Assembly: GCF_001194135.2 (NCBI RefSeq)
Contig: NC_069003.1
Coordinates: 17,191,667 to 17,250,901 of the forward strand
Reading direction: 5' to 3'
DNA length: 59,235 nucleotides
From: Octopus bimaculoides
Taxonomy: Eukaryota
Of this stretch, positions 1 through 59,235 are shown one piece after another. Position numbers and translations under genes: made by a program. The stretch's first letter is position 1, and the number at the start of each line of letters is the position of its first letter. Below the pieces are notes generated by a model, which saw only the letters and a program-made list of their open reading frames with translations, searched no databases and was not told the origin of the DNA.

Positions 1-686
1 CCTTCCTAACACCAACCACTCCAATAGTGTAATGGGTGCTTTTACATGCCACTGTTGTGGGTGCCAATTTGCATGACACCAGTATCTGTTACGATAGTGA
101 TTTTGCTCAGCTTGATGGGTCTTCCCAAGCATGACATCTCAGACATTGCCTCCATGAAGCCCAAAGCTTGGAAGGATCTCAGGACATCCTAATATTATGT
201 GGTATATTGTTTCAGAAAAGAAACCACAAAGGAGACATTTGTCATCTATTTGTAGAAGATATAGATATTCCTTTCAATAAATTCAGCAGTGAGGGCCTGT
301 TCATGTATTCAGCATGCTGTTATGTTCCCTATTCAAGCCAAATTTCTTTATCTAGATGATGGATGAATGGATGCATATATGAGTGAGTGGGTGCATGCAT
401 GCATGCATGAATGCATACATTCATAGACACATGCATGCATGAGGAACAAAATAACAAAATAAGAGAAATAACTCAGAGTGGCCAGAAGCATGTATTTGAA
501 CAACATAGACAAATACAGGTACATCAAATACCATACAACATAAATTTTTGATTTATTAAAATCATCTCTGCCTCTAGAGAAAATGTCATAATTATCAAAT
601 AGCAATTAAGACCAGCCACATATCAGAAGGGAAGATAATCTCAAGAATCAAAAATTTATATATATATATATATATATATACATTGT

Positions 687-1055
687 GGAGGCGCAATGGC
701 CCAGTGGTTAGGGCAACGGACTCGCGGTTTCGATTCCCAGACTGGGCATTGTGAGTGTTTATTGAGCGAAAACACCTAAAGCTCCACAAGGCTCTGGTAG
801 GGGATGGTGGCAAACCCTGCTGTACTTTCACCACAACTTCCTCTCACTCTTACTTCCTGTTTCTGTTGTGCCTGTAATTCAAAGGGTCAGCCTTGTCACA
901 CTGTGTCACGCTGAATATCCTCGAGAACTATGTTAAGGGTACACGTGTCTGTGGAGTGCTCAGCCACTTGCACATTAATTTCACAAGCAGGCTGTTCCGT
1001 TGATTGTATCAACTGGAACCCTCGACATCATAAGCGACGGAGTGCCAACAACAAC
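687..1055 (+). mobile_element. tRNA-derived SINE
   Basis: A-box-like TGGCCCAGTGG and B-box-like GGTTTCGATTCCC at the head, a long non-tRNA body and a (CAA)n tail; lies between (TA)n tracts. Confidence 0.8.
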
Positions 1056-1108
<53 letters not shown>

Positions 1109-1154
1109 TATATATATGTAAATAATATGTAAATATATATATGTAAATAATATG

Positions 1155-1422
1155 TGACAATTATTCAGTAGCCATGATAAAACTCCAAGTTTCGGATGTC
1201 AGTGCGGAAACTCACGCCATCATCTCTTCAGTTATCTGGCCATCGAAAATGACAGTTAAACAAAGGGAAATTACTGTGTGGTTGACCGTTATTAAGACAA
1301 AAGAGCTATTAGAATGACAGTCCATACATACACATGTGCGCCCGCACACCCACGTACATGCACCTATATGTATATACTCATTCACCCTCACTTGAAACAC
1401 ACACATACTCACCCACATATTC

Positions 1423-1454
<32 letters not shown>

Positions 1455-2095
1455 CCCGCATACACATACGTGCAACACGCTTGCACACATATATTTCTTA
1501 TATATTTTTTAGATTTCTTTTACATATTTAGAGATATTGTTTTATAGGTTTACCGCTCATATATTTTTTCTGTATTCTACCTTCCACCCTGCTTTTTTCC
1601 TGTGCATATATAGACGTGTAAATGGAACCTTTTGTGCGCACTTGTGGATGTGTGCATGAGTGCGTATATAGACTGTGTGCATGCATGCAAGAATGTGCGC
1701 ATATAGACGTGGTTTACCCTTATGGCTTTTTTACACTTTTTCTCTATTTTGCCTTTAGCCCTGTTTTTTCTTGTGCATGTGCATATATAGACGTGTGTAT
1801 GAACCTTCTTTTTGCATGTGTATGTGTGCAAGCATGTTGCGCGCGCGTGTGAGCGTGTATATATATATATTTTTTCTGGCAAATGTGTGGGTGAGCATGT
1901 GTGTGTTTCAAGTGAGGTTGGATAAGTATATACATATAGACACATGTACGTGGGTGTGCAGGTGCGCATCTGTATGTATGGACTGTCATTCTAATAGCTC
2001 TTTTGTCTTAATAACGGTCAACCACACAGTAATTTCCCTTTGTTTAATGGTCATTTTCGATGGCCAGATAACTGAAGAGATGGCAGCATGAGTTC
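1155..2095. mobile_element. Inverted pair of a Penelope-like/retrozyme-like repeat
   Basis: About 1212-1490 is the reverse complement of about 1800-2095; the ORF track shows near-identical peptides on opposite strands (...VLITVNHTVISLCL.VIFDGQITEEM.A). The minus copy ends in a hammerhead-like motif and (TA)n. Confidence 0.6.
1171..1240 (-). ncRNA. Type I hammerhead ribozyme-like motif
   Basis: Minus strand reads GCCA-GATAA-CTGAAGA-GATG..CATC-C-GAAAC-TTGGA-GTT|TTATC-A-TGGC. It has the CUGANGA and GAAA core, stem II GATG/CATC, a short stem III, a GUU triplet and stem I GATAA/TTATC. There is one extra C before GAAA. Confidence 0.6.
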
Positions 2096-2754
2096 TGGCC
2101 ATTAATATTATGGTTTTACTCATAAATAATACTACCCCACATTAATGTATATCTTATTTTAACTAGATATGTTTATCTTGTTCTAATTATTATTGTTCCA
2201 TATAGTTTTAAACTTAGTAATTTAGTGTTTCATTGTATTATTCTAATTATACTGTAGAATAGATATATTTCTTTAATACCTTGACCTTAATTCCCTTACC
2301 TTAAATTTTTTCCAAATTCTTACCACTCCTTAGGGTATTGTCTTTCCATTTCCTTTTTTTTTTCCTCATGCTCCACTACTTAATCTATCTTCCTCTAAAT
2401 TTGAAATTACTACTATCCCTCCAATTAGATTTTAAATTCTTGTTTGATTCACTAGTCTGTTGAACATCAGCATAGTCAAGATGGTATGTTTTCTTCTCTT
2501 ACTCTTGTTTTTTGCAAACATCTTCAAAATGACTTTCTAAAATGAAATTCCATCATTGTACATTCTATGTGGTGTTCTCACTACATGAATAAATGGAGCT
2601 TGTACGAAACGTACGTACTGCTATAACCTATTGAATTTTTGTTGCTTAACTTCAAATTTTATTCACCAAATCTTTTGATTTTGTTTTTGGTTTTTACCCT
2701 ACCAAATTCTGGTGCCTCAAACATTTTAAGTACCACATTTAATCTTTTGATTAA

Positions 2755-3751
2755 NNNNNNNNNNNNNNNNNNNNNNNNNNNNNNNNNNNNNNNNNNNNNN
2801 NNNNNNNNNNNNNNNNNNNNNNNNNNNNNNNNNNNNNNNNNNNNNNNNNNNNNNNNNNNNNNNNNNNNNNNNNNNNNNNNNNNNNNNNNNNNNNNNNNNN
2901 NNNNNNNNNNNNNNNNNNNNNNNNNNNNNNNNNNNNNNNNNNNNNNNNNNNNNNNNNNNNNNNNNNNNNNNNNNNNNNNNNNNNNNNNNNNNNNNNNNNN
3001 NNNNNNNNNNNNNNNNNNNNNNNNNNNNNNNNNNNNNNNNNNNNNNNNNNNNNNNNNNNNNNNNNNNNNNNNNNNNNNNNNNNNNNNNNNNNNNNNNNNN
3101 NNNNNNNNNNNNNNNNNNNNNNNNNNNNNNNNNNNNNNNNNNNNNNNNNNNNNNNNNNNNNNNNNNNNNNNNNNNNNNNNNNNNNNNNNNNNNNNNNNNN
3201 NNNNNNNNNNNNNNNNNNNNNNNNNNNNNNNNNNNNNNNNNNNNNNNNNNNNNNNNNNNNNNNNNNNNNNNNNNNNNNNNNNNNNNNNNNNNNNNNNNNN
3301 NNNNNNNNNNNNNNNNNNNNNNNNNNNNNNNNNNNNNNNNNNNNNNNNNNNNNNNNNNNNNNNNNNNNNNNNNNNNNNNNNNNNNNNNNNNNNNNNNNNN
3401 NNNNNNNNNNNNNNNNNNNNNNNNNNNNNNNNNNNNNNNNNNNNNNNNNNNNNNNNNNNNNNNNNNNNNNNNNNNNNNNNNNNNNNNNNNNNNNNNNNNN
3501 NNNNNNNNNNNNNNNNNNNNNNNNNNNNNNNNNNNNNNNNNNNNNNNNNNNNNNNNNNNNNNNNNNNNNNNNNNNNNNNNNNNNNNNNNNNNNNNNNNNN
3601 NNNNNNNNNNNNNNNNNNNNNNNNNNNNNNNNNNNNNNNNNNNNNNNNNNNNNNNNNNNNNNNNNNNNNNNNNNNNNNNNNNNNNNNNNNNNNNNNNNNN
3701 NNNNNNNNNNNNNNNNNNNNNNNNNNNNNNNNNNNNNNNNNNNNNNNNNNN
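2755..3751. other. Assembly gap (N run); other gaps at 6785-7280, 27445-27537, 30622-30721, 45190-45605, 51450-51504, 58265-58274
   Basis: Runs of N in the sequence. Confidence 1.
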
Positions 3752-3940
3752 AGGTAACACGTAAAAGCACCCACTACACTCTCTGAGTGGTTGGCGTTAG
3801 GAAGGGCATCCAGCTGTAGAAACTCTGCCAGATCAGATTGGAGCCTGGTGTTGCCATCCGGTTTCACCAGTCCTCAGTCAAATCATCCAACCCATGCTAG
3901 CATGGAAAGCGGACGTTAAACGATGATGATGATGACGATG
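3752..3940 (+). mobile_element. Young high-copy SINE/RTE-tail repeat ending in (GAT)n; further copies at about 7281-7480, 23460-23740, 43550-43990, 51140-51560, 58990-59235
   Basis: The near-identical block ...CACCCACTACACTCTCTGAGTGGTTGGCGTTAGGAAGGGCATCCAGCTGTAGAAACTCTGCC...GGACGTTAAACGATGATGAT recurs in both orientations; two copies abut gaps. Confidence 0.8.
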
Positions 3941-5520
3941 GGCTTCTTTCAGTTTCCATCTACCAAATCCACTCACAAGGCTTTGGTCAGCCCGAGTCTA
4001 TAGTAGAAGACACTTGTCCAAGGTGCCACGCAGTGGGACTGAACCCAAAACCATGTGGTTGGAAAGCAATCTACTTACCACACAGCCACTCCTGTCCTCC
4101 ATATTTTATCAAGAAAATATCATTAATATTAGGATTACATACCTTATTCTGATTTGTCTGTAAATTCTACAAAATATTTAATGTCATATTTTCTTTTTTA
4201 TGATCCAGAATATTAATGAAAACAGGGCTGAAATCAATATATAGTAGTAGTAGTAGTAGTATGGGGACATGTGCTGTAACTGTATTGCTGCATCCACCAT
4301 TTGTTAGTGATTCCTTACTCCTGTTGGATGACTCCTTGGCATCACTCAGGCAACAACCCTCCAACCCATGGGTCAGTTTAGGCAGTCATTGCTGCTGAGG
4401 AATTTACGACACACAGAGGTGACGGTGGGTCTATTCTTTGACATGTCAGTCCTCACACAGCCCAAAATCAATATAACTCAACTAAAAATCATAATAGGGT
4501 TTAACCCTTTAGCATTTAAATGGGCCACATCTGGCCCAAATATTCTAACCTTTTTATGTTCAAACCAGCCAGGTTCAGCCTTTCACACCTACTTAAGAAT
4601 GGTATTTTAAAAATAAGCAAAGAAATTACTTTCTCTTGCTCTCTTCCTCTGATTGAGTAAGATTTTCTTTGCAGCAAGACACCTGTTCCTGTCCTTCTGT
4701 CACTATAACCTCTCATCACCTGATACAATGCCACCTTCTCCAATGCACCTCCATCAAAGGATTTTTGTCTTGCGAGTTACTTGGTGACTCTGCCAGTGTT
4801 GATGCCATCTAAAAAGCATCCACTCCATACTGCAGGGTGGTTGGCATTTGGAAGGGCATCCAATTGTAAAAACCATGCCAAAACAGACTTTGCTAGTGCT
4901 GGTGCCACATAGATAGCACTGCCCACTCTGTGAGGTGATTGGTGTCAGGAAGGTCATCCAACTGTAAAAAACATGCCAAAAAAACTGACAGTGAAGCCTA
5001 GTGCAGTCTTCTGGTTTGCCTATACCTGACAAACCATCCAACCCATGCCAGCACAGAAAATAATGATGATGATTATGATGATGATGAAGATGATCATAGA
5101 AATCTGAAAGCTGTGAGATAATCCATGATCAATTCAAAATAATTTGAATAAAATAAGTATTACATTTTACAGAATAATCTTAATGCTAAAGAGTTGAAGG
5201 ACAATCAATATTTCAATCAACATCATTATCACCACCATCATCTTTTAATGTCTGTCTTCCATGCTGGCTTGGGTTGGATGGTTTGACAGAATCCGATGGA
5301 TCAAAGGACAATGCAGTGCTCCAATGTCTGCGTTGATATGGTTTCTGTGCTTGGATGCTTTTCCTAATGCCAACCACTTTACAGCATGTACTGGTTGCTT
5401 TTGTCATGGCATCAACATCAGTTAGGCCACCAAGTAACTTGCAAGACTAAGACATCCCATTGACTGAATGGGGCTAAAGTAGAGAGGGTGGTAGCTTTAT
5501 GGTAGGTGATAAAAGGTTAG

Positions 5521-5820
5521 AGAGTGGTTCCCAAAGTGGGTAGTACTGACACCTTGGGGTTGGTGGAAAGATCCAGTGGAGATGCATTGAAGAAAAGTTG
5601 GGTGATAATGAGGTGGGGTGGCCAAAAGTGGGTGATGGATGTAAAAGCAACAAAATAATGAGTTAATTAGGTTTAGTTTTATTTGTGAAATACAGTTGTT
5701 TAGAATTTGTTGCAGAAAGTGTTTGTAGTGATGAGTGTGTGTGTGTGTGGGGGGGGGGGGAGACTAGGAATGTGACCCGAGTGCCAAGGTGGCAGCCCAA
5801 AAAGTTTGGGAACTGCTGGG
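5521..5820. mobile_element. hAT/Charlie-like MITE (degenerate)
   Basis: Starts GAGTGGTTCCCAAAGTGG and ends AAGTTTGGGAACTGCTG; internal sequence matches the TSD-flanked copy at 50531-50807. Confidence 0.65.
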
Positions 5821-6340
5821 TTAGAGTATGAAGGAATGAATACTTTTTTCTAGCTTTATTATACTCAACTAGACTCACATTCTTTAGTATGCTCTCAATT
5901 TTTCATAAGGATAAAATATGTATATCCGAATTTGTTATCTACTATTTCTTTCATCAAGTCTTCTGTAATAATAATAATTTTTTGTTGTATACTTCTTGCA
6001 CTGAGGAGAACAGTGATATGTAATTAATTTAATTTAATCAAATTAATTTTAATTATTCTACCATTTTTTTTATATGTTAATATCACTGTTTGAAAAGATC
6101 GTATGCATGTATTAAACTTCTTTCGAATTTTAACATCTTCTCTTCTCCATTTTTAACAAATTTGTTGAGTTTCTACGGGATACCTTTCCTTAAATTCTCT
6201 TAACTTACCATATACATGTAATATTTTCATGTTCACAAAAATCTTACACCAGTAACCTATCAGCAAAATATGAAGAATCTTTGTTAGAAATCGCCCTTTG
6301 GAACCTTTTCTCTCTCTCTCTCTTACACACACACACAGAT

Positions 6341-7650
6341 ATTACATGGAAAAATGCAAGCAAAAGAAATAATATTCTTAAGATTATAAACCTGGAAAAT
6401 TACAGGACAAGTTATTACACTTGGAAAAGTTCAGGATAACTTATTACATCTGGTGAAGTACAGAACAAGAAAAATTTTACTTGAAATATTGCAGCTAAGG
6501 ATAAAATTTCAAATAAAATAGATTTAGAAAATATTAGCTTTTATTAAAACTAAAAATTTTATTACAAGCTATTACTTCTATTTGTTATTACTTGTTACTT
6601 CTATTAAAAATGAAAAAATAACTCAAAATATTTTTTGCACTTTAAAAAAAAATTCAATTTTTAATTATTAATTAATAATTAGAAATTTGAAAATAGGTTA
6701 TAAAAAATAATAGTAGTACATAATTAGTTAGTACGATAAATAGAATAATACAAAAATTAGTTATATATTACAGTAAAATCTACTNNNNNNNNNNNNNNNN
6801 NNNNNNNNNNNNNNNNNNNNNNNNNNNNNNNNNNNNNNNNNNNNNNNNNNNNNNNNNNNNNNNNNNNNNNNNNNNNNNNNNNNNNNNNNNNNNNNNNNNN
6901 NNNNNNNNNNNNNNNNNNNNNNNNNNNNNNNNNNNNNNNNNNNNNNNNNNNNNNNNNNNNNNNNNNNNNNNNNNNNNNNNNNNNNNNNNNNNNNNNNNNN
7001 NNNNNNNNNNNNNNNNNNNNNNNNNNNNNNNNNNNNNNNNNNNNNNNNNNNNNNNNNNNNNNNNNNNNNNNNNNNNNNNNNNNNNNNNNNNNNNNNNNNN
7101 NNNNNNNNNNNNNNNNNNNNNNNNNNNNNNNNNNNNNNNNNNNNNNNNNNNNNNNNNNNNNNNNNNNNNNNNNNNNNNNNNNNNNNNNNNNNNNNNNNNN
7201 NNNNNNNNNNNNNNNNNNNNNNNNNNNNNNNNNNNNNNNNNNNNNNNNNNNNNNNNNNNNNNNNNNNNNNNNNNNNNNNTTCGTGCGGGTGACACGTAAA
7301 AGCACCCACTACACTCTCTGAGTGGTTGGCGTTAGGAAGGGCATCCAGCTGTAGAAACTCTGCCAAATCAGACTGGAGCCTGGTGTTGCCATCCGGTTTC
7401 ACCAGTCCTCAGTCAAATCGTCCAACCCATGCTAGCATGGAAAGCGGACGTTAAACGATGATGATGATGATGATGATGATTCAAATTTTATCCTTAGCTG
7501 CAATATTTTAAGTAAAAATTTTCTTGTTCTGTACTTTACCAGATGTAATAAGTTGTCTTGAATTTTTCCAAGTGTAATAACTTGTCCTGTAATATTCCAG
7601 GTTTATAATCTTAAGAATATTATTTCTCTTGTTCGCATTTTTCCATGTAA
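6341..7650. repeat. Inverted repeat of about 190-bp arms flanking a gap and a SINE
   Basis: About 6341-6532 (ATTACATGGAAAAATGC...GCAGCTAAGGATAAAATTT) is a diverged reverse complement of about 7481-7650. Confidence 0.75.
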
Positions 7651-8509
7651 TCCCTGTTTTTTCCAGGCGATGCTATTATGCTAATCAATAATATGTCAAT
7701 TAGTGGTGTTGTTGATAATTCTTACCTTACCTCAATGGCGCTGGTGACATATATTAAAAGTCCCCTTATAGAACTATATTGTCACCCTCAAATTTGAGAA
7801 ATAAACACTCATAACTTTTTTCTTTTAAAACTTCATTGAGCTCTATCATTTAAGCTTAATTAAAATATAGTTTGTTTTTAAAATAAATAAGTTAATTATA
7901 CTTAAATTCAATTTTTTGCCTTACTTATATATTTTTTTCATGATATTTTACCCTCACAGTTTTTCGATACAAATTTTTGTTGCATGGGAACAAAACTATG
8001 AAATTTTTCATGCTTTCTTCTATCATTGAAGCTAAGATAAATATATTTTGCTTTTAAAATAAAAATGTTATTTAGATCTAAACTTGAATGGTTGCGTTAC
8101 TTACTATCCTACAAATTTTGATGTAAACTTTTTACTACTGGATCAAATCTCAAATTTTCAATGCCAAAATGTAGCAAGGGATCAGTCCTCTTCAAAAATG
8201 TTAACAGTTTTCAATTTGGTTATGAACCGAATTAACGACAAGCTCTGAAAGATGCTGCATGTGAGTAAATTGCAACCTTAAGAATATTATTCAACAACAG
8301 TCATAGTTGAATGATATATATATAGGCACAGGCATGGCTGTTCGGTAAGAAGTTTGCTTTTCAACCACATGGTTCCAGGTTCAGTCCCACTGAGTAAGTG
8401 TCTTCTACTATAGCTTTGGGCCTTGTGAGTGGATTTGTTAGTTGGAAACTGAAAGAAGCCCATCATGTATATATATATCTGTAATATAATATGTGACAAT
8501 AATTCGGTT

Positions 8510-8580
8510 GCCATAATAAAACTCTGAGTTTTGGATGTCGGGGTGGAAACCTGCACCGGCATCTCTTCAGTTATTGAGGC
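8510..8580 (-). ncRNA. Degenerate hammerhead-like motif of the same family as 1171-1240
   Basis: Minus strand AATAA-CTGAAGA-GATG..CATC-C-AAAAC-TCAGA-GTT|TTATT. Core G12 is changed to A, so it is probably inactive; stem I is AATAA/TTATT. Confidence 0.45.
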
Positions 8581-9479
8581 AATCAAGATATGCTATGAAA
8601 ATGTATGTATCTGTGTGTGTGTCTGTGTTTGTTCCCCATCACCACTTGACAACCGGTGTTGGTATGTTTACGTCCCCATAACTTAGCAGTTCAGCAAAAG
8701 AGATTGATACAATAAGTACTAGGCTTAAAACAAATTAAGCCCTGGGGTTGATTTGTTCGACTAAAACCTTTCAAGCCGGTGCCCCAGCATGGCAACAGTC
8801 AAATGACTGAAACAAGTAAAAGATAAAAGATATGTGAGTTTGCGTCTGTGTGGGGGGGTCTTTGTGCCTGTGTTTGTCCCCCACCACTGCTTGACAACCA
8901 GTGTGTCAGTTTGTTTACATTCCCATAATTTGGTTTTACAGCAAAATAGAATAAGTACCAGACTTAAAAAAGAAAATAAGTACTGGGATTGATTTGTTTG
9001 ACTAATATCTTCAAGGCTGTGCCCAAGCATGGCCACAATTCAATTGCAGAAACAAGATAAAAGAGATCCCCCCTGCCCCAAAACGAAACAAAACAGTTCA
9101 TGAAGAATTCAACATATAACAATGAATAAAAAAACCAAGGAATAGATTCCTCACACACATTAATGGGATAGACTTGTCTATAGGATCATTAAAAAATAAA
9201 ATGTACTGTATCAGTTATTGTGAAATAAATTACCTCAGTGGAAACGATCGAGCTCTAAAATTGTGAATGTAGTGTTGTTTCATGTAATCTATTATTTAGA
9301 AAACCTTCCTGGTTCTTTACATTCTGAGTTCAAACCCCGCTAAGGTCAATTACACTTTTCATCTTTTGAGGTTGATAAAATAAAGTACCAGTCACATACT
9401 GAGACTGATGTAACTGACTTATCCTTCCCCTAAAATTGCTGACCATGTACCAAAATTTGAAACCATTATTTAGAAAGCC

Positions 9480-11700
9480 TGGCCACACTTCCATGTCTCA
9501 TGATAATAGTGAGATGATCTGAAATTTATGATGAGGAAACAGATACCATGATACATACTCTTCACAAATTGGCCCAAACAAGTTGTTTAGTCCAACATGG
9601 TCACAAGAATTTAACTTGAACATGGGGGTTCATCCCTAGCAAGGATTACTCCTGTATAAAAATCTTTATCATATGAGAGTACACACTGCTGGTATGACAC
9701 TTCGGGATCTTCTCAAAGATTTGTGACTGGTCTGTGACACAGTAGTTGGCACCATCATGGCGGTAGCTTTATGGCATAGCTGAAATATTAGTTATTCCAA
9801 CACTCAGAAAGGAAATACTTTCTGGGACAGCCACCTACAACTGACACCATGAGATATTATCTCACCCGAAGCATTAATTTCCTCCTGATATATTCTCATG
9901 GTTTCAAGATAAGTTTACAGGTACACACTCAAGAATTTCATCATGAATAAAGAACAACTGAATATGAGTGTTGGTTTTTCCAAAAGGGCTTTGGAGATTT
10001 TGAATGTTCTAACCATAGTCATTATCATCTCAGTAGTTCTATTCAGCAAGGGTGTGGGGCCTAGTGGTAAGTGTGTTGCACTCATGATTACAAGATTGTG
10101 GGTTCAATTCTTGGACCAGGCAGCACATTGTGCTCTTGAGCAAAATACTTCATTTCATGTTACTTTGTCATCTGATGTATAATACACTGCTTACCTGTAT
10201 GCAGGTAATGGTAATTTCATCAAGGGAGAGAACTTATGTACCGAATAACAATTTGATTGCTATAAACACATCGTTTACGTAGGTTGTTCAGCAAGAAGTT
10301 GTAAAACCATTTTTCCTGAATTTGAAAAACTACAATTGCTTAGTTCTATTCACAGCTACACTAATATCATATACTATGGCACACCTCAAAAATTCCAAAT
10401 CCCTGCTTTGACACCTTATATCTCCAAACCACAGCTGAACAGAGGGAAAAATGCCCTTCTGTAAATGGTGGGAATAAGGACCAACACAGAAACCTTAAGG
10501 TACATTTTCTGCAGAATCCAACACAAGATTCAGATGAATCAATACAGCTGCAGAAGGTTTTGTGTTTTGGTAAGGATATTGTGCAGAAGCAGGTCTGTTC
10601 TTGGTTACTATCTGCATAAACAAACCCATCAATGTAGTGTTTCCTCTTTGTGAGATGATCCAAAGTGCACTGCTTAGATATCATGATAGCACTTGTAAAT
10701 AAAACTCCCAGAAAAATCTAGATGGATTAAATATTTCTCAAGGACTCTGCTCTCTCAGACCTTAGCACTTAGTAGTTGGTATAATGCTGCTTCATACCGA
10801 AGAAAAGCTTTTAGAACTTACTTAAACACATAAAACTATTCAACAAGTTGCTCCTGTTAGCCTTTCTCTTTTTTGACCCTACCTGAAAGTATCTGTTTAC
10901 CTTCTCACCTGTCCCTTAATGGGTACAGGACACTTTTTCAGCACTGTCATATGTACTCTAGAAGAGAACTGTTTTCTCTTTGTACTTTTCACACACTCTA
11001 TACATACAACTCCTGCTGGCAGTACCACAACAAACAGGTTTGGCAAATCTCTCTAGATCAGAAGTCCCAATCAGCTTCAGCTCACAAAACTTTTTTGCCA
11101 GAAAGCTTAGATTCTTGTGTAGTTTGCACATACAGTCTCATAAGCAGACAGGGGTACACAACCTTTAAAAGGATGTAGCAGCAAAATTCAGTGAATGAGA
11201 TTCTCAGATTGGTCTCTGCTAGAAATTTTCTGTGGAATTTTTCCTTTTGTATCTACAAGGAACAATTTCTCCTGCATCATCACTTTGGAATGGTTTGTAT
11301 TTTTTCCGGTATTTATTCCACTGACATCACCTCTTGTAAAGGTCTTCATGTTCTCTGTAGACGTATTTGTGTATCTGGTGAAAATATTGAACATAAGAAA
11401 GCATAAAGAATTTCAGTTCACATCAAAGACTACAAATAAGTAGTTTGCTAAGAGATGATAAACATTGAAACCAATTTATAAGAATACAGAAAAAAACGTG
11501 ACAGAAATTGAAGATTTTGGGTAATAGCAGTCATAATTCCATATTTTGTGAAGACATTAACATCACAAGGCCTGTCCAAAGCATTTTCATAAGTTGTCCT
11601 AAATGTCCATGCTTGTTTCCAGACTTTTAGTTAGCCCTTGTTTCATATGTTCTGAGTAATAGAAAGCTTTCCTTTCATAAGTCCCAAGTTACTCTTGCGG
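9480..11700 (-). pseudogene. Decayed DNA-transposon transposase, Sola2-like (superfamily inferred), interrupted by a SINE at about 10030-10310
   Basis: Broken minus-strand peptides occur in the expected order: SDLERFAKPVCCGTASRSCMYRVCEK, IHLDFSGSF..YHDI*AVHFGSSHK, CFCTIS, GIFEVCHS. They resemble my recollection of the HIDFSENY / HFG / SFCTIS / WNFFEAxHGKG motifs. Many stops and frameshifts. Confidence 0.5.
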
Positions 11701-13389
11701 TTGAAAAACAATTGGGTATGTGTATCGTAAATGATGTGAAGGCACATGGCCAAGTAGTTAGGGTGTTGCACTCACAATTACTAGATTGTGGGACTCAATT
11801 TGCATGTTGTCTTCATGAGCAAAAGCAGCATGTTGCCTTCATGAGTAAAACACTTCATTTCACATTGCTCTAATGCTGTGTGAGGACTGCCAAAGAATAG
11901 TTATGCTTTCTCTGTGTGTCATAAAAGCTAACTAAAAGAGATTTTGGTAAGATTTGCACTTTGACCTCATAAACTTAACCAGCAACAACTATCCAAACAG
12001 ATCCATGAGTTGGAGGGTTGTCACCTGAGTGGTGTGAATGTGTCATGCACCAGGAGGAGCAAGTCATCAACGAATGGTGGATGCAGCAATGAGCTGTTAC
12101 AACACATGCCTCTATACTACTACTACCACTTCAATGTATGGACACCAGGGAAATATGTCTTGTGTATCACATGTCATACACAGGACAAACACAAGGGTAA
12201 TAACTTGATACAGTTGTTCTATTTTGCAGTATTTCTGTTTAATTTTCATAAACAATTGTTCACATTTATTCATATCATACAGTTAAAAATGTTGAGACTG
12301 AATATTTCAATGTGAAAATAAAAACCATGAAATATAATCTTTTACTTGTTTCAGTCATTACACTGGCTATGCTGGGCTGTTGCCTTGAAAGATTTTTAAT
12401 TGAATGAAGTGACTCCAGCACATATTTTTTTTAAAAACCTGGTACTTATTCTAGCGACATGTAAACAAACCATCACTGGTTTGGGGTAGAGGACAAACAC
12501 AAAGACAAATGCACATACACATGATACACATATATGTATGATGGGCTTCTTTCATTGTCTGTTTACCAAATCCACTCACAAGGCTTTGGTTGACCTAGGG
12601 TTATAGTAGAAGATGCTTGCCCAAGATTCCAGTGGGATAGAACCTGGAACTACATGGTTAGGAAGCAAACTTCTTACCACACAGCCATGCCTGTGCATAT
12701 TGGTAAGATATACTGAAAAAAAAAAAAAGAATTTTGAAACATGCCATTCTCTGCAGCATGTTCAAAAAGACTTGTGTAATATCATTTCTTTCTGCAAGCT
12801 GTTGTCACAGGTACTGAATTATTATTTTCCAGTTGGGTTGGGGGGAGGGGAAGTAAGTTGTATTAATGTAGAAAAAAAAATTAACTAGGGGATGTATATC
12901 AATAATTCAATTTCGCAGATAATTAATGTAATTTTTTGGACAAAAATTATTTTTGGTTAAATTAGATGAACATATAGGCACAGGCATGGCTTTGTGGTAA
13001 GAAGCTTGCTTCCAAACCACAAAGCTTCAGGCTCAGTCCCACTGCATGACCCTTGGGGAAATGTCTTCTATTTTAGCTCAGAGCCAACCAATGCTTTGTA
13101 AATGGATTTGGTAGATGAAAACTGAAAGAAGCCCATTGTGTATAAATATATCAATTAAACATAAGGATAAAATCTATATAAATAACCAGCATGTAAAACC
13201 AATTAAGGTAAAAAATTAATACAAGTATATAATTTTTTTAAATACATTATTACACTAAGGGCTGTTACTATGAGTAAAGCCACTTTTGATAAAGTAGTTT
13301 GACTTTAGCGTCCCTTTCCAGCATGTGGCTTTACTTATAGTAACAACCCTTAATATAATAATGTATATAAATATATACATATAAATTTT

Positions 13390-14960
13390 ACTCACAAGGC
13401 AATAGAGGACAATAAAACATTCAGACAGATAGATGAAACAAGGGTGGACAGGAAAACCAACAATTAGAGGGACAGGAAAAAAAAGGACGGGTCATTTGTG
13501 GCCTTCTTTCTTCAGTCAAGTTACCAGATGTCCTTAGAGTTTCGGGCAGTTACACTTGAGACTGTTTGATCTGGTTGCCCCCAAAAAAGTTCAAGCTAAG
13601 AGCATTTGATTTTTTGGAAAGAAAGCTAGCAAATGTGTATGGCAACAAAGACAAAAAACGGAGAACATGGCAACAGTTACAAATACAAACAACAAGAATA
13701 TAACAAGAGGTGTCTTTCGACTGAGGACGAATCAAACTGAGCTGATGTGCATGAAGTGAAAGCCTTGAGGCAGGAACATAGGAGATGGACATAAGAGGTG
13801 TTGGTAGTCGGCAGTCAGGCCAAGAAAGAAAAATCATGGCTGGCTACACACCAGTCACGTGGAAGGAGGAGAGAGGGGCAGGGGGCAGCAGGATTGAAGG
13901 ATTAGAAAAAAAATCAGAGACAAAGGGAAAGGTACAGGGGAGATAAACGAGAAGGAAAAGTGGGAGTTAAACAAAGAGAGGGGAAGTGAGAAAAAGGAAA
14001 GAGGAAGAAAGTATGAGGTGGACTAAAAGACAGAGTAAAAGAATCGTACAAAATTTAGATACATACTTTCTATAAGGTGAGCACAAGTGTGTACGTATGC
14101 CGCTATATGTATATATAAATATTTAAAAAATGGAACAAAAATGCAATAGAGGACAGTAAAACATTCAGACAGATAGATGATACAAAGTCAGACAGGAAAA
14201 AAATGGACGGGTCATTCATGGCCTTCTTTGTTCAGTCAAGTTACCAGATGTCCTTATAGTTTCGGGCAGTTATACCTAAGACTGTTCGATCTGGTTGACC
14301 CCAAAAAAGTCTAAGCTAAGAGCTCTTAGCTTAGACTCTTTTCTTTTTCTTGCTCTCCCCCTCTCTCACATTTCTTGGCCCTCTCTTTAACTCCCACTTT
14401 TCCTCCTCGTTTATCTCCCCTGTACCTTTCCCGTTGTCTTTGATTTTTTATTAATCCTTCAATCCTGTTGCCCCCTACTCCTCTCTCCTCCTTCCACGTG
14501 ACCAGTATCCGGCCAGCCATGATCTTTCTTTCTTGGTCTGACAGCCAACACCTCTTATGTCCATCTCCTATGTTCCTGCCTCAAGGCTTTCACTTCATAC
14601 ACGCCAGCTCAATTTGATTTGTCCTCAGTCAAAAAACACCTCTTGTTATATTCTTGTTGTTTGTATTTGTAATTGTGTACCATGTTCTCTATTTTTTGTC
14701 TTTGTTGCCATACACATTTGCTAGCTTTCTTACAAAAAATCTAATGCTCTTAGCTTAGACTTTTTTGGGGGTAACCAGATCAAACAGTCTCAAGTGTAAC
14801 TGCCCGAAACTGTAAGGACATCTGGTAACTTGACTGAAGAAAGAAGGCCACGAATGACCCGTCCTTTTTTTTCCTGTCCCTCTAATTGTTGTTTTTCCTG
14901 TTCGCCTTTGTATCGTCTATCTGTCCGAATGTTTTATTTTCCTCTATTGCGTTTTTGTTC
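13390..14960. mobile_element. Inverted plus partial tandem arrangement of a Penelope-like terminal repeat
   Basis: About 13400-13870 is the reverse complement of about 14420-14950, with a partial direct copy at about 14140-14335. The shared GTTTCGGGCAGTTACAC / CTGAAGA segments are typical of PLE ends. Confidence 0.55.
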
Positions 14961-14999
14961 CATTTTTTTTTATTTACATATGCATAGAGTGGCATATGT

Positions 15000-15047
<48 letters not shown>

Positions 15048-15129
15048 GTATATATATAATATATATGTAACCCAACTGAGGGACCAGCTATCCAAATTGA
15101 TAGTAGCTTGGTAGATAAACCAACTAAGA

Positions 15130-16700
15130 ATATGAAAACAGGGAAAGCCTCTGGCCAATTAGGAATCATCACTGAGATGTTTAAAATATCTGGTGGAGTG
15201 GGATATGACATAGTCATTCTTATAGTTAATCAGGAAGTCATACCTAATGATTGGTGTAGCAGTACCATAGTTAACAGCTAGAAAGGTAAAGGTGATGCCT
15301 TAGACAGAAATAATTACAGAGGTGTCAAATTGCTGGACCAAGCAATGAAAGTTACAGAGAGGGTAATAGCTCAAACTAATTAGTAAGAGAATTAGTCTAG
15401 ATGCAATGCAGTTTGGTTTTGTGCCTGGGAGAAGCATGACTGATGCTATATTCTTTGTATGGCAACTGCAGGAGAAATATTTAGCCATTTATCCAAAAAT
15501 GAATTTCTGTATTTAGCTTTTGTTGACATGGAGAAAGCTTTTGACAGGGTCTCCTGATCCCTTATCTAGTGGTTAATGTGGAAAGTAGAGATAGATGATT
15601 GGTTGGTGAGAGCTGTACAAGCCATATACAGGGATGCTGCCAGTAAGGTGAAGGTTGGCAGTGAGTTTAGTAATGAATTTAGTGTACAAGTAGGAGTTTA
15701 CCAAAGATCAGTTCTTTGCCCACTCTAATTTATCATAGTCCTTCAGGCCATAACAGAGGAATTCAAGACTGGCTACCCCTAAGAGCTCTTCTATGCTGAT
15801 GACCTTATTCTTATAGCTGAATCATTACCTGACTTAGAGAAGAAATTTCAGGTGTGAAAGCAAGGTCTGGAATCTAAGGGCCTTAGAATTAATTTAGCAA
15901 AGACCAAAATCCTTGTAAGTAGGAAAACAGACAAATCATAAGTCCCTTCAGGGAGATGACCCTGCTCAATATGTAAGAAGGGTGTTGGAAGAAACTCCAT
16001 ACATTGTAGTCAGCACAAACTTTGGATACATAAGAGGTGTAGCAGTATCACAGGAAGGTTAACAGAAAAAAATAATCATTGTGTGTGGCAAATGTGCAGG
16101 TAAGATTAGCACTAAGAATGCACAGAGAATAGACTTTCTCAAATGCTCAGGAGGGATCCTTAGAAGTAGTAGATAGCTTCTTTTACCTAGGTGGCCAAGT
16201 TAGTAGTGGAGGAGAAAGTTCTGAAAAGCTGGAAAAAGTTCAGAGATCTTCCCTCAGAGTGAAAGGCAGATTGTATGATGCCCAAGTACATATGGCTATG
16301 CTACATGGCAGTAAAACAAGGGATATGACTACAGAAGACTTGTGAAGGGTTGAAAGAAATGAAGCCAGTATGCTCTGCTAGATGGGTAATGTCAGTGTGC
16401 ACACACAACAGAATGTAAATGATTTCAGAAGAAAACTGGGTATATAAGGCATCAGATGTTGTGTGCAAGAGAAGACTGCGCTGGCATGGTCATGTGATGT
16501 ATATGGATGAGGGCAGCTGCTTAAAGAAGTGCTAATCTCTAATTGTGGAGAGAACCTGTGAAAGAGGTAGACCTAAGAAAATGTGGGACAAAGTGGTGAG
16601 AAAGGATCTCCAGATGCTGGGCTTCACTAAGGAAATGACAAGGGACTGGGACTTGTGGCAATTTGCTGTATTTGAGAAGACACTTCAAGCTAAGTAAAAT
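15130..16700 (+). mobile_element. 5'-truncated, decayed RTE-type LINE (reverse transcriptase)
   Basis: Broken RT motifs: NYRGVKLLDQAMKV, QFGFVPGRSMTDAIF, LAFVDMEKAFDRV, YADDL, and a C-terminal RGRPKKMWDKVV segment. Confidence 0.85.
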
Positions 16701-18004
16701 TGTGGCCATCCATACAGAGAGGCACATCTCTTATAGTCCTGCCCCCACTCCCTCTCTCAGTTGAGAGGTCTTTGTCTTGTAGGTGCCAGTTCCACATAAA
16801 AAGCACCCAGTACACGCTGTAAAGTGGTTGGCATTAGAAAGGGCATCCAATGTAGAAACCATGCCAAAACAGACAACTGGAGTCTGGACAGCTCCCCAGC
16901 TGGCCAGCTCCTGTCAAACTGTCCAACCCATGCTGGAATGGAAAACAGACATTAAACAATAATGATGATGATGGTGATGATATATATATATAGCTATATG
17001 AGCATGCCTTTGAGCATGTATTTGTTCCCCACCACTGCTTGTCAACTGCTATTGGTTTCTTCAAATGCTCTGTAACTTACTGGTTCAGCAAAAGGAGACC
17101 AAAAGAATAAGAATCAGGATTAAAAAAAATTGCACTGGGTCAAATTGTTTGACTAAACCCTTCAAGTATGGCTGTAGTCCTATAATTGAAACAAATAAAA
17201 GATTAAGAGATAGGCTATAATTTATATTAGCGGCAGAAATTTGGTTCTAATCACAAGTTCTTCATTCATTACATTCACTTCTACACCCATGCCCAATTTT
17301 GTCACTTTCTCATACACTTTTGAAACCTCTACCCACCCACACTCCTTGTTGTTCTATCCCCACTCACTTCTACTCACCTTGTACTTGAGGGTTCAACCTA
17401 ACACTGCATCACCGCTATTTTTATTATCTATCCAGCTTCACCTTAGTTACTTCCACTCTCCTCAAATGTTAGTAGCACTGTAGTTCCTCTACAGCAAGAA
17501 AGCTGTTCCGTTTTGGCCCTTTCTCTTCTATTTCAACCCCTCATCTTCTAGAGTAAATATTTCAACCTTCCTCTGAGTTCATAGTCTTGCAGGCTGAATG
17601 ACATCTTCACTAGTGCTGGTGGCATGATAAAAAGCATCTAGTACACTCTGGAAATGCATTTAGCTGTAGAAACCATGCTAAAGCAGACACTGAAGTTATT
17701 AGTAGAACTCAATATACATATGTTTCAAAATAAAGTATCAGATGAGTATAGAGTGGTAATAACAAAAAGAAATAACACAGGAAAAACAATAGTTATGTTA
17801 TGAACTTAACCACTGTTTTCCTGTCATCTCTTTTTCTTATATCAATATATATATATAAGCAAAAACATTTGAGTTTTCACATACGAAGTAAGATATCACT
17901 ACTGCTAATATCAGCTGCAGTGAATATTTTTAAATGATAATATTAACAGCAGTAATATAGGCAGTTTAACAGGTCTGATAGCATTATATAGCTATAAAAT
18001 TTAA

Positions 18005-18256
18005 AGTTAGCACAAGGCATGAGGATGCGGAAGCAGCATTGACCTGTTTAGAAATAGGAGCTAAATTGGTAACTGCCGGAAAGTACCAAATAACAGAAAA
18101 AGGTATGCTTTTTTTAATGTCTTAATTCTTTATCTGTTACCTCCCCTCCTGTTGTTTTTCTGTTATTTGGTGCTTTCCGGCAATTGAATTAGGAATTTAG
18201 CTCCAATTTCTAAACAGCTCAATGCTGTTTCCGCATCCTCATGCCTTGTGCTAACT
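18005..18256. mobile_element. Palindromic MITE with TTAA target duplication and AG..CT termini (Kolobok-like)
   Basis: TTAA(18001-04)|AGTTAGCACAAGGCATGAGGATGCGGAA ... TTCCGCATCCTCATGCCTTGTGCTAACT|TTAA(18257-60); arms of about 100 bp and a spacer of about 55 bp. Confidence 0.65.
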
Positions 18257-18622
18257 TTAACTTGTACACACACACACATGAAGACATAAATATCATCATC
18301 TTTTAAAGTCAGTTTTCTATGTTGACATGAGTTGGAAAGTTTGACAAGATCTAGCAAGGTGGAGGACTGCATTGAATTTTAATGTCTGCTTTGGTATGGT
18401 TTCTAACTGGGTACTCTTCCTAATGCCATTATACAGCATAAACTGGACGCTGTTTTTTTCAACACACCAGTACTAGTGAGGTCACCATGCAATTCACAAG
18501 ATTTATCTCATTGACTGTGACTACAGTAAAGAATGAGGAGGACAACAAATAAGCATAACTGTTAGATGTACTCACCAGAAAAGATTTTGGCTGCTGCATG
18601 GTAGAAGATGATGCAATGGAAG

Positions 18623-20452
18623 TTATTGGGAATAATGACGTAACTTTTCTTTGTACAGTTCAATGTAGGATCTGAGCTCATTATGAACTCCTCTTATAAC
18701 TTTGATGTTGCGTTCACGATTGGGGTCGTTATCAGCAAAGATTTGGAGACCTTCCTGTATAAGTGCCAACCCTGTAGCCAAATGATCAACATTCAACTGA
18801 AGTTGGGTGGAGGCAGCTTCTATATCTTCCTCTTCTTCTTCTGCAGCTCGATCTTGTTCCAACAGCAGCAGCTCCTCATTAGACAAGCTTTCTCTATGGG
18901 ACACCAATAACTCAATCACATCATTTTCTTTGACTTCTTCAAACCCTGCACTATTTGTAAGTGTCACAATGTCCTGCTGAACTTGATATAGACTTTCTAC
19001 TGGTGGAAAATCTGTAAAGTCACGGACACAGTCTGGCCATATGTTTTTCCAAACACTGTTCATTGTTGAAAGTTTTACTTCATTCCATGAGTCAGCTATA
19101 TTATCTACAGCATTCATAATGTTAAACTTTGTCCAATAGTCTCTAACTGTAGTTTTATCCTCACCATCAATGGCTTTTATGAGTTGTTTAAAAATTCTTC
19201 TGTGGTAATATGCTTTGAAGAGAGCTACCACACCTTGATCCATTGGCTGGAGTAAAGAGGCTGTGTTCTTGGGAATAAATTCCACCCTCACGTTATCAGA
19301 AAGATCATTTAAGTTCACAGGGTGGCTTGGTGCATTGTCTAAAAGTAGCAATGCCTTGTTGGAAATATTACGCTTTGCACTGTAGATTTCTATAGCAGGG
19401 CAAAAAAAGTTTGTAAACCAGTCTTGGAAAAGGCTTGTAGTCATCCAAGCCTTCTTATTTGAACGCCATATTACAGGTAGATTAGACTTAGCATAACCCT
19501 TGAAAGCTTTTGGATTTTCAGAGTGATAAACAAGTAGGGGCTTTAATTTCATATTACCAGCAGCATTTCCTCCCACAAGAAGTGTCAGGCGATCTTTAGA
19601 AACTTTAAAGCCTGGTGCTGATTTTTCTTCATTGGAAATAAAAGTCCCAGCAGGCATACGCTTCCAGAAAAGTCCAGTTTCATCAACATTGTACACTTGT
19701 TCTGGTGTGTAGCCTCCTTCAACAATCATTTTCTTGAGTTTCTCAACATAACTAGTATTAGCTACCATATCAGCCTCTGCATTAGCTTCTATATGAACTT
19801 TTGTATCTTCTGTACTGTCTTCTATATGAATTTTTATATTAGTCTCTGTACTATCATCTATATTAACCTCTGTATCAGCCTCTATATTGTCATATATATC
19901 ATCTTCGGTATTTGCCATTGTGTCTTCTGTATTAGTACATATATCAATATTTGTGCCAATACTGTCAGCTCCATTGTTCATTTTTATTTTGTGCAATTTA
20001 AAACGTTTTTTAAACCTTTCAAACCAGCCTTTACTAGCAAGGAAAGGTTTCACAACAGAAGTTGCACCTTCCTTTTCCTGCAAATGTTCATACAAAGTTT
20101 TTGCTTTCGCCTGAATGACCACTGCACTTATTGGTACATTATGTCTAGTCTGTTCATTGATCCACACACTCAGGAGCCGTTCCATCTTCAGCATTACATC
20201 AGATCTATGAAAAAACAATGTCCGGGCAGTTAAAGGAGTAGTTTCTTGAGCAATTTTTCTAATTTTGTCTTTATTGTCACGTATTGTTCCTACTGTAGAT
20301 GCTGCAAGCTTTAACGATTTTGCTATGTGACTTAGTTTTTCTCCTGCATCGAATCTACGTAAAATATCAAGCTTAACGTCTAATGTAATCCCTTTCCGAC
20401 TCCTTTTCACACTACTGCTTTGACTTCCATTTGATGGCCTCTTTCCAGTCAT
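18623..20452 (-). CDS. Tigger/pogo transposase-derived protein (TIGD/CENP-B-like): N-terminal HTH, Tc5-type HTH, DDE_1 domain; 609 aa from the first ATG
   Basis: Uninterrupted 1.83-kb ORF. Motifs ITLDVKLDILRRFDAGEKLSHIAKSL, ASKGWFERFKKR, NVDETGLFWKRMP, KDRLTLLVGGNAAG, LLLLDNAPSH and LQPMDQG. Catalytic Asp codons at 19682-84, 19337-39 and 19238-40, with 32 residues between D2 and D3. The ORF-track start at 20530 is a GTG. Confidence 0.93.
   Translation of the reverse strand: MTGKRPSNGSQSSSVKRSRKGITLDVKLDILRRFDAGEKLSHIAKSLKLAASTVGTIRDNKDKIRKIAQETTPLTARTLFFHRSDVMLKMERLLSVWINEQTRHNVPISAVVIQAKAKTLYEHLQEKEGATSVVKPFLASKGWFERFKKRFKLHKIKMNNGADSIGTNIDICTNTEDTMANTEDDIYDNIEADTEVNIDDSTETNIKIHIEDSTEDTKVHIEANAEADMVANTSYVEKLKKMIVEGGYTPEQVYNVDETGLFWKRMPAGTFISNEEKSAPGFKVSKDRLTLLVGGNAAGNMKLKPLLVYHSENPKAFKGYAKSNLPVIWRSNKKAWMTTSLFQDWFTNFFCPAIEIYSAKRNISNKALLLLDNAPSHPVNLNDLSDNVRVEFIPKNTASLLQPMDQGVVALFKAYYHRRIFKQLIKAIDGEDKTTVRDYWTKFNIMNAVDNIADSWNEVKLSTMNSVWKNIWPDCVRDFTDFPPVESLYQVQQDIVTLTNSAGFEEVKENDVIELLVSHRESLSNEELLLLEQDRAAEEEEEDIEAASTQLQLNVDHLATGLALIQEGLQIFADNDPNRERNIKVIRGVHNELRSYIELYKEKLRHYSQ
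19751..19972 (-). repeat. Degenerate 12-bp (4-aa) tandem expansion inside the transposase ORF
   Basis: Peptide units TNID/TNTE/ANTE/DNIE/ADTE/VNID/DSTE/TNIK/IHIE/DSTE/ANAE replace the short GEAASAD-type linker between the HTH and DDE domains. Confidence 0.75.
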
Positions 20453-22500
20453 CTTGAATAAGCGTAACGTCTTCACTGTACGTTCGTAAAAGTTAAATCC
20501 AACAGCAGCAATGGTAGTCAAGAAATCCACAAGAAATATATATTACTTCTAACAAGAAAAAAGAAATATTTTGACATTTATATTGTGATTTAGGTTATTA
20601 TTAAAATAGTTAGAATTTAGCCGAGTTACCGTGGCGTGAAATTTCGGTTCGTATCCCGAAATTAGTTGTTATAGTTCACAATTACCGTAAGTGCGGAACT
20701 TCCGTAATATGAATTTCCGTAACGCGAGGGATATCTTCGTGTAAACAGATTTTTATATCAAGTATTAAAAACACTCGTGTTTATTATATTTACTCGAATA
20801 TTATTAATTAGAAATTAATTCACCTTCTGAAGCGCTGTTAGGAACATTACATTTCGCGGTTGTAGGTGTGTCGCTTACATCTTTCAAAAAAAAAAAAACG
20901 CTACCAGAATAATTTTTTCCCGTAAATATTGAAAAACGGAAAAAAAAGAGAGAAAAACCTATCTTTAATTATATAAAAATTTTACAAATACCAGTATAAT
21001 ATTCTAAATCACACACACACATATATATATATATATATACGCACAGAGCTTTTTTAATGATATAAATATAATAAAATTTCAATTCTAAATAAAATTATTA
21101 TAACTCTAAAGAAACTACTACAACACAAACCTATTAACTTTTTAAATATAATTTAAATTGTCTTACTTAATTAAATCTTTAAAACTTCTTTATTAATTAC
21201 CATTTACGAAACTACAGCTAAGAAAAAGTAACTAGAACTATCATTAGCGTCAAAATTCAATTTTGTTTGTGAAAAATTTCAGCAAAGGAATCAGATCTCG
21301 CTTCCCCAAGTATCTTAATTCACTGATATACATATATATAAACAAAATATACGCCCACACACCACATATATATATATATATATACACACACACATACCCA
21401 TATCCTGGGACAAGAGGAAGTAAGTTTATTTATCTATTTCGTTATTTATTTTGGTGAAATTTCTCCTCGTTTCATATTTTTCTTTCTGTTGTATGTAATT
21501 GTATGATCTTAGAAGCAAAACTTGGTGGAAATGGAATGGAATCGACATAGGTTGTTATGCACAGGTCGTCGAAGTGATTCTGAATTAAAATGTAAAACCG
21601 AAATGACAATTGTTATGGCCAGAATGGCTCTCTTTTAGGACTCAGGTGAATTTGGGGCTAAACAACAACAACGAGGCATCTTCTATTTGGTCATAGAACT
21701 TGCGAAAAGTTCTATGACGAACGAAAGATTGCCTAGATATGATACAGTGCTAAATGTATAATGACCGAAAGGATTAAAAAAAGATGTAATCACCTCGACT
21801 AGAACGGCTTTGATAAAACAGAACTTCTAGAAACAGCAGCTAAATTTTCTTGATAGGAGCGAGAAGGAATGGAAGTGACAAAGGTTGTTTCCTATTTTAC
21901 TTACAGGGCTTCGAAACGATTCTGAAATACAATATAAACCGAAATAGTTATTGTTATATATGAAAATAAGCGAAAGTAAAGAATAAGTACATCCGGTGTT
22001 TAGGGTTAGGGTTTTTGTTACGCCGAAAACGGCTGGTGTACGTATTCTTTTATCTCCGCCTGAAAATATGGATTTCTTTAAGGACTGAACTGAATTTGGG
22101 GCTTAAAAAAACAAAAAAGACACACAAGATAACTTCTGTTTGGTCACAGAACTTGCTACAAATAGCAGCCCCAGATCTCCTTCATAACACACGAAAGACA
22201 CATTAGGTCGGTGGTTCTCAACATTCTTTCCCCCTTGCCTATGGCTCCCTTTGACTATTATTTTATTCTGGTGGACCCCATAGCCATTCGATATTTAGAA
22301 ACTAGTTTTATAGAAACTCATTTCAGAATGCCTATTTTGTTTTTCACACGTTGACTTGCGTACGTTTGCAATAGCATTCTCCCGGAGAACATGTTTCAGT
22401 GGCCGGAATCCTGTTGAACCGCGTAAAGTGTTAGAGAAAGAAACCTAGCTGTTTTTCCAAAATTTATCTGCTTTTCAACGAATTTTCAAATCGGAAGTGA
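20200..22500. promoter_or_regulatory. CpG-retaining region, candidate divergent promoter for the TIGD-like gene and MAD1L1
   Basis: CpG dinucleotides are visibly much denser here than in flanking CpG-depleted DNA. Palindromic ETS-like CGGAACTTCCG at about 20694-20704; candidate plus-strand donors ACC|GTAAGT (20687) and GAA|GTAAGT (21420). TSS not observed. Confidence 0.5.
20685..20743 (-). repeat. Possible 5' TIR/subterminal remnant of the Tigger element
   Basis: Minus strand TACACGAAGATATCCCTCGCGTTACGGAAATTCATATTACGGAAGTTCCGCACTTACGG resembles Tigger/pogo TA-CAG..CCTCG..TTACG termini, with three TTACGG units. Confidence 0.4.
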
Positions 22501-24913
22501 TCTTTAAGAAAAATCATATGTTTACAAAAGAATTGGCGAGCTGGCAGAATCATTAGCACGTTGGACAAAATGCTTAGCGGTATTTCTCTCTGCTCTTTTA
22601 CGCTTTGGGTTCAGATTCCACCGAGAACAATTTTTCTCAACTTTGCTTTTCAACTTTTCTGGGTCGATAAAATAAATACTTGTTGAGTACTGGGGTCGAT
22701 GTAATTGACTTCCATTTTTTGCCAAAATTTGAAAGAATTATTTTTAATGGTAGAACTCGAAGTAGATAAGATTATAAATAACAGCGTGTAGAGTATTGAG
22801 TTTAAAAACTCTTTAGATTTAAAAGAAGGGGGGGGGAAAGGATGCCAGTAGGAAGAACTAAAGTTAAATTCAAAATTGTCTTGAGTTCAGTCTCACTGTG
22901 TAGCACCTTGGGCAAGTCTCTTTTACTATAACCCTTATGAATGAATTTCGTTGATGGAAACTGGAATAAGCCCATCGTGTTTGTACGTCATCATGTAACG
23001 TCCGTTTTCCAGGCTAACATGGGTTGGACGGTTTGACTGGAGATGACAAGCCAGAGGACTGCATCAGGCTTTACTGTCTTGTTTTGGCATGGTTTTATAG
23101 CTGTTTGCCTTCACTGTTTGACAACTGGTGTTGGTTTGTTCATATGCCCATAACTTAGCAGTTCATCAAAAGAGAACTACAGAATAAGTACCAGGCTTTC
23201 AAAGAATATAGTACTGGGGTCGGTTTGTTTACCTAAACCCTTCAAGGCAATGCCTCAGTATAGCCACAGTCAAGTGACTGAAACGAACAAAAGAGAAACT
23301 ATAGCTGCTAGAAGTTTTCCTTCAGTTGTATAGTATAAAAGAGAGTTACACAGTTTGTTAACCAAACTTTTAACCCTTTTTAGCATGAGGTCCTCCTGTG
23401 TTACTCAGCACATTGGGTGGAAAGCTTCCTCCATTGAGTTTGGTTGGCTGCTTCTCTTGTACATCATCATCATCATCATCATCGTTTAATGTTCGCTTTC
23501 CATGCTAGCATGGGTTGGACGATTTGACTGAGGACTGGTGAAACCAGATGGCTACACTAGGCTCCAATCTGATTTGGCAGAGTTTCTACAGCTAGATGCC
23601 CTTCCTAGAGAGTGTAGTGGGTGCTTTTACATGCCACCGGCATGAGGGCCAGTCAGGCGGTACTGGCAATGGCCACGCTCAAAAAGGTGTTTTTTACGTG
23701 CCACCTGCACAGGAGCCAGTCCATCAGCACTGGCATCAACATCTTAATTCTAAATTATAATTTGTTTTGAAATTTTAATGTTGTCTGTCTTCGAGTCATC
23801 TTGAAATGTCTTCTGCCAAGTGATCTTTGGTCTGCCCCTTTTACACTTGTTGAAAGGCAGTACCTGAGTCATGGCTGGTTTTGAGTGCCATTGATTACCT
23901 AGCTGGAGAATGTAACCAGCTAGGCAGAATTGGTGTTCTGAAGGATGACCTCAGAACGCAGAACCTTTCAGATGAAACGACAAAGTACTGAGATACTGGT
24001 GCCTTGATACTGCAATACTCAAGAATACAGCAGAAGTGTTAAGGCTGCATCTCCTGGTAGAGAGAATTGGCCTGCAAAAGTCCTGTGCCAGTGCCATGTA
24101 AAAAGCACTCATGCCACTGCCATGTGGAAGCATTCATGCAGGTGGCACGTTAAAAGCACACACTGTAAAGTGGTTGGCATTAGGAAGGGTATCCAGCTGT
24201 TGAAACCAAGCCAACTCAGACTGGAACCTGGTGCAGCTCTCCAGCTGACCAGCTCTGGTCAAACCATCCAATCCATGCCAGCAGAGAAAATGGAGATCAA
24301 AAAATGATGATGTGACTTCACGCTTCTCAGAATCTCCTCTTTTGTGACACTGCCACCAGTTCACCCTCAGGATCTTTCTGAGGCACCTTTGAAGGAATAC
24401 ATTTAACCCTTTACAAAACTTTCTCTTCCTTTTCCTTCTACTGTATAAGTATTAAAAAACTAAGATTGAGCTTTGCCTAACCCTTTTGATACCAACCCAT
24501 CTGAGTCAGTCCATTTCTGTATTACAAACTTTCTGTTTTAAAGTGATCTAAATTAGAACCTTCCAAACAAAATTTCGTGTTAATTTATGTTCCTAATACC
24601 AGCTTACTAAATTCTTCATTATTTTCAAAATTAAGTGTATTTCAAAAGAAACTTGGTAAAAGGATTAAGTATTTTATGTTTCTATCAGTCTATATGTTTT
24701 GTAATTCACCTGAGACAGAACCCTGGCTCTATAGCTTATGGTGTTTAAAGTGATCTATATTAAAACCTTCCATCAAAATATCATGTTAATTTATATTCCT
24801 AATTACCAGCTTATTAACCCTTTAGCATTCAAGTATAATGCTTATTTATTCACATTGTTTTGAATTAACCATGCATCATCTCATAGATTTGAGATTTCAG
24901 TATAATTGTTTAT

Positions 24914-25217
24914 TGTTATAATGTGGATCCTCATCCACTTGTATGTTATTGTCGGCACTGTAATATTTTTGTCACTATTATTATGTTGTGGTGGTATTCT
25001 GTGTCTTATTGCTGATAGTTCTGCTGGACAATGACTTTGGAATGTTTACCTTGATGGTAACTCAAACTCGTATGTATCTCATAACTGACACTGACTCAAA
25101 CTGAGAACTCGTGACTCTATTACTACTGACCCAGCTATGACCGACTGACTCTCTGACTTTATAGTGGCTGGTCATATCACTTTGTCATGTGAGAAGGAGT
25201 GTACTATTTTCAATACA
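24914..25217 (-). repeat. 3' LTR
   Basis: Direct repeat of 29790-30119 with substitutions and indels; polypurine tract adjacent at about 25218-25228. Confidence 0.9.
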
Positions 25218-25441
25218 TCTCCCCTTTTAGTTTTATTTTGGTGGTGGGGAAGCAAGTAATTTTATTTTGCTTTATTCATCCCTCCTCTTTTTAGCGGTTT
25301 TTAATTTCTTTTTCTTTTTGGCTTCTCTGTGTTCTTCCTTTTTTTTCCCCACTTGTATGCATGGTTTTAACAACCTGTAATGGTGTTGGTATCTGGAATG
25401 TGTCATACAGCCATTCCATAGGTTCTTCCAATCTGTCTGGT

Positions 25442-28400
25442 TCATTTTGTATGAATCTTGTACTTTATAATTTTTCCTTCTTCCAAGTATTGTTTTCTGT
25501 TTTTATATGACCTCATGTACACCTTATCACCAATTTTGAAAAAATTTGGATTGTCTTTCCTGGTACTTTTTCTTTCCTTGCTAGGTAACAGTTTATCAAA
25601 AACTGATTTCACCTTTCTCACAAACATCAGTTCAGCTGGTGAGCTTCCTGCTGGTGTATTGAGGTTTGGAGTCACTCTGTATAACCTTAGGAATTGCTGC
25701 AGAGTGACTTTGTCTGTGACTTCCTTGTTTGCTTTTCTCAAAGCTCTCTTAAAAGTGTTCACAAAATTCTCTGCCTGTCCATTTGGTCTGCAATGGTAAG
25801 GCGCTATCATTTTATGTTCTACTGTGAACATTTTGCAGAATTTTCTAAATTCACTGCACACAAATTTTCTTCCATTATCAGATACAATCATGTCTGGCAT
25901 TGCCAAATCTTTTTTTTTTCTTTTGTACTGGAGGGGACCAGTCATTTAGATTGGCCCCAGTATGCAACTGGTACTTAATTTATCAACCCTAAAAGGATGA
26001 AAGGTAAAGTCGACCTCGGTGGAATTTGAACTCAGAACATAAAGACAAACAAAATAATGCTAAGCATTTCACTGCCTTAAATGGGATGCTAAATCTTGCG
26101 AATAATTTGTGCAAAAGATTTATTACAATTGAGGCAGTTGGTCTTTTGCACTTAACAATTTTCGGCCCTTTTCTTAAACTGTCAACTACTACTAAGTAGT
26201 AATAACCATTTAACAGACCCGCAAAATCAATATGTAGTCTTGACCATGGACTTTTTAATTCTGGCCTAGGCTCCTATTTTTTAGTAGGCAATTTCACTGC
26301 CAGAGCACATCCTCTGCAGCCCTTTACTACGTTTTCAACTTCCATGTCCATCTTCGGCCAATACACATAACCGCACATGAGTGCTTTCATCTTTGTGATC
26401 CCCGGATGTCCAATATGGAATTCTTTCAACATTCATTTTTGTAGAGTTTTGGGTATCACTACCCTTTGGCCATTCATCAGTACGCCGTTGCATGTTGAAT
26501 ATATGTTTACATCTTGTTTTTTCTTTCCGAACCTTTTCTTGTTTTCTTTCACTGACCACGGAGTTTTTTTTGTTTTGTTAATGAACTTTTCTTTTGATGT
26601 GTGTCGCTTTATCTCCTCCAGAGTTAATGCTAACTCTCATACAATGTTCCACATTATATGTTTTATTTTCCCTTCAGCTCTTAGAGCTGCTATTACCACA
26701 TCCTCGAATGGTTCACCATTTTTGGGTATTAACCTGGATAGGCCGTCAGCATGTCCTAGCTTTATTTGAAGGTAAATATTCCACTGGGTAGTCATAGTTT
26801 AGTAGTATGGTGCCAAAACATTGCAACTTGTTTGCTGTATGTACTGGGATTCTTTCTTGGATCCATAAATCTTTAGCAATGGGCAATAGTCTGTTTGTAG
26901 TCTAAACCGTCTACCATGTATAAACCTGTGGAACTTTGATAATTGCTAATGCCTCTTTTTCATTTTGACAATAGTGTCCTTGATGCGTGAGCTATGGCCT
27001 TTTGGCTGCCATCTTCATATTTATGTAGGAGTACAGTACCTGCCCCATACTCACTAGCATTTGTTGCCAGTATCATTTCCAACGTGTGTAAGTGACAAGT
27101 CTGAAGTTAACATGCTTTTTAGTTCCTCAAATGCCTTCTGGCATTTTTCTTACCAAAACCATTTGGCATCCTTTTTTAACAGCTTGTTTAGTGGAACCCT
27201 TGTGTTGTGTATGTTCAGGATATATACTTGATAGTAGTTTACCAAGCCTAAGAATGCTTGTGACAATTTGATGTTCATTGGGGGAGGCATATTTCGTATT
27301 GCTGTTGCCCTTGATGAGTCTGGCCTTTGTCCCCTTTCGTCAATTACTTGACCCAAATATTTGATTTTTTTTTTCATCAAAAATTCACACTTTTCCTCTG
27401 TTAGTCTAAACCTATATTCATTTATTTTTCCAAATACTTTTCTANNNNNNNNNNNNNNNNNNNNNNNNNNNNNNNNNNNNNNNNNNNNNNNNNNNNNNNN
27501 NNNNNNNNNNNNNNNNNNNNNNNNNNNNNNNNNNNNNGAAGTGTTGCTCCACTGTCTCACTCTTTATCAAAATATCACTGAGATAAGTGATAGCAAAGTC
27601 ACAATCATTTAACAGTGCGTCCATCACTTGTTGGAATATGGCAGGTGCCACTTTTACTCCAAAAAGAAGCTGCTTGAATTTATACTATCCGCAGTGTATA
27701 TTGATTGTTAAAAGGTGTGCACAATCTTCTATCTGTATCTAGGGCTCTGAGAAGTCTAACTTTGAGAAAATTTTTCTTCCATTTAGTTTTGAGAACACTT
27801 CTTCTGGGCTTGGTAATGGATAGTTGTGTTCGAGTAAACAGTCAATTAATCCAGTTGAAAAGTTCGCACACACTTTTAGTTTATTTTTTTTCACTTTACA
27901 TAAACTGTTGGAGCTGCCCAGTCTGGATGGTTGACTTTTTCAATTGTAGCTAGACTTTCTAGTCAGTCTAGCTCTTTATTGACCTGGTGTTGCCTTTTCT
28001 TTCACTATGATCCTTGCTTTTGTTTTAGTGCAACAACGTAATCCTTTCGAAAAAAACATCTGGAAACAATTTTTTAATTTTTTGTCTTGGTTCAACTTCA
28101 TTTGAACTTTTAACTGTGCCGACTACATTTTCACAGAGAACACTGATGAGGGTATCCCGAATAGGTTTAGTGATTTTTTTCAACACATAAATTGATTGTC
28201 CTCATTACATTGCAAATACATTCGCTGATGAAATATAATTTATTTCCTGTAACACCATATGCTACTTTATTTGATTTAAATAATTTTGGCTTACCAATTT
28301 GTAGCCATGTTTTTTCATTTATGATAGTGATGTCACTACCTGTGTCTAATTGCTTTTCAGCACTAGTGGTTTTGATTCTCACCTTGATGAATTTTCTGTT

Positions 28401-29229
28401 CATTGTACAAACTTTTTTCTCTAATGACAAACTATTTTTTCTTGTTTGGTCCAATTTTTCATCATCTTAGTTCTGCAGTGCCATACATGGGTTTATCTCC
28501 TGATATATATTGTGTTTTTCGTGAAATACTTTATCCGTCTTCCAACATTTTTGCACTGGTTTTATCTGTAAACAATCTCTGCATTGGATTTCTTCAGTGT
28601 TGTGCCTTACTTTTAATATCATATCACACTTTTCTGACAGTTTCTAGAGAGTAATATCCTGGTTCATTTCCAGCTTTGTGAAAATTTTTATTCTGACTTC
28701 TGCATCCTTTTTAGCAGTAAGTTCCTGAGCAAAAATCAGGCACTTGAACGAGTCTGGAGTTAGTTTATCCTGTTTAAATCTCTCGCACTCTCTGTTCACT
28801 CTACTGGCATATGTGGTAAAGTCTTCATCATTGCTTTTCTCAGTGTTCAAACACTTCCAATGTGTGTTGAACAATGATGTTTTTTCACTAAACATCCTAC
28901 ATAAAATGTCAATTGTGTCTGTGAAATTTTTTAGAAACTTTTTTAAGCAATATAAGGTTACAGTATTTCTCATGCTCTATCATCGCTAGTTTCCTCAGAA
29001 TTAGATGTTTCATTTTGTCTGTCCAGTCTTGGTATTCTTTTACGCAAATTTGTTCAAATCTTTGGTAATAAACCTTGAAAGTGACTTCTTCTAGACTGTA
29101 TGTAAATTCATTTATTGAAATGGCTACATGGTCTTGCGAAAACATATTTTCTGATTTTGTTGCCAACTTCATTAGTTGTAGTATTTGTTGCTGTAACATG
29201 TTATTGTTGTTGCTGTTTTTGAAACTCAA
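25442..29229 (-). pseudogene. Gypsy gag-pol remnants (gag about 28500-29229; protease about 28170-28450; RT about 27150-27900; RNase H about 26750-27100; integrase about 25442-26350)
   Basis: QLDTGSDITII (protease), APAIFQQVMD..TYLSDILI (YLDD mutated), IKYLGQVID, IVSDNGRKF..APYHCRPNGQAENFVNTFKRAL (integrase); fragmented by stops and frameshifts. Confidence 0.9.
25930..26072 (+). mobile_element. SINE fragment inserted in the Gypsy integrase region
   Basis: AAGGATGAAAGGTAAAGTCGACCTCGGTGGAATTTGAACTCAGAAC matches SINE pieces at about 22600-22700, 37320-37400 and 37720-37790; it interrupts the pol reading frame. Confidence 0.65.
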
Positions 29230-29282
29230 CTAAACCCCTCTAACAAGTTTTCCATAATTCTATGGATTTTTCATAAAATGTA

Positions 29283-29651
29283 CAGGGTGATTCAAAAGTC
29301 TCCATACATAGGAAAACATTATATTTTTTATAAGAAACAGTTTATAAGATCCCGTAGATCCCCTGATCTGACTCTTCTTGATTTCTATCTTTGGGGGCAT
29401 TTGGAAGGCATGGTGTATCGCGAAAAGATAAAAGACAAATCATTTGAAGGAACGCATCACTAATTCATTTGCACACGTATCACCAGATGTGCTATTAAGA
29501 GTTCACAATGAGTGGGGTAAACGTATTGCAATGTGTATCAAAACAATGGTAACCATATAGAGCCTGTTAAATAAAAAAAGAAACTGTTCTTATAAACTGT
29601 CTTATAAAAAAATAAATTGTTCCTATGTATAGTGACTTTTGAATCACCCTG
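29283..29651 (+). mobile_element. Internally deleted Tc1/mariner element nested in the Gypsy leader
   Basis: TA|CAGGGTGATTCAAAAGTC..ATACATAGG ... CCTATGTAT..GACTTTTGAATCACCCTG|TA. The internal peptide RSPDLTLLDFYLWGHLEGMVY matches the SPDLxPxDFxLW motif. Confidence 0.88.
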
Positions 29652-29789
29652 TATATAACAAAAATGTTTGTTACTCTTAAGGCGAGTTTTTAATTTCTCC
29701 ATGTGAATTTTTTTAAAAATTCCTCCGTGTGAAAATTTTTTAAAATTCTTAATGTCATCTGTGTGAATTGTTTATATATTCATTGCCAC

Positions 29790-30119
29790 TGTTATAATGT
29801 GGATTCTTGTTGACTTCTATGTTGACATCGGCACTGTAATATTCTTGTTATCACTATTACGTTGTGGCGGTATTCCATGTCTTATTATCTTTAACTCATC
29901 AATCATGCTATCGCTGATAGCCCCACAAGACAATGATTTTGTAACGTCTATCTTGATGGTAATTCAAACCATCACGTAGCTGACACTGACTCTAACTGAG
30001 AACTTGTACAATGACTCTACTACTACTGACCCTGCTACAATGACGGACTGTCTGACTTTATAGTGGCTAGTCATACCACTTTGTCACATGGGAAGGAGTG
30101 TACCATTTTCACTACAACA
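29790..30119 (-). repeat. 5' LTR
   Basis: Direct repeat of 24914-25217; PBS-like sequence at about 29781-29788. Confidence 0.9.
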
Positions 30120-30371
30120 TTTATTTATTAGTATGACACTGTAGGGTAGGTGTGAAAAGCTTGATCTGGCCAGTTTGAACAAAAATCAGAACATTTCGGC
30201 CAGATATGGTCAGTTTGAATACTAAAGGGTTAATGACTGTTATTTTACTAAATTCTTTATTATTTTCAAAATTAATTGAAACAAAACTGTATCTCAACAG
30301 AAATATAACAAAAAGGTTAATAATTCCTTAAACTTTTAAAACCCTCTATTTTTTCAGAAGATTTACTCACC

Positions 30372-30561
30372 ATGTATTGTACCTCAGAACCAACACATGT
30401 TTTCCGAATGAAGAGAGACTTTGCTGCATTTGTTGGCAGTAACCCATGGGACAGTAGTAACAAGTCACCAAGAATATCAAATGACCTGAAATGCATGCTG
30501 GACTTTGACCAGAGTTTGTCTGAAAACACCTCTAATCCACAACTATTATTAGATTCTTCTG
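30372..30561 (+). CDS. MAD1L1: MAD1L1 coding exon 1 (acceptor at 30357/30358; ATG at 30372)
   Basis: TTTTTTCAG|AAGATTTACTCACC-ATG; MYCTSEPTHVFRMKRDFAAFV resembles the MAD1 N-terminus; donor TCTG|GTCAGT is phase 1 and matches the next exon. Confidence 0.75.
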
Positions 30562-31829
30562 GTCAGTATCAATCACCAAGAAATCTTTCTTGGTCATCTT
30601 CATTATGTTGTTTTATATATANNNNNNNNNNNNNNNNNNNNNNNNNNNNNNNNNNNNNNNNNNNNNNNNNNNNNNNNNNNNNNNNNNNNNNNNNNNNNNN
30701 NNNNNNNNNNNNNNNNNNNNNTATATATATGTATATATATTTTGATCACCTTGATGTTCTGTTTAGGTTTTTTGTCTTGTTTCTTTTTCTAGGATAAGGC
30801 AGTAAAGCTGTTTCATACATTAAGTTCTAATTCAATCATGGGCAGCCTGCAGGATTTTAAGAATGACACACCTAATGAAAAATTACCTTGAATTTTTTTA
30901 GTTGTGTGGCCTGCCTGATGGTGAGCCACATCTCATGGGGCCCACTTTTCGGAAAAGGTTAACCATGCCTGGTCTAAATGTTTGATCCATGTACCTCAGT
31001 GTATCACAGTCATTAGACTGCAGCCATGCTGGGGCACTGCCTTGAAAATTTTTTAGTCAAATGTATTGACCCCAGTACTTATTTTTTGCTGAACTGCTAA
31101 GTGATCATCATCATCATTTAACGTCTGTTGTTCATGCTGGCATGGGTTGGACGGTTTGACTGGGCTGGCATGCTGTAAGGGTGTGCCAGGCTCAGGGACG
31201 TAAGCACCAACACCGGTTGTCAAGTGGTGGTGGAGGACAAACATAGGCACACACATACACACACATAAATATGGGCTTCTTCCAGTTTCCAGCTACCAAA
31301 TCCATTCACAGGCTATTGTAGAAGAAACTTGCCCAAGGTGCCATGCAATGGAACTGAACCCTGTGGTTGGGAAGCAAGCTTCCTACCACACAGCCACACC
31401 TGCATCTACTTTGTTGATATTGTTGAAGAATTCATCTCACTGATGTTCTCCTCTTCTTACAGTAAGCAGAGGAGGGCTTCAGGTCTAAGAAAGTGTCCAA
31501 CTACCCCCAGAACATCTCGATGATGTGAATTGTCATCATTGTTTTAACGTCCAATTTTCCATGAGTGCATGGGTCAAGTGAAATTCATTGAGGCAGATTT
31601 TCTGTGGCTGAATGCCCTTCCTGTGCCCAACACACACCTGTTTCTAAATCAGGCAATATTTTCCCCCGTGGCCAGACACTTTCATTGGAAACAAAAAGAC
31701 ATCACTTGCATGATGGTGACACTCTCTTACGACTATCATATGATGTCAAGGCAAGGAGACAGTAACACACACTCACACATACACATATAATATCTAGTTC
31801 CAGTTCGTCACCAATGGCCATGACTCGCT

Positions 31830-32650
31830 TCATGAATCAAATTGCTTCAGATAGCCAGGTCTTTCTGGACCTACCTCTTCCACAGGTTCCCTCAACTGCT
31901 AGGGTGTAGCACTTTTTCACACAGCTATCCTCATCCATTCTCACCAAATGACCATACCAGTGCAATCGTCTCTCTTGCACACCGTAACTAATGCTTCTTA
32001 GGTTCAACTTTTCTCTCAAGGTACTTACACTCTGTCTAGTATGTACACTGACATTACACATCCATCGTAGCATGCTGGCTTCATTCCTTGCGAGCCTACG
32101 CAGGTCCTCAGCAGTCATGGCCCATGTTTCACTGCCATGAAGCATGGCTGTTTGAACACATGCGTCATACAGTCTGCCTTTTACTCTGAGAGAGAGACCC
32201 TTTGTCACCAGCAGAGGTAAGAGCTCTCTGAACTTTGCCCAGGTTATTCTTATTCTAGCAGCTACACTTTCAGCATACTCTCCCCCACTACTAACGTGGT
32301 CACCTAGATAGAAGCTATCAACTACGTCTAGTTTTTCTCCCTAGAATGTGGCCAAAGTTGTTTTCTGCACATTTTCAGTGTTTATTGCACCTGAACATCT
32401 GCCACATACAAAAACTAACTTCCTAGTTAACCTTCCTTTGATATTGCTGCACCTCTTATGTGTCCATAGCTTGCACTGGGTACATCTTATAGAGTTTCTA
32501 CCTTCGCCTTTTCTACAGATCGAGCAGGGCCATCTACCTGAAGGAGTTTGTGTTTTGTCTACCTTCCTACTTATTAGGACTTTGGTTTTAGCTAGGTTGA
32601 CTCTAAGGCCCTTCGATTCTAGTCCTTGCTTCAACACCTGAAACTGTATT
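31830..32650 (-). mobile_element. RTE-type LINE 3' fragment
   Basis: GLRVNLAKTKVL, WPCSICRKG..CTQCKLWTHKRCS, LSLRVKGRLYDACVQTAMLHGSETW, RRLHWYGHLVRM, GRGRSRKTW. Confidence 0.88.
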
Positions 32651-32939
32651 TGGAATTTTTATTTCCGTTTTATAAATGTAAAAGAATATATGTATGTATT
32701 TGATTTTCGAATGCGGTTATTATGTTCCTCTAGTTTCCGCTTGTATTGCATCAAAATTATTAAGTACCGCTTGACAACTGGTGCTGGTGTGTTTATGTCC
32801 CTGTAACAAAGCAGTTTGGTAAAAGAGACCAGTAGAAGTACTATGCTTAAAAACATAAGCCCTTGGGGGTCGATTTGTTCAACTAAAACCTTTCAAGACA
32901 ATGCCCCAGCATAGCTGCAGTCATATAACTGAAATGAGT

Positions 32940-32977
<38 letters not shown>

Positions 32978-32979
32978 TA

Positions 32980-33659
32980 GAAGTTGAAAATGCACTGAGA
33001 ATAGTTAAAATTTTCATATCATTATATTTAAAGATTTAACTGGTTTCACAGTTTACATTGATTTTCAAAAGTTGAGATAGAAAGACGTGGGTTATGCTGC
33101 AACTGTCTTGCTTCTGACTAGTGTTTGAAGCTTGCCCTATTTTTGTAGGGATTACATAGCTCAATTTAGTATATGTTTTGGATAGGACTTGATAGTCACA
33201 TGACTGGTCTTAGAAATTTTTGTAGGTTCCCTACTACATCCATGTGTTAAGTGACAATGTTTGATGTTGTAAGCCGACATGTCTAGTGACAGTACCAAAC
33301 AATTAATGCTCTGGATGTTTTCTGTTAAGTGTTGTAGAGGATGATTACGTGAGTAAGTTTAGAATCTTTTGTACGTTTCCCACTATGTCTGTGCATTAGT
33401 GTCATGTGACTATATTTTGTGCTGAAAATTAAGGCTAACATGGTTGAGTGAACATATTTAATTACAGTCAAGGCACTCTAAATTTAATCTGCCTGGTGGG
33501 AGTGGACAAACTTCAAACACTACTCAGAAGCAACACAGTTGCGACATGACCCACATCTTTCTACCTCAACTTTTGAAAATCAGTGCAAATTGAAACCTGT
33601 GAAATCTTTAAATATAATAATAAAAAAATTTAAACTATTCTCAGTGCATTTTCAACTTC
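32980..33659. mobile_element. Fold-back MITE with about 170-bp TIRs inserted in (TA)n
   Basis: TA|GAAGTTGAAAATGCACTGAGAATAGTT ... AACTATTCTCAGTGCATTTTCAACTTC|TA, with (TA)n tracts on both sides. Confidence 0.75.
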
Positions 33660-33703
<44 letters not shown>

Positions 33704-33774
33704 CACACACACAGAGACACACACACATGTATATATATCTATATACACCTCTCATGACAGGTTTCTTTCATTAT

Positions 33775-34056
33775 TTACATTATTTACAATTGATGGATAT
33801 TTGTCCTCATCTTTGTTGTTAACATGTTTCGGCTGATATACCCTCCAGCCTTCATCAGGTGTCTTGGGGGAATTTTGAACCTGGGTTCTCATTCCTAAGG
33901 TATTTTTCGATGATGATGATGATGATGATGGTGATGGTGATGGTGGTGGCGACGACGACGATGTTGTTGTTGTTGTTGTTGTTCAGGTCACTGCCTGGAA
34001 TTGAACTCGGAATCTTGAGGTTAGTAGCCCGCGCTCTTAATCACTACACCATATGG
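33775..34056 (-). mobile_element. tRNA-headed SINE with a hammerhead-like tail (minus copy)
   Basis: Reverse complement of 34101-34335. Pol III boxes, a triplet microsatellite, then GACAC-CTGATGA-A-GGCTG..CAGCC-GAAAC at 33826-33863; the cleavage segment is partly deleted. Confidence 0.7.
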
Positions 34057-34100
34057 CGTAGAACTTGATTCTTCATTGCATACAAAAGATTCTAAACTTA

Positions 34101-34340
34101 ATGGCATAGTGGTTTAGAGCGCGGGATACTAACCCCAAGATTCCGAGTTCAATTCCAGGCAGTGACCTGAATGATAATAATAATAACAACAACATTGAAA
34201 AATACCTTGGGAATGAGAACCCAGGTTCAAAATTTCCGCAAGACATCTGATGAAAGCTGGAGAGTATATCAGCTGAAACGTTGTGTTAACAACAAACATG
34301 ATGAGGACAAATATCCGTCAATTGTAAATAATGTACATAA
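34101..34340 (+). mobile_element. tRNA-headed SINE with a hammerhead-like tail (plus copy)
   Basis: A box TGGCATAGTGG at 34102-12, B box GAGTTCAATTCC at 34145-56, (AAT/AAC)n, then a hammerhead-like motif at 34242-34287. Confidence 0.72.
34242..34287 (+). ncRNA. Minimal type I hammerhead ribozyme-like motif
   Basis: GACAT-CTGATGA(34247-53)-A-AGCTG-[10 nt]-CAGCT-GAAAC(34275-79)-GTT|GTGTT. Stem I GACAT/GTGTT and palindromic AACGTT stem III, as in Penelope-type minimal hammerheads. Confidence 0.6.
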
Positions 34341-34631
34341 TTCTTCATCTCTTAAATATAGAAAGGTTTCTTTCAGTTTCCATTTACCAAATCCATTCAC
34401 AAGGCTTCAGTAAATCTAGAACTCTAGTAGGAGATACTTGCCACACAATGGGGTTGGGCCCTACACCATATGGTTGGAAACCAAACACTGCTTGAATGAA
34501 GATGTGCCAAGGGGTACCCTTAAGTGTTAAAGAGACCTTATAAATTTGTTTTTATGTTTGTGTGAAGGACTTTGATTTCAATGATTTTTAATGATTTTTA
34601 AATGATTGACTAGTTGGTTTGTGTATTTCAG

Positions 34632-34789
34632 TTAAAGAAGTTGATTCTTCAGTGCGTGAAGCAAAATATCTGAAATGGAAGAGTGATGTTGCAAAATACG
34701 AGGCTCAGGTTCAAGCCCTTGAAGTGAAACTGAAACAGTCTTTGATTGAGACCACAAAACAGATCAACTTGGAAAAGCAAGAGAAAGAG
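34632..34789 (+). CDS. MAD1L1: MAD1L1 coding exon 2 (coiled coil)
   Basis: TATTTCAG|TT AAA..GAG|GTATTT; VKEVDSSVREAKYLKWKSDVAKYEAQVQALEVKLKQSLIETTKQINLEKQEKE; phase 1 to 0. Confidence 0.88.
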
Positions 34790-35756
34790 GTATTTATTAC
34801 AGAAGATTAATCTTTTAGTATTTAAACCAGCCATATCCAGTCAAAATATTCTGTTTTATGTTCAAACTGACCAGATCTGGCCTCTCAAACCAACCCTACA
34901 ATGTCGTTCTAAAAATAAACAGTCACATGATTAAAATCTTAGAACTACAAGATATTTCATGATCAGTTCAAGACATTGTGAATAAAATAAGCATTGCTTT
35001 TGACAGAATAAGGTGAATGCTTAAAGGGTTAAAGAAAGAAAAAACTCAAACAAATTATCTATTTTTTATCATCATTTGTCATTGTCATCGTTTTAATGTC
35101 TACTTTTCCAGGAATTTGTTGAAGCAGATTTTCAATGGCTGGATGCCCTTCTGGCCAACCCCCACTTGTTTCTAAGTAACATAATATTTCCCCATGGCCT
35201 GACATGTTTTTCATGGAAGACTGAAAATGAACGACATTTGTGTAGTTGATGCCTTTTATGTGTTATCGATACAGGTGCCGTTTATGTGTCACCGGCTTGG
35301 TATATATGTGTGTTTAATCTAGTAAGCAATATATCACACAACAGTTTTTTTGATTTCTTGTGAAGAAAACCAGGGAGAATAAATATACTTTACTGGAAAA
35401 ATAATTAAGAAGCTGAGCAACATGAAAGACATCTAGACACACACACACAATGAGCTTTTTCTTCAGTTTCTGTGGACCAAATCCACTCACAAGGATTTAG
35501 TTGGCCTACGGCTTTAGTAGAAGACACTTGCCCAAGATGCCATGCTGTGGGATTGAACCCAAAACCATGTGGTTGAGAAGCAACCTTCTTACCACACAGG
35601 CCTGTGCTTACTGTTGAAAAGTTACAAAATAAACCTTGTATGTTTTACTATTGCTTGTCCGGTATATTTTATCATTGTCCAACATGTCTTTGACCATTGT
35701 TCCTTACTTGTGCTTAGTTGGTTGTTGATCATGTGCTGTATATTTTACCATTGCAG

Positions 35757-35927
35757 CAATGCCAGGAGAAGGCCGAGGAACTACGGACACAGTTAAAGCT
35801 GCTCTATGAGAAAGAGAAGCATCTTCAAGGAGAAAATGCTGAAATGGCTCACAAACTAAACAAAATGGATTCAGAGATTGTTGCTTTGAAGAAAGCAGCA
35901 GTGGCTTCAGACTGCCAGAAACAACAG
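35757..35927 (+). CDS. MAD1L1: MAD1L1 coding exon 3
   Basis: CATTGCAG|CAA..CAG|GTAATG; QCQEKAEELRTQLKLLYEKEKHLQGENAEM..DCQKQQ; phase 0 to 0. Confidence 0.88.
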
Positions 35928-36892
35928 GTAATGGTACTTCTACTGTTATTCCCTCACACTGTTTCATCCATGTTTTTACACTGCCATTTACCTTATTACT
36001 CTCACTTCTCTTCTTCTACCACTTTTCCAAGTTTTTTTTTTTGTCATCATCATCATCATCATTTGACTTTTGGTCATTCTCTTCTTCGATCATCACCACT
36101 GTCTTTTAGTATCATCTTCAGTCATCATCACAAGCATCATCATTACCTCTTCATCAATATCACCATCATCACTGTTATCATCCTTATCATTGTGGACATC
36201 ACCATTATCATCAACATCACCATCCTTTTTAGTCATCTTTTCCTATTTCTTTCATTGACATTGTTTTCTATTATCTTTGACACCCCTCTGTCCCCTATCC
36301 TTCAAATCTCACACAGTCTGTTATTGTTTTGGCAAGTCAGGTTCTTTCTTGTCTTCACTTACCAGGGTTTGCTCTTGCACTTCATTCACATCTAAGCCAT
36401 TCATACTTTTGTTCATGCTATCTATTACTCACACTCATCACCTTACTCTGTCTCTCTTACATTCTCTCAGTTAGATATCTAAATAATAGTTTCACCCTTA
36501 CATGTCTCTCCTACAATTACTCGTCCACTCCCTTATATTCTTCCAGACAGAGCTAGAATGCTATCAACTGCTACACTCTTACACTTCCCTCATCTCCCCT
36601 CTCTCTCTTTTGCATTTGTGCTCTCATATCCCTGTCTTGCAAGTTATGTAGCAACTTCACTAGTGTTGGTACACCCTGTAAAGTGTTTGGTGTTAGGAAG
36701 GATATTCCGCCGGAGAAACCTTGCCATTGGAGCTTGACTTGCCAACTCCTATTGAACCATCCAACCATGGAAAACGGATGCTAAATGATGATAATGATGA
36801 GGACTCTTCTAGAAAGCTCTAGAATATAACCAAGAACTTCACTTGCATATTACCTTCACTTAACAGTTTCACTCATACTTTTATTCACACTT

Positions 36893-37328
36893 CCATTAGG
36901 CTTTCTCATGAGAAAGCCTAATGGGTCAATAAAATAAATACCAGTTGAGCTCGGTGGGTGTCAATGTAATTGACTTATCTCCTTCCCCAAAACTGCTGGC
37001 CTTAAGCTAAATTTTGAAATCAATATTTTCCAAAGAGTGTAGATGTGAAACAAATTGTCCCAGTATTGATATTTGGTCAAAAATGGACATTTCAACATGC
37101 TGTATTCATGGTTTTAGAATGCCCAGAAAAATCATTATATATCTGAAAAGGCATGTTGAAATGTCTATTTTTGACCAAATATCAATACTGGGACAATTTG
37201 TTTCACATCTACACTCTTTGGAAAATATTGATTTCAAAATTTAGCTTAAGGCCAGCAGTTTTGGGGAAGGAGATAAGTCAATTACATTGACACCCACCGA
37301 GCTCAACTGGTATTTATTTTATTGACCC
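36893..37328. repeat. Perfect 32-bp palindrome (36893-36924) adjoining a near-perfect inverted duplication with 178-bp arms (36923-37100 / 37151-37328)
   Basis: CCATTAGGCTTTCTCA|TGAGAAAGCCTAATGG. The arms are reverse complements with one mismatch found by eye; the spacer is 50 bp. Confidence 0.9.
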
Positions 37329-38311
37329 TGAAAGGATGACAAACAAGGTTGATCTCAGTGGAATTTGAACTCAGAATATAAAGATGGATGAAATGCTGTT
37401 AAGTATTTTGCCTAGAGTGTTAACGATTGAACCAGCTTGCCAGTTTCTGTTTGGAAAATATTAAATATTTGTCTTGCAAATGTCACATCCATTTTTGTCA
37501 TGCATGTCACTCCAGGTAGATGAGAATTGTAATTGCATTGTTGTCCAACAAACTCATCATTTTCTGAAATTTCAAGGTTAGTGTAAATAAATACCATGAG
37601 GCTTTTTATGCAGATCAAGAAAAATTCAGAGGAATTAGCAGTTAATATTTTCAGGTGAAAAGGCAGTAAGCACACCAGGTAAAATTCTTAGCAGCAGTTT
37701 GTCTGTCTTTGTGTTCTGAGTCCAAATTCTGTCATGGTCGACTTTGCCTCTCATCCTCTCAGGATCGATAAAATAAATACCAGTCGAAAACTTGGGTTGA
37801 TGTAATTGACTCACCCATACTATAAAATTGGTGGCCTTGTGCCAAAATTTGAAACCAATATTTTCTGGTGAAAAAAGTTATTTTGTATGGTCACATATGT
37901 CACATTTTTGGATCCTCTTTAAATACATCCCAAGTAAAAACATGTTTAATACTTTCCTAGGTAGTCAAACTTTACTGTGAAAAACAAATGACTAAAATTC
38001 TTGTAAATGTTCAAGATTTAAAGCTTAGATATTTCTTGTATCCCTCTGACTGTCATGTATGTCAAGCAAGAATGGGCCTGTTGCATTCTCCTACAGAAAT
38101 ACAGAATAAAACTGGGAACAGCAGTTTTATACACCCACCACCTCTCCCATCTCTCTCTCTCTCTCTCTCCCTCCCTCCCTCCCTCCCTCATTCTGTCTCA
38201 GAGAAATGTGGAACATAGACCTAGAGCTACACTCTTACACCTTCCTCACATCTCTTTCACTCATATTCTGACTCAGTGTTCTTACTTATTCTCACCCTTA
38301 TATTCTCCCAG

Positions 38312-38436
38312 AGATTCCTGGAACATGACCAAGAGATACGCTTCCACAAGGAAAAGCTGTTCGATGTACAGACAAAGTTACAGACTAGTCAGAATGAGTT
38401 GTCTGAGATGAAGACTCAACTATCATCTACAAAAAA
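38312..38436 (+). CDS. MAD1L1: MAD1L1 coding exon 4
   Basis: TTCTCCCAG|AGA..AA|GTAAGT; RFLEHDQEIRFHKEKLFDVQTKLQTSQNELSEMKTQLSSTK; phase 0 to 2. Confidence 0.87.
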
Positions 38437-39159
38437 GTAAGTTGCAGAGGTACAGGAACCTCATTTAAATAGGGTAAATCCGTCCTTTCTTACAAACCAT
38501 GGATATATTGCATCTGACTCTGGCTCCATTGTATTTACCATTATTTCATGGTTCTTTGTAGTGCTGTAACCATTTTTTCTGGCATAATCTCTACATTATG
38601 ATTTACCTCTCTATCTATCTGCCTACATCTGTTTATTTGCCTGTATCTTTTTATCAGTCTATATCAATCTGCCTGCCCATATCTGTCTGTCTATCTGTTT
38701 CATCTTGCTTTAAAACCTCCCTCTTGTGTTATTATTCCATAACTCTCTCACTGACCTCCTCCCATTACTCCCTTTCTTAACAGCATCCCTCCTGTTTTTT
38801 TTTTAAATAAACCTGTGTAACTCCAACAATGTGTGTCTTGGACCCTAATGAACCATGCTACATATGCTGATATGACAAACAGAGAGGTACTTGAGGCAAT
38901 ATTTTTCATCAGATGCTCTTCCTGTTGCCAACCCGTACCAGTTTTTTAAGTTTAAAAGTATTCACTCTCTCTTCCCATGACCTGCTGTCCATATCCTCTC
39001 TTATACTCACCTTCTTGTGCCTTGAGAATTTGCTTTGGTACCCCATCATTACTTTTTATGTCCCTCTCAAACACTCCTACCCACTCTTATATATAGTGTG
39101 GGGTAACCATGTATCTCCTTTACCAGGTTCAGTCAAAAGTTTTCTCATATTTTGAGTTT

Positions 39160-39790
39160 TAATGACTAATACAAACAGATTACACACAAAAAGCATTTAT
39201 TCATCTAAATATATCCCATCATCTTCTACACTCTGTTGCCATTTTTATGCCAGAAACTCAATTCCATGCTTATGTTGTTTGGCTGGTTTAGAGGCAACAA
39301 ACTTGTTGTTCCTGTTTTGGACCTCATCATGGAAAGAGCTGTGACTTGGAAATGATGGTAATCAGATAATGCAAGGTCTGGACTGTAGGCAGGGTGAGGC
39401 AGCACTTCCAGCCCCATCAAGTTCCTCAAGTTTTTGCTTGGTCACATTGGCAGTGTGCTCGGGCATTGTCATGCTATAGGAGTGTACATCTTCAACTACC
39501 AATGCTAGGTAAGGTAGCAGGCTTTCAGAGCATCACTCACTTCAGTTGTTGAGCATAAAGGTTAGTGTTCATGGCATGACCATCTGGGACAAGTTCAATG
39601 TACAACAACTCCTTGAAATTCCACCAAACTCACAACGTCATCAACATGACCTGTTTAAACTGCCCTTGTTTGACAACAAGTTCTGATGACTGGCTGGAAT
39701 GAAGCCACTGATTTCTTGTATTAGAATTATGAAAATAGATCCATTTTTCATCCTCGGTTACAATTCAACACTAAAAATGAGCATGCCGAA
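39160..39790 (-). pseudogene. Mariner (Mos1/SETMAR-type) transposase fragment
   Basis: LEVLPHPAYSPDLALSDYHHF motif in ORF 39226-39429; upstream frames are broken. Confidence 0.8.
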
Positions 39791-41237
39791 AGACAACACT
39801 GGAACTCACTACAGCCCTGTGGCTTGCTGGATCCTGTAGAAGCTTCCAGCCCATGCTAGCATGGGAAGTGAATGTTAAATGATGATGATGATGATTTTCT
39901 ATATTTTATTCCAGATTTAGAAAGTACAGAGCTAGTTAGATGATTTATCTCTTACTTGTTTCAGTCATTAGATTCTAGCCATGCTGGAGTACTACCTTGC
40001 AGGATTTTAGTTAAATGAATCGAATCCAGTACCTTTGTTAAAATTCTATTGGTCTCTTTTATTGAACTGGTAAGTTATGGGGATGTAAATACACTAACAC
40101 TGATTGTCAAGTGGCAGTGGGGGACAACCACATACATGCACATGTATATATGACAGGCTTAATTCAGTTTCTGTCTACCAAATTCATCACAAGGCTTTGC
40201 TCAGCTCAAGGCTATAAAAGAAGGCACTTGCCCAAAGTGACATGTAGTGGAACTGAACCCAGAACCATTTGATTAGGAAGCAGACTTCTTATCTCCCACA
40301 GCCATGCCTGGGCCTATGTCAGCAAACGTCACCAGTTACTGCTCAACAACAAATGACACTATAACTGCTTGTAGCTGTAACTTAGAGCAGGTTGTATACA
40401 TTCACACAGGCACATGCACACACACATAAATATATTCATGATGAATTTCTTTCAGTTTGCAATGATCAAATTCCCTTAACCCAAAACAAATACCACACTG
40501 TGGAACTGAACCTGAAGGAGGTGCTATGCAGTGGGACTGAACCTGAAGCATCTCCTATGCAGTAAAACTGAACCTATAACACCCTCTAAACTATGTTCTA
40601 TTGCCATATATTTTATTCTATCTCACTCTGCCACCATATCACTTTAGCATTCAGATCACTGTCAAATGTAATGACTATCACATAAATTCAAAAGAATTAA
40701 TCATTCATTATCTCATAGCTTTTAGATTTTGATGATGTTATTGTTTATTTTTAAAATGACATTGTAGGGTCAGTGTGAAAGACTGGATCTAGTCAGTTTG
40801 AACATAAAACAGGGGAAATATTTGGGTAAGATGTGGCTGGTTTAACTGCTAAAGGTTAAATGTTTGTATTTGTTTGTTTACCTCCAAAAAAACCTTGTAC
40901 CTATCTCTGTATATCATGTTCTATTCTGCCCACCACCTTCACCCTTTAACACTTAAATCAGCCATGTCTGGACAAAATATTTATGTTCAAGCTGTCCAGG
41001 TCCAGTCTCTCACACCTACCCTACAACGTCATTCTAAAAATAAAGAAGTCACTTCATTGAAATCTTGAAACTACAAGATAATGCATTATTAATTCAAAAA
41101 CAATGTGAATAAGTGTTACCTTTGACAGTAAATCTGAATGCTAAAGCATTAACTGTTTATATTAGCTTGTTTACCTCCAAATAAACTTTGTGTCTGTTTC
41201 TTTCTTATTTTATAAGAAACCAATTGGTTTATTTCAG

Positions 41238-41319
41238 ACTTCTTATAGGTGCACAGGAGCAGATAGAGGAAATGAAAGCTTACAAAGATGGTATGGAGAC
41301 TGCCTACAAATTGGTAAAG
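41238..41319 (+). CDS. MAD1L1: MAD1L1 coding exon 5
   Basis: ATTTCAG|A CTT..AAG|GTGGGT; (K)LLIGAQEQIEEMKAYKDGMETAYKLVK; phase 2 to 0. Confidence 0.82.
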
Positions 41320-42099
41320 GTGGGTTATTTTAAAACCTTTTCCCCATTCTACTAATGGGTGGGTATTCCTGCAGAACTTTAAGGATATTGTTTCTTTGTC
41401 TTTTTTTTTAGTGAGATGTGTTATTTTTTTTAATATTTTCTTTTTTTTACTTGTTTCAGTCACTGGACTATGGCTATGCTGGTGTGCAGCTTTGAAAGGT
41501 TTAGTCAAACAAATTGATCCTAGTGCTTTTCTGTTTTTTTAAAGTGTGATACTTATTCTATTGGTCTCCTTTTGCTGAACTGCTAAGTCATTCAGATATA
41601 AACAAACTAACACTGGTTGTCAAGCAGTGGTGGAAGACAAACACAGACACACATATAGATATATGAAGAGCTTCCACATAGTTCCTATCTACCAAATCAA
41701 CTCACAAAGCATCGACCTAGCTTGCAGCTAAAGTTGAAGATACTTGCCAAAGGTGCCATGTAGTGGAACTGAACATGGAACCATGTAGTTGCAAAGCAAG
41801 ATTTTAGACATGCACACATTGTATGTAAACTACATTGAGTTCTTTGTGAAAGTTTTGGTTGCTTCAGTGGCTGAGTGTAGAAGTTTGTGTGTAAAAGCCA
41901 GGTTATCAATCGACCCTTTTGATACCAATCTTCCCGAGACTGTCTCTGGTTCTATGGTACAAACTTTGTGTTTTAGTGATCTAAATTGAAACCTTCTGTC
42001 AAAATTTCATGTTAATTTATGTTTTAAACACCAGCATAATGATGACAAAATTGTTCAACTAAATTCTTTATTAACTTCAAAACTAACTGAAATAACAGA

Positions 42100-42620
42100 T
42101 GAAATATAGAGACAACTTTATGTATCTGGGAACTGACATTGCTTCAAAAGAAAAAGATTTTCAGGTTAGCTTTGCAAAAGCATAGAATACTCTAGACAGA
42201 TTCAGAATTATATGGAAGTCCTCACTTCCTGACAACACGAATAGGGGTTTCTTCAAAGCAGTCATTGAATCAGTACTTCTCTAGGACTCTTCAGCATGGA
42301 CACTAAATGAGAGACTTGAAAAGAAGCTTGATGATAGATACATACATGAGAATGCTTCATACAGTTCTCAATCTTTCTTCACAGCAATATCCTACAAAGT
42401 AGCTACTATATGGCAGTCCTCCTACCTCTGTAATTGGAGAAAGAACACATGCAGGACACTGCCAGAGAAGCAAGGATGAAATATTCTTGTCTGAAAAAAT
42501 CATGCATGGACATACAGGTATTGGAGGACCAAGAAGAGCATATGTCAATCAACTTGAGGAAGACACTAGATTGGGACATTTGGAAGAGTTGAATTGGTCC
42601 AGGCAAGTCATCCGACTTGA
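42100..42620 (+). mobile_element. RTE-X-like LINE 3' fragment; a related minus-strand piece lies at about 53500-53860
   Basis: FKAVIESVLL*DSSAWTLNERLEKKLD, AGHC, GRPRRAYVNQLEED-type peptides; the minus copy gives WEPTQEQLRRQPTRTFIDQLVED. Confidence 0.6.
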
Positions 42621-44309
42621 TAGATATTTCTGTTTGAATTATAAGAAAATGGTTAAGTCTAACCACTCCTACCCATGTAGGCCATGTTGGGATTTGAAAT
42701 CTAAACAAAGAACTTCAATAAATACTGCAAAGCATCTGCTATGTCACACTAATGTTTCCATCAGTCCACTACCTTAGACTAGTATCTTAGCAACTGTGGA
42801 AGGATGAACGTGTGTGAGTATCTGTGTGTGTATCAAAATTGTACTTATATTTCACAAATGACTTAATTTAGATTTACATGATCAAAATTTCATGTTAAAA
42901 TCTCTGGTTCTCATCCAATCAGCAAAGTTAAACAATATTGAGCCTAGTTAGTCTTTAAGTGGGTGTTTGGGAAACTTAGGTGTCGGCATGGCTGTGTGGT
43001 TAAGAAATTTGATTTGCAACCATGTCATTTTGGATTCAGCCTCACAGTGTGACACCCCAGGCAATTGTCCTCTTATGTCTTCTATGACAACTCTGAGCTG
43101 ACCAAAGTCTTGTGTGTGAATTTAGTTGATGAAATTCAAAATGAAGGCGGTTATATATGTGTCTGTATATATGTGTGCGTGTGTATGTGTGATCATCATC
43201 ATCATTTTAATTTCCACTTTTCCATGTTCACATGATTTTATGGAATTTTGTTGAGGCAGATTTTCTACAATAAGATGCCTTTCCTGTCATCAACCCTCAT
43301 CTGTTTTCAAGTAAGATATTTCCTTGTGTTCAGGTTTTCACAGAAGATTGGAAATAAAGGACACCACTTGCATGATGGAGACGTTCATTTAAACCAGTGG
43401 TTCTCAAAGTGGTCAGTGCTGTCCTCCTGGGATTGGTGGAAAGATTCAGTGGGGGTGAGGGGCATTGCAGAAAAGTGGGGTGATAATGGGATGACCAAAA
43501 GTGGGTGATGGCTGTAAAAACAACAAAATGAGTTAATTAGGTTTAGTTCATCATCATCATCATCATTGTCGTTTAACATCTGCTTTCCATGCTAGCATGG
43601 GTTGGGCGATTTGACTGAGGACTGGTGGACCAGGAGGCGACACCAGGCTCCAATCTGATTTGGCAGAGTTTCTACAGCTGGATGCCCTTCCTAACGCCAA
43701 CCACTCCGAGAGTGTAGTGGGTGCTTTTCCGTGCCACCGGCATGAGGGCCAGTCAGGCAGTACTGGCGATGGACATATTTGAAATGGCGTATTTTACGTG
43801 TCACCTGCACAGAATGTCTTTTCACGTGCCAGGGAGGAAATGCTGGTAACGATCAACGGCCACACTTGAAATGGTGTATTTTACGTGTCACCTGCACAGG
43901 GGCCAATCCATCGACACTGGCAATGATCTTGCTCGAATGTCTTTTCATGTGCCACTGGCGCAAGTGCCAGGAAGGTGACGTTGGTAGCGATTACGCAGGT
44001 CTTCGCAAGCCGAGTTTAGTGTTCCTACAAATTTAGTTCGATTTCGATGCCTCACCATGTCTTCGCAAGCGGAGTTTAGTGTCCAATGAAGGAATGTTAC
44101 GTGTAAGTGGGCTGGCTACATCCCTGGCAGATGCCTTGGATTTTGGTCTCAATTGGCTTGCCGGGGTCTTCTCACGCACAGTATATTTCCAAAGGTCACG
44201 GTCACAAGTCATTGCCTCGGTGAGGCCTAATGTTCGGAGGTCATGCTTCACCACCTCATCCCAGGTCTTCCTAGGCCTGCCTCTTCCACGGGTTCCCACT
44301 GCTCGGTGG

Positions 44310-45162
44310 CTTTTTTGTCAGCTGATGCTGTCTCTCCATGCAGGGAAACTCTTTACTTTAAACCATTTCTGGAGACGGTCAAAATATCCCTTTTGGGCTC
44401 TGGTGCTGTCAATGGTCTTAGTTGCGGTTCTTCAATGCCTTCTGTTCCGTCTACTCTGTTGAACTGCTGGTATAATTTCTGCACTTTCTTGTGGATGATG
44501 TTACACTCAAGGGAATGTTTTTCTTCTTGCAGTTACTGATCCACATTGCCAAGTGCTTATTTCTCACTGTCATTTTAGCACTTTCAGAAAAACTTACTGC
44601 TATGGTAGACCTGATCGCTACCTAGTTCTTCTTTATGTAGTGTATAGTGCTTTCATTGACATCATAACAATGACCTACTACAGCATAACTTTTACCTTCC
44701 TGGAGCATATCTATCAATTGTACCTTCTCATGGGACGTCATAACCTTTTTCTGGTGGTTAGGTTCACTGCCAGAAGCCTTAGAAGGTGTAGGGTGTTTGG
44801 GTGCCATCTTAGGGCTTTAATAACATGCTGCGAAACACTCAGCAAAACACTCAAGATAGCTACTGGATGCAGTTTTTCCCCAAAATATGTACAAAACAAT
44901 CTTCCTTGCATCAAATATGCGCATACCACCAATGGGAGATTGAGCAGAGATTAAAAGTAATGGTTTTGAAAAATTTAGTTTGTATTATCACTAGATACTG
45001 TAATCTATATTATAATAATAATAAGAGAGAGAGATATTGCCACAAAAGAAGTCATAAAAAATTGCCGACGATATTTACGATTCCACGAATATGTGACGAT
45101 TTCTGCGAACAATTATTCCTTTCCACAAATAACCAGGAGCGCGAATAAGCAGGGGTACACTG
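44310..45162 (-). mobile_element. 5' part of a Tigger element (second lineage) with TIR
   Basis: Minus-strand terminus CAGTGTACCCCTGCTTATTCGCG (45140-45162) beside (TA)n. ORF MAPKHPTPSKASGSEPNHQKKVMTSHEKVQLIDML..VNESTIHYIKKN, then frameshifted ..SLHGETASADKK, fused to an RTE fragment. Confidence 0.85.
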
Positions 45163-45644
45163 TGTATATATATATATATATATATATATNNNNNNNNNNN
45201 NNNNNNNNNNNNNNNNNNNNNNNNNNNNNNNNNNNNNNNNNNNNNNNNNNNNNNNNNNNNNNNNNNNNNNNNNNNNNNNNNNNNNNNNNNNNNNNNNNNN
45301 NNNNNNNNNNNNNNNNNNNNNNNNNNNNNNNNNNNNNNNNNNNNNNNNNNNNNNNNNNNNNNNNNNNNNNNNNNNNNNNNNNNNNNNNNNNNNNNNNNNN
45401 NNNNNNNNNNNNNNNNNNNNNNNNNNNNNNNNNNNNNNNNNNNNNNNNNNNNNNNNNNNNNNNNNNNNNNNNNNNNNNNNNNNNNNNNNNNNNNNNNNNN
45501 NNNNNNNNNNNNNNNNNNNNNNNNNNNNNNNNNNNNNNNNNNNNNNNNNNNNNNNNNNNNNNNNNNNNNNNNNNNNNNNNNNNNNNNNNNNNNNNNNNNN
45601 NNNNNTAAGGTGTGTGTGTGTGTGTGTGTGTGCTTATGTATAAA

Positions 45645-45683
<39 letters not shown>

Positions 45684-46299
45684 TAAATGATAGGATTGCT
45701 TCAATATTTCAGGGGTAGTCTGAAGTATCTAAGCAACCAGGGGATAGTTAAATCCGAAGGCACTCCTGGAAATTACTTGTGTGGGTACCGTCTTCGTTAG
45801 AAGGTATCCAGAGGCAGGTAATTTATTGTTTAAACCGCAGTTTATAATTCTCCATTCTCCACATAATTATATATATATATATATATTTGGGAATAATATA
45901 TGTCATCATCCTTATTTAGTATCTACCTTACATGCTGACATGGGTTAGATGGATTGATTGAAACTGTAAGACAGAGGTGCACCAGGTCACAATGTGATTT
46001 AGCATAGTTTCTACAGCTGGATGTCCTTCTTAGCATCAACTACCCCAATGTAATGCATGCTCCTTATGTGCCACCAGCATCTGTGTCAGTTACGTGACAC
46101 CAGCATCAGCCACAACTATGATTTCAGTTGATTTCGCTAGTCTTCTTAAGCACAGCATATTCCCAAAGGTCTTGGTCAATAAACATTGCCTTTGTGAGGC
46201 CCATTGTTCAAAGGGTGCTTTTTACATTCTACCAGAACAGGTACCTGTTATGTGAAACTGGCACCAGCCACGACTATGGTTTCACTTGGCTTGATGGGT

Positions 46300-48040
46300 C
46301 TACTCAAGCATGACATGTCGCCAAAAGTGTTTGTCTCTTGTCATTGAGACCCAACATTCAAAGATCATGCTTCACCATCTTTCCTCATGTCTTCCTGGGT
46401 CTACCTCTTCCACAGGTTTCCTCCACAGAGATCAGCACTTTTTAACACAGGTGTCCTTGTCCATACATATCACATGACCATACCAGTGCAGTTGTCTCTC
46501 TTGCACACCACATCTGATGCCTCTTATGTGCAGCTTTTCTTTCAAATGCATATACTGTCATTCATGCACACTGACATTGCACATCCAGCAAAGCATACTG
46601 GCTTCATTTCTTTCAAGCCTTCACATATCCTCTGCAGTTACAGCCCATGTATCACTATCATGTAGCATGGCTGTTTGCACACAGGCATCATACAGTTTGC
46701 CTTTCACTCTGAGGGAGAGGCCCTTTGTTACCAAACAGAGGTAGGAGCCCTCTGAACTCTGCTCAGTCTATTCTTATTCTAGCAGTTTTGCTATCAGAGC
46801 ATCAATGTCCACTCCTGACTTGGTCACTTATATAACGGAAGCTATCAACTATTTCTAGCTTTCCCCACTGGCATTTGATGGAGTCTATTTTCTGTACATT
46901 TTTAGTGTTTATTGTACTTGTATACCCTCCACACACAAAAACTATTTTCCATGTTAACCTTCCTCTTATATTGCTGCACCTCTTATGTGTCCATAGCTTA
47001 CACTGGATACATATTATGGAGTTTCTACCTATGTCTTTTCTACAGATTTAGCAGGGCCATCTCTACCTGAAGAAATTTGTGATTTGTTCACTTTCCTACT
47101 TAGTAACTTTGGTTTTTGCTAGATTAACTCTAAAGTTCTTTGATTCTAGACCTTGCTTCCACACCTGAAACTTCTCTAGTTCTGGAAGTGATTTGGCTAT
47201 GGAACAAGGTCATCAGCATAGAGGAGCTTCCAAGGGCTGTCTGACTTAAATTCCTTTGTTATTGCCTGGAGGACTATGATGAAGAGGGGGCTGAAGACTG
47301 ATCCTTGGTGAACCCCTACTTGTACCCTGAATTCATTGCTCTGCTTGTTGCCAACCCTCACCTTACTGGCAGCATTCCTGTACATGGCTTGTACAGCTCC
47401 CACCAACCACTCATCTATCCCTAGTTTATGCATTGACTACCAGATAAGAGATCAGGGGATTCTGTCAAATGCTTTCTCCGTGTCAACAAAAGCTAAGTAC
47501 AGAGGTTTAGTTTTGGCTAAGTACTTCTGCTGCTGCCTTACTAGGAATATAGCATCAGTGGTGCTTCTCCCTGACACAAAATCAAACTGCATCTCATTTA
47601 GACTCTCTTCCTAATTAGTTGGGCTTTGACTCTCTGTAACTTCCATCACCTGATCCCACAATTTGATACCTCTAATTATTTCAGTCTAAGGTATCAAGTT
47701 TACCTTTGTAGTAGTTGACTATGGTGGTGCTACAGCACTCATTATGTATGACCCCCTCATGTACAATCTGATGGGCCAGGGGCTTTCCTGGTTTTCTTAT
47801 CCTTCATAAGTTTATCTACCATGCTACTGTCTATTTAGATTGCTGGGCCCTCTGTTGGATCCACAGTAGGTAGACTCTCCTTCTTCCATGAGTTCTCTAC
47901 GTTTAGCAGCCTTTCAAAGTGGTATTTTCAAGCCTCTTTCTTTGTAGAGTCACTAACTGCAAGTGAACCATCATCCATGCGAACACACTTCTTTCCAACA
48001 TCACAATTTTCCCTGGCACACTGTCTTGCAAACTGAAGCA
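46300..48040 (-). mobile_element. 5'-truncated decayed RTE-type LINE
   Basis: GVHQGSVFSPLFIIVLQAIT..PWKLLYADDL and other RT segments; same family as 15130-16700. Confidence 0.87.
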
Positions 48041-48057
48041 CCCTTTTAATTGTAATA

Positions 48058-48587
48058 ATTATTCACTCCCTGATAGTAAACCGCAAATTTTCTGCGGTAT
48101 TGCTTGTGATGCACATGGTAATTTCTCGAGGAAGAAATAGTGAACTGGCTGGCCGATGTAGGTTCAGTTGTGCTTTCAGGTTGTGCCGATGCATGAATGT
48201 TCACTCGTTCATGCATGCCCAGTTTGCTAGCATCGTCGAATTTACTACTAGAATATCATACCGATGAAGGAAATTGAGTATTATCGCTCATAATCCAGAA
48301 ACGCGTCTATGATTAACTTCGAATGGTTAGTTTTCATTGTTTTTTCTTGTTTTTGCCTTTGTGAGTTACAAGTAATGCTATCTGTTGGAGTCTCAGCTTT
48401 TTTAGCTGCTATTTCTGAACTTCGGTATGTGGTGAAGCAAATGTTTGCTGATCCCTTAATTATGTTTATAAATGTATAAGAACTTTTAAATAAGTTCTCC
48501 ACCGATAATGGTGTTTACATACCGAAGGGCTTGGTAAAAATTATTAATTGTTGATTTATTAATAAATTAATAAATTGATAAACCTTT
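48058..48587 (-). mobile_element. CpG-retaining 530-bp insert flanked by an 18-bp direct repeat; possibly the 3' end of a pogo-like element
   Basis: ACCCTTTTAATTGTAATA at 48040-57 and 48588-605; minus ORF 48281-48502 ends ..KQEK..LIIDAFL. Confidence 0.45.
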
Positions 48588-48894
48588 ACCCTTTTAATTG
48601 TAATATATATATATATATATATATATACACGGGGGCGGGGAGACTGAGGTTTTTGCCTTCTTGCCTCCACATCACATGATAGTTGTAAATGAGTGTCCTG
48701 CATTTCCAATCTTCTGTGAAAACATGTCAGTCATGGGGAAATATTAATTTGCTTGGAAGCAAGTGAGGGTTGGCAACAGGAAGGGTATCTGGCTGTAGAA
48801 AATCCACCTTGACAAATACCATCTCACCTTATGTGATCATGGAAATTTGGATATTATGATGATGATGGCAATCATTTGTTTACTTTAATTTCAG

Positions 48895-49025
48895 GAACTG
48901 GAGCAGAAACTTGCTCAGTATGAAGAGGAATTGATTCTTAGGAAGAACCTCAAAGTGCAGCTCTCAAAGATGGAAGAACTGGAGAAGGAATTGGAAATGT
49001 TAAAAGTTGATAACGCCTACCTTAA
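48895..49025 (+). CDS. MAD1L1: MAD1L1 coding exon 6
   Basis: AATTTCAG|GAA..AA|GTAAGG; ELEQKLAQYEEELILRKNLKVQLSKMEELEKELEMLKVDNAYL aligns by eye with human [43 protein letters not shown]; phase 0 to 2. Confidence 0.92.
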
Positions 49026-50212
49026 GTAAGGAGTCAGCATTGTACTTTCTACTTTAAACTGGGTTTGGCTGTTCTGCAGGTTATAGCTTTTTGGGGTTGT
49101 TTTTTTTTTTCATCATTGTGTGTGTATAGCAGGTGATGGTGAGGTGATGATGGTTGTGGTGGGTGGAGGCTAATTGTGGAATAGGGTGGGGAGCAGAAGG
49201 TAGCAGTGATTTTGGTAGATGAGAAGAAAATGTAATCATCCTTTAACGTTCATTTTCCATGATGGCATGGATTGGACAGTTTGACCAGAGCTGGTAAGCT
49301 GGAGAGCTGTACCAGGTTCCAGTCTGATTTGGCTTATTTTCCATGGCTGGATGCTTTTAATGTACCACCAGCACGAGCACTTTTATGTGGCACCAGCATG
49401 AGTGCTTTTTACATGGCACTGGCATGAGTGCTTTTTATGTGACATTGGCACAGGTCTCTTCACTAGGTGTGGCCTTAACACTTCTGCTGTGGAGGATGGG
49501 TTTCCTTGAGTACAGCAGGGCGCCAACTATCTCAGTCCTTTGTCATCTCATTCGAAAGGTTCAGCATTGTGAGGTCATCCTTCAGTACTTTGTACCATCT
49601 CTTCCTGGTCTCCCACTTCCATGAGTTTCATCCATTTTGAGTGAACGCCCATGGTAAATCCTTTAGCTACTCTGTGAAATGTAATGCATATTTATTCACA
49701 TTGTTTTGAATTAATCATGTATTATGTCATGGTTTTGAGATTTTGATGAGATTGTTTATTTTTAAGACATTATAGGGTATTAGTGCGAGGCTGGATCTGG
49801 CTAGTTTGAACATAAGACATATTGAATACTTGGGCCAGATAAAGCTGGTTTAAATACTAAAGGGTTAATTTGGGGTGGGTGATGGGTGGGTGGTGGAGTG
49901 ATGTAGGTATTAGTAGTAGAGTCTATGGTCATGATGACAATGTTGTGTAGCTCTGGGTCTGGCTTGATTGAGCAGACAAATCAATGGTGAAAGTTTTGTT
50001 TATTTTCTTATTCTTTCAGATATACTCTACCTAGGACTATATATTCTAATGTGTTTTTTTTTTAAGAATGTAGAGTGTGATTTGAGGGGAATATCACGGT
50101 TATTTTTAGCAGATTGATCACATAGACAAGTTCATTAATGATGCTGGTGGTAATTGTGATGATGATGATGCTGGTAATTATGGTGATTATGATGGCATTC
50201 TTCTATTTCTAG

Positions 50213-50327
50213 GAATAATCAAGAAATGACAGCTGTGCTAAAAGAGAAGCTGGAAGGTTCCCAGAAGAAAATATCTCGTTATGAGCAGCGTTTGTCACAC
50301 TACAACACTATGGAATGTGACTATGAG
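50213..50327 (+). CDS. MAD1L1: MAD1L1 coding exon 7
   Basis: TATTTCTAG|G AAT..GAG|GTAAAC; (K)NNQEMTAVLKEKLEGSQKKISRYEQRLSHYNTMECDYE corresponds to human ETNGLLQEELEGLQRKLGRQEK..; phase 2 to 0. Confidence 0.92.
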
Positions 50328-50530
50328 GTAAACTCTTTGGCTCTGGCAGCCTCCCCTTTTTGGGTCTCAACCCTCCCCTCTTCTTTCTTGCCCCCACCCC
50401 TATAGTGTCTCATCTCCCCTGTTCTGTGTAATCCCCTCCCCTCTTCTCATACCCACCCCTGTAGTGTATCATATCTCCCCTGTTCTATCTTACCCCATCT
50501 CCTCTTTCTTCTTATTCATACCCTCTAGTG

Positions 50531-50807
50531 CAGTGGTTCTCAAAGTGGCTGGGGGTGGAGGTGGAAAGATCCAGGGGTCATTGAAAGAAAGTGAGGTGAT
50601 AATGGCATGGCCAAAAGCAGGTGATATATGTAAAAGCAACAAGATAATGGGTTAATTAGGTGAAGTTTTATTTATGAAATACAGTTGTTTTGAATTTGCT
50701 GCAGAATGTGGTCTATGTTTGTGGTAATGAGTTGAGAGGGGGGGGGCACTAGGAATGTGGCCCAGGTGCCAAGGGGGTGGTAGCCTGTAAAAGTTTGGGA
50801 ACCACTG
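50531..50807. mobile_element. hAT/Charlie-like MITE with 8-bp TSD
   Basis: CTCTAGTG|CAGTGGTTCTCAAAG ... AAGTTTGGGAACCACTG|CTCTAGTG. Confidence 0.9.
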
Positions 50808-51548
50808 CTCTAGTGTGCCATTCTACCCTATTCTTGCTATCCTTCCTTCTTTCTTCTATATAATGCACATCCCTCTCATCTTCTTTCTCATCCCTACCCT
50901 TTTGCATCTTGTTCTCCTCTCTACCTCCCCCACCACTCAAACAATTCTTTTTACTTCGTTCCTGTTTTTCTCCTTTCCTTTCTTCTGTATTTGTTGCTTG
51001 ACTTCAGATCATTTCTTATCCAGCAATCTCCTATAATCTAAGTGATTCTTATCATGACCAGTCTATCTGTTATTTTTTTTTACACACACACGCACAGTGT
51101 GTTAAAATTATGTTGTATATATATGTATATATATATATATCATCATCATCATCGTTTAACGTCCGCTTTCCATGCTAGCATAAGTTGGACGATTTGACTG
51201 AGGACTAGTGGAACCCGAAGGCTACACCAGGCTCCAATCTGATTTGACAGAGTTTCTACAGCTGGATGCCCTTCCTAACGCCAACCACTCAGAAAGTGTA
51301 GTGGGTGCTTTTACATGACACCGGCACGAAGGCCAGTCAGGCAGTACTGGCAATGGCCACGCTCAAAATGGTGTATTTTATGTGCCACCCACACAAGAGC
51401 CAGTCCAGGGGCACTGGCAACGATCTCGCTCGAAAGTCCTTACACATGCNNNNNNNNNNNNNNNNNNNNNNNNNNNNNNNNNNNNNNNNNNNNNNNNNNN
51501 NNNNCATGCTGCGGGCACAAGTGCCAGATAGGCGACGCTGGGCACAGG

Positions 51549-51594
<46 letters not shown>

Positions 51595-52599
51595 CAAATT
51601 GTTGTCCATCTTGGCTTCTGAGCTGCAATTAATCATCATCAAGTTCTCCATTGTTATCATCTTCATCATCATCACTACTATCATCACCACCATCATCATC
51701 ATTAACACTATCATCATCATCATCATCAGCATTATCACTGTTACTCCCACCATCATTATCCTTATCATGCACCCCTGTCCCTTTTCTGTGCTAGCATGAC
51801 CAGGATGTGACTTACTGAGGCAATGTTCTACACCTAGACGTCTTTCATGTTGTCAGTTCTCTTAATTAACTTTCTAATAAATATATTTATTCTCCCTGGT
51901 TTTCTACACATGAAATTGACAAAACTGCTGTGTGAAATATTGCTTACTGGATTTAAACATGCATATATGCCCTGCTGGTGACATGTAAAAGGCACCCATG
52001 CCAGTAACATGTAAAAGGCACCCACTTCACTTGTGGAGTGGTTGGTGTTACGAAGGGCATCCAGCCGTAGAGAGCCTGGTACAGCTCTTCGGTTTACCAG
52101 TTCCAGTCAAACCCTCTAACGTGTGCCAACAAGGAAAATGGACGCTAAATGATGTCAATGATGATGAGATGTAAGAACAACACCTTCGCTGTTTTTGTTC
52201 ACATTCTGACAATGGGAAGTCATGCAGAAATGCACACATGCTTGCATGCATATCATACACACACACACGCACAAACATGCACACACACAAACGAGCTTCA
52301 GTACAGTTTCCATTTACTGAATTAAACACACGCACACATATATATATATATATATGAACTTCCATGTAGTTTTCATTTACTGAATTTCATTTTCAAGGCA
52401 TTGGGTCTGACTGAGGAACATTAACTCAAGGTGCCATGCTGCAGGATGCAGCCTGAGACTATGTGGTTGTAAAATTAGTTTCCTAACCACACAACCATGT
52501 TAACTGAGAGAGAAATTATTTACTTATATACACTTTAAAAAGAAAGAGAAAAAGTGTATGTGTGTGTGTGTGGGGAGCTACAAAAGATAGTGGGGGGAG

Positions 52600-53140
52600 A
52601 ATCGATGGGCCACATACCCAGAACAAGTGGGGTGCTAAGCTATGTCCTGTGGTAATGACCACAATGGTATTGCTGTGGAGAATGACCAGCAACACTTGCT
52701 GCAGTGGCTACTCCACCTCATGGGACTCATTTCTCCAATGGGCCTCCACTATCCCTATTTTGCAGGTACTATCCCTATTTTGGTGGTACAGGATCCTAGA
52801 AAACAGACGTCTCAAGAGTGACCGACACAAACCATTAGTTGCCGGTCAGACTCCTGTACCTAATGATTTTTCTCTTCTCTGCATTATGGGTGGTGACACC
52901 AGGGTTTGCAAGAGACACCACGAGGTTGGAGCTGGATAATGTGTTGCCGTACATCGCATCCCAGACTAGGTATCTGCCTCCCTTGAATGGGAAGAGAGTT
53001 ATCCTGATAGTGCACTTACTGTCCCCATGGTCAAGATCTGCAGACTCAAGTTGAGACAGGAAATCAACTGTGTCAAGGTCCCTTCTGCTTATGTCATTCA
53101 GGGTGGTGTGTTGGGAATCGGCCTGTGCTAAAGTCATGTT
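52600..53140 (-). pseudogene. CRE-like non-LTR retrotransposon fragment (restriction-like endonuclease end)
   Basis: HTTLNDISRR..LSQLESADLDHGDSK..ITLFPFKGGRYLVWDA..NTLSSSNL..AEKRKIIRY resembles the RH..LNDII..LEP..DGKRPDG.TL.P...GK.L.WD..K..KY pattern; the catalytic PD is degenerate. Confidence 0.6.
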
Positions 53141-54177
53141 AACTAGATTGTAAACAAAAGTTACTGAAGAGAAGTTTGGGGGAAATTGTCTCAGGTAAGA
53201 TCACAATACAAAAGCTGCCTCAACTTTAGGATCAGTATCTATCCCAAATTCTTTCTTTTATTCTTTTATTCTTTTATTTGTTTCAGTCATTGGACTGTGG
53301 CCATGCTGGGGCACCAGCATTAGGTGTATGGTAGTGAGACATAGATACTGATGCAGAGGATGTGCTAAGGTTGAAAAGAAAGACAGTAAGCATGACTTGC
53401 TGGAGGTGTCTTTCTTTTATTGCTTTGTTTCAGTCATTAGACTGTGGCCATGCTGGAACACCAGTATTAAGTGTAAGTGGTTGAGTATTCCACTAACACT
53501 TGTACCTTTAATATAATCTTCAGAATTAACATGATGCCTTGTGTGATAAAGTCCACTGGTTTATCAGCAGATAAACACTATCAACCACTTGCCTCCAGAA
53601 TTCCATCTCCTGCATTGCTCTTGGTAGGTCACTTTTCAATAGACCAAAGTCTTCAACTAGTTGATCAATAAATGTCCTGGTAGGCTGACGCCTAAGCTGT
53701 TCTTGTGTTGGTTCCCACATCAGCCTCCACAGAATTTCAGACATCTTTTCTTTATGGTGGAGGTAACTCTATGGAGTTTTCTATAAAAAAAAACCTGGTT
53801 TGTTGTATGGGAACTACCATTTGATATTAAGTATTGCTCTCAGAAGTCTTATGTATATTCCATCTACTTTTCTTTCCAGTCCCATTGTTAGAATCCATGT
53901 TGTGTCCATGTGATAAAGAAGACTTTTTGAATTGCAGGTAGAATCCATCCATGAGTTTACTCAGGGTTTTTCTGAGGCTGTGGCAGAAGACACTTGTCCA
54001 AACTGCTGCACTGTGCAAGTAAATCTAGGATCTCAAAATTGTAATACAAATTTCTAAAGTAATTGGGCGTGCCTACACACATATACACACATCTCTTGCA
54101 CTGGGAAGGGGGTTGTTGCAGTAGGGAGAGGTGTCACTTTTGAAAGCACACTACTATTTGGTCTATTTATTTGTTAG

Positions 54178-54242
54178 GTTGCCAAGCAACAGTTACAGCA
54201 ATGGCAGGCTTTGAATGATGGCAGAAACAATAGCAGTTCTTT
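54178..54242 (+). CDS. MAD1L1: MAD1L1 coding exon 8
   Basis: TTTGTTAG|GTT..TT|GTGAGT; VAKQQLQQWQALNDGRNNSSS corresponds to human RLLAKLQSWERLDQ; phase 0 to 2. Confidence 0.88.
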
Positions 54243-54785
54243 GTGAGTTCTTTATTTTTTAACTCTTTTAACTCTTTTCCTATTCCTCCTTCATCTCCTC
54301 TCTCTTTATACATACACACATACAACCCCACCACACACTTATGTATGTGTATGATATATGGATATATGTGTATGTATATATGTGTCTATATATATGTATA
54401 GTATAGTTGGATATTTGACCACCACTATTGAGTTTAAAACTCAGCATAAATTATCACCACCCACTCCTGCTCCCAGTATAGTGGTGTGGTTATTGTTGTA
54501 CTTAGTTGTATTGCTGGTTATGATAAACAGAGCAAATAGAGGAAAAATTATGATAAACCCAAGTTCATCTCTTTTGTTCCCTACATAGGTTTCATCATTG
54601 TAAATGTAACATATTGCATTGAAGTGTTTTCCTGATGATCTATTGTGGTTCAGCATCCAATTGCACTTGGAACATTCAATGCAGAGATTGCAAATAACCA
54701 CAATGGTGAAATGTATGTAGGGAACAAATGATTGAAATTTGTGTTTATCATAATTTCTCCTATGTATGTATTTTTTGTCTCACAG

Positions 54786-54872
54786 GACTCCAGCAGTTGT
54801 GAAGAAAACCATTTTTGACTTGCAGAACACTGAAGCTTTGTTATTGGAGAAGAACGGCAAACTGCAGGCACT
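54786..54872 (+). CDS. MAD1L1: MAD1L1 coding exon 9 (gene continues beyond the window)
   Basis: GTCTCACAG|G ACT..CT|GTAAGT; (L)TPAVVKKTIFDLQNTEALLLEKNGKLQA corresponds to human [28 protein letters not shown]; phase 2 to 2. No further exon was found before 59235. Confidence 0.9.
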
Positions 54873-54908
54873 GTAAGTTTCTTTAAAGAACATATTAATT
54901 GTGGACTA

Positions 54909-54955
<47 letters not shown>

Positions 54956-56443
54956 GTTCAAATTTACAGAAAGCAAAAGGCGAAGGCAGGTGGAGGAACA
55001 ACAAGCAGGCGTATTAGTTTAATACTCAGGAAAAATGGAAAAGTCTTTGACATTTTGAGCCTCTGCTCTTCAACAGAAAGGATTGAGAGGAAAAAAAATG
55101 GAGAGTGAACAAAAAAAAACAAAAAGAAAACTGAAAAAATGTGTAGGGATTAACAGTTCAACATGATAAAATGACTGGAAGCAAGAGGCTGAGTGGAAGG
55201 GAGATAATAACAGTGACCCAGCTGAACTAGGATGCACAAGTGCATGTGTGTATGCGAGAATAGCATGTGTGAGTGTATGTGTGAATGTGTCAGCAGGTTT
55301 AAAATTATATATATACACAAATGTATGTATGCAACTCTATATAAACAAATGTATGTATGTATATATCTGTCAGGCACACTGACTGGCAACAGAATGTTAT
55401 AGTCAAGTTTTACTGCGTGTCTGACAATATATGCCTAGCTTGCCAATAAAAGTGTAAGGGGGCCATGGCCGTTTGTGTGGTGATAGTATTTTATTGGTTA
55501 ATTTTCAATTCAATCAACCAATGAATGATAGTTTCAGTTTGGCATGTAGCTGTCTCCGATTGAGAATTTTGTGTTTGTCATTTTCATCTTCTTTTCATTG
55601 CATAGTATGTCATTTTAGATTTTGCTAAAAATTAATATTTTTAATATTTTTTAAAATACATTTCAGTTTATAATAATATACTAGCTGCTGTTCAGTAACT
55701 CTCTGTATGACAGAAAACATAAACAAATATTTTTATTGGTTTCCATGCAACCACTTTGGCAGAAATAATTATGTTTTTACTACCCTACTAAAATTACATC
55801 TAATTAACACCGTTTGTAGCTGTTCTCGTAAATAGCTAAAAACTCTTTCCTAGCCCGAAGCATCCTTGGTTTATTATTCTTGTTGAGATGGTCAATCTTC
55901 TCTCACAGCTTTGTATCTATTAACAAGTGATTTACTGTTAATTTTTTTCCTCTATAAGCAACAGTCTTTTAATAATTAGTAAATAAATAAATTGTCACTA
56001 TTTCAACCAGCATACAACTTGATTTTAATGTGGGCGGCCTTACACTTAGTTTTCTTAATGTATTTATTTCAATTATTACTCTTAATTGACTCATAAAATA
56101 ATATCTTAATATTTTTCGTTCACTTCTGTTGATAAGTTCCAATATGATAAACTTTTGTGTATTCGGTATTCTACTCTCTTGTTAATGTAAACAATACTAA
56201 TCATATATATTCACAAATTGAAATGAAGATCTTTTCATATCAAATACATTTTATTGTTCAATAGATAGCAGAGGGAAAAAGAAAGGATAATGTAGAATAG
56301 AATACTTGACTTTGATTAATAGATTTGGATGCCTGTCTTAACCCTTACAAATTTTGTTCTTAGTGAAATGTGAGCGGGTGTACTTCCCTAAATTTACCCT
56401 ACATTCCACACACAAAAAATACATCAAAACAGAACACTCTCAT

Positions 56444-56479
<36 letters not shown>

Positions 56480-56553
56480 TTTCCCACTAGCTTCCTTCAC
56501 ACAGATAAATACATAAAAACAGAACATGCTCACACACACAACAAACACGCATG

Positions 56554-56584
<31 letters not shown>

Positions 56585-56694
56585 GCACAAGAACAAGCAC
56601 ACACACAGACATACACCCATTAGCTGCCACACCATTAGGAGAAATATGGTGCATCTATAAAATATTACAAGTGTTGCCTTAAAAAGTACGAAAC

Positions 56695-57464
56695 TAGAAT
56701 TTAAAAATGCACATGCTCAAAAGGATTACAGAATGTCATAATGAACCTTAAAAAGTATGGGACTAGCATTGTTGCTGAAAAATATTGGAATCACTGTATG
56801 TTGCACATTCTGTGGCATCCTTTTATCACAAGAAATTTGTTGAGTTCATCGAAATTAAGTTATATTGAAAATTAATTAAGTTGAATTATCAAATACTCAA
56901 TTCTAATAAAACAATTGTGTACAAATACTAATGTCATCTATACATAATTAATTCAATCTATGAATGACAATTTTTGCAAATTCACAAGTAATGAATCAAA
57001 AATAATTTAGTAATAATTTGTTTAATTTGCATAACTATTCCATTAATATGTGTATCATAATGTGAATTATCTTTGCTTATAATTATTTTGGTTTCATACT
57101 TTCATTGTTATGTAGATTCGACTTCATCATAAATCCAGTATTTTTTCTATTATCATGGTAATTTGCATGCAGCATGAAATATGTTTTTTATATATACTTT
57201 GGGATGAAGAGAATTATAATGAATTTATTTATTCAAAGTCAAAGGTCATATTTTGTACATTTTCAAATTTTTATATTAAGAACTCAGTATAATAATTATC
57301 ATGACATTGTAATTCACACATGAGTCTCTTTTCCTTTTAAGATGCCACAGAATGTACATGTAGTGATGCCAATATTTTTGAGGAACAATGCTAGTTCCAT
57401 ACTTTTTTTAAGGTTTATTATGACATTCTGTAGCCTTTTTGAGCATGTGCATTTTTCAATTCTA
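56695..57464. mobile_element. Fold-back element with about 125-bp TIRs and an AT-rich core
   Basis: TAGAATTTAAAAATGCACATGCTC..TGTGGCATC (56695-56820) is the reverse complement of GATGCCACA..GAGCATGTGCATTTTTCAATTCTA (57340-57464). Confidence 0.72.
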
Positions 57465-59235
57465 CTGGGATCGTTTTCGATCGGGATCATTGCCAGTGTC
57501 CCTGGACTGGCTCTTGTGCGGGGCTGTCACAGGATTTTCGAGTGAGATCGTTGCCAGTGCCCCTGGGCTGGCTCTTGTGCGGGTGACACATGAAATGCAC
57601 CATTTTGAGCGTGACTATTGCCAGTGCCGCCTGGCTGGCCTTCGTGGGATATATATATATATATAATCATCATCATCGCTTAACGTTCATCTTCTGTGCA
57701 GGCATGGGTTGGATGGTTTGACAGGAGCTGGCCAGGTAGAAGACTACTCCAGGCTATTGTGTCTGTTTTGGCATGGTTTTACGGCTGGATGCCTTTCCTA
57801 ACGCCAACCACCCCACAAGGTGGACCGAGTTCTTTTAAAATTGCACCAGCACAGGTGGAGTCAGTTTTGAAAAGGTTTTTACAGCTGGATGCCCTTCCAA
57901 GTGCCAACCACTTTACAGTTTGGACTGGATGCTTTTTATGTGGCACCAGCACCAACAAGGTCACCAAGTAACTTGAAGACAAGGAATTTTGTGAGGGGAG
58001 GGGGTATTGGAGGAGGGGACCTTGCATCAGATGATGAAAGGTTAGAGTGTGACAGAAACAGAGGCAGAAACAAGTGTCTTGCTATAGAGGAGGTACATGG
58101 TTACCTGGTGAGAGAGAGAGAGAAGTAACAAGAAAGAGGACAGAAACAGTGCAGCTGTAAAGGAGATATTTAGTTACCTAGCGAAAGGGAAAAGCAAAAG
58201 AAGAAGAGTGAAAGTGATCAAGAATGAGGGCAGAAACAGGAGTGCTGTTGTAGAGGAGATACATNNNNNNNNNNGGAGATATTTAGTTACCTAGCGAAAG
58301 GGAAAAGCAAAAGAAGAAGAGTGAAAGTGATCAAGAATGAGGGCAGAAACAGGAGTGCTGTTGTAGAGGAGATACATGGCTACCCAGCCAGAGAGAGAGA
58401 ATGGGAAACAGCAAAAGTGCAAGAGAGAACAGGAGAGAGATAGTAATGAAGTGCCATTGTATACTTACAAGTAACAGGGATCAGAGCATAGATGGGATGG
58501 TAAAGAAAAGAGTTAAATGGTGGCAGTTGTCAGGGCGGGCATGCCTTCGAGGTACGGAGGTCATAATATATGTGTCCAGGTATTGCCAAGAAGATGTGAG
58601 TAGGGAGTTGGGATTGCAGTGACTGTTGGAAACGTGGGTATAAAGAGGGGTTGGGGAAAGCAGCAGTGCAGTGAGCTGGACAGTGAGGACAGGGATGGGG
58701 AATGAGAGATAATCATTGTGTATAAAGAGGAAATATGAGGAAGAGAAAAATGTAGTTTGATTTGTTGGGGTAGGGAATGTGAAAATTTTATTGTTACATG
58801 TGGTTGGAACACAACGCTTCTAACACCCAGTTTCACTGATATGGGGAGGTCTTCTCTAGAACCTCATATTGCTAGACATTTCAGTCCGTTGTCATTTCCA
58901 CTGTGAGCCCCAACATCTTGAAATCAGTCCTTACCACTTCATCCGATGTCTTCCTGGATCTCCCTCTTCCACAGGTACCATCCACTTCCAAGGGTTCATC
59001 ATCATCATCATCATCGTCGTTTAACGTCCGCTTTCCATGCTAGCATGGGTTGGACGATTTGACTGAGGACTGGTGAAACCTGATGGCAACACCAGGCTCC
59101 AATCTAATTTGGCAGAGTTTCTACAGCTGGATGCCCTTCCTAACGCCAACCACTCAGAGAGTGTAGTGGGTGCTTTTACGTGTCACCCGCACGAAAACGG
59201 CCACGCTCGAAATGGTGTCTTTTATGTGCCACCCG

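Follow-up and report, generated by a model that had tools for sequence, protein, structure and literature searches.

A Tigger-derived transposase gene retained head-to-head with MAD1 in octopods

The window analysed here is a 59,235-nt stretch of the Octopus bimaculoides genome (contig NC_069003.1, positions 17,191,667 to 17,250,901), and its features are listed in Table 1. It contains a Tigger-derived gene and, head-to-head with it across a CpG-rich stretch, a gene with its coding start at 30372 (+) that is annotated PF05557:MAD in three species (precomputed annotation), which bears out the arrangement given in a preliminary description of this DNA. That description had placed no gene between the two; this holds for host genes, but the spacer contains SINE-like repeats and a broken LTR retroelement. 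The LTRs of the retroelement are 80-88% identical, and the O. sinensis locus lacks the element but has a LINE fragment inserted in its spacer. An assembly gap of 93 Ns (27445-27537) sits inside its RT and touches neither gene. The RT frame reads ...YLSDILIKSETVEQHF before the gap and RKVFGKINEYRFRLTEEKCEF... after it, with a one-base difference and only a few RT motif residues missing, continuity or frame being unreadable across the Ns. The gap bears only on the estimate of the intergenic distance, and the listed ORF 27150..27560 was rejected as an artefact of the Ns. Other long ORFs in the window gave no significant family match and the retroelement is split over three frames, in agreement with the earlier statement that every other coding transposon remnant is broken.

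Table 1. Features of the Tigger-derived gene, MAD1 and the spacer between them (window coordinates)
Feature	Position	Strand	Remarks
3' flank, still homologous to lobster element	18567..18622	-	homology ends there; no 3' TIR after
Tigger-derived gene, single-exon CDS	18623..20452	-	609 codons + TAA; LOC106882409 / XP_014788567.1, Octopus bimaculoides
C-terminal helical region, aa 471-609	18626..19042	-	kept across Tigger1-like family; dN/dS 0.09-0.15
RNase-H-like DDE catalytic core, aa ~250-470	19043..19705	-	dN/dS 0.08-0.15
Linker, aa 161-255	19688..19972	-	D+E 24 vs K+R 5; dN/dS 0.3-0.7
DNA-binding region (DBD), aa 16-156, CENP-B_N + HTH_Tnp_Tc5 helix-turn-helix	19985..20407	-	Pfam, 1HLV match, Foldseek; dN/dS 0.07-0.13
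5' end remnant of transposon (5' UTR, subterminal TTACGG motifs, degenerate TIR)	20453..20737	-	alignment to lobster element
Host-derived 5' UTR of Tigger-derived gene	20738..20860	-	RefSeq mRNA model
CpG-rich host spacer, common to O. sinensis	20738..22343		o/e about 0.8-2.0; candidate promoter region, both genes
Broken LTR retroelement, 5.2-kb	24914..30116	-	gag-like, RT and integrase pieces over three frames
MAD1 first coding exon, ATG 30372	30358..30561	+	conserved splice acceptor before, donor G|GTCAGT after
MAD1 coding exon	34632..34789	+	conserved with O. sinensis and Argonauta
MAD1 coding exon	35757..35927	+	conserved with Argonauta
MAD1 coding exon, approximate ends	38312..38436	+	conserved with Argonauta by tblastx

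The listed ORF of the Tigger-derived gene (18623..20530 (-), 635 aa) begins at a GTG; since O. sinensis carries a stop within the upstream extension, the coding sequence begins with the ATG at 20452. Pfam detects CENP-B_N (E 4.8e-7), HTH_Tnp_Tc5 (1.6e-13) and DDE_1 (4.9e-48), all three exceeding the curated cut-offs. The catalytic triad consists of D257 (NVDETG; 19682-19684), D372 (LLLDNAP; 19337-19339) and D405 (QPMDQG; 19238-19240, all on the minus strand), with the 32 residues between D372 and D405 that define DD32D. ORF, Pfam and triad thus agree with the intact 609-codon Tigger frame first described. The DNA-binding region matches the CENP-B DBD structure 1HLV (E 6e-4), also by Foldseek (1hlv_A), and Foldseek matches of the protein comprise Mos1, the CENP-B DBD, Sleeping Beauty and Metnase. 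In the AlphaFold model the DBD, core and C-terminal regions are confident and the linker is disordered, with disorder predicted for aa 160-218. Part of the linker is made up by a 33/24-nt tandem repeat at 19767-19888, and its acidic core is an insertion exclusive to octopod genes.

As the preliminary description had noted, there is no recognisable 3' TIR: no convincing inverted repeat was found around the ORF, and the TIR of the lobster copy, the closest relative to possess one, has no match in the whole window at <=3 mismatches. The 5' TIR tip reads AAGATATCC in the octopus remnant against CAGGCATCC in lobster. With the 3' TIR lost and the 5' tip mutated, the octopus copy cannot move; the Tigger1-like family still has TIR-flanked copies in lobster. 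Of the non-coding matches between the spacer and Argonauta, that of the 5' remnant alone is both long and highly significant (E 7e-12). Within Octopus the remnant changes at about the synonymous rate, and constraint on it shows up only in the comparison with Argonauta.

The orthologue that had been proposed for a search beside MAD1 is present, in the same orientation, in two relatives: in O. sinensis the syntenic locus encodes a protein of 97% identity, arranged head-to-head with MAD, and in Argonauta hians a 714-aa homologue is placed likewise, with the coding starts 3.9 kb apart. A third octopod retains the Tigger-derived ORF unbroken. Pairwise dN/dS among the three Octopus sequences is 0.126, 0.165 and 0.137 (p 2e-14 to 1e-27 against neutrality), instead of the values near 1 that had been named as evidence against domestication, and the DBD, DDE and C-terminal regions each give about 0.07-0.15. 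Between O. bimaculoides and O. sinensis the dS of the gene (0.116) equals that of the neighbouring MAD1 exons (0.108), so it has stayed at this site ever since these species split. Domestication, as first suggested, is strongly supported by synteny, dN/dS of 0.13-0.17 (p<1e-13) and the loss of the 3' TIR and the 5' tip; the domesticated transposase is older than the Octopus-Argonauta split, and older than a narrow lineage-specific event.

Sequence comparison gives moderate support to orthology between Octopus and Argonauta. The two form a clade in the NJ tree (90% bootstrap), with lobster Tigger copies as sister and apart from mammalian TIGD1, and their C-terminal ends fall in the identical alignment column. 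Both carry the same 11 residues absent from all other aligned sequences, and the site of an insertion is common to the two; quartet counts come to about 10-11 for Octopus + Argonauta vs 6-8 for the lobster alternative. Similarity of the linkers does not go beyond composition (p 0.08), and the Argonauta branch is ~3.7x the length of the Octopus branch. In the Argonauta orthologue the third catalytic aspartate is replaced by N.

CpG o/e is 0.20-0.25 over 18501-20000, 0.8-2.0 over 20001-23000 and 0.30 in the whole window, matching the CpG-poor body and CpG-rich 5' end reported earlier, and it is at or above about 1 directly upstream of the Tigger-derived gene in all three species. The RefSeq mRNA model (quoted in a supplement) starts at 20860, within the CpG island, at a point that precedes the ATG by 408 nt and lies 123 nt beyond the transposon remnant; the 100-nt bin around this modelled TSS (20838-20937) is 98% identical between O. 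bimaculoides and O. sinensis. Immediately 5' of the MAD1 start codon a splice acceptor is kept in three of three species, which means that MAD1 transcription starts upstream of 30.3 kb, towards the Tigger gene, and argues against a TSS near 30.3 kb, an outcome that would have spoken against the arrangement proposed at the outset. If MAD1 exon 1 is conserved, the CpG-rich spacer common to the two Octopus species should contain it; the exon was looked for and not located. A promoter common to both genes is plausible. The centromere-related role once put forward as speculation finds no support: the protein is not a CENP-B orthologue, and Pfam detects no CENP-B dimerisation domain in it.

Several other readings of the locus were weighed. 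One of them, a Tigger copy that is young, or autonomous even now, with its frame open through recent activity and not host selection, is hardly tenable. The intact ORF with full DDD triad and the closely related TIR-flanked element in lobster would suit such a copy, but here the copies of three or four species are orthologues (dN/dS about 0.15 at dS values reaching 0.30 and more), the 3' TIR is missing and the 5' tip mutated, and the neutral tree length of ~0.33 substitutions/site leads us to estimate tens of stops in 1.8 kb. The many near-identical copies named beforehand as adverse do not appear in the protein collection, where the 90%-identity clusters of the gene contain 1 and 3 sequences and no other Octopus protein is among the 120 best matches. 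It is also improbable that the Octopus and Argonauta copies were gained separately, by two insertions at one place or by a younger Tigger overwriting the Octopus copy, which would make the gene younger in Octopus than synteny suggests. The Octopus gene is indeed much nearer to a lobster transposon (82% nt identity, dS 0.59, 4-fold transversion distance 0.16) than to the Argonauta gene, synonymous sites between Octopus and Argonauta are saturated (4-fold transversion distance 0.86), and both the modest quartet lead and the non-significant linker similarity would fit. Synonymous sites of MAD1, a bona fide orthologue, are however saturated to the same degree, so the lineage itself accounts for the long branch to Argonauta. 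Separate gain is further opposed by the same neighbour, orientation and similar distance in both lineages, the large same-site insertion, the common stop position and exclusive residues, the bootstrap value, and a 5' remnant with substitutions in common and truncation at about the same point; in a genome of 1.5-3 Gb, a second insertion within these few kb would be very unlikely a priori.

The two other alternatives concern what the gene does. All three catalytic aspartates are kept in Octopus (intact in three species) under purifying selection, which fits a purely DNA-binding role poorly, and the well-conserved core with its high-confidence model and the transposon's own end sequence still adjoining the gene could indicate a working nuclease or recombinase, kept for cutting or joining DNA. 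We give this little credence, as the third aspartate is lost in Argonauta and in many relatives annotated TIGD1, the core is conserved also in those vertebrate pogo-derived genes whose triad is incomplete (Gao et al. 2020, PMC7386202), and the locus has no second end for excision; catalysis may well be dispensable. Chance adjacency, with separate promoters, unrelated regulation and function and a locus merely unrearranged, has a chance not far short of even. Besides the failure to locate MAD1 exon 1, it is favoured by a spacer that tolerates large species-specific retroelements (the LTR element in O. bimaculoides, the LINE fragment in O. sinensis), by an ATG-to-ATG distance ranging from 3.9 to 9.9 kb among species, and by the single weak, AT-rich block (21092-21227) that, besides the remnant, aligns between Octopus and Argonauta. 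Against it stand head-to-head order and orientation kept in three genomes despite saturated synonymous divergence, the CpG-rich stretch between both genes in each of them, the MAD1 acceptor, and the fact that only ~1.6 kb of spacer, abutting the Tigger TSS, is common to the two Octopus species.

The best explanation of the whole, to which we assign a probability of roughly 80%, is an immobilised Tigger1-like insertion by the MAD1 promoter that was kept as a host gene. A Tigger1-like (pogo superfamily) transposon would have inserted beside this promoter, directed away from MAD1, in the Octopus-Argonauta ancestor; the copy became immobile on losing its 3' end and 5' inverted repeat tip, its transposase reading frame being retained by the host. 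Transcription would now proceed from the CpG-rich, presumably unmethylated, intergenic region, the mRNA model beginning in host DNA outside the remnant, and regulation could be common with MAD1. Selection maintains the pair of helix-turn-helix (DNA-binding) domains at the N-terminus together with the RNase-H-like core and the helical C-terminal part, and the acidic, disordered linker is an addition of the octopod lineage. Of this account, the orthology of the gene, its immobility, the selection on it and the place of its transcript model are demonstrated. Of its possible activities, sequence-specific binding to DNA is the likeliest, at sites like the TTACGG-rich ends of the parent element, including the remnant upstream of the gene's own start codon; the remaining protein would recruit partners, like the TIGD/JRK/POGZ group, CENP-B and fission-yeast Abp1/Cbh. 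The locus is a genuine example of a transposon that became a host gene, and such examples are already well known.

XP_014788567.1 / LOC106882409 is among the seven pogo-derived factors that a 2023 catalogue of transposon-derived transcription factors assigns to the CENPB family in O. bimaculoides. The catalogue gives Ka/Ks for comparisons among members of the family, not among orthologues, and synteny analysis, TIR analysis and MAD1 are absent from it. The top database matches of the protein bear the names TIGD1 or CENPBD1, and the domain plan CENP-B_N + HTH_Tnp_Tc5 + DDE_1 is that of vertebrate TIGD2-7, JRK, JRKL and CENPBD1/TIGD1-like, which likewise have a single coding exon and lost TIRs. 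Their Ka/Ks of 0.05-0.2 covers the 0.13-0.17 found in Octopus, and in several of them the triad is no longer complete (Gao et al. 2020, PMC7386202), whereas DD32D is whole in Octopus. The vertebrate genes are of independent origin, as the octopod genes cluster with Tigger copies of lobster and not with mammalian TIGD1; the acidic linker between DBD and core is specific to octopods, and the octopus gene retains a 5' TIR remnant. The origin of the octopod gene, from the Tigger1-like family, was separate from that of vertebrate TIGD1 and CENP-B. Mammalian CENP-B resembles the octopod protein in being pogo-derived, with two N-terminal HTH domains, an acidic region and a transposase core that is inactive or unneeded, as is probably so in the octopod protein; it differs in not being orthologous, in the placement of its acidic stretch, in the weak DBD similarity (E 6e-4), and in its satellite or centromere binding, which has no support for the octopod protein.

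Pogo-like transposases have repeatedly been captured as DNA-binding host proteins, in fission yeast, in Drosophila (CAG) and in Lepidoptera, and the marks used to recognise such domestications (intact ORF, low dN/dS, conserved synteny, absent TIRs; Mateo & Gonzalez 2014, PMC4231638) are likewise found here. Fission yeast Abp1/Cbh1/Cbh2, CAG and the lepidopteran genes stem from other source elements and lineages, and their known functions lie in centromere or heterochromatin and in retrotransposon silencing, whereas the octopod function is proposed. The Tigger1-like transposon of Homarus americanus (locus L008) is 82% identical in nucleotides across 1.1 kb of ORF sequence, about 73% in amino acids, and has a homologous 5' UTR with TTACGG subterminal motifs and TIR. 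The lobster element has both TIRs (ACAGGCATCC...) and no acidic linker; the octopus copy, in contrast, has no 3' TIR and a mutated 5' tip, and sits at a fixed orthologous site under host-level purifying selection.

The Tigger gene LOC106882409 (XP_014788567.1) is well supported as a real domesticated transposase gene of octopods. The ORF listing contained a single long minus-strand ORF, 18623..20530; since a stop occurs in O. sinensis within the 26 codons 5' of the ATG at 20452, the CDS was set at 18623-20452, or 609 codons. The 609-aa product has exactly one entry in the protein collection, on CM046623.1 of O. bimaculoides GCA_001194135.2. Three Pfam domains exceeded their curated cut-offs: CENP-B_N, a psq-type helix-turn-helix (HTH) at the N-terminus (PF04218, 29.8 bits; cut-off 21.2), HTH_Tnp_Tc5, a second HTH of Tc5/pogo type (PF03221, E 1.6e-13), and the DDE_1 core (PF03184, E 4.9e-48). 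The DDD triad consists of D257, D372 and D405, with 32 residues separating the last two (DD32D), inside the DD29-36D range of Tigger elements (Gao et al. 2020, PMC7386202). With all three domain features present, the product is a pogo/Tigger transposase family protein, and the intact 609-codon frame with DD32D given in the preliminary description is confirmed. The AlphaFold model (mean pLDDT 75.6) is confident for the HTH domains, the RNase-H-like core and the C-terminal helices, and disordered at residues 160-218 of the acidic linker between the second HTH and the DDE core. Part of the linker coding sequence is made up of a 33/24-nt tandem repeat (19767-19888), suggesting that this octopod-specific linker probably grew by local duplication. 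Foldseek matched the protein to Mos1, the CENP-B DNA-binding domain (DBD), Sleeping Beauty and Metnase; sequence search among solved structures matched the CENP-B DBD only (1HLV, E 6e-4).

The nearest relatives outside the octopods are Tigger copies of the lobster Homarus americanus, grouped with the octopod sequences at 99.7% bootstrap. One lobster element (L008) matches 1095 bp of the octopus ORF at 82% nucleotide identity; it is flanked by terminal inverted repeats (TIRs; ACAGGCATCC...) and carries TTACGG-type subterminal motifs at both ends. Alignment to its 5' end identified 20453-20737 as a 5' remnant, comprising the transposon 5' UTR, subterminal motifs and a TIR whose tip is mutated from CAGGCATCC in lobster to AAGATATCC in octopus. 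Homology on the 3' side ends 56 nt past the stop codon, at 18567, and a search for the lobster TIR across the whole window with up to 3 mismatches gave no match; the 3' TIR is indeed missing, as first described. Two TIRs with a TA target duplication, as in a mobile element, were thus not found, and this copy is immobile. The inverted repeats I7 and I24 around the ORF were rejected as TIRs, being AT-rich, 73-76% complementary and at chance level. Within the window TTACGGAA is confined to the 5' remnant; the TTACGGAA/ACTTCCG motifs 5' of the ATG were considered as ETS-type promoter sites and rejected as such in origin, because they align to lobster subterminal repeats and therefore derive from the transposon end. 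As a side observation, the 82% identity over 1.1 kb between 18567-20737 and L008 4175-8271 reflects a divergence far too low for vertical descent from a mollusc-crustacean ancestor, an indication that this Tigger family has moved horizontally between marine animals. Tigger copies of sawfish and ray show 60-64% amino-acid identity.

An orthologue at the same position beside MAD1 was sought and is present in both O. sinensis and Argonauta hians. In O. sinensis the gene encodes a 609-aa protein (XP_029649971.1, 97% identical), both flanks of the locus are collinear with the window, and a MAD gene stands head-to-head with the Tigger gene, their CDS starts lying 5.0 kb apart. A third octopod, represented by three Logan contigs, has an intact ORF and collinear flanks with ~89% nucleotide identity to the window. 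The gene for the Argonauta protein P0040 (714 aa) likewise has a head-to-head MAD neighbour, at a distance of 3.9 kb; the Glyco_transf_11 gene downstream of P0040 was not found, with the available fragments, in the window or the O. sinensis locus. No second copy of the Tigger gene occurs within the window, the 90% clusters of the protein in the protein collection contain 1 and 3 sequences, and no further Octopus proteins are among its best 120 matches there. P0009, at 54% identity, does not neighbour MAD1. As a side observation, a 5.8-kb contig from Logan SRR8690377 (L007) encodes a 592-aa relative, 54% identical over its full length, which adjoins intron-less Amnionless-like and galactosyltransferase ORFs and is not beside MAD1. 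For the ORF as started at the GTG (635 aa), a look-up of O. bimaculoides transcript contigs returned no record.

Selection on the gene was measured as dN/dS by the Nei-Gojobori method for the three pairs among O. bimaculoides, O. sinensis and the third octopod. The ratio was 0.126 for O. bimaculoides-O. sinensis (dS 0.116), 0.165 for O. bimaculoides-third octopod (dS 0.246) and 0.137 for O. sinensis-third octopod (dS 0.296). Nonsynonymous changes are far below neutral expectation (p 2e-14 to 1e-27), so the gene is under purifying selection and the ratio near 1 that would have spoken against domestication was not seen. At ~0.07-0.15, dN/dS is low in the DNA-binding region, DDE core and C-terminal region alike; only the acidic linker is relaxed (0.3-0.7). 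As a rough estimate, tens of stop codons would be expected in 1.8 kb at the neutral tree length of ~0.33 substitutions per site. The first MAD1 exons of O. bimaculoides and O. sinensis gave a dS of 0.108, equal to that of the Tigger gene, which indicates that the copy has been resident here since before the split of these two species and that its changes arose in place, under host-level selection.

The gene opposite the Tigger gene, with its CDS start at 30372 (+), carries PF05557:MAD in the precomputed annotation. A tblastn search of the window with a human MAD1 query gave no exon match, the N-terminal coiled coil being too divergent; PF05557 was not detected by Pfam on the four N-terminal MAD1 exons, and the protein collection searched with the first exon gave no match, so the MAD1 identity rests on the precomputed annotation of full proteins. 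In O. bimaculoides, O. sinensis and Argonauta, the first coding exon of MAD1 (30358-30561 here) follows directly on a polypyrimidine tract and CAG, and homology with Argonauta MAD1 starts at the acceptor 30357/30358. This conserved splice acceptor means that one or more non-coding MAD1 exons lie upstream, and it contradicts a transcription start site (TSS) near 30.3 kb, the outcome that would have refuted the proposed pairing. Transcript evidence for the Tigger gene comes from a RefSeq mRNA model (supplement of PMC10027918) whose 5' UTR is 408 nt long. The model begins ACCGCGAAATG..., which maps to 20860 (-), 123 nt beyond the transposon remnant and 408 nt 5' of the ATG. On that model the start of transcription is in host DNA, inside the CpG-rich stretch. 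The CpG-poor body and CpG-rich 5' end reported initially are clear in the observed/expected ratio (0.20-0.25 in the gene body, 0.8-2.0 over 20001-23000 and 0.30 in the whole window), and the pattern is repeated in O. sinensis and Argonauta, with values of at least ~1 just upstream and low values in the gene body. Given the CpG depletion elsewhere, we infer that the CpG-rich stretch is unmethylated.

Conservation of the spacer between O. bimaculoides and O. sinensis peaks in the 100-nt bin around 20860 (98%). The spacer common to both consists only of 20738-22343 and ~130 nt before the acceptor, which would place MAD1 exon 1, if conserved, within ~1.5 kb of the Tigger TSS. The single strong conserved donor, at 21646 in both Octopus species, was considered as a mark of this exon and rejected, as it has no recognisable counterpart in Argonauta. 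Of the bidirectional promoter proposed in the preliminary description, the head-to-head orientation and the common CpG-rich interval stand; a shared promoter, which would have the two TSSs less than ~1 kb apart, is no more than plausible. The link between the two genes is conserved and so far only positional. When the spacer is compared between Octopus and Argonauta, the 5' remnant alone gives a non-coding match that is both long and highly significant (E 7e-12; ~77% identity over a 47-nt core), which suggests that the remnant has long served as a site for regulation or binding. Within Octopus, its rate of change is about the synonymous one. A second match at 21092-21227 is far weaker, AT-rich and probably of low complexity. 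In the capture sequence we propose, the element would have landed beside a CpG-rich promoter, would then have lost its ends, and its transposase gene would have come to be transcribed from host DNA.

Other features of the region are given in the table. The Tigger-MAD1 spacer or first intron contains a different retroelement in each Octopus species (24914-30116 here; ~5445-6533 in the O. sinensis locus L001), namely a broken LTR element in O. bimaculoides and a GC-rich LINE reverse-transcriptase fragment in O. sinensis; the LTR identity of the former looks old for an insertion missing from O. sinensis. Its gag-like, reverse-transcriptase (RT) and integrase pieces are spread over all three frames. 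The assembly gap 27445-27537 falls in neither gene and is inside the RT region. The RT frame before it (...YLSDILIKSETVEQHF) and after it (RKVFGKINEYRFRLTEEKCEF...) is offset by one base with a few motif residues missing, so the 93 Ns are uninformative on continuity or frame. The gap bears only on the estimated distance between the genes, and the ORF 27150..27560 was rejected as an artefact of the Ns. At the position of the second gap, O. sinensis has ~800 nt of intron, so that the 100 Ns probably understate the missing sequence.

Repeats, gaps and other features in and around the Tigger-MAD1 spacer (window positions)
Feature	Position	Strand	Remark
Donor-like consensus CTG/GTGAGT	18570-18575	-	48 nt past the Tigger stop codon; kept in three Octopus species; coincides with the end of lobster-element homology; could be a candidate 3' UTR intron donor
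Near-palindrome AATTTCGGGATACGAACCGAAATT	20640-20665	-	inside the 5' remnant; kept in three Octopus species
Internal duplication, ~300 bp	21521-21819 and 21844-22206		in the CpG-rich spacer; a single O. sinensis segment, L1rc 13444-13789, aligns with each copy
LTRs of the degraded retroelement	~24914-25217 and 29790-30116		80-88% identical
Second assembly gap	30622-30721		begins 60 nt beyond the splice donor of MAD1's first coding exon
SINE-like family, ~180-250 bp	3752-3940, 7283-7480, 16793-16983, 23464-23720, 43547-43813, 51135-51404, 58995-59233, others		>10 copies in the window; present also in the O. sinensis and Argonauta loci

The age of the insertion depends on whether the Argonauta gene is an orthologue, or whether the Argonauta and Octopus copies arose by independent insertion or by replacement. 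A separate origin gains from the Octopus gene being nearer to the lobster transposon (dS 0.59, 4-fold transversion distance 0.16) than to the Argonauta gene, where synonymous sites are saturated and the 4-fold distance is 0.86; moreover, quartet counts lean to orthology only modestly, and the likeness between the two linkers is not above composition expectation (p 0.08). The Argonauta branch is also ~3.7 times the Octopus branch, with a GC3 of 0.43 vs 0.31. However, MAD1, an undisputed orthologue used as a control, is equally saturated between Octopus and Argonauta (pS 0.85), so that the long branch is a property of the lineage, which settles most of the doubt. Both loci have the same MAD neighbour in the same orientation, and the genes group at 90% NJ bootstrap, with 11 residues exclusive to the four octopod sequences in the alignment. 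Between the second HTH and the core, both genes carry a large insertion at an identical site; they also agree in the position of the C-terminal end and in substitutions of the 5' remnant. We consider a separate origin very improbable; on orthology, the insertion predates the divergence of Octopus and Argonauta, for which the A. hians genome paper gives only a fossil minimum of ~29 Ma, with the Vampyromorpha-Octopoda split constrained at >=162 Ma (PMC12682272).

Our preferred interpretation is that the Tigger protein binds DNA in a sequence-specific manner and stems from a transposase whose recognition sites were TTACGG-rich ends; catalysis is probably dispensable for it. In Argonauta P0040 (L006 10001-12145) the third catalytic D is replaced by N (QPVNQG) and the linker measures 157 aa vs 75; constraint may have been relaxed or altered in that lineage. 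The full DDD is under selection in Octopus, which is the case for a retained nuclease role there, a role we regard as unlikely. Still more doubtful is the bolder form, in which the octopod protein would be catalytic in Octopus on genome-wide TTACGG Tigger-end-like sites, or would act as a MAD1-coupled cephalopod chromosome-segregation or centromere-associated factor. A centromere role, as first speculated, is unsupported; the MAD1-coupled reading, if true, would make this yet another pogo transposase taken up independently in a "CENP-B-like" role.

Host DNA-binding proteins have repeatedly been made from pogo/Tigger transposases in mammals, fission yeast and insects. The octopod locus adds a well-supported molluscan case, and an unusually readable one, with the parent family still TIR-flanked in another marine animal and the 5' end still attached to the gene. 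Cephalopod biology gains a lineage-restricted candidate regulator, whose predicted binding sites are TTACGG-rich Tigger ends. An existing catalogue of 788 putative transposon-derived transcription factors (PMC10027918) includes the gene under the name "Ob_82409, CENPB"; it contains neither an orthologue-based selection test nor a synteny analysis, and MAD1 is unmentioned in it. Our literature search on domesticated Tigger transposases in Octopus found no paper. The octopod protein differs from mammalian CENP-B in that it is not an orthologue, the tree placing it with Tigger1-like sequences; its likeness to CENP-B is limited to the DBD (E 6e-4), and the Pfam scan at E<=0.01 contained no C-terminal CENP-B dimerisation domain. 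Neither is it an orthologue of vertebrate TIGD1/CENPBD1, as octopods and Homarus stand apart from Equus and koala TIGD1. Measured against the criteria for domesticated transposase genes (Mateo & Gonzalez 2014, PMC4231638; Gao et al. 2020, PMC7386202), the octopod Tigger gene resembles the pogo-derived host genes in each respect tested: an intact ORF, synteny, low dN/dS and TIR loss.
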